Part shown: positions 1 to 35,366 of the stretch, one piece after another
How positions within the stretch are numbered: the first letter of the stretch is position 1
Layout: every line of letters begins with the position of its first letter
DNA from: Macrostomum lignano
Taxonomy: Eukaryota
DNA length: 35,366 bases
NCBI GenBank assembly: GCA_002269645.1
Contig: NIVC01004771.1
Location: 1-35,366 of the forward strand
Direction: 5' to 3'
Translations under genes and position numbers: made by a program
Notes under the pieces: model-generated
Database searches by the model: none
What the model saw: the letters and a program-made list of their open reading frames with translations, nothing else
Told to the model about the DNA's origin: nothing

Positions 1-46
1 AGTTTAGCACTACTGGCTTTCAATTATGTCCTTCTACCGAATCAGT

Positions 47-653
47 AGAGCAGAGCAGAGCAGAGCAGAGCAGAGCAGAGCAGAGCAGAGCGAGCAGAGC
101 AGAGCAGAGCAGAGCAGAGCAGAGCAGAGCAGAGCAGAGCAAGCAGAGCAGAGCAGAGCAGAGCAGAGCAGAGTAGAGTAGAGCAGAGCAGAGCAGAGCA
201 GAGCAGAGCAGAGCAGAGCAGAGCAGAGCAGAGCAGAGCAGAGCAGAGCAGAGCAGAGCAGAGCAGAGCAGAGCAGAGCAGAGCAGAGCAGAGCAGAGCA
301 GAGCAGAGCAGAGCAGAGCAGAGCAGAGCAGAGCAGAGCAGAGCAGAGCAGAGCAGAGCAGAGCAGAGCAGAGCAGAGCAGAGCGAGCAGAGCAGAGCAG
401 AGCAGAGCAAGAGCAGAGCAGAGCAGAGCAGAGCAGAGCAGAGCAGAGCAGAGCAGAGCAGAGCAGAGCAGAGCAGAGCAGAGCAGAGCAGAGCAGAGCA
501 GAGCAGAGCAGAGCAGAGCAGAGCAGAGCAGAGCAGAGCAGAGCAGAGCCAGAGCAGAGCAGAGCAGAGCAGAGCAGAGCAGAGCAGAGCAGAGCAGAGC
601 AGAGCAGAGCAGAGCAGAGCAGAGCAGAGCAGAGCAGACAGCAGCAGAGCAGA
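47..653. repeat. (CAGAG)n pentanucleotide microsatellite, ~120 units, in the Kv4 intron
   Basis: Near-perfect CAGAG tandem run with a few 1-nt slips; it generates the spurious LCSAL-repeat ORFs on the minus strand. Confidence 0.98.
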
Positions 654-1288
654 AGACTAATGGACCGAGCAGGACAAGACAGTACAGACAGAGGAGAGAG
701 GACAGTACAGAAGAGATCTGACCAGAAAGGAAACGAAGAGAAAAATCTTCCAAGCTTACATTCGGTTAAGCAATATCTGGCAATAGAAGCAGGATAGCCT
801 TGCAAAATAACGACTGCCAATAATCTGCATTTCTTGGGGCACATTGCCATTAATGTGATCGACAGCCTGTTGACAAGGGCCTGTGGATGATGAGGAAGGC
901 AGCCTCCCCGCCACAAACTGACCGGCCTGCTGCACTAAGAAATCGCCAAGCGCAGGGCGCAGCTCTCTGGAAGAGGCTGGCAAACAAGAAGCTTTTGGGG
1001 CTCGCGGCCAAGACAGCAGGAGAAGCGGATGGCGGTCTGGGGGGCAGAAGAAGGAAACGAGGGTGGAAGCGGGCGACCACAGTGGAGCTGGGGACAGGGG
1101 GTGGACAACCTGTCAGCTTGCGGTATAGAGCGAGTTCATGAATTAGTGATGTCCTCGGCAGTCAGGAAAGAGAAGATGGAGATTTCGGACACAGAAACAG
1201 AACAAGTCGGTCCGCGAGGAGGCGGTAGAAGAACTTTTTGATGCCGGAATTTAAAGAACCACTTGAATGCAAAGGAAAGTAAAACTAC

Positions 1289-2391
1289 CCCAGCGTTGTC
1301 ATGGTGACAACAGTGTACCAGAAGGCCGCTGGTATTGATACAAAGCCTGTTTTAGGCTGATTCTTCTCTGCATAATACATCACGGTAGCGAAGATGATGA
1401 CTGCCATTGTCATGGAGAACAATAAAAAGCCCAATTCGGAAACGCACGACTTCAAAGTGTAGCCCAGAATTCGAAGTCCCATGGAGTGCCTGGAAAACTT
1501 GAAGATGCGAAATACTCGAAAACCCTCAGCGTGACGAAAGCTCCGCTCAGGTCCTTATTATCCGGCATGAACAGTCCGATATAATAAGGCAGATAGCCAC
1601 GATATCGATGACACTCATCACTGCGCGCATTTGCTTCAGCCGCTCCGGGGCCGCGTACAGCCTGGCTAGGTATTCCACAGTGAAGATAAGCACACAGGCC
1701 GTGTCCAAGCAGAAGAATGCCTTGGTGAAGCGGTCTCCGCAAGCCAGCACAAGGTTGGTGCCGGGCTCAACTCCGCACGGGATTGTCTCAAACACGTTAG
1801 CGAGAACGGATACGGCAATGAAGAAGCCCGTCACGTAGTATATTACCAACGCAGTCGTCGAAGACTGGGGATTCTCGAACGCGCGCCAGAGCTTCTCCCG
1901 AGGCGTACTGTGCGGCATGGCGTTCTCGGCATCGGAGTCCTTGTCGTCAAACAGGCGCTCGTTATTCTCCCGCTTGCGATCCCTGTAGTCCTCGTAGCAA
2001 CAGTCGCCCATGATGTCCGGCATGATGCCGAAGAAGGCCAGCTCCTCATCGTAGGCCATGATGCACTCATTCTTGGGATAGTGCAGCCTGCCAGTGCGGT
2101 AGTAGGCCAGGATGTGGCGGAACAGGTCCGGGTCTCGGTCGAAGAAGTACTGCTTGCTGTCCTCATCGTAGAAGTACTCCTTCTCATCGCTGCCGAGCAG
2201 AGTGTCCGGGAACTTCTCCAGCGTGTTGCGCCACGTGACAAACTTGCGCCCGGAGACGCTGATGACCAGCTTCTCGTCCGATTTGTGATCCTCATCTCGC
2301 AGCGGGGCGGCGGCATCGGGCCCTGGGCCACCGGCACCCAGCCTATGGCCGCCGCCCTGGCAAAGGGAAGCCACGCAGCCACGGCGGCCAT
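1289..2391 (-). CDS. Shal: Shal/Kv4 voltage-gated K+ channel, first coding exon (N-terminus, T1, S1-S5, pore up to the first G of GYG); three -1 frameshifts in this assembly; remaining exons lie outside the window
   Basis: Starts [18 protein letters not shown] (Kv4 KChIP-binding N-terminus). T1 domain with the Kv4 Zn motif HX5C...CC (HYPKNEC...GDCC). After correction S4 reads [17 protein letters not shown], then [11 protein letters not shown] and [17 protein letters not shown], ending at donor GG|GTAGTT (1289/1288), the usual Kv4 intron position. The pieces sit in ORFs 1843-2391, 1547-2509, 1452-1742 and 1285-1482. Confidence 0.95.
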
Positions 2392-5149
2392 GCGCTGTCG
2401 TCGCTCGGTTCGTAATTAAAAAAATAATCACCCTGTCCTGCCTTTCGTTCTTACTGTCTGCTTTGCTGGCTTGTTTTCTTCTACGTCGACTCTGGATACA
2501 CTTGGGCAAAGCGCTACAAGTGTGGCACTGCTCCCGTTAGCTGAATCTTCAGTGAGAACCTGCTAGGAACGTTACTTTCCTGACTGCGCGCTCACTTCCT
2601 CCGGCAATTTTTCTGACGAAATTGGGCCCGGCTCTATAAATTGCTTTCGCGATACTTTGAGCACTCGCTTTTAAGAATATTAGAAAACTGTAGCGCGCCG
2701 CGATGCGGCTGAAGGAAGCGGTTGAACAGCCGGCGTGAGGAGTTGGCCAGAGGAGAGGAGAGCGCTAGAGATTATAGAGAGAAAGGTCTGCAGTGCAGAT
2801 AGAAGAGATCTCCGTTCTCCCATTGGTTGGCCAACTATAGCTAGGCTGCATCCCTAATCTCCCTAACGCAGATTGGGTGGGTGGTTGGGAAACGAATCCC
2901 AGAAAGTTATACCGTAGGATCAAATAAGATCCGCGCAAATTTAATTTGAAAAGACTAAGACTGAAAATCTTTGCGACTCATGCAAACTAATGGTTTAATA
3001 TACGAATATGCAACATGTACCTGACTACGAGGCAAAATAATTATTGCCTCCTTAAATGCTCCAAAGAATTCTGGCCCCGTAGATCCCTTTGTCACTTTTC
3101 TATTGTAGAAGCTGCAAGCATCATCCCATACTGTTACGAGAGCGTTTCAGTGGCAATTAGATGCTTCTACCAGAATAACTACCTAAGGTAATAGCCAGAT
3201 TTACTTAACTTGCGCTGATAAATAAACAAACGGAGGACGGAGCTAGGACTTCGGAAACATTTCAAAGGCTGGAGCTCTGCAGTTTTCCGCTTAAACTTCC
3301 CTTAAAGCAACTTATTAATAATAAAATATGAGCACAGTTCCCCGTTCCGAGTTTCTCCGATTTACTCTGCAGTTTCAAGTTCATTTTTAGGCTGACTGCC
3401 AATCTGCTTCTTAAGTGAAACTTCTTATTAGCCAGATTTCAAAGTTTTTATGATGGATACGCTTTACATTCGCTCAACGATACCTAAATACATCTTTGGT
3501 GACTTTGTTCGCGGCCGATCTTGAAAGGGGTGTGCCACAGGCTGAGGCTGCAGGAAGCAAAATATTGAAAGGGCGACATCTCCATGCTGCAAAGCATCCC
3601 ACCCATAAAAAATGGGAGGAGCGGTGCAACACAATCACTGGCCATTATACAATCGAAGACGATTGCAGTACATTGACATCATTGAATGACTAAAATTAAG
3701 GAATAAAACTCTGTTGAGGAAACACTATTGTATATGTTATTATTTAGCCTCGAATGTTACCTTAAACTAATAAATAGAATCAAACTAAACTTCAGACGGC
3801 GGTGTTATTGTGCGAACAATTCACTCAATATTAAAGCTTTCTTAGAAAAAACGAAATTTTCAAATTATAAACCAAACAACACTAACTCATGCACCTTTTT
3901 TTAATTCCTTACTTTTCTTCGTTAGTCGTTAAAGCTCGTTCAAAGTTTAGTAAATAACATTTAGGCGCTCTTTCAAATATTATAGTATTACAAAACTCGA
4001 GTACGATCGTACTTATAATGCATAAATTGACATATGCAAAATTGCCTTCTACTCTTGAATTATTTTTAAATACACTGAAATATATTGGCCAAACAGGCTT
4101 CTTGCCTGAGCCAAACTTACTTACTACTACTAACTAAAAAGCAATAGACTAGGCCTAATAATACACATGTCACAATTACAATTTAATAAATCAAAGTAAA
4201 AGTTTCATCCCAATCCATAGAAAGGCAGGAAAACTGTTCAAACTGACAAAATTTTAACCTCCGCTTTAAAATCACACCTTTGTGTTTAAATTGAAACCTA
4301 AGCCTCGAAGACTAGCACCATCACCACCTGGCATTTTTTGGAACAAAAAACCTAGGACATAGGGTAGGGTAGGGTAGGCATTTTAAGAATATTTTAACCC
4401 ATCACTTATTTAGTATTAATAGCCTTTTTATCATAACTTTTATAATAAGAATTAAAAAACTATTTAATAATTAGAGTCAAAACCAAAAAATCAGTGACAG
4501 TGGGATACAAGGCCAAAATAGGTATATTTATAAGACATTAAATTAGAAATTATTAATGCAAATAAGAAAGAGAGATAAGATATTTAACTATTAAAAAGGT
4601 AAGATTGAAAAGTCTACTAGAAAGTAGCAAAAAATGAAGTAAGAATAAAAAGATTAAAGGCAGAGAAAGCAAAAAACAAAATAGGCCTAAGCAAATACAA
4701 GTTTAATAAATACACTAAAAATGACCAAGACATTTCTTGAAAAAAATGATATGTCATATTTTTTTATTTTTTAAGTTTATATTAAAACTGTTGAATTCTT
4801 TATCTTTTTAGGTCTATAACTATATTTAAGTATCTTTTTACTAAAAATATAATTGTAAAAAATAACTATGGCTTAATTTAAAATGATCATATTGTAGAGC
4901 ACCTTTATTATTCTCTAAATCCCACCGCAATCACCAAGTTGTTGTAGGGGGGGGGGTTTGGCTGTAATTCTAGAATTTTATTATATTAGCTTATTGGATT
5001 CGTTATGAACTACTAAAATACGGTGTTACTGAGGCAAGGCTATGGGCTTTCACGTAAGCATGGATTGCCCTGGTAGCGCGCAGTGCCCGAGCGGCAAGAC
5101 ACTGTTCAGCTAGGGGGAGAGGGGGGGTGATTAAGTCCTAAAGCAGCGT

Positions 5150-5445
5150 CCTCCAATGGATCGAGTTTGCCCAGTGAGTTTCAATTTCCTCTTACGGATT
5201 TTCTTTTGTCATATATGACTTTCCATTGGTTGTTCAGTTCGAACAGTTTATTTGGATATTCCTCCTCTTTCTATTGGCTGATTACGCCCCTGCTCTTTGC
5301 TAGTACACTATTGGCTCTTCGACAATTCGTCTCTTGCTCTTGGTAATTTCTACCTCTAGTCCAATGAGCATTCGCTCTTAGTTTTTAGCAAATGAAGGAA
5401 GGTTTGGAACGCTTCTTCAATTTTATAGGCAATTCGCCTATGAAC
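5150..5445. promoter_or_regulatory. Cluster of five CCAAT/ATTGG boxes plus a small hairpin (possible NF-Y array)
   Basis: CCAAT 5153 and 5361; ATTGG 5225, 5273, 5310; hairpin ATAGGC-AATTC-GCCTAT at 5425-5441. No linked transcript demonstrated. Confidence 0.3.
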
Positions 5446-5869
5446 CAAAAGATCTAAAACTTCGGTTGCCTCTCTGGGCACAAAATTCGCTTCTATTTAT
5501 ACTAAAATTGGGGTGGGGAACAAGACGCATTTAAAAAAAGTTCTAAAAATATACGTTTCCATAGTAAAGGCGGGAATTTAAAACTTGGCCTCTCTCAATC
5601 ATATTTTTATAATTATAGCTATAGCTGTTGAAACCTGCAGATTTTTAACCCAGGCCAGGGAATTCCAATCATCAGAACTAGAGTATTTTTGCATGTATTC
5701 TGAAATCTGAGTCCATATTCAAAAAAACTTGTTAATAGTTAGCAGGATAGAGATAAATATAAAATGGAAAATATTTATGTAAAATTAGGATTTGAACTTG
5801 AAGCAAACATTTGTTGGCTGGGGTGCTGCGCAGAATGTCAGGCAATGTCTGTCTGACTCTTAAAACATG

Positions 5870-7205
5870 TTATCTCTTTTTTCTTTTCTCCTCTTCTCTC
5901 CTTTCTCCTCTCTTCTCTCGTATCCTCCCTCATCTCTCTTCTCTTTCATCTCTCTTATCTCATCTCTTCTCTCTACTTTTCTTGCTTTATTCCTTTCCTC
6001 TCTCCCCCTCTTCTCTCATCTCTTCCTTCTCTTCTCTATTTTCTCTCCTCTCTTCTCTCCCGTCTGCTCTCTCATCTCTCCTTTCTCCTCTTTTATCTCT
6101 TCTCATTTCTCTTTGCTCTCTACTCTCTCTTCTCTTTCCCCTCTTCTCATTCCTCACTCTTCCCTCTTTTAACACTTCCCTCTTCTCTTGTCTCTCCCTT
6201 ATCTCAACTCTTTCCTCGCTTTCTCTCTCTCCTTTCATTTCTTCTCTTCTTCCCTCTCTCCTCTCTTCTCTCGTCTCTTCCATCACCTCTCTTCTCTCTC
6301 GTCTTTTCTTTCTCATCACTCCTTTTTCTTCTTTTATCTTTTCTTTCTTATCTCTTTTCTTTCTTATCTCTTCTCATTTCTCTCTGCTCTCCTCCCTCTC
6401 TTTCTCTTTCTCTCTCACTCTCTCTGTCTTTCTCTCTAATCTCTCCTCTTCCATCTCTCTTCTCCTCTCTACTCTCTTCCCTCTCCTCTCTCCTCACTCA
6501 CGTCTCTCTCCCTTTGTTTCTCCTCTTGTCTCTGTACTCTGTAATCTCTTCTCTCTTATCTCTCCTCCGTTCTCTCTACCCTTCCATCTCTCGTCTGTTC
6601 ACTCTCGTCTCTGCTCTCTCATCCCCCTCTTTCATCTGTCATCTTTACTGTCTTATATGTTCTCTCACCTCTCTCCTCTGTACTCTATTCTTTCCCCTTT
6701 TTTGACTCCTCACTTTCCTTTCGCCTTTCTTCTTTTCTCTTCTTCTCTCTCTTCTCTTCTCTTCTCTCTTCCTCTTCTATACTCTCTCCCTCTCTTGTCT
6801 CCTCTCTTCTCTCTTCTCTTTCTCCCCACTTTCCTCTCTCCTCCGTCTCTCATTTCTCATTTCTTATCTCTCCTTACTCCTCTTTCATCTCTACAACCTT
6901 ATCTCTTTTCTCTTCCCTTTACTCTCTCATCTCTCCCTTCACCTTTTTCCTCTTTCCTCTCTCCTTTCCTCTCTCCTGTCTCCTGTCTTCTCTCATCTGC
7001 AGCTCTCTGCTCTCTCATCTCTACTCTCTTCTCTCTCCTCTCTACTCGCTCCTCTCTACTCTCTACTCTCTCCCCTCTTCTCCCCTCTCTCTCTCATCGT
7101 CCTCACCCCCTCATCTCTCCTATTATCTTCTATCTTTTCTCTTTGTCCCCCCTCTCACCTCTCCTCTCTTTTCGAATAATTGTCTATTCCTTCTTTCCAC
7201 TCTCA
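5870..7205. repeat. ~1.3-kb imperfect CT-rich polypyrimidine low-complexity tract
   Basis: Plus strand is almost entirely C/T (CTCT, TCTTCTC motifs); source of the spurious S/L/F-rich and E/R-rich ORFs. Confidence 0.95.
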
Positions 7206-7679
7206 TCTGCCCCTCGGCCATGAGCTGGATTCTTTATCTGGCCTTTGAGGTAAAAGTCTGCCCATTTCTGCTTGGAAAGCCAGTTTGTTGGACGTAGTAC
7301 TCTCATGGTTGTTCACATGCTTTGATCACGTCATCTTTCTGGCCAATTTGCAGCTCTGCAAAGAATTTGCGTAACTTCAGCTCCACTGCAGTCTGTATCA
7401 GTCTAACAACCAAGGAAATACGCATTTCTGAGGAGGCCGTAAACTTAAATTTTAGAGTACCTTAGAGACTTAAGTGAAACTTATTGTTAAAACTTCAATG
7501 GTGTGGCTTGTACTGCATTGCAATTGCATCGCTTTTTCAATCTTTCGCTTTTACAAAACATGCTGGATTGCCTTGATTTGCCAATTGCCAGTCACTGTTC
7601 AACTTCAACTGCTGCAGAGTTTGCCGATACAGACAGAGGACAGTGGTTAGAATTTCTCACTAAACTGTTATGGATGGCT

Positions 7680-8017
7680 AAACGTAGCCTCTCCATCGAG
7701 GTGCAAAGAAGGTTTACACACAGCACACAGACAATAGTTTAAGATTGTCTGTGTCAAATTTGAAGAGAATCGGTAGAAGTGGAGCGGCGCTAGGGAGGAT
7801 TTAGTGAAAAAATGGCGCATTTTGAGCAGTTTTTTGCACTTTTAGGTAGGAAGACTCAAATTTAGGAAATTCAAAGGTAGCCTAAGACATTCTCCGTAGT
7901 GAGTTTAGGGTGGGTGCAAAATTCGGTGCAATTTGGTTGAGCGGTTTGGGAGTCCATAGCGAACAAATTTGTACACAGACACACACACACAGAGTTTTGA
8001 TTTTTATATGTAGAGAT
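7680..8017 (+). mobile_element. Probable non-autonomous Helitron-like (Lep1/HINE-type) 3' remnant
   Basis: Two sub-repeats of the form GTAGCCT...GTG(T/C)CAAA(T/A)TT...TCGGT, then GGTTGAGCGGTTT, a (CA)n microsatellite and TTTTTATATGTAGAGAT. This resembles Lep1-type Helitron 3' ends as I recall them; no database comparison was possible. Confidence 0.4.
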
Positions 8018-8561
8018 AAACAGTTGTTTTCTATGGCCAGTGGTATACACAAGGAGAAAGGTGACAAAAAATTGCCTGGGAGGCTGACAGAGATCTGGGG
8101 TATAGCAGTGGTCTATTACCACCCGCATACCCCCTTCTGTCTGTATGCACTTCCCCCTCCCCCCCTAATGTGGCAGTCTTCCCAATGGAAAATCCTAAGT
8201 ATGCCACTGCACTGTTTATGGCTATACAATATCCTTCCCAAACCTATACTAAATGTCTAATATCTGTTTGTTGTTAATGGTCTAGAGAATGAACTAGTTT
8301 ATCAATTTTGATAATATTTTTGCCCAAACATTTCTATTTGTCTAGAAATAAGACAGCTAAAAGTTACTTTAATATACTTCTTAACAACAAGTTTTATAAT
8401 GTTTTTTGTATCTAAAGCCAAAAAATACTTTGAAGTCATCCAAATAAAGTGCCTTCTAAATTAGCTTTGTAATTATGTTGGGCCTATCTAAAGAGTTGCC
8501 CTCCACATCAAGACCAGTGGTTTTCCCATTTTTCATGCCCTATTGAGCTCCCAGTTGCCAG

Positions 8562-8675
8562 ATGGATGTGCAAGTGAAGAAGAGCCACAAGGTGAAGGGC
8601 GTTCGCCAGAAGTTAAAGCTATTTCGATCCAGCGAGCCTCTCAAATCCGTCATTATGTGGGGCATCAACCATTCG
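8562..8675 (+). CDS. PIP4K2: PIP4K2-like phosphatidylinositol 5-phosphate 4-kinase, exon 1
   Basis: [38 protein letters not shown] matches PIP4K2 [23 protein letters not shown]; donor GTATGC at 8676, phase 0. Confidence 0.93.
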
Positions 8676-8774
8676 GTATGCCTGCCTGTTCTAATTCGAC
8701 TACTACTAGCCACTTAAGTAGTATGATAAATACTGCTTTTATTTAACCAATACTGAAACACTGCCAAATTGCAG

Positions 8775-8872
8775 CTAATTCAGCTTAGCCATGTCACCAA
8801 GCGAACAATGCTGCTGCCAGACGACTTCAAGAGCTTCCAGAAAGTCAAGGTGGACAATTATTTATTTAACAA
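8775..8872 (+). CDS. PIP4K2: PIP4K2-like exon 2
   Basis: CAG|LIQLSHVTKRTMLLPDDFKSFQKVKVDNYLFN(K)|GTGAGT; 98 nt, phase 0 to 2; matches MLMPDDFKAYSKIKVDNHLFNK. Confidence 0.95.
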
Positions 8873-9337
8873 GTGAGTTTTTTATGGTGTGCGCTGTAGT
8901 CCCACAGCCAGCGCTAAAAGCAGTTCTGCCCATTCCGCTGACATGCGCACCAATACTGTACCATGCATGCGCAAGCCCGCTGATTTACACTGGCCGTGTG
9001 ACCTACTTTTTGACAAAAATGCGACTTACCTATGAAAAACTAATAATTAATGTAATGTTGGGTAAACGGCTGGAGTATCTATTACTGTATTATGAAGGTA
9101 AAATACCTCGTCATCTAATTAGTACTACGTCTATTTAGGGTGGGCATTTTTGTGATTTACCTTGGCATGTACGCCATCAAAGCAGAAAAAAATCGATAAT
9201 ATGCAAGATAATCAGGATAAATATAAATGTCATATTGTGTCATAAACGCTACTATAAGTAAAACAATAGTTACAACACAGCAGAGTAGTTGATTTATCAA
9301 TGTTCAAATACAATCCTGCACCACTATTCTCTCGCAG

Positions 9338-9670
9338 AGACAACATGCCGAGCAAGTTCAAGTTCAAGGAGTACTGTCCCATGGTGTTCCAAGAGTTGCG
9401 CTCCAAATTTGGTATTGACTCTCTGCACTATGCAGACAGTTGGACTAAACGCCAGCCAATTAGGGACAGCTCGCAGAACATGATTTGGTCGTGCAATTTG
9501 CACTACGTTATTAAAACAATATCTAGCGAAGAGGTCGAACAGGTGCACAATATTCTGCAGGCCTATCACGCTTATATTGTTGAACGATCGGCGGATACCC
9601 TGCTGCCTCAGTTCGTGGGCATGTACAGGGCCACCGTGGAGGATACCGAGCACTATCTGCTGGTTATGCG
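9338..9670 (+). CDS. PIP4K2: PIP4K2-like exon 3
   Basis: CAG|DNMPSKFKFKEYCPMVF...YVIKTISSEEV...LLPQFVGMYR...LLVM(R)|GTGAGT; 333 nt, phase 2 to 2; contains the VIK catalytic lysine. Confidence 0.96.
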
Positions 9671-9749
9671 GTGAGTGGGCGGTTCCTCATTGGAAATTGG
9701 TTATCTAGGGAAATTATTGGGGATGGGGACCGTGAAGAGGTTGGGTCCT

Positions 9750-10505
9750 CCCTGAAGCACCGTGATGAGATGGCGCCCTCTCTGAAGCACCGTGAGGAGA
9801 TGGCGCCCTCTCTGAAGCGGGGATGGTGCCCTCACTGAAGCACCGTGAAGGGAAGGCGCCCTCTCTGAAGCATCGTGAAGGGAAGGCGCCCTCTCTGAAG
9901 CACCGTGAGGCGATGGCGCCCTCTCTGAAGCATCGTGTGGGGATGGGGATGGCGCCCTCACTGAAGCACCGTGAGGCGATGGCGCCCTCTCTGAAGCACC
10001 GTAAGGGGATGGCGCCCTCACTGAAGCCTCGTGAGGGGATGGCGCTCTCACTGAAGCATTGTGAGTAGATGGCGCCCTCTCTGAAGCACCGTGAAGCGAT
10101 GGCGCCCTCTCTGAAGCACCGTGAAGCGATGGCGCCCTCTCTGAAGCGGAGATGGCGCCCTCTTTGAAGGGGGAATGGTGCCCGAATTTGAGGGGATGGT
10201 GCCCTCACTGAAGCACCGTGAGGGGATGGCGCCCTCTAAAGCGGGGATAGCGTCCTCTCTGACGCACCGTGAGTGGATGGCGTCCTCTCTGACGCACTGT
10301 GAGGGGATGGCGTCCTCTCTGACGCACCGTGAGTGGATGGCGTCCTCTCTGACGCACCGTGAGGGGATAGCGTCCTCTCTGACGCACCGTGAGGCGATGG
10401 CGTCCTCTTTGACGCACCCTAAGGAGATGGCGCTCTCTCTGAAGCAAACGTCAGGGAATCGCGCCCTCATTGAAGCACCAGAAGGGATGGCATCTATCCA
10501 TGAAG
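9750..10505. repeat. 30-bp minisatellite (ATGGCGCCCTCTCTGAAGCACCGTGAGGCG-type), ~24 units, PIP4K intron 3
   Basis: Tandem units; the 5' block has GCGCCC/GAAGCAC and the 3' block (~10245-10430) has GCGTCC/GACGCAC variants. Confidence 0.95.
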
Positions 10506-10590
10506 CACCTATATAATACCCTTATAGGCAATTTACTAGCCTTAACTTGGCTTCAATTATCTATAAAAAAACTTGAAACCCCTTCCCCAG

Positions 10591-10702
10591 CTCCGTGTTC
10601 AGCGCCGATGTAAAAATCCACCGCAAATACGACCTCAAGGGCAGTCGCATATCTCGGGAAGCAACCGAGAAAGAGAAGGCTAAAGAGCTGCCTACGCTGA
10701 AG
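10591..10702 (+). CDS. PIP4K2: PIP4K2-like exon 4
   Basis: CCCCAG|(R)[37 protein letters not shown]|GTATGC; 112 nt; YDLKGS motif. Not in the supplied ORF track. Confidence 0.96.
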
Positions 10703-11169
10703 GTATGCAATCTGGGTTTAGACTGCAGTTATACTTAAACACCCTATTCGTAGGGCCCATTGAAAGCGTTACCGTGACCAGAATTGCTAAAGACTCTAGC
10801 GACTCTTGCAACTTTTTAACCACTCAAACGACTGTAATGCGACAGTGAAGCGACTGTTGAGTCACGAGCGCATCACGTGAGTTGCAGAATCGTAAAAAAG
10901 TCGTCTTAAAGTTGTGTTAGCGCTTAAATTTCTACTAAATCAAGTAGACTAAATAGAGTTGTTATATAAATGCGGAATGCGATTCTAATTCATAAAGTGA
11001 CCCAGATGCGCTTTAGACGCAACCCAGTGATTCTGCAGCGACTTTGACACGCCTCAGATACGACTCCACGGCCCCAAAGTCAGAGTCAGAAGAGCCTCAA
11101 ATTGACTCTTAGGCAAAATTCTTTGACGACTTGTGGCGACTTGTACCGGGGCATCTAGTCGTTTTAGAG

Positions 11170-11625
11170 CACAGATACTAAAATAACTAGATGGGCCACT
11201 CAGCACATTTGCGTGTAAGCTACTTTCAGTTCAGTAGTAAGTTAAACAGATGCATTTTAATGCATTTTTAAAGCCAAAGCTCATTTATTGGCTCTTACCC
11301 CCCCCCCAGCTTAAACCATCCAACCGAGCCTTTCCACACTACTCCACCCCGCCCCGCCCCAATTTTTATTGCCTTTCTCGGAATTCCAGCCTAAAGCTGC
11401 CATGTACATTTCAGTGGACTGGCTAATGTACATTATTGCTGAACCAATTAGCAAGCTGTTTACGCCTGCAAGCCTGGGCTTCTAAACTTATCAAAGTCAT
11501 TTCAGCTGCCTTTATTTTTTATAAATTTGCTTACGTATTCTTCTTTGCTACTGAACTGAAAGTAGAAAGCTGTTTTACTAAGTATATGTGCCTGAGTGGC
11601 CCATCTAGTTATTTTAGTATCTGTG
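11170..11625. mobile_element. MITE copy 1 (456 bp), non-autonomous TIR element, P- or hAT-like
   Basis: ~34-bp TIR CACAGATACTAAAATAACTAGATGGGCCACTCAG / CTGAGTGGCCCATCTAGTTATTTTAGTATCTGTG; perfect 8-bp TSD TTTTAGAG (11162-11169 and 11626-11633); subterminal inverted ACTTTCAGTTCAGTAG. Confidence 0.9.
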
Positions 11626-11825
11626 TTTTAGAGTAATCTAGAGTCACTTCTTTTCTATTTTACCTGTATGTGCTGGGTCTCTGCGTGCGTATCCGTGTGC
11701 TTGTGCAACTTCAGTGGCAGTGGAATGTGAACTAGCTAACCAAATAACCGTCACAACGCGGGTTGATCATCTGCGTAGCCAGAACATCATCCGACATCGA
11801 CTTCCCGACAAAACCAAACCGACAG

Positions 11826-12365
11826 GACATCGATTTTGTCGGCTCCGGAGAACGTCTTCACGTCGGTCCGGAGGCCAAGGCCAGGCTGATGGCCACCCTG
11901 CAGAGCGACACCGAGTTCCTGGCCAACTGCCACCTCATGGACTACTCTCTGCTGGTTGGCATTCACGATCCCGCAGCTGGCGGCGGCTGTAAAGACGCTC
12001 GAGGAGCCGACGCTGCTGTTGCCGCCGCTGTTGAAGCGGCAACAGCCGGCGCCGCTGCCTCCGAAGGCGACGGCGCCGACGCTGACGAGGCCAGCTCGGG
12101 CAACGAGCTCGAACTCGGCGTCGGAGTTGCCGTTGACGACGCCTCGTTAGCCAGGGAGCGACGGTTCGCCGTGCCCGCCGCGGACCAGTCCCAGCTGCTG
12201 TACTTCATCGGCCTGATAGACATTCTCACTAAGTACGGCGTGCGCAAACGGACAGCCAAGACCTACAAGACCATGAAGCATGGCAACGAGGCCCAGTTGA
12301 GCTCGGTTAAGCCGGAAGTCTACGCGCGTAGATTTCTGGAGTTTGTGGACTCAAGTCTCGTCTAG
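11826..12365 (+). CDS. PIP4K2: PIP4K2-like exon 5 (terminal); joined CDS 1197 nt = 398 aa
   Basis: CAG|DIDF...LMDYSLLVGIHD...LIDILTKYGVRKRTAKTYKTMKHG...PEVYARRFLEF...stop. The activation loop has Ala at the type II specificity position (Glu in PIP5K). Confidence 0.96.
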   Translation, partial: DIDFVGSGERLHVGPEAKARLMATLQSDTEFLANCHLMDYSLLVGIHDPAAGGGCKDARGADAAVAAAVEAATAGAAASEGDGADADEASSGNELELGVGVAVDDASLARERRFAVPAADQSQLLYFIGLIDILTKYGVRKRTAKTYKTMKHGNEAQLSSVKPEVYARRFLEFVDSSLV

Positions 12366-12511
12366 TATTGTGCGACTCGTGCTTCTGAATGTCCATTTGT
12401 GAACATTTTTGTGGCTGAATATTAGATATCATTTTTCTTGAGTGCAAATTTATTTTATTTTTTAGTAGTAGCAAAGCAACTCTATAAAAAAGATAAACAG
12501 GATAGGCAGAT

Positions 12512-12968
12512 TCTCAAGCACTGATGGAGCGGAGAGGCTGACTCTCAAGACTCTCAAGCACTGATGGAGCGGAGAGGCTGACTCTCAAGACTCTCAAGCA
12601 CTGATGGAGCGGAGAGGCTGACTCTCAAGACTCTCAAGCACTGATGGAGCGGAGAGGCTGACTCTCAAGGACTCTAAAGGGAGCGGAGAGGCAGACTCTC
12701 AAGCACTGATGGAGCGGAGAGGCTGACTCTCAAGAACTCTGAAGGGAGCGGAGAGGCAGACTCTCAAGCACTGATGGAGCGGAGAGGCTGACTCTCAAGG
12801 ACTCTGAAGGGAGCGGAGAGGCTGACTCTCAAGCACTGATGAAGCGGAGAGGCTGACTCTCAAGGACTCTGAAGGGAGCGGAGAGGCAGACTCTCAAGCA
12901 CTGATGGAGCGGAGAGGCTGACTCTCAAGGACTCTGAAGGGAGCGGGGAGGCAGATTCTCAAGCACTG
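12512..12968. repeat. Minisatellite: 40-bp units changing into 65-bp A/B dimers (core CTCTCAAG...GAGCGGAGAGGC)
   Basis: A = CTCTCAAGCACTGATGGAGCGGAGAGGCTGA (31 bp), followed by a 9-bp stub in the first copies; later copies alternate with B = CTCTCAAGGACTCTGAAGGGAGCGGAGAGGCAGA (34 bp). Confidence 0.93.
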
Positions 12969-13330
12969 GGTGTAATGGAGTAATATTACGAGTAATTCAG
13001 TACGATCAAGGAAATGTCGCAGTTGCTTCCAGTAGCTTCCAAAGCTACAGTTTACCAAACTTGGCCAATAAAAAAATTAATATTTAATTTTGTTACTCAT
13101 TTCTGTCAGCGTATTAATTTTTTTTATATCTCTGCAGCAGCCGGTGCCAATGAGCGTTGAAAATTTGTGTTTTTATTATTGCGTAATCATTCATTATGTG
13201 CCATGAATCGTATCAAATAGCATTATATTAGACATTATATTATAATATAGGTACGATTTGTTTTATAATTTACTTTACTAACTGTTCGGCAGTGAAGTCG
13301 ATCATTCAGTCTTTATCATTCAGTCTTCCC

Positions 13331-13790
13331 CACAGATACTAAAATAACTAGATGGGCCACTCAGGCACATATACTTAGTAAAACAGCTTTTTACTTTCAG
13401 TTCAGTAGCAAAGAAGAATACATAAGCTATTTTATAGAAATAAAGGCAGCTGAAATGACTTTGATAAGTTTAGAAGCCCAGGCTTGCAGGCGTAAACAAC
13501 TTGCTAATTGGTTCAGCCATAATGTACATTAGCCAATCCACTGAAATGTACATGGCAGCTTTAGGCTGGAATTCCGAGGAAGGCAATAAACATTTGGTGG
13601 CGGGGCGGGGGGTAGTGTGGATAGGTTCGGTGGGAGGGTTTAAGCTTGGGGGGGGTAAGAGCCAATAAATTGAGCCTTTGCTTTAAAAATACATTAAAAT
13701 GCTTCTGTTTAGCTTACTACTGAACTGAAAGTAGTTTGCACGCAAATGTGCTGAGTGGCCCATCTAGTTATTCTAGTACGAGTATCTGTG
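13331..13790. mobile_element. MITE copy 2 (460 bp), inverted relative to copy 1
   Basis: Same TIR (CACAGATACTAAAATAACTAGATGGGCCACTCAG ... AGTATCTGTG); TSD GTCTTCCC / GTCTTCTC (7 of 8); interior is the reverse complement of copy 1. Confidence 0.9.
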
Positions 13791-14207
13791 GTCTTCTCCC
13801 TTGTTCAGTCGGTTAAAAGTCACTTTGTGCGTTGTATCCAAAATATATGTTGCTTTTATAAGCACATACATTGTAAGAAGCATCAGGTGCGTGTATTTTC
13901 AATTTATTTATCTGTCAGAGGTAATTGTTTAAATGTAATAAAAACATTTATTGCCTTCATACGATTAGCGACACTTGTATTTTATTCTATATTGCATGCG
14001 GCGCAATGTTTCAAATCGTTACAAAATAAATTATAATAAATCCCGCATGCCTCATCAGAATCATCAGAATTTTGAGCGATGATGGGCACTAAAATTAATT
14101 ACGAGCTAATTATATTTTTAGAGCATTGCGCTTTACTGTATTTAATGGAGTTCAATTTTAGGTTCCTGGCCTTAAGACTCAAATTTGTTTCGTTTTTGTG
14201 ACTTTAA

Positions 14208-14949
14208 AATATGACCATCTAGTTTGAGACATGGCCATCCAGTTTGAGACATGGCCATCCAGTTTAATACATGGCCATCCAGTTTGAGACATGGCCATCT
14301 AGTTTGAGACATGGCCATACAGTTTAATACATGGCCATCCAGTTTGAGACATGGCCATCCAGTTTGAGACATGGCCATCCAGTTTGAGACATGGCCATCC
14401 AGTTTGAGACATGGCCATCCAGTTTGAGACATGGCCATACAGTTTAATACATGGCCATCCAGTTTAATACATGGCCATCCAGTTTGAGACATGGCCATCT
14501 AGTTTGAGACATGGCCATACAGTTTAATACATGGCCATCCAGTTTGAGACATGGCCATCTAGTTTGAGACATGGCCATCCAGTTTGAGACACGGCCATCC
14601 AGTTTAATACATGGCCATCCAGTTTGAGACATGGCCATCTAGTTTGAGACATGGCCATCCAGTTTGAGACATGGCCATACAGTTTGAGACATGGCCATCC
14701 AGTTTGAGACATGGCTATCCAGTTTGAGACATGGCCATCCAGTTTGAGACATGGCCATACAGTTTGAGACGTGGCCATTCAGCCTTAGACATGGCCATAC
14801 AGTTTGAGACGTGGCCATTCAGTTTGAGACATGGCCATACAGTTTGAGACGTGGCCATTCAGTTTGAGACATGGCCATACAGTTTGAGACGTGGCCATTC
14901 AGCCTTAGACATGGCCATACAGTTTGAGACATGGCCATACAGTTTGAGA
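14208..14949. repeat. 20-bp minisatellite (ACATGGCCATCCAGTTTGAG), ~37 units
   Basis: Tandem units with palindromic core ATGGCCAT; variants TTTGAGAC and TTTAATAC; source of the MAMSQTGWPC ORFs. Confidence 0.96.
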
Positions 14950-15640
14950 AGGTACAAACGCGTTCAAGAGTACACGTGGGTACTTATTAAACAATAAGAC
15001 TAACTAAGCTTTTTAAATATGCTATGTTAATCACGATTGTACCGCTTGATTGACAGCAACAGTTCTCATAGCGATATTAATTGTCAGTATATATATTTCA
15101 GTAATTATTTGCAATATTAAATATGAACATTAAAAGCCTGTCATTGTTGTTTATGGAGTAAGAAATTAATCAACAAGATCCGCCTAGATACAAATCAATT
15201 TTTAATGTGCTTTTGCATGGTCATCGCTGACCTGCTCAGCTTCGAAAACACACGCACAGCACTGCTGTTTCAATTATTGCTGCTAGAAGCGAGATGGCAA
15301 CAAACAGTGTGAAAAAGGACTTCATTAACCTAGAAAAATACACTATGGTCATTTTGATGCGGGAGCCCCAGAGACAAATGATTGATTATCGACACGATTA
15401 ACGATAAACTACAGGTTTTCTTTTCATGGTACAGCATCATAACAGAAATTTTATTAGTAAGAAAGTTAGTGCATGGTACTCGTAAGTGAAAGTTTATGGA
15501 TGATGATGAATAATACAGAATTTTCTGCTTCAAAAGTTTGATATGAACTAATTTAATATCAGGATACAAGCGACAAAACACGATTTTAAATATCTGAGTT
15601 AAATGGGGATTTAACAGGCACAAAAGGACGATTTGGGACA

Positions 15641-16078
15641 CCACGGATGCTAGATACTAGATAGGCCACTCAGGCATATATACGTAGTAAAACAGCCTTC
15701 TACTTTCAGTTCAGTAGCAAAGAAGAGTACATAAGCTTTTATATAAAAATAAAGGCAGCTGAAATGATTTGATAAGTTTAGAAGCCCAAGTTAGAATTTA
15801 GAACCTGCTAATTGGTTCAGCCATAATGTACATTAGCCAGTCCACTTAAATGTACATGGCAGCTTTAGGCTGGAATTCCGAGGAAGGCAATAAAAATTCG
15901 GTGGCGGGCGGGGTTGTGTGGAAAAGCTTTGTTGGAGGGTTTAAGCTGGGGGGATAAGAGCCAATAAATGAGCTTTGGCTTTAAAAATACATTGAAATGC
16001 TTCTGTTTAACTTACTACTGAACTGAAAGTAGCTTACACGCAAATGTGCTGAGTGGCCCATTTAGTTATTCTAGTATC
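15641..16078. mobile_element. MITE copy 3 (more degenerate), same orientation as copy 2
   Basis: Eroded TIRs (CACGGATGCTAGATACTAGATAGGCCACTCAG ... CTGAGTGGCCCATTTAGTTATTCTAGTATC); flanked by direct repeat TTTGGGACA (15632-15640, 16079-16087); interior colinear with copy 2. Confidence 0.85.
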
Positions 16079-16273
16079 TTTGGGACAGACTCAAGTTTTT
16101 GCGATTCGACAGTTGGGGAGGGGGGTAGGAAAGTTGAAAGGCAATGTACATAACTGTGTCACTTCCAATGTACATGTGCATGTGCTATTTTTAGAAGACA
16201 CTGCTTGATTATCAGTCTAGTTGGGTGACGACTCAGCGGCCCGGATTGTGTGCAGTTAATTCAAGCCCAGTCT

Positions 16274-16356
16274 CTAAATGCTTTCGATGTCCTTGTAGTA
16301 CTGCTCCAGGTCGGCCTTCAGCTTGCCAAGATTGTCCTTCTTCTGCTGGAGCTCCT
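16274..16356 (-). CDS. Tm: Tropomyosin terminal exon, distal alternative (exon 9-like)
   Basis: ACAG|(E)ELQQKKDNLGKLKADLEQYYKDIESI*; 83 nt, phase 1, the canonical size and phase of a tropomyosin last exon. Confidence 0.85.
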
Positions 16357-17076
16357 CTGTGGTTATCGAGTTTATGAAATTAGCATTATAATTATAAAGT
16401 AAAGCATTTTCCGAGCTATGCTCAACTATGCTCAACGTTTGAGGTAGCAGAAGGTGGTAAGGCCGCACTGTTTACGTGTTAAACTTCTATAATAAATTTG
16501 AATTTGTCCTCGATTTAGGAAGGGACAAATTGTTAAAATAAAACACAACAGCCAAGCTACTATTGTAAACAATAGAGGAAAAGTACATAACAACGAGGGG
16601 TTCCCGGAATGTATTTATGGTGAACGGCAGAATGTCAAAACGAGCTGAAATGCAAGCGAGCTAAATCGACCAGAAATGATTCAGGGCCATAGGATCAAAG
16701 GACGGCCGAATGGAACTTCAGTCTGGCAACACCGAATCGTTTAATAAAAACTTTTGCTGTTTTACCATTTAATACTCTCGTAGAATTGCAATGAGTTGTG
16801 GCTAAACATTTCACCTCATCCGGACATTCCTGCCGTTCACATGCAGTAAGCACAGTCAGGAGAATTTGCAACACCCAATCGTACAGACACATTGACATCG
16901 ACGCAAAAAAGAACTGATCTGGTTGTCAGCAACGCAATGCACGGATAGATGCTACTGTCTGTAAGTAGTATAGAACGAAAACATTCAGCACAGAGACAAG
17001 GATGGACAGTATTTTTTAACAGCTAGCTAGTACTACCAGTACTACTAAACAAAGAGCTGCACTAGTAGTAGTATAG

Positions 17077-17162
17077 TTAGGCCGCATATTTCACGGCCTG
17101 CAACAGTTGATCCAAGTCGCGTTTGAGTTTAGCCACCAGCTGGTGCTGCTGCTCAAGTCTGG
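17077..17162 (-). CDS. Tm: Tropomyosin terminal exon, proximal alternative (exon 9-like)
   Basis: TTTGCAG|(A)RLEQQHQLVAKLKRDLDQLLQAVKYAA*; 86 nt, phase 1; heptad pattern aligns with the distal exon (LK.DL.Q). Confidence 0.75.
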
Positions 17163-17424
17163 CTGCAAATGCAAGGAAATTGTCGGAAAGTTTGCCAATG
17201 GAGGAATCTCTGAGAACAGAGCGATCGGTTAGTCCATTGGTTCGTTGATAAGTGCAAAGCTCAACATATTTTTGCATAAGCATGGGTGAACTCGCGAGTC
17301 TTTTAATGTGATTCATAAATTCATTCTAATTCTATAGAACTATTCTCTAAGCAGTAGATTATACGGTAAATAAGGCGGTACGGTTACAAAAATTTCTTCA
17401 AATGATATGCACGCCTGGATCCAC

Positions 17425-17730
17425 CCAGCCTACCTGGTTCCTCATGGGGTATCATCTACCTGTCATCCAACCTACCTGGTTCCTCATGGGGATCATCTAC
17501 CTGTCACCCAACCTACCTGGTTCCTCATGGGGATCATCTACCTGTCACCCAACCTACCTGGTTCTTCATGGGGTATCATCTACCTGCCATCCAACCTACC
17601 CGGTTCTTCATGGGGTATCATCTACCTGTCATCCAACCTACCCGGTTCTTCATGGGGTATCATCTACCTGTCATCCAACCTACCCGGTTCTTCATGGGGT
17701 ATCATCTACCTGTCATCCAACCATCCAACC
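17425..17730. repeat. 42-bp minisatellite (GGGGTATCATCTACCTGTCATCCAACCTACCCGGTTCTTCAT), ~7 units
   Basis: Tandem units; the 14-aa periodicity of the overlapping ORFs confirms 42 bp. Confidence 0.93.
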
Positions 17731-18182
17731 CTGTTCTTCAAACGGCCCACTAGCCTGCAAAAGCACAGTACTCGGGTAGGTTTAAGAATTTTTGAGATTC
17801 AATTAAGAATATGATTTAATAGTCAACTTTAGTAAAAGGACGGCGAGAATTATTTAAAAGTAGAGTATCAAGTAATAACACCATATCATCAGTAGGTGAA
17901 TCTAAAAAGTGCTAAAACTATAGCTATTGCAAGTGCAAACAAGGATATCAACAATACGGATCTGCAACCAGAATAAGTATGAACTAAAAATTGCCACGGC
18001 GGGGCGACTGAGAAATGACAACAACAAGATCGGTGCATTAGGAGCCGGATGACTGGACTGTGCATTCGAATAAAATAGCATCAACCGGTGTGCGACACGA
18101 TGCAGACTGTCTGCTAAACAGTGCAGTTGGTGCATGTGGAGTTCCCTACATCCGCAAAGGTGTCAATCAATCAATATAATAC

Positions 18183-18252
18183 CTTCCAACTGTTCGTTCT
18201 CCACCTGGCGAGCAAATGCCGCCCTCTCAGCCGCCTCTCTGCGTCTCTCGCT
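18183..18252 (-). CDS. Tm: Tropomyosin alternative exon 8 (8b)
   Basis: AACAG|SERRREAAERAAFARQVENEQLE+g|GTATTA; exactly 70 nt, phase 0 to 1, same as exon 8a; aligns to AEERAESAEREAANRQKEIDETE. Confidence 0.75.
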
Positions 18253-18552
18253 CTGTTATTGCATTTAATTGAGTTCAAGCAGGCGCAAAATATTTTAGCA
18301 AACAACTGGCTACGGAAACACTTGGCTCTGTGCATTCATGACAAAGTACACGAAATAACAGTTCCCGCTTAGCCAATCGCTGATAGAAGAAGCATTATGT
18401 AAAACATAAAAGAAGCGTCATGTCGAACATGGAAGATTCATTTGGGAATTGCTACGATGTCAAGGCTTGGAGGGAATCGCTATAATGCTGTGACAGGCTG
18501 TGTCAAGGCTTACGGTGGAAGAATTGCTGAGATGTCAAGGTTTTATGGTTAC

Positions 18553-18591
18553 GGTTAGGGTTAGGTTTGGGGTTAGGGTTAGGATTAGGGG
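18553..18591 (+). repeat. Short degenerate interstitial (TTAGGG)n
   Basis: GGTTAGGGTTAGGTTTGGGGTTAGGGTTAGGATTAGGGG immediately before the 30-bp array. Confidence 0.7.
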
Positions 18592-19920
18592 TATTGCTGA
18601 GACTTCTAGGCTGACGGAGGGATTGTTGAGATGTCAAGGCTCACGGGGGGGATTGTTGAGATGTCAAGGCTCACGGGGAGATTGTTGAGATGTCAAGGCT
18701 CACGGGGGGGGGATTGTTGAGATGTCAAGGCTCACGGGGGTATTGTTGAGATGTCAGAGCTCATGGGGGGATTGTTGAGATGTCAAGGCTCACGGGGGGA
18801 TTGTTGAGACTTCTAGGCTGACGGAGGGATTGTTGAGATGTCAAGGCTCACGGGGGGATTGTTGAGAAGTCAAGGCTCACGGGGGGATTGTTGAGATGTC
18901 AAGGCTCACGGGGAGATTGTTGAGATGTCAAGGCTCACGGGGGGGATTGTTGAGATGTCAAGGCTCATGGGGGATTGTTGAGATGTCAAGGCTCACGGGG
19001 GATTGTTGAGATGTCAAGGCTCACGGGGGTATTGTTGAGATGTCAAGGCTCACGGGGGGATTGTTGAGATGTCAAGGCTCACGGGGGGATTGTTGAGATG
19101 TCAAGGCTCACGGGGGTACTGTTGAGATGTCAGAGCTCATGGGGGGATTGTTGAGATGTCAAGGCTCACGGGGGGATTGTTGAGACTTCTAGGCTGACGG
19201 AGGGATTGTTGAGATGTCAAGGCTCACGGGGGGATTGTTGAGATGTCAAGGCTCACGGGGGGATTGTTGAGATGTCAAGGCTCACGGGGGGATTGTTGAG
19301 ATGTCAAGGCTCACGGGGGTACTGTTGAGATGTCAGAGCTCATGGGGGGATTGTTGAGATGTCAAGGCTCACGGGGGATTGTTGAGATGTCAAGGCTCAC
19401 GGGGGGATTGTTGAGATGTCAAGGCTCACGGGGAGATTGTTGAGATGTCAAGGCTCACGGGGGGGATTGTTGAGATGTCAAGGCTCATGGGGGGATTGTT
19501 GAGATGTCAAGGCTCACGGGGGGATTGTTGAGATGTCAAGGCTCACGGGGGTATTGTTGAGATGTCAAGGCTCACGGGGGGATTGTTGAGATGTCAAGGC
19601 GCACGGGGGGATTGTTGAGATGTCAAGGCTCACGGGGGGATTGTTGAGATGTCAGAGCTCACGGGGGGATTGTTGAGATGTCAAGGCTCACGGGGGGATT
19701 GTTGAGATGTCAGAGCTCATGGGGGGATTGTTGAGATGTCAAAGCTCACGGGTGGATTGTTGAGATGTCAAGGCTCATGGGGGATTGTTGAGATGTCAAG
19801 GCGCACGGGGGGATTGTTGAGATGTCAAGGCTCATGGGGGGATTGTTGAGATGTCAAGGCTCACGGGGGGATTGTTGAGATGTCAAGGCTCATGGGGGAG
19901 TCGCTGAGATGTCAAGGCTT
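18592..19920. repeat. ~30-bp minisatellite (GGATTGTTGAGATGTCAAGGCTCACGGGGG), ~44 units, between tropomyosin exons 8a and 8b
   Basis: Tandem units with variable G-run; recurrent variants GACTTCTAGGCTGACGGAG and CAGAGCTCATG indicate block duplications. Confidence 0.97.
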
Positions 19921-20260
19921 ACAAGGGAAATTGCTGCGGTTATTGCAAGGAGAAGCTACATGTAGTTGATTAAAAAATTTGTATTCATTTCTTTGTTGGG
20001 CGCTGATTGCTAGTAGTCATTACGCTCGTACTGAAAGTCGAAAATCAATTTTTAATAACATTAAAACAAATAAAAATATGCATGGCGTTTAATTAAATGT
20101 CAAATAGTAGCTTGGCTGCGTCTCAAACACTCTAATTTCAGTAGAAAGTAGTTAAAAGTATCGAATTTCTTGTAATAACCTATACAAAAGCCTTCCGCCA
20201 TCCCGACGTTCAGACTCATATAAAGAGCTCTGCAGTGCCCTATCATAGATTTGTCGTTAC

Positions 20261-20330
20261 CTTCGGTCTCGTCAATTTCTTTTTGCCGGTTGGCCGCCTC
20301 CCGCTCGGCGGACTCTGCCCTCTCCTCGGC
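20261..20330 (-). CDS. Tm: Tropomyosin exon 8 (8a)
   Basis: TTCAAG|AEERAESAEREAANRQKEIDETE+g|GTAACG; 70 nt; matches [23 protein letters not shown]. Confidence 0.92.
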
Positions 20331-20645
20331 CTTGAATTGCGCGCATGCAGGGGGCGTATCGTGTTGGTGATTTGCGCTGCTTGACACTATGCTCCAGATT
20401 TACACTCGTTAATAGGGTTGGTTAAATATATACAACGCGTAGGTAATTAAGGAAAGTTTAACAAAAAATTAATATATAAAATGTCGACTCTGCTAGAGCA
20501 AAATTGCTGAATCGTTTAAAACACCTGGAATTTTAAACAGCATTTGCAACCTACCTGACTGGGTAAGCCTATTAGTCGTAGAGGTACTATTAGCTCATTA
20601 ACTGCACCTAACTTAATGCGTGAGAGTGGCAAAGAGGCTTTAGCC

Positions 20646-21063
20646 AGCGCCAGCACCAAGGGGCGCCAGCACCAAGGGGCGCCAGCACCAAGGGGCGCCA
20701 GCACCAAGGGGCGCCAGCACCAAGGGGCGCCAGCACCAAGGGGCGCCAGCACCAAGGGGCGCCAGCACCAAGGGGCGCCAGCACCAAGGGGCGCCAGCAC
20801 CAAGGGGCGCCAGCACCAAGGGGCGCCAGCACCAAGGGGCGCCAGCACCAAGGGGCGCCAGCACCAAGGGGCGCCAGCACCAAGGGGCGCCAGCACCAAG
20901 AAGCGCCAGCACCAAGGGGCGCCAGCACCAAGGGGCGCCAGCACCAAGGGGCGCCAGCACCAAGGGGCGCCAGCACCAAGGGGCGCCAGCACCAAGGGGC
21001 GCCAGCACCAAGGGGCGCCAGCACCAAGGGGCGCCAGCACCAAGGGGCGCCAGCACCAAGGGG
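20646..21063. repeat. 17-bp minisatellite (GCGCCAGCACCAAGGGG), ~24 units
   Basis: Nearly perfect array with one variant unit (AAGAAG) near 20899; overlapping ORFs are repeat artefacts. Confidence 0.97.
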
Positions 21064-21160
21064 CTTTACCCCCTAGCCATTAAACTCTAAAACCTGAGTA
21101 GGTAATACGATCGCGTCCCCTGAACCGATGCAAAAGTCAGGTAAGTAACCAAGCGCTCAC

Positions 21161-21223
21161 CTCTTTCAGCTTCAGAGTGAGATCCATGATGAGCTTCTCG
21201 TTGCTTTCTTCCTTCTGGACTGA
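21161..21223 (-). CDS. Tm: Tropomyosin exon 7
   Basis: TTTCACAG|SVQKEESNEKLIMDLTLKLKE|GTGAGC; 63 nt, phase 0 to 0; matches [21 protein letters not shown]. Confidence 0.93.
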
Positions 21224-21574
21224 CTGTGAAAGGAATTGGTTGAGGGTAGAATGGCGGAATTAGAGATCGCTCTGTCCTGAAAATAAATTTTCTTACTCAC
21301 ATGGCGGTAAAAAGCTCTTGCAAGGCATGCAAGGTTAAACAAAACAAAGAATGATAATCCTCTTTGAACTTGATCGCATGCTTTCGCAGAAATGGGATTT
21401 TAACATGAAATTTGCTGAACTTGGCTTGCAGATCCATGGACTGCGTGGCCGAATCGCTATTTTTAGCTTTCAAGCTTAAATCACTTCAATTGAATCACTG
21501 ATCCCAATGCAATGCAGTTCGTACATGCACAGGCGAATACAATTGATCCCCTATTCTCGATGTAGATTAGCAAT

Positions 21575-22982
21575 CCATGTGATGCCCTAATCCTCTGGAT
21601 AGATTAGCAATTCAACTGATCCCTAATCCTCTGGATAGATTAGCAATTCAACTGATCCCTAATCCTCTGGATAGATTAGCAATTCAACTGATCCCTAATC
21701 CTCTGGATAGATTAGCAATTCAACTGATCCCTAATCCTCTGGATAGATTAGCAATCCAACTGATGCCCTAATCCTCTGGGATAGATTAGCAATCCATCTG
21801 ATCCCTAATCCTCTGGATAGATTAGCAATTCATCTGATACCCTAATCCCCAGGGTAGATTAGCAATCCATTAGATCCCTTAATCCCCAGGGTGATTAGCA
21901 TTCCATCTGATCCCCTAATCTTCAGGATAGATTAGCAATTCAACTGATCCCTAATCCTCTGGATAGATTAGCAATCCAACTGATGCCCTAATCCTCTGGG
22001 ATAGATTAGCAATTCAACTGATCCCTAATCCTCTGGATAGATTAGCAATTCAACTGATCCCTAATCCTCTGGATAGATTAGCAATCCAACTGATGCCCTA
22101 ATCCTCTGGGATAGATTAGCAATCCAACTGATGCCCTAATCCTCTGGATAGATTAGCAATTCAACTGATCCCTAATCCTCTGGATAGATTAGCAATCCAA
22201 CTGATGCCCTAATCCTCTGGGATAGATTAGCAATCCAACTGATGCCCTAATCCTCTGGATAGATTAGCAATTCAACTGATCCCTAATCCTCTGGATAGAT
22301 TAGCAATCCAACTGATGCCCTAATCCTCTGGATAGATTAGCAATTCAACTGATCCCTAATCCTCATGATAGATTAGCAATCCATCTGATCCCCTAATCCT
22401 CAGGATAGATTAGCAATCCATCTGATCCCCTAATCCTCATGATAGATTAGCAATCCATCTGATGCCCTAATCCTCTGGATAGATTAGCAATCCATCTGAT
22501 CCCCTAATCCTCAGGATAGATTAGCAATACATCTGATCTCCTAATCCTCGGGATAGATTAGCAATCCATCTGATCCCCTAATCCTCATGATAGATTAGCA
22601 ATCCATCTGATCCCCTAATCCTCAGGATAGATTAGCAATCCATCTGATGCCCTAATCCTCTGGATAGATTAGCAATCCATCTGATGCCCTAATCCTCTGG
22701 ATAGATTAGCAATCCATCTGATGCCCTAATCCTCTGGATAGATTAGCAATCCATCTGATCCCATCTAATCCTCAGGATAGATTAGGATTAGATCTGATCC
22801 CCTAATCCTCAGTAAAGATTAACAATCTATCTGATCCCCTAATCCTCATGATAGATTAGCAATCCATCTGATCCCCTAATCCTCAGGATAGATTAGCAAT
22901 CCATCTGATCCCCTAATCCTCAGGATAGATTAGCAATCCATCTGATCCCCTAATCCTCAGGATAGATTAGCAATCCATCTGA
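21575..22982. repeat. 36-38-bp minisatellite (GATAGATTAGCAATTCAACTGATCCCTAATCCTCTG), ~38 units, tropomyosin intron
   Basis: Two subfamilies: 5' CAATTCAACT/CTCTG and 3' CAATCCATCT/CTCAG. Each unit contains the inverted pair GATTAG/CTAATC and a CCCTAA hexamer. Confidence 0.97.
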
Positions 22983-23108
22983 TTTTCCCATCCACGTATC
23001 ACCAGAAGAGGCTAAGTACAGCAGACTACGAGACCCATGTCATGCAGGTGTTCTCAACTGCAAAAGCGATGAGCTCCAATCCACTACAAAACTGAGAATT
23101 TTTCCCAC

Positions 23109-23217
23109 CGTTGATGCCGCACGCAGGCGACTGGAGGCCGCCAGCTGCTCTGAGATTTCACGCGATCCCAGCCGAATCCCGGCTGCCCGGAGCGCCTCTT
23201 CCAGTTCGAGCACCTTG
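23109..23217 (-). CDS. Tm: Candidate alternative tropomyosin exon 6 (6b); 3' boundary uncertain (23142 or 23109)
   Basis: CCAG|c-KVLELEEALRAAGIRLGSREISEQL aligns residue for residue with KVKELRDELNLVTIHLKSLEISEAK and with invertebrate [25 protein letters not shown]. The canonical 76-nt end has only a GC donor; a GT donor lies 33 nt further on. Confidence 0.5.
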
Positions 23218-23521
23218 CTGGATCAAGTTTAGGCCGGAGAGCAAACAGGGAGAGGCTGAGTCAGGGATATTTAACAGTGACAAGCTGTACACAGGCACCC
23301 TGAGTGTACAGCGGCCCAGACTTTCTAATCGTCAGGCATTTACACTCTGTGTTCATCACACGACAACCCAACCTAGGGGTAAAAAAATTAACAATAATAA
23401 GCTCGAGCGAAACAAAACCGAAACGCCTTTTGAAACCTGCCGCTCTGCTGCCAAAGCATGCGATGCAAGCATTTTATTAGTTATAATAAATACTTCTAAC
23501 TGGCTTAAAGCATTTCCAAAC

Positions 23522-23668
23522 CTTTGCCTCGCTGATCTCTAACGATTTCAAATGAATAGTGACCAGGTTCAGCTCGTCACGGAGCTCTTTGACCTTCTTC
23601 TCGGCCGCGTCTGAGCGATCCTCGGCCTTGGCCAGCTGCTCTTCGGCCAGTTGAAGCTTCCTTCGAAC
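23522..23668 (-). CDS. Tm: Tropomyosin fused exon 5/6
   Basis: TTAAG|VRRKLQLAEEQLAKAEDRSDAAEKKVKELRDELNLVTIHLKSLEISEAK|GTTTGG; 147 nt = 71+76. Confidence 0.93.
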
Positions 23669-24271
23669 CTTAATAGGACAAGTCGGTCGGCCCAGGTGGC
23701 CAAGATTGTTAGTAAATTGTGTGCAGAGCAGCAGCGCACTGGAGCAAAATCAACTCAGAAATGCAGGCATGCATTTAACCTAGCTAAACATAGGCTTAGA
23801 CTGCTGATAGTGTAGTACTCGGCTGCAAGGTTGCAAGCGTAGTTACGCTGTCACCATAGCAACAGCAATAATTGCAGGAGGATTTTGGGCACTACACTAC
23901 ACTAAGGCATGTACATATCTGTGCCTTGTGAATCGCACCACAATTCACCGGCCAATTTTATGACAAGCCCAAATGAATGTGGCCAAGAAGTTCGGATTTC
24001 TTAAAGAAAACGGGCATTTAGGCAGAGGCAGCGATCGTCAGCGTGCTAAAAATGTATTGAAGCAATGAATAGAGCGTAAATGAGTGCAACAGGTACTTTA
24101 ATTCAAGCATTTTCTCTGATACCTGTCTAAAACAGCCTTATTCAACAGTCAGGGAGAATGAACTGCAAATCAATCTGGAACATTCAGCACCAACATGCAG
24201 CAACCCGCATGCCAAATCCAGATATTGCAACACTCTAGAAAGGCAACCTGTCAGCAAAACTGAAGCGGCAA

Positions 24272-24364
24272 TTATCGCTCTCCGCTGTTGCTGCTGCTGC
24301 CTCGCTTAGCAACGGTTGCTGGGGCTGGGTCTCGTCGGGGGGCAGGCGACTGCGTCGTTTCAGC
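24272..24364 (-). CDS. Candidate alternative terminal exon after tropomyosin exon 4 (low-complexity 30-aa tail)
   Basis: CTATAG|AETTQSPAPRRDPAPATVAKRGSSSNSGER*; the phase-0 acceptor fits the phase-0 end of exon 4; GC-rich island in an AT-richer intron. No transcript evidence. Confidence 0.35.
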   Translation of the reverse strand, partial: AETTQSPAPRRDPAPATVAKRGSSSNSGER

Positions 24365-24650
24365 CTATAGCGCACACAATTCGGGACGGCAAAGTTTGCT
24401 TTGAATCTGACTGTAGCCTGCATGCCTACAGACATTTAGAATAAACAATAAATATGCAGCACGCGCGGAAGCGCGCTTCAGTGAGCGCATCTTAGATTGT
24501 AATTAATAAAACAAAACAGGGCGGAGATTTGAATTACTAGATGTCCAAGAAATCATTTAGCAACTAAGTAACTAAGATATTTGCTAGCTAAATAGGTGAA
24601 AGGTAAAATTAATAAAAAATCCCACTATAACAGAGATAAGCCGTCATCAC

Positions 24651-24768
24651 CTCCTCCAGATTGGTCTCTGCGTCGCTAGCAGCGTCTGTGGCCTCGTTGA
24701 CAAGCTGCTCCAGCTGGTTGATGCGGCTGTCATCAATGTTCTGCCGATTTTCCAGCACTTTGCGAGCC
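24651..24768 (-). CDS. Tm: Tropomyosin exon 4
   Basis: AACAG|(R)ARKVLENRQNIDDSRINQLEQLVNEATDAASDAETNLEE|GTGATG; 118 nt, phase 2 to 0. Confidence 0.94.
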
Positions 24769-25184
24769 CTGTTTATTATTATTACTGTTATTAATCACAC
24801 TGCGTGCATGCATGAGCGCCTAAGTGAAACAGGCTTGGCAGGTGGATGCTAATGCCAAAAGAAAAGTTATCTTAATTTCAAAGCACATGTTTTCAAAAAA
24901 CCTATTCCTCAACTAAATTAACAAATTAGAATTATTGGACAACATAAAAAATTTTACCAAAATGATATTTTAAAAAAAAATTTCCTCTGACTTCAAACTT
25001 TTCATTTTGATGAATTTGATGGTATAAAAACTAAAATTGAGAATAGGTAATGCATGACTGCTTATATAATTTTTAATACAAAAAAGTTTAAAAATGCAAA
25101 AATATATTCAGACATTAGGTGTATGTGGATAACATAAAAAATAGATTTATATATTTACTTGCTAAAATATAAATTAATATTTAC

Positions 25185-25318
25185 CTTTCACTTTCTTCTG
25201 CTGTCTTGTTTGCTTCTTGAAGCTTCTGATTGGTATCGTTCAATCGACCTTCAGTCTGTTCAAGCTCATCTTCTAGAAGCTGAATTCTTCTAGCAAGACT
25301 TTGGACTTCTGTCTCTGC
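25185..25318 (-). CDS. Tm: Tropomyosin exon 3 (first common exon)
   Basis: TTCTAG|AETEVQSLARRIQLLEDELEQTEGRLNDTNQKLQEANKTAEESE(R)|GTAAAT; 134 nt; tropomyosin signature RRIQLLE.EL. Confidence 0.96.
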
Positions 25319-25635
25319 CTAGAAAAATTGATAAAAAACATGTTTATAATTAATATTTTACCATTTGAAAAACACTTTAAAGGGAAGAAAATACAACTAA
25401 ATGTTAATTTATGTGTAATAAAGTTGTTCAATACACTTAAATATAAAGTTATTTTGCTAAGAAAAAAGTTAACGTCATAAAGGTGAGAATAAATATTTGC
25501 TGAAATGAAAAACTAGAGATCTAACAGCCACAGATAGCCGATAAGCACAGTCAAATATTTTATACTATAGTAAAATGAGGTAAAATGGATGAGCTAAAAG
25601 AAACATGCATTGTTTTGCAAAATTGCAGTAATTAC

Positions 25636-25785
25636 CGAGTTGCGAAGCTCAACTTCCATCTTTAATTCTTCCTCTTTACGCTCAAGTTCATCAGTGACTT
25701 TGTCTAAATCGTTTTTTAGGCCTTGCATTTTTTGTTTTAAAACAGACAAAACACCTTGTGTTTGGTTGTTCTTCTCGGCCGCCAT
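25636..25785 (-). CDS. Tm: Tropomyosin short first exon (exon 1b-like, LMW isoform; 254-255 aa product)
   Basis: MAAEKNNQTQGVLSVLKQKMQGLKNDLDKVTDELERKEEELKMEVELRNS|GTAATT; 150 nt, phase 0; contains the VLKQKMQ.LK motif. Confidence 0.9.
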
Positions 25786-26356
25786 ATTGTTCTTTTTATA
25801 TTTTGGTATTGGATATGAAAGCTAATAGCGTTTGTATGTGAAAATGCAGGGTATATGTACAATGTACTGTTCAGCCAGTACAAAAAATGAAGGAACACGT
25901 GTGAAGTTAAATCGACGCCGGTTTATATAAATAAACAAATCATAACAATCATAACAGATAACTACGATATTTTAGCAACCAATTATGAACATCGTTTAAG
26001 TGCTGCTGGTTTTTTAAAGACGTATTTGTTGTCTATAAGTACAAATCTAATTATTTTGTTATTCAATTCTATAACACATTCTCATATTTGTTTTTTCATT
26101 CTACACGCACCAGAATTCCTATCCAGATAATGAACTAGCACTTAAAACTCATCTAAATGTATGAAAATACGTACATGTAGTTTTCATTTTTCTGAATTTA
26201 TCGCAACAGCCAACAAACAGGTACGATCGTTTATTAAGTTTTAATAACTATTTTTTCTACAGAAATAGTTGTTCGCCTGCTTGTGATCCATCAGTTAGGG
26301 TATTATTGTTTTCAGTACATGTTACGTACGTTTATCATTACTAAATATTATCCTAC

Positions 26357-27469
26357 CTTTCGTAGCGATTGCGAAATCATGTTTTGAATCTCGGCACCAA
26401 TGATGGAAAACTTGATCATTGTGCTTGAGTTGAGATTTACTGCTGAAAGGCCGCGCATAATCACACCCTTCTCGTCCACTTGACCCCTGGAGTCTGTGGA
26501 CATTGTCGATGCAGTGTCGCTATCGGAACAACTTCCATAGTCCGAGAACAATGGGTCTTTGCTGAGCAGATAGGCCAGATCAGAAGCCGCTGAATCTCTG
26601 CGTTTTTCCTTCCAATTGTTGGCCCAATGTGCGCCCCCTGCCGCGCCTCCGTAGCTTGAGGCGCCAAGCGACTCCATTTTTTCTGGCGTCGATGGCGCTC
26701 CTTCTGGATCGGGCCGCTGCTGATTGCGCGGGCACAGCCGATCACCGCCACGACGTCGGGGCGGTCGACGCTTACGTTTGCTGCCGCCGCCAGCTGAAGA
26801 AGACGAGAACGGTGACGCATTGTGCGGCTTGACTGACCGACCGGCGGCGCTGGATGCCGACGGAGCAACCGAGACGCCCAAATTCGGCTGGCGCTGCTGT
26901 TGGCGATAGCAACGGTCGTAGTAGTCCGGATCGAACGTTATGGTGAAGACAGAGTTGTCTGAGGTCACGTGACGTTGCACTGGAGGCGGCGAGCGTCTAG
27001 AACGAGATCGAGCAGCGGCGACGGCTGCTGCTGCCGCTGCTGTAGCGCTGGGCGAATACGGCCGCTCAAACAGCTGCTCTTGTTGTTGTTGCTGTTGCTG
27101 CAGCAGCTGCTGCTGCAGTGGCAAACTGTTTGAATGGCGCTGTTTTCGATGCGGTGGCTGGTACAGAGATTGGCTGCTGTGATACTGCTGCTGCATCAGG
27201 CCTTCGGCTTTAAAGCGGCTCTTGATGCCTCCGCTTGTCGACTGTTGGGCTCCGGAGCATCGCTGCTTCTGCTTCTCCTGGACGTGGGCCCAGTGTCGGT
27301 TAGAGGATTCGCGCGTCGAATTCGATGCAGCCGCAGCTGTCAGGGACGTCGACGAAGATGAAGATGGCGGCAGCGAGTTTGACGGTAGAAGGAAAAGAAA
27401 TTTGTCCTCGGCTGGGCGCTGGAATTCGAATTGTGAAATCTGATTTGTCTGAACACAATATTTGTCTGC
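26357..27469 (-). CDS. Tm: Large low-complexity alternative 5' exon of tropomyosin (371 codons; Q/S/A/R-rich)
   Basis: Frame is open from acceptor CGTTAG| at 27469 through ORF 26348-27196 to ...TMIKFSIIGAEIQNMISQSLRK|GTAGGA. The phase-0 donor is compatible with exon 3 (AETEV...); 1113 nt is divisible by 3. Confidence 0.7.
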
Positions 27470-27544
27470 CTAACGTGCAGCTGAATGTACTTAACAATCT
27501 AATGAATTAAGAAACTTGAAGACAGAAAAGGTCAACAGACTTAC

Positions 27545-27623
27545 TCGAACTTTCTCCGCCTCAGGCCCTCGATGATGCGACCGCTTCTCACGAGCCGAGT
27601 CGAACTGGCGATCGGATGAGGAT
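27545..27623 (-). CDS. Candidate upstream exon B of the long tropomyosin isoform
   Basis: Pyrimidine-rich acceptor GATCAG|, (R)SSSDRQFDSAREKRSHHRGPEAEKVR, perfect donor |GTAAGT; 79 nt, phase 2 to 0; 75-nt intron to the large exon. Confidence 0.45.
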
Positions 27624-27919
27624 CTGATCGAGGATGGCAGGAATGAGTAAGACAGTTTGCATATTCAGTAGGCAATCCGCCAAGTCTCTGTCATCATAAG
27701 TTCACTGGATTTAAGGGCAACGCGGCGACATTGAATCAGCATTCAGCGACGACGTATTATGTACGAGTATTATACTTTCGAGATGAAATTGATACACAAG
27801 AAAAGTTATGTACTTTTTTACTGTAATCTTACCATGAGGCAGGGATTTTGACCGAAGTCAAAATGCCCTATATACATGTAGGCCACAAATAAACCCAGAT
27901 TCTCATTTAAACAATTGGA

Positions 27920-28231
27920 CATTTTATTACACCTGCTCTAATGGCAGATGTGCAACCGATAGCTCAGCCGCAGCTATTGCGCGGCGCATCTGAAGGCTGC
28001 GTACGGCTGTTCAGTCCAAGGACTGGGGGTCGCCACACACACCCTCAATTACTCCAGCTACGAAATACGGTACCCATTTTACAGCTGGGTGAACTGAAGC
28101 AATGCAGAGTTAAGTGTCTTGCTCAAGGACACGTTCCGGACAAGTTCTCGTTCCGAATGGGTCGATAGAACGAATCCCCGACATTTAAGTCGTGAGTCCG
28201 ACGCTAAGTCTAACCACTAGGCTGCAACCCC
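27920..28231 (-). mobile_element. tRNA-derived CORE-type SINE, copy 1
   Basis: Minus strand: A-box-like GCAGCCTAGTGGTTAG head, then GTGTCCTTGAGCAAGACACTTAACTCTGCATTGCTTCAGTTCACCCAGCTGTAAAATGG, which resembles the MIR CORE domain; body shared with copy 2; ends in GTAATAAAAT. Confidence 0.8.
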
Positions 28232-28571
28232 TATCCAATATTGGACTGCATTGAAAATGTTGTTATCCAATAGTCCCATATTTTACGCTTTGATCTTGGT
28301 TTATTTAAAAATAACGACAACCATCGTGAAACAATGCATTCTTTTATACGCGTAAGCAAAACGGATTTTTACGGGTGGTTACGTGTTTTCGTGACGCCAT
28401 TATTTGAGAAGGCCCTTGAAGCACTATTTGCACCTATATTTACCTGTGGGAATCTTTTAGCGAACACCAGCTTTAAGGGCTCCAAAGCAGTAACGGGTCG
28501 CATCCGGGTTGTCTGCTAGCAATTTTAATTGTCAATGACCAGGAATATCCCTCCCAACAGGCTTAACTCAC

Positions 28572-28642
28572 CTTCCAAGAGCGCCATCCTTGTCCAACTT
28601 GACCGTCAGTATCTTCCTGACGGTTGGCTGCTGGTGATCCAT
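28572..28642 (-). CDS. Candidate start-codon exon A of the long tropomyosin isoform
   Basis: MDHQQPTVRKILTVKLDKDGALG+ag|GTGAGT; strong donor, and phase 2 matches exon B. A different phase-0 reading of the same donor is also possible. Confidence 0.35.
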
Positions 28643-31493
28643 GAGTAAGCAGTCGCCAAACTTCTGACGCGCCCGCGGTCCTGAGCGACTTTTCTAGCAG
28701 TGCCCTGGCATCGATATTGCAAAAAGAGAAAGAAATGACAACAAAAAGTCTGGCCCCGGCCTGTTGCTGCAATGCAGCTTTTCTCTCCTCCTTGCGGCGC
28801 CGCGGAGGGGAAGCTACGCAGGAGAAGGGAATAGGCTAGACTGCACGCTGCAGTGCGCAATGGACCAGGGGAAGGTCACAGTCCGGACAGGGGATTGCGC
28901 AGTGCCAGCACCGGGATCAAGGAATGCTCGATCGTCTGCTGACCCCCCCCCTCCAGCCCCAGCCCTTCACCAGTTGGCTGTAGGTGGAGACGGAAAGTCA
29001 AGGACGCTGCAGGATGCTGAAGCTGCATGGGCGAGCGAGCCAACCAAGCGTGCGAATGTTGGTACAGGTCGTAGAGAGGAGGCGGCAGCAGCTGAGGTCT
29101 GCACTGTTACTGGAAGGAATTTTCCTGCAGACTATGGGGTTTGGGCAGTCCGAATACCGATGCGTCACTGCACAGTCTGCGTCACTGCAGCTGCTGCATG
29201 CTACTGTTCCCGATTGCGAAGCCGCTTGCTTGCATGGGGATTGAATTCGGGCAGTGCGCCCTGCTGGGGAGGGTCATCCCAAATTGGTAGATCCCCGCCT
29301 TAGCTTAATGGGAGAATTTGGTAGCTAATTGCAGATTTTTTCGGATAAAATGACTCGAAACCTATTTATTGACGAACGACGGTGGGCACCAATGTTGATC
29401 CAACGGATGCGGGAACACTGGGTAAGATCTGACCGTTTGTTAACCTAGCTACTTAAAACAAATATGCAATATATGAGACAGAACCCTTAGTTCTTACCGG
29501 CCTCCATCTCATTTCTAAGAAAATCAAGTGTAACGCCTTTTTACCTCAGCTGCCTATGGTAAATTTCCACGCGTAAAATCAAAAGCGCCCACTTAACAAT
29601 CGGTCATCTGACAGCATCCACTTTAAAGTACAATGCCAGCTATACTGTAAGTGGCGCGCAGCAGCCAGACAAAAAGCAGAATAATAGAATTGCAGCGAGA
29701 GCAGCAGCTGTAGAAAGCGATCCATTATTCCCCATCGTGCATTTAAGCTATAGCGACTGTGCATGTTACGTCTATGGATACAGCCAGCGCGACCTATACT
29801 GTCTCTGAATTTTACTGAACTGTGTAACCGCCAGTTCAATCCGATCCATCACTAGTCAGACCGCAGCAGCCTGCGCGGCCTCATAAGGGAGGTCAAAAGT
29901 GGCTTCTTCAGCTATACACAACCGCGTCTGTTGAACACAATGACAATAAAAATTCCTCATTTAACTGGCAGCGCGGCGTCCAAAAGTTCAGCCCGTCTGG
30001 CTTCTGGCCAATTTGTTGGGCAAAAACTTTAGCTAAGGCTAAGGCTGGAATGATTAAAAAATTCCATAAGCAGACAGAAAGAATTGCAGCCCTGTGCATG
30101 TCCGCATTGCTGGGAAAGTAAACAAATTGGAATATTCTCTAAGGGGTAAAGGAAATTCGCTTTTAAGCTACTGTTAGTAGCTTCCGTTCCAGAAAATTCC
30201 TGAGATTTAGTTGAGGCACCTTTTAATAACCAAGGAGCACTTGAGCTATTCGTTATTTTCCTCTGCCAAAGTATTCAGTAAATAGATTCTCTTTGACAAT
30301 GTGAGATTTCGACTTTATGAAACGCCTCCGTTACAACAAAACCCTCCAAAGTCCTGGTTCAAATCAATCTTGAAAGGTTAAACGATCAAAGTACAATTAA
30401 TTGCTATTACTATGCATATACATAATATATCTGTGTAACGAGAAATAAAATGGAATTTCTACACAATACTCCGCAAGTATATTTGCTCAAAATTATGCTT
30501 AAAAGCTGAAACATACTACTTTACTCGTACGCACAAATGTAATAAACGTACAATGCACGAGTCTAGAAGTGCGTTTAAATATAAAAAAATGCCATTATAA
30601 TAATCAGACAATGACATACTACTAACCTATAATCAACAATGAAAACAAATACCGTACGAAGAAACAAGTGTTTAAATTTAACTATAATAAAAGTTGCTGA
30701 GTTGAGAACTGTGAAAATTAAGAGAGCATTAGGAACCTGATTTTATCTTGCAGCGATACGGCACGTTAAAATGTGTCATCCAGTTTAGTACTTATTTTTC
30801 AATACGATCACACTATACCAACTATACCAGCTATACCAACTGTAACGTTACTGTTTACTAACTATCATAAATACAAAATACTAATTCATATAATCCTGGG
30901 CTGGATGTTCGTCCCGAATCGGGGAAAACCGGCTGAGTCCGGTTTCCTCTTGCCCCTTGTGCCCCTCTCCGCCCCCTTGGCCTGGCCTCCAAAATAGAGC
31001 TGGATAGGCGATACCCTTGTGGCTTGCAGCCCTATAGGAGGATTTGTGCGGTTGCCTACCTGATAGGAGACTCGCCCTCGGATACAAGCCTTCCAGACTC
31101 ACTCCAATTATCAAGCCATTTCCGTAGACTTTAGGATATTCCCTGCTCTCGGACCGCTTTCTAACATATTTCATTCCAATTCTTTTTTCGCGCACTCCCG
31201 GGATTTGTCTGCTGGGTGGTGGCCTGAGTGGACTCGGTCCTTGCACCGTCCCTGATTCCACTAATATTGGGTTGGCGGTGTCTTAGTCCATAAGGCTTAG
31301 GTTAGTAGCTCCAATATGCCCCCTGGCCTAGACTTCGGGGTCCAATCAGGCGGGTATCTCGGGCTTTATGCCCCTGGTAGTGCCCCTCAGCGGCAGAGCC
31401 CCTCTCAGGGCTGATCCGCGGTAGCCCCCAGCTTCCCACCCCCGTTTAACAACAATCATATAATCGTAGTTCATAGAGCGCTTTGGATCACGG

Positions 31494-31770
31494 AAGGGTA
31501 GCACACATGCACCAGAAAGGATCAGGAAGGGTAGCACACTCGCTCCAGAAAGGATCAGGATAGGTAGCACACATGCACCAGAAAGGATCAGGAAGGGTAG
31601 CACAGTCGCTCCAGAAAGGATCTGGAAGGGTAGCACACTCGCTCAAGAAAGGATCAGGAAGGGTAGCACAGTCGCTCCAGAAAGATCAGGAAGGGTAGCA
31701 CACTCGCTCCAGAAAGGATAGGGAAGGGTAGCACGGTCGCTCCAGAAAGGATAGGGAAGGATAGCACACT
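31494..31770. repeat. 33-bp minisatellite (GGGTAGCACACTCGCTCCAGAAAGGATCAGGAA), ~8 units
   Basis: Tandem units; 11-aa periodicity in overlapping ORFs; lies just downstream of the C2orf76 stop codon. Confidence 0.92.
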
Positions 31771-31906
31771 CCAAAAAGGGTCAAGAAAAGATTGAGGATT
31801 AAAAGGAAACGCAAGTCTAATTAACTGAAAGATGAAATTGTTGAAAGAAAACAATAGACGCATTTGATAACGCAGCCGTCAGTAGTTGAGATCGCCATCC
31901 CCAAAG

Positions 31907-32290
31907 CTACCACTTGAAATCCGTGACTGGGTTGGCTTTGTACGCGCAATATTCGCTCTGATTAAAGTAGGACAGCTCCGCCTCGTGAACTAAGCCGCAG
32001 CTGGACAAGATGGCCGAATCGTCGCTCAGAGTCAGCGCCTCATCATTGTCAACATTGACAACTAGATCGTTAGGCTTGGCAGCCTGGGGTAGGCAATGAA
32101 TTTTCAAAGTGTCAAAGTTGAACGATTTAAAAGTTGGCGGCAGCGACCTGCTTGTTGCTATGGCGTTGCGAATAGCGACTTTCAGTTCGGCTACAGTCAG
32201 CTTATCTAGGTCAAGCGAGTGCAGCACCAAGTTGCGCACATTCTTGAACTCAAAGGATCGAATCAAGCGGACAGTCAACGTTGACGTCAT
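31907..32290 (-). CDS. C2orf76: UPF0538 protein C2orf76 homolog (DUF2340), 127 aa, single coding exon
   Basis: MTSTLTVRLIRSFEFKNVRNLVLH...LPPTFKSFNFDTLKI...KPNDLVVNVDNDE...ELSYFNQSEYCAYKANPVTDFKW matches family motifs TVRLIRSFE, LPPPF...YD.LKI and YK.NP..W; the second Met of ORF 31907-32407 is taken as start. Confidence 0.93.
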   Translation of the reverse strand: MTSTLTVRLIRSFEFKNVRNLVLHSLDLDKLTVAELKVAIRNAIATSRSLPPTFKSFNFDTLKIHCLPQAAKPNDLVVNVDNDEALTLSDDSAILSSCGLVHEAELSYFNQSEYCAYKANPVTDFKW

Positions 32291-32725
32291 TTGGAGTGAC
32301 ACTGACAGGCCGGGCCAACGCGCTGAAGCAATTAAAGATAAAGAAAAAAATAATAGCAGTTTGTTTTCAACTAAAATAACACGTTTTCTGTTGAAATGTA
32401 GTTGCAAACTGCAACTAGCCTAGCTGGGATAAAAAAGTAAAAAACTTTCTCTGTCCAGGTCACTTCATCCCTAGGAAACATTTTGTCCAAAAAGTTCATC
32501 TTTGAGTTATTGTCAAATTTGCAAAACTATAAAGATTAAATACAGGATAGCCTAAACAACTTTAAAGGTTCTAGGAATATACATATAGGCTAAACCCAAA
32601 GGCCCATCAGCTTATTGTTTGTTTTTAAATACTTGAGAATTTAATACCATTTGACATACATTACCAATTCGAAGCTAGCTACAGTCAAACTTAGTTAAAA
32701 AGGATCACTAAAAACAATAAAAGTA

Positions 32726-32917
32726 GGGTTGTAGCCTAGTGGTTAGAGCATTGGACTCTCAATTGAAAGGTTGATTAAATTCTTGACCCACTCTGAACAA
32801 TGCTGTGTCCTTGAGCAAGACACTTAACTCTGCATTGCTTCAGTTCACATAGCTGTAAAATGGTTGCCAGCATTAGCTAGGGTAATTGAAGGAGTGTGTG
32901 GCGACCCCCTAGTCCTT
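32726..32917 (+). mobile_element. tRNA-derived CORE-type SINE, copy 2 (3'-truncated)
   Basis: GGGTTGTAGCCTAGTGGTTAGAGCATTGGACTC head; TGTGTCCTTGAGCAAGACACTTAACTCTGCATTGCTTCAGTTCAC...AGCTGTAAAATGG; tail GTGTGTGGCGACCCC..AGTCCTT shared with copy 1. Confidence 0.8.
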
Positions 32918-35366
32918 CTGAGCCTCCTGAGCTCATTTTTGAGATGCATTCATTTACTAAAAAATGAATCCTCCCAACCCTATATTTTCAAGCAAATTTG
33001 GCAGTTTTGAAAATGTAAAAAATGTATACAATGTCTGACAATCTGTATCTTTGTAATTGTATGTACTAAACATATAAACTATATGTTTGAAAGATCTTCT
33101 ATTTATCTATTTTTCAATGAATATAAGCACATTGCCATAGGCCTATCTGAAATATTCAAAAATATTAGCCATCTAAAAAAGATCACTTTTTTTACATTTT
33201 TTTCATTTTTGCACATACTAAAAATAGGCTAACTGGATACTATAATTATATAAACTTAATTTGTAATAAAAGTTTCAATATTTTTAGCTTAGGCCTATAC
33301 TTAAGAAGGTTAGTTACTGATAAGGCCTATGCGGGTATGCCAGATATTTCTAGCATACTAGGCCTATTCAATTTAGCCATTTTAGAAAACCACTTTAGCA
33401 TATTATTCAAGTTTAAGGTATTTTTTTAATATACAAGAATTTTTCAACAACAACAATTATATTTAACAATAATTATATACAACTAAAGATATTGGCAATC
33501 TTTCAGTAGGGCCTACCCCTATAAATTCCAAACATTTCTTAAACTAAAAATGATTTTTCAAGTAAATGTGACTCACAATCTTTCAGGCTAAAGTGAGGCT
33601 GATTTTAAAGAAAATTTGTTTGAATAATTAATATATAAAGTATATTCAAGTCATTAAGCCTGGTCAATCAGACATGATTATTGATTGGCTTATCCTAAAT
33701 TAAAAGTATAGCAAAAGTATCAGTGATTACTATACAAAAATCAAAATGAAATAGCATTATAATTATATTTAAACAAATTTACTTTTAAAAAAGCTAATTT
33801 TTCTTTAGCTTATGGTGAAAGATAATTCCTTAAACTTACTTGAAATATCATTTTTAGGTGAAAAAATCATTTTTGGAATTTAACGGGGTACAGAAGGATC
33901 ACCAAAATATGTATATAATATAAATTCTTTTTTGACATGACTTCTGCAATGATATAACCAAAACTAGAGGATGGCTACTGAGTGCTATGATGTCCCCTTA
34001 TCTGGCACTAGTGCCCCCACAATTTACCCCTATAAAGTCCCAGCAAAGCATCTGAAACTAAATCAAAATCATATTGTTACTTAAAAATGTAATATGCAAT
34101 TCAGGAAATATTTTTTATGGAAAACAAAAAATGGTTAGGCCTATCTTACATTTTATGCTGTATTGTAAGAATAGCAAAATAACTATTAATAACTATTAAA
34201 AAACAGCTATAACTATTTGTATGGTCAACTTAACAATAAACTGCCTTGGGCACAATGATGAGGCAGCTAGGCTGGACCGGGCCTTTAAGATTTTCGCAGA
34301 AACGGATTTACCATTTAATTAAAAAGTCATTGACCAGTTCGAGAGTTTTAGCTCTCCTATATGTTCATACCTGAATTGGTGTGGTGCATTTATACTGCAT
34401 TATTTTTTGTGTGATTACCCTAGAAAATTTCCTTTGTTACTTTGTTACTTTGTTAGGATCCTTTGAGATTTTTCTGTTTTTTTAAATGTGATCATCGCAT
34501 AAATGCATGGCTCGCGCGCGGAGCCCTGAGAAGTTGTTTTTATGTTGAGCAACTTGAACCGCACTTTAAGAATTCGTAAATTAAGCTAGTCTGTGTCTGT
34601 CTACATCATACCTACTAGTGCGTAGGGCCTAATGAGTATGGATCCGGTAGTGGTATTCTGGCAGTGCAATTTATGGATAGGCCTAATATAGTATAAACAT
34701 TATACTTTTTATCGGGTGGTGGATAGGGGCCTTTTGAGATTTTGTTCCTGAATTAAGATGAGATCAGGAGTCAGGACCAAATGATGACTTTCGAAACGAG
34801 ATACATCTAATATTCAAACACTAAATTAGTAGATAACTGCCTGCAGCTGCAGGAGGCACTGCTGGATCCATAGCCATTAGATAATAAGAGATAAGTTCTG
34901 GTGCCAGAACTTTAGGCCTAGCCATTGCCAAACAAATGTTCTTTTGGAATGCTTATGTAATAGGCCCTAGTTTATAGTAGGCTATTTTGCTTGTTTGGTA
35001 CTAGAATAGCCTAGTAATTGCCTAGGCTTACTAGTGCAATATTCCTACCATTTAATTGTATAGATCATTATAGTAGGCCTAGCCAGCTAGCCTACTTCAT
35101 TTGGTAACACATTGGCACTATCCAAATAGAGTTAACCTTGGTAGACATAGATATTGTCATGTTCAACAGCCATTCTGGTTGCAATAGGCCTAGTAAAATA
35201 TGCTTTAGAATTAGAAAACTTTATGAATTATATTTTGGAAGATTTAAATTTAAAAAATACTTTTTGAATTTTTTTCTCTTTATCATTTATCATATAACAA
35301 TACCTATATATATAACATAATTCTAAAAAGAATTATAATATATAAGAATGCTAGTAGAATAAGGTC

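Follow-up and report, generated by a model that had tools for sequence, protein, structure and literature searches.

A candidate kinesin-adaptor isoform encoded by a large alternative 5' exon in a tropomyosin gene of Macrostomum lignano

Does a tropomyosin gene of Macrostomum lignano encode, besides ordinary tropomyosin, an atypical tropomyosin like Drosophila Tm1-I/C (aTm1), which the literature describes as present in Drosophilidae? The question is raised by a contig of 35,366 nucleotides (NIVC01004771.1, assembly GCA_002269645.1; the whole stretch is called the window here) that carries a large open exon among tropomyosin exons. The leading explanation, which we consider probable, is that this exon is the head of an aTm1-type adaptor isoform predicted to bind the tail of the kinesin-1 heavy chain (Khc).

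The tropomyosin gene and its head exon

The tropomyosin gene occupies about 16-28.6 kb of the window on the minus strand, as do all features described below. With human, fly and mollusc tropomyosins as tblastn queries, exons 3, 4, 5/6, 6b, 7 and 8 were found in canonical order on this one strand; the heptad-repeat exons, equivalent to about Tm residues 81-257, belong to Pfam family PF00261, and tropomyosin chains were matched by the PDB search. Exon 3 (25185..25318, 134 nt, AETEVQSLARRIQLLEDELEQTEGRLNDTNQKLQEANKTAEESE-R, about Tm residues 81-125) begins in phase 0 at 25318 with GCA GAG, the GCA encoding A (AETEVQSLARRIQLLEDELE...), and is 58% identical to human TPM1 (E 4e-10). Exon 4 (24651..24768, 118 nt, ARKVLENR...ETNLEE) is equivalent to about residues 126-164. 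The two exons hold 84 codons, in agreement with the coil of about 84 residues and the boundaries of the original prediction. The classical exons downstream of exon 4 lie within 20260..23668 (exon 5/6 at 23668..23522, alternative exon 6b at about 23215..23110, exon 7 at about 21226..21161 and exon 8 at about 20330..20261), and exon 2 was not found in the window by tblastn with tropomyosin queries. Introns contain large minisatellites, with 37-bp and 16-bp arrays at 21563-22983 and 20647-21064, and an ATTAAA occurs near 24098. The tropomyosin is rather divergent (44-58% per exon against reference tropomyosins), and thus the gene could be a paralog that has specialised in its own way. The assembly probably carries 1-bp indels, as in the Kv4 gene, and therefore fine details of short exons could be wrong.

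An alternative first coding exon, exon 1b (25636..25785, MAAEKNNQ...VELRNS, 50 codons, phase-0 donor), serves an ordinary short tropomyosin; it and the head exon, which lies upstream of exons 1b, 3 and 4, are mutually exclusive. The head exon (26357..27418) has 354 codons from the acceptor TTCCAG/CGC (a slash marks a splice junction), and its open frame reaches back to 27469. This frame (27469..26357) runs for 1113 nt, or 371 codons, with zero stops, while each of the other five frames has 8-14. Its chance probability is about 1.5e-6 from composition, and none of 2000 shuffles reached 371 codons. The frame ends in ...TMIKFSIIGAEIQNMISQSLRK at a phase-0 GT donor (AAG/GTAGGA after 26357, the last residues being ...KFSIIGAEIQNMISQSLRK) and joins the frame of exon 3. 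The coordinates of the originally predicted 1113-nt, Q/S/A/R-rich exon with its basic patch and donor are thus correct for the minus strand. In this frame the first ATG is found at 27196.

Among the 371 residues of the open frame, S (60), A (37), Q (36) and R (31) are the most frequent. A disordered region rich in these four comes first, and a conserved module about 120 residues long ends the head, which is a long, disordered, low-complexity one of the aTm1 kind. The first part of the module is the basic patch KRKRRPPRRR (26750..26779), which is 11 residues upstream of RPDPEG (26699..26716), a motif conserved in alignments with homologous loci. The conserved motif DPLFSDYG (26534..26557) is followed by an acidic and serine-rich stretch, and its L, F, S and D are invariant in the 10 sequences aligned. 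A Pfam scan found no domain in the head exon, the only match being to JetA below threshold, and the exon has no annotation and no exact copy in protein collections. AlphaFold2 (AF2) predicts a mostly disordered module, as was originally proposed for the head on the basis of sequence, with pLDDT <50 for most of it outside the C-terminal helices, and a helix continuous into exons 3 and 4. Sequence evidence supports the assignment of the head as a coding exon of the tropomyosin gene.

Three further candidate exons were considered. Candidate exon A (28572..28642, 71 nt, MDHQQPTVRKILTVKLDKDGALGR) has an ATG at 28642 and a phase-2 donor AAG/GTGAGT, and it looks like a truncated tropomyosin exon 1a; its RKILTVKLDKDGALGR is 56% identical to Drosophila Tm1 KKMQAMKVDKDGALER over 16 aa (E 0.41), a match that is weak alone. 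Candidate exon B (27545..27623, 79 nt, SSSDRQFDSAREKRSHHRGPEAEKVR) has a good pyrimidine tract and the donor CGA/GTAAGT, preserves the frame between A and the head exon, and has no homolog in the other loci compared. Exons A and B had been predicted to extend the head to about 421 residues; they do join the acceptor at 27418 in frame, but the head then has 404 aa. Exon 4 ends (24651) exactly at the position equivalent to the end of the aTm1 coil, which is confined to Tm residues 81-165, and a phase-compatible open frame, the candidate alternative terminal exon (24272..24364), then begins at 24364. This exon has the predicted phase-0 acceptor (TATAG/G), 30 S/P/R/A-rich codons (AETTQSPAPRRDPAPATVAKRGSSSNSGER) and a stop ending at 24272. 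Its acceptor is weak (poor pyrimidine tract, CCGTCCCGAATTGTGTGCGCTATAG/G). It does not resemble a tail of the fly type, since it has no asparagine run and no homolog in the other loci compared, while the aTm1 tail is N/S-rich and 69 aa long, and filament assembly requires that tail, which polymerises in cross-beta form. The full concatenated candidate model has 519 aa and no stop. Exons A, B and the tail are candidates put forward solely on frame and splice-site compatibility.

The junction helix and its relatives

The last 26 residues of the head (26357..26434, LNSSTMIKFSIIGAEIQNMISQSLRK) are homologous to Drosophila aTm1 residues 256-281, a stretch that lengthens the coiled coil and makes contact with kinesin heavy chain (PDB 7BJG/7BJS/7BJN). 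In a PDB search with the junction peptide, the aTm1 chains 7BJG, 7BJS and 7BJN were matched at E 3e-21 and classical tropomyosins at 5e-13 or weaker, and the alignment of fly and window spans the isoform-unique part (LNSSTMIKFSIIGAEIQNMISQSLRK/AETEV on the window side). The similarity of this head-to-coil junction to Tm1-I/C that was originally suggested is essentially right. An HMM of the 26-aa block was built from 16 sequences, with the window and Drosophila left out. Against this HMM the fly peptide scored 24.9 bits (E 5e-10, Z=1) and the window helix 50.6 bits; none of 5000 shuffles reached the score of the fly peptide (maximum 13.7 bits), and 26-mers of classical tropomyosins scored <=3.6 bits.

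In aTm1, I267, L271 and L279 form the Khc-binding core, and with the double substitution I267A/L271A both the binding of Khc and the localisation of oskar are lost (PMC8247599). At these positions the window has I, I and L, and most homologs have I, L and L. Together with F264 and I274, the fly residues F264, I267, L271, I274 and L279 correspond to F, I, I, M and L in a helix of about 26 residues that extends the coil, and the exon-3 positions L296, L300 and L307 are also conserved. The fly helix is kinked at T277 in the Khc complex, and the fly residues T277-Q278 are replaced by Q-S in the window. In the AF2 prediction a single helix runs from NSST... across exons 3 and 4 without a break; its pLDDT is 94-98 in the junction helix and 96-98 over the junction. 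Sequence and model thus point to a unique helix of about 20 residues that would extend the coil N-terminally and carry the Khc-binding core, and homology of the junction segment with the isoform-specific kinesin-binding helix of Tm1-I/C is supported. Exon 3 would be the common portion of the kinesin-binding coil.

The head exon was found in 17 other sequences, from Schistosoma, other flatworm-like loci, an oyster-like locus and further invertebrates. A profile search also recovered it, a scan of public contigs gave nine loci with a homologous head exon, and an exhaustive HMMER search gave seven matches, all to the last 70 aa of the head. The junction peptide accordingly has homologs in aTm1 and in flatworm and mollusc-like head exons, as the original prediction had anticipated for tropomyosin isoforms. 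The homologous exons end in ...SL[RK][KRM]/GT and have in common a basic patch, RP[DE]PEG and PLFSDYG; in the alignments, which also included P0002 and P0022, a K/R-rich run lies at or just before RP[DE]PEG in the mollusc-like heads, L007-L015 and P0002. The head exon is flanked by tropomyosin exons of the same orientation in 11 of 13 distinct genomic loci (listed as L004, L006-L012, L014 and L015, with L009 and L011 copies of one sequence). Exons 1a and/or 2 are upstream and exons 1b/3/4 are downstream where the contig reaches, which is the arrangement of the window; exon 1b likewise separates the head exon from exon 3 in L006, L007 and the Schistosoma model P0024. The gene position, phase and donor of the head exon are conserved. 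Comparisons of related loci gave dN/dS values of 0.17-0.18 for the head exon as a whole and of 0.04-0.08 for its last 100 codons, and the homologs are under purifying selection. The same exon thus appears, from its sequence, in flatworm and apparently mollusc tropomyosin genes.

Schistosoma and Trichobilharzia proteins that contain the head exon are named by NCBI/UniRef. The Schistosoma models (XP_051064558.1 'tropomyosin, variant 2'; UniRef A0AA85AP20 and A0A094ZGE6) have the same module at the same gene position (LEPEGE...EPLFSDYGSESDDEDEY...LNSGTLIKMAIIGVELQNVIKVSLRK/AEAEV), with a head that is shorter and acidic whereas that of the window is Q/S/A-rich. They are automated models with the exon spliced between exons 2 and 3 (sometimes 1b) and no function attached, and the head exon is so far unrecognised in them.

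Alternative explanations of the head exon

An open frame that arose by chance, or else a pseudo-exon or an unrelated gene nested in a tropomyosin intron, would account for the low-complexity sequence without annotation or exact protein copy. This is extremely improbable given the significance of the open frame, and it is effectively refuted by the homologous exons at the same gene position in many taxa, their conserved phase-0 donor, the helix HMM and the dN/dS values. A cytoplasmic intermediate-filament protein was also considered. Such proteins have a rod domain of about 310 residues with conserved helix-initiation and helix-termination motifs; the Pfam scan found no IF domain, and the downstream coil exons are those of tropomyosin by tblastn and PDB search, so this candidate was rejected. 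The head exon might also be an internal cassette between exons 1a/2 and 3 of a high-molecular-weight tropomyosin instead of the start of an isoform, as several database gene models are built (Schistosoma 'tropomyosin variant 2') and as the 1a-like exon A, frame-compatible via exon B, would allow. We regard this as very unlikely. A Met is conserved at the beginning of the open frame, or close to it, in several lineages (MFSSMYEF... in cestode-like ORFs, M[YN]SR[GR]RR in L012-L015), suggesting that the head exon probably brings its own start. Contigs L001-L003, from three sample accessions including at least one metatranscriptome, encode a head of 270 aa followed directly by a coil like that of exon 3, and the mRNA-like L001 has a 5' UTR and a start codon without exon 1a/2 sequence. 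The window lacks exon 2 by tblastn, and the Drosophila isoform begins in its own exon.

Where the protein ends and what the helix binds are separate matters. The head may be spliced to exon 3 and then to all classical exons, giving a full-length tropomyosin with a long head, about 600 aa or larger, whose C-terminal coil may still bind actin and perhaps bridge actin and kinesin. No sequence feature obliges the isoform to end with exon 4, the acceptor of the candidate tail is weak and lacks conservation, and automated Schistosoma models link the head to the full coil. These models, however, merge mutually exclusive exons (P0024: 1a+2+head+1b+3) and hence are not evidence; L001, the one mRNA-like contig found, ends 16 codons past the exon-3 equivalent, and Drosophila aTm1 ends at the exon-4 equivalent (PMC8247599). 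We treat the full-length form as a tentative possibility. Alternatively, the homologous exon may have another function, with the helix serving homodimerisation or filament formation (IF-like, as Tm1-I/C) or another partner, and with kinesin binding as a fly-specific co-option. The antiparallel aTm1 homodimer and the Khc complex use one surface (PMC8247599), and RP[DE]PEG and PLFSDYG are without a known role in the fly studies consulted, which hints at additional partners. Against this, the Khc site bound by aTm1 is described as evolutionarily conserved (PMC8247599), and the residues kept across phyla are exactly those of the Khc core. The tail needed for filaments is young, being reported as limited to Sophophora (PMC7519307), while the helix is old; another function is thus rather unlikely. 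The same limitation to Sophophora indicates that the low-complexity tail defines the fly protein and not the wider family.

The proposed adaptor isoform and its age

In the aTm1-type isoform that we favour, a third, large alternative 5' coding exon (27418..26357) would be used besides the ordinary exon 1b and spliced in phase 0 to exon 3. The disordered head would be 280-400 aa long, depending on the start codon. Its last 120 or so residues would comprise, in order, the basic patch, RPDPEG, the acidic PLFSDYG stretch, a short helix and the 26-residue amphipathic helix, which would continue unbroken into the coiled coil of exon 3. The aTm1 homology predicts that this helix and exon 3 would bind as a single, antiparallel chain to the dimeric coiled-coil tail of the kinesin-1 heavy chain, at the alternative cargo site, leaving the head to tether cargo, for example RNA or RNPs. 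Splicing in the host, kinesin binding and cargo are what we infer, binding by homology. Classical low-molecular-weight tropomyosin (exon 1b-type, PF00261) from the same gene has exons 3 onward in common with the head isoform. It is a coiled coil throughout and coats actin as a parallel dimer, whereas in the head isoform the N-terminal overlap region would be replaced by about 300-400 disordered residues and a distinct helix.

Similar to the window, aTm1 (PDB 7BJG, 7BJN, 7BJS; 'SD21996p') has an isoform-specific N-terminal exon inside a tropomyosin gene, a long low-complexity head and the exon-3/exon-4 coil. In the genomic sequence the window exon likewise joins in phase 0 at Tm residue 81 (AExEV...), with R281/A282 in the fly and K/A in the window. 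The two heads were compared over about their last 26 residues; the basic patch, RPDPEG and PLFSDYG are features that the window has in common with flatworm and mollusc-like exons. Of the proteins with this helix, Drosophila aTm1 is the one shown to bind kinesin: with Khc 855-911, a coiled coil that serves as the alternative cargo-binding site, it assembles into a 1:2 antiparallel trimer, and it supports the transport of RNA. For the window such binding is a prediction from homology, and the contact residues are conserved. TRAK/Milton, as in the mode proposed here, places a helical segment on the CC4/alternative cargo region of the kinesin-1 heavy chain independently of the light chain. The two are unrelated in sequence, and their complexes differ, that of TRAK2 being a parallel four-helix bundle and that of aTm1 an antiparallel heterotrimer (bioRxiv 10.64898/2026.08.20.746125).

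The original prediction that such a system is older than insects is supported by the presence of the same exon in Schistosoma and several other invertebrate tropomyosin loci, a point that holds whatever animal the window is from. Therefore, the motor-adaptor isoform is probably much older than flies.

The head exon in the window tropomyosin gene

The original prediction described an atypical tropomyosin with a long head, a short coiled coil and a tail, and when positions 24200-28700 were read and translated, all of its elements were present on the minus strand. The head exon (27418..26357, minus strand) is a large alternative 5' coding exon. Its frame is open over 371 codons (27469..26357), and the remaining five frames contain 8-14 stops each in translation. 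From base composition an open frame of this kind has P ~1.5e-6, and in 2000 shuffles no open stretch reached this length. The frame ends in ...NLNSSTMIKFSIIGAEIQNMISQSLRK, followed by the donor AAG/GTAGGA.

Human, fly and mollusc tropomyosins served as tblastn queries to map the classical exons, which all follow downstream of the head exon and share its strand: exon 1b, the start of the ordinary short tropomyosin, with its own ATG (25785..25636), exon 3 (25318..25185), exon 4 (24768..24651), exon 5/6 (23668..23522), which contains KSLEISE, alternative exon 6b (about 23215..23110), exon 7 (about 21226..21161), and exon 8 (about 20330..20261). The 3' ends of the head exon and exon 1b and the 5' start of exon 3 are all in phase 0, and exons 3 and 4 together have 84 codons. 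Exon 2 was not detectable within the window, and thus the high-molecular-weight isoform may have been lost from this gene. The canonical C-terminal tropomyosin exon was also not found in the window. Downstream of exon 8 there are short coiled-coil-like ORFs at 16280-17320 (minus strand; for example ...ARLEQQHQLVAKLKRDLDQLLQAVKYAA followed by a stop, 17316..17077), possibly the gene's alternative last exons.

Two candidate exons upstream of the head exon, A (28642..28572, minus strand) and B (27623..27545, minus strand), have good splice sites and are in frame. With both included the head was predicted to be ~421 aa, but our count is 404 aa when the reading frame is carried on to the acceptor at 27418. 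In sequence, exon A is like a shortened tropomyosin exon 1a (KLDKDGALGR, compared with KVDKDGALER of fly Tm1); its donor is strong, and the next codon on read-through is TGA. The candidate 30-codon tail exon (24364..24272, minus strand) is in phase with exon 4 and has a poor pyrimidine tract. By tblastn, exon A, exon B, the tail and the first 230 aa of the head had no similarity in any of the related loci, as expected for disordered regions. Since they have no homologs among these loci, we regard the tail and exons A and B as putative. The tail of Drosophila Tm1-I/C (aTm1) is reported to be "limited to Sophophora" (PMC7519307), and hence no homologous tail would be expected in the window, and intermediate-filament-like behaviour may not apply to the window protein.

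Between exons A and B (~27930-28230, minus strand) there is an element with a tRNA-like start, GGGGTTGCAGCCTAGTGGTTAG...GGGGATTCG, and then a core, ...GAGCAAGACACTTAAC...CAGCTGTAAAATGGGTACC. It was not called by ARAGORN or Rfam; it resembles a tRNA-derived SINE of the type found in marine invertebrates. Micro- and minisatellite arrays are unusually dense in the window, with periods of 5-65 bp and lengths up to 1.4 kb (47-653, 5882-7095, 9729-10491, 12508-12968, 14211-14949, 17425-17722, 18588-19919, 20647-21064, 21563-22983, and 31485-31771). Two arrays lie within tropomyosin introns, and the one at 5882-7095 is CT-rich and strongly strand-asymmetric (GC skew -0.86). The window also contains a phosphatidylinositol-phosphate kinase gene (9300-12365, plus strand), with a PIP5K domain over two exons and an A/G-rich insertion, a DUF2340/C2orf76-like single-exon gene of 127 aa (31910-32290, minus strand), and a Shal/Kv4-type potassium channel gene with BTB_2/T1 and Ion_trans domains (1450-2510, minus strand). 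The conserved sequence of the Kv4 gene is spread over three frames (ORFs 1843..2391, 1547..2509, and 1452..1742, the last with LPYYIGL...). Judging from the ORF translations alone, both frame switches look like single missing bases, and they could be assembly indel errors or mark a young pseudogene. They therefore call for caution with short-exon models elsewhere in the window.

Homology of the junction helix to Drosophila aTm1

Very few adaptors with direct binding to the kinesin-1 heavy chain (Khc) are structurally defined, and Tm1-I/C is one of them. The original prediction pointed to a similar head-to-coil junction in this isoform, and a PDB search bore this out: with the junction peptide as query, the top matches were the aTm1 chains of 7BJG, 7BJS, and 7BJN ("SD21996p"), above every classical tropomyosin. 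The window part of the alignment is LNSSTMIKFSIIGAEIQNMISQSLRK/AETEVQSLARRIQLLEDELE, and the alignment takes in isoform-unique residues of the fly protein. The aligned fly residues are 256-281, A282 being the first residue common with classical Tm1 according to the construct boundaries (PMC8247599). Residues 262-281 of aTm1 lengthen the coiled coil, and the 259-324 segment of aTm1 assembles with two Khc chains into an antiparallel trimer (PMC8247599). The hydrophobic core includes I267, L271, and L279, and the I267A/L271A mutant lost Khc binding and oskar localisation (PMC8247599). In the window these three core positions are I, I, and L, the flanking core positions F264 and I274 are F and M, and exon 3 retains L296, L300, and L307.

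Coiled coils resemble one another in general, and the fly match could have arisen from such similarity. To look beyond it, we built a 26-residue head-end HMM from 16 sequences, leaving out the window and Drosophila. The fly peptide scored 24.9 bits (E 5e-10, one comparison) and the window 50.6 bits. The maximum among 5000 shuffles of the fly peptide was 13.7 bits, and all 26-mers of human, fly, mollusc and window classical tropomyosins scored 3.6 bits or less. These two controls rule out generic coiled-coil similarity as the source of the match, and the window helix is homologous to the kinesin-binding helix of aTm1. Its similarity is greater to sequences of mollusc and flatworm type than to the fly helix, and in our reading this, together with KSLEISE in exon 5/6, hints at a spiralian origin of the window.

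AlphaFold2 on the window module with a 10-sequence alignment placed the last 23 residues in a helix with high confidence (pLDDT about 95), with a weaker helix just ahead of it and disorder in the remainder. When the head end was spliced to exons 3-4, a single unbroken helix was predicted, with pLDDT of 96-98 over the junction. The predicted structure agrees with a disordered head whose terminal helix continues into the coil.

Distribution and conservation of the head exon

With the head as query, HMMER was run exhaustively against 1.84 billion representative proteins and found 7 matches, all of them to the last ~70 residues of the head. Among them were a cluster of tropomyosins from several Schistosoma species ("tropomyosin, variant 2") and a second one from Trichobilharzia. 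A profile search added six sequences with head-exon homology, and nine more loci came from scanning public contigs with a narrow alignment (A2), the earlier one (A1) being too divergent. A word-indexed protein search with the whole head gave no match and was uninformative, its low-complexity words probably saturating the list of 8000 candidates. The same type of search with junction, coil and tail found one cestode tropomyosin only, and the index evidently misses most eukaryote tropomyosins. Exact matching of two window ORFs against the records found neither.

All homologs have a long open exon ending in ...[LVI]NS[SGN]T[LM][IL][KQ].[AS]I[IV]..E[LI].N......[KRM]/GT. Tropomyosin exons on the same strand flank the head exon in 11 of the 13 distinct genomic loci (L004, L006-L012, L014, and L015; L009 and L011 are two copies of one sequence). 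Exons 1a and/or 2 of the high-molecular-weight form are upstream, and exons 1b, 3, and 4 are downstream where the contig extends; both flanks are visible in L006, L007, and L012. This exon order is the same as in the window. Exons 1a and 2 of L010 presumably match oyster tropomyosin closely. Around the mollusc-like head exon L005, the 10 kb searched had no tropomyosin exons, and the intron there is probably longer.

Upstream of the helix, the homologs carry [DE]P[LI]FSD[YL]G in an acidic context, and nearly all have RP[DE]PEG. A K/R-rich patch is at or just before RP[DE]PEG in the mollusc-like heads, L007-L015, and the protein match P0002. In the window these elements are KRKRRPPRRR (26779..26750), RPDPEG (26716..26699), and DPLFSDYG (26557..26534), all on the minus strand. 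No Pfam family covers the head module, and we know of no role for the K/R patch or the two motifs; PLFSDYG in its acidic tract is, in our own reading, loosely reminiscent of acidic aromatic motor/adaptor motifs. Between L013 and L014 dN/dS was 0.17 for the whole exon, 0.08 for the last 100 codons and 0.22 for the variable N-terminal part, and between L012 and L015 the values were 0.18, 0.04, and 0.30. The conserved core of the head is its last ~100 residues. In cestode-like sequences the ORF starts with a conserved MFSSMYEF..., ~12 residues ahead of RPEPEG, and L012-L015 share M[YN]SR[GR]RR at the start of the open frame. These starts suggest that the head exon usually supplies a start codon of its own, with a head length that can vary freely between about 110 and 400 aa.

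The public tropomyosin models of Schistosoma spp. (P0005, P0013, P0015, and P0024; 486-568 aa) combine exons 1a, 2, the head, sometimes 1b, 3, and both alternatives of later exons in one protein. Because predictors merge mutually exclusive first exons, the head exon has been swallowed rather than recognised. These merged models are likely annotation artefacts that mask the head isoform, and we flag this fusion as a systematic annotation error in tropomyosin models.

A ~1.27-kb contig (L001-L003) occurs in three sample accessions, which include at least one metatranscriptome, and has one complete ORF of 331 aa. After a 5' UTR it encodes a 270-aa head with RPDPEG, LLYSDYG, and NLNSSTLIKYAIISSELTNIVKQNLRK, which is directly followed by an exon-3 homolog, TESEVLSLAHRIQ... 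(45-aa coil), 16 residues and a stop. This contig is the only direct evidence outside flies for a head joined to exon 3, and it also represents a short-coil form. It is the nearest relative of the window module (51% over 70 aa), and like the window it has a divergent coil (SLAHRIQ vs SLARRIQ).

Proposed function and origin of the atypical isoform

We propose that exon 1b starts the ordinary short tropomyosin and that the head exon would give an atypical isoform of the same gene. In this isoform the C-terminal helix of the head and exon 3 would form one long amphipathic helix. By homology with aTm1, it would insert antiparallel between two Khc tail chains at the alternative cargo site, and the disordered basic/acidic head would supply cargo or RNA contacts.

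aTm1 has been reported as "present in Drosophilidae" (PMC8247599), and a 2026 preprint considered it unclear if similar mechanisms act beyond the fly (bioRxiv 10.64898/2026.08.20.746125). No description of the head exon outside flies was found in the literature covered, which does not include Cho et al. 2016 and Veeranan-Karmegam et al. 2016. The aTm1 type itself was already known; of most interest here are its conservation across the family and the two additional motifs. Judged from sequence, the head exon is a widespread, hitherto unrecognised component of tropomyosin genes. Its presence in Schistosoma tropomyosin genes supports the earlier suggestion that an exon of the kinesin/RNA-adaptor type is older than insects, and since Schistosoma carries it, this conclusion is independent of the source organism of the window. 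We see about an even chance that the kinesin-1-binding aTm1 head exon is not a Drosophilid invention but goes back, as an alternative exon, to the ancestral tropomyosin genes of protostomes (possibly of bilaterians), with a core ~100-residue module (basic patch, RP[DE]PEG, acidic PLFSDYG, and helix) that predictors have missed or mis-merged.

The exon that carries the Khc-binding helix recurs at the same gene position in the tropomyosin genes of flatworms, in mollusc-like ones and in those of other invertebrates, where it is under purifying selection. What was a mechanism of the fly thereby becomes a general one open to testing, for RNA/RNP transport in oocytes, neurons or parasite tegument. 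The old part (helix and module) can be separated from the young part (filament-forming tail), and two new conserved motifs are available for probing. If the exon is indeed ancestral, a tropomyosin-derived, light-chain-independent kinesin-1 cargo/RNA adaptor would be general in many invertebrates, and the two extra linear motifs would indicate further binding partners.
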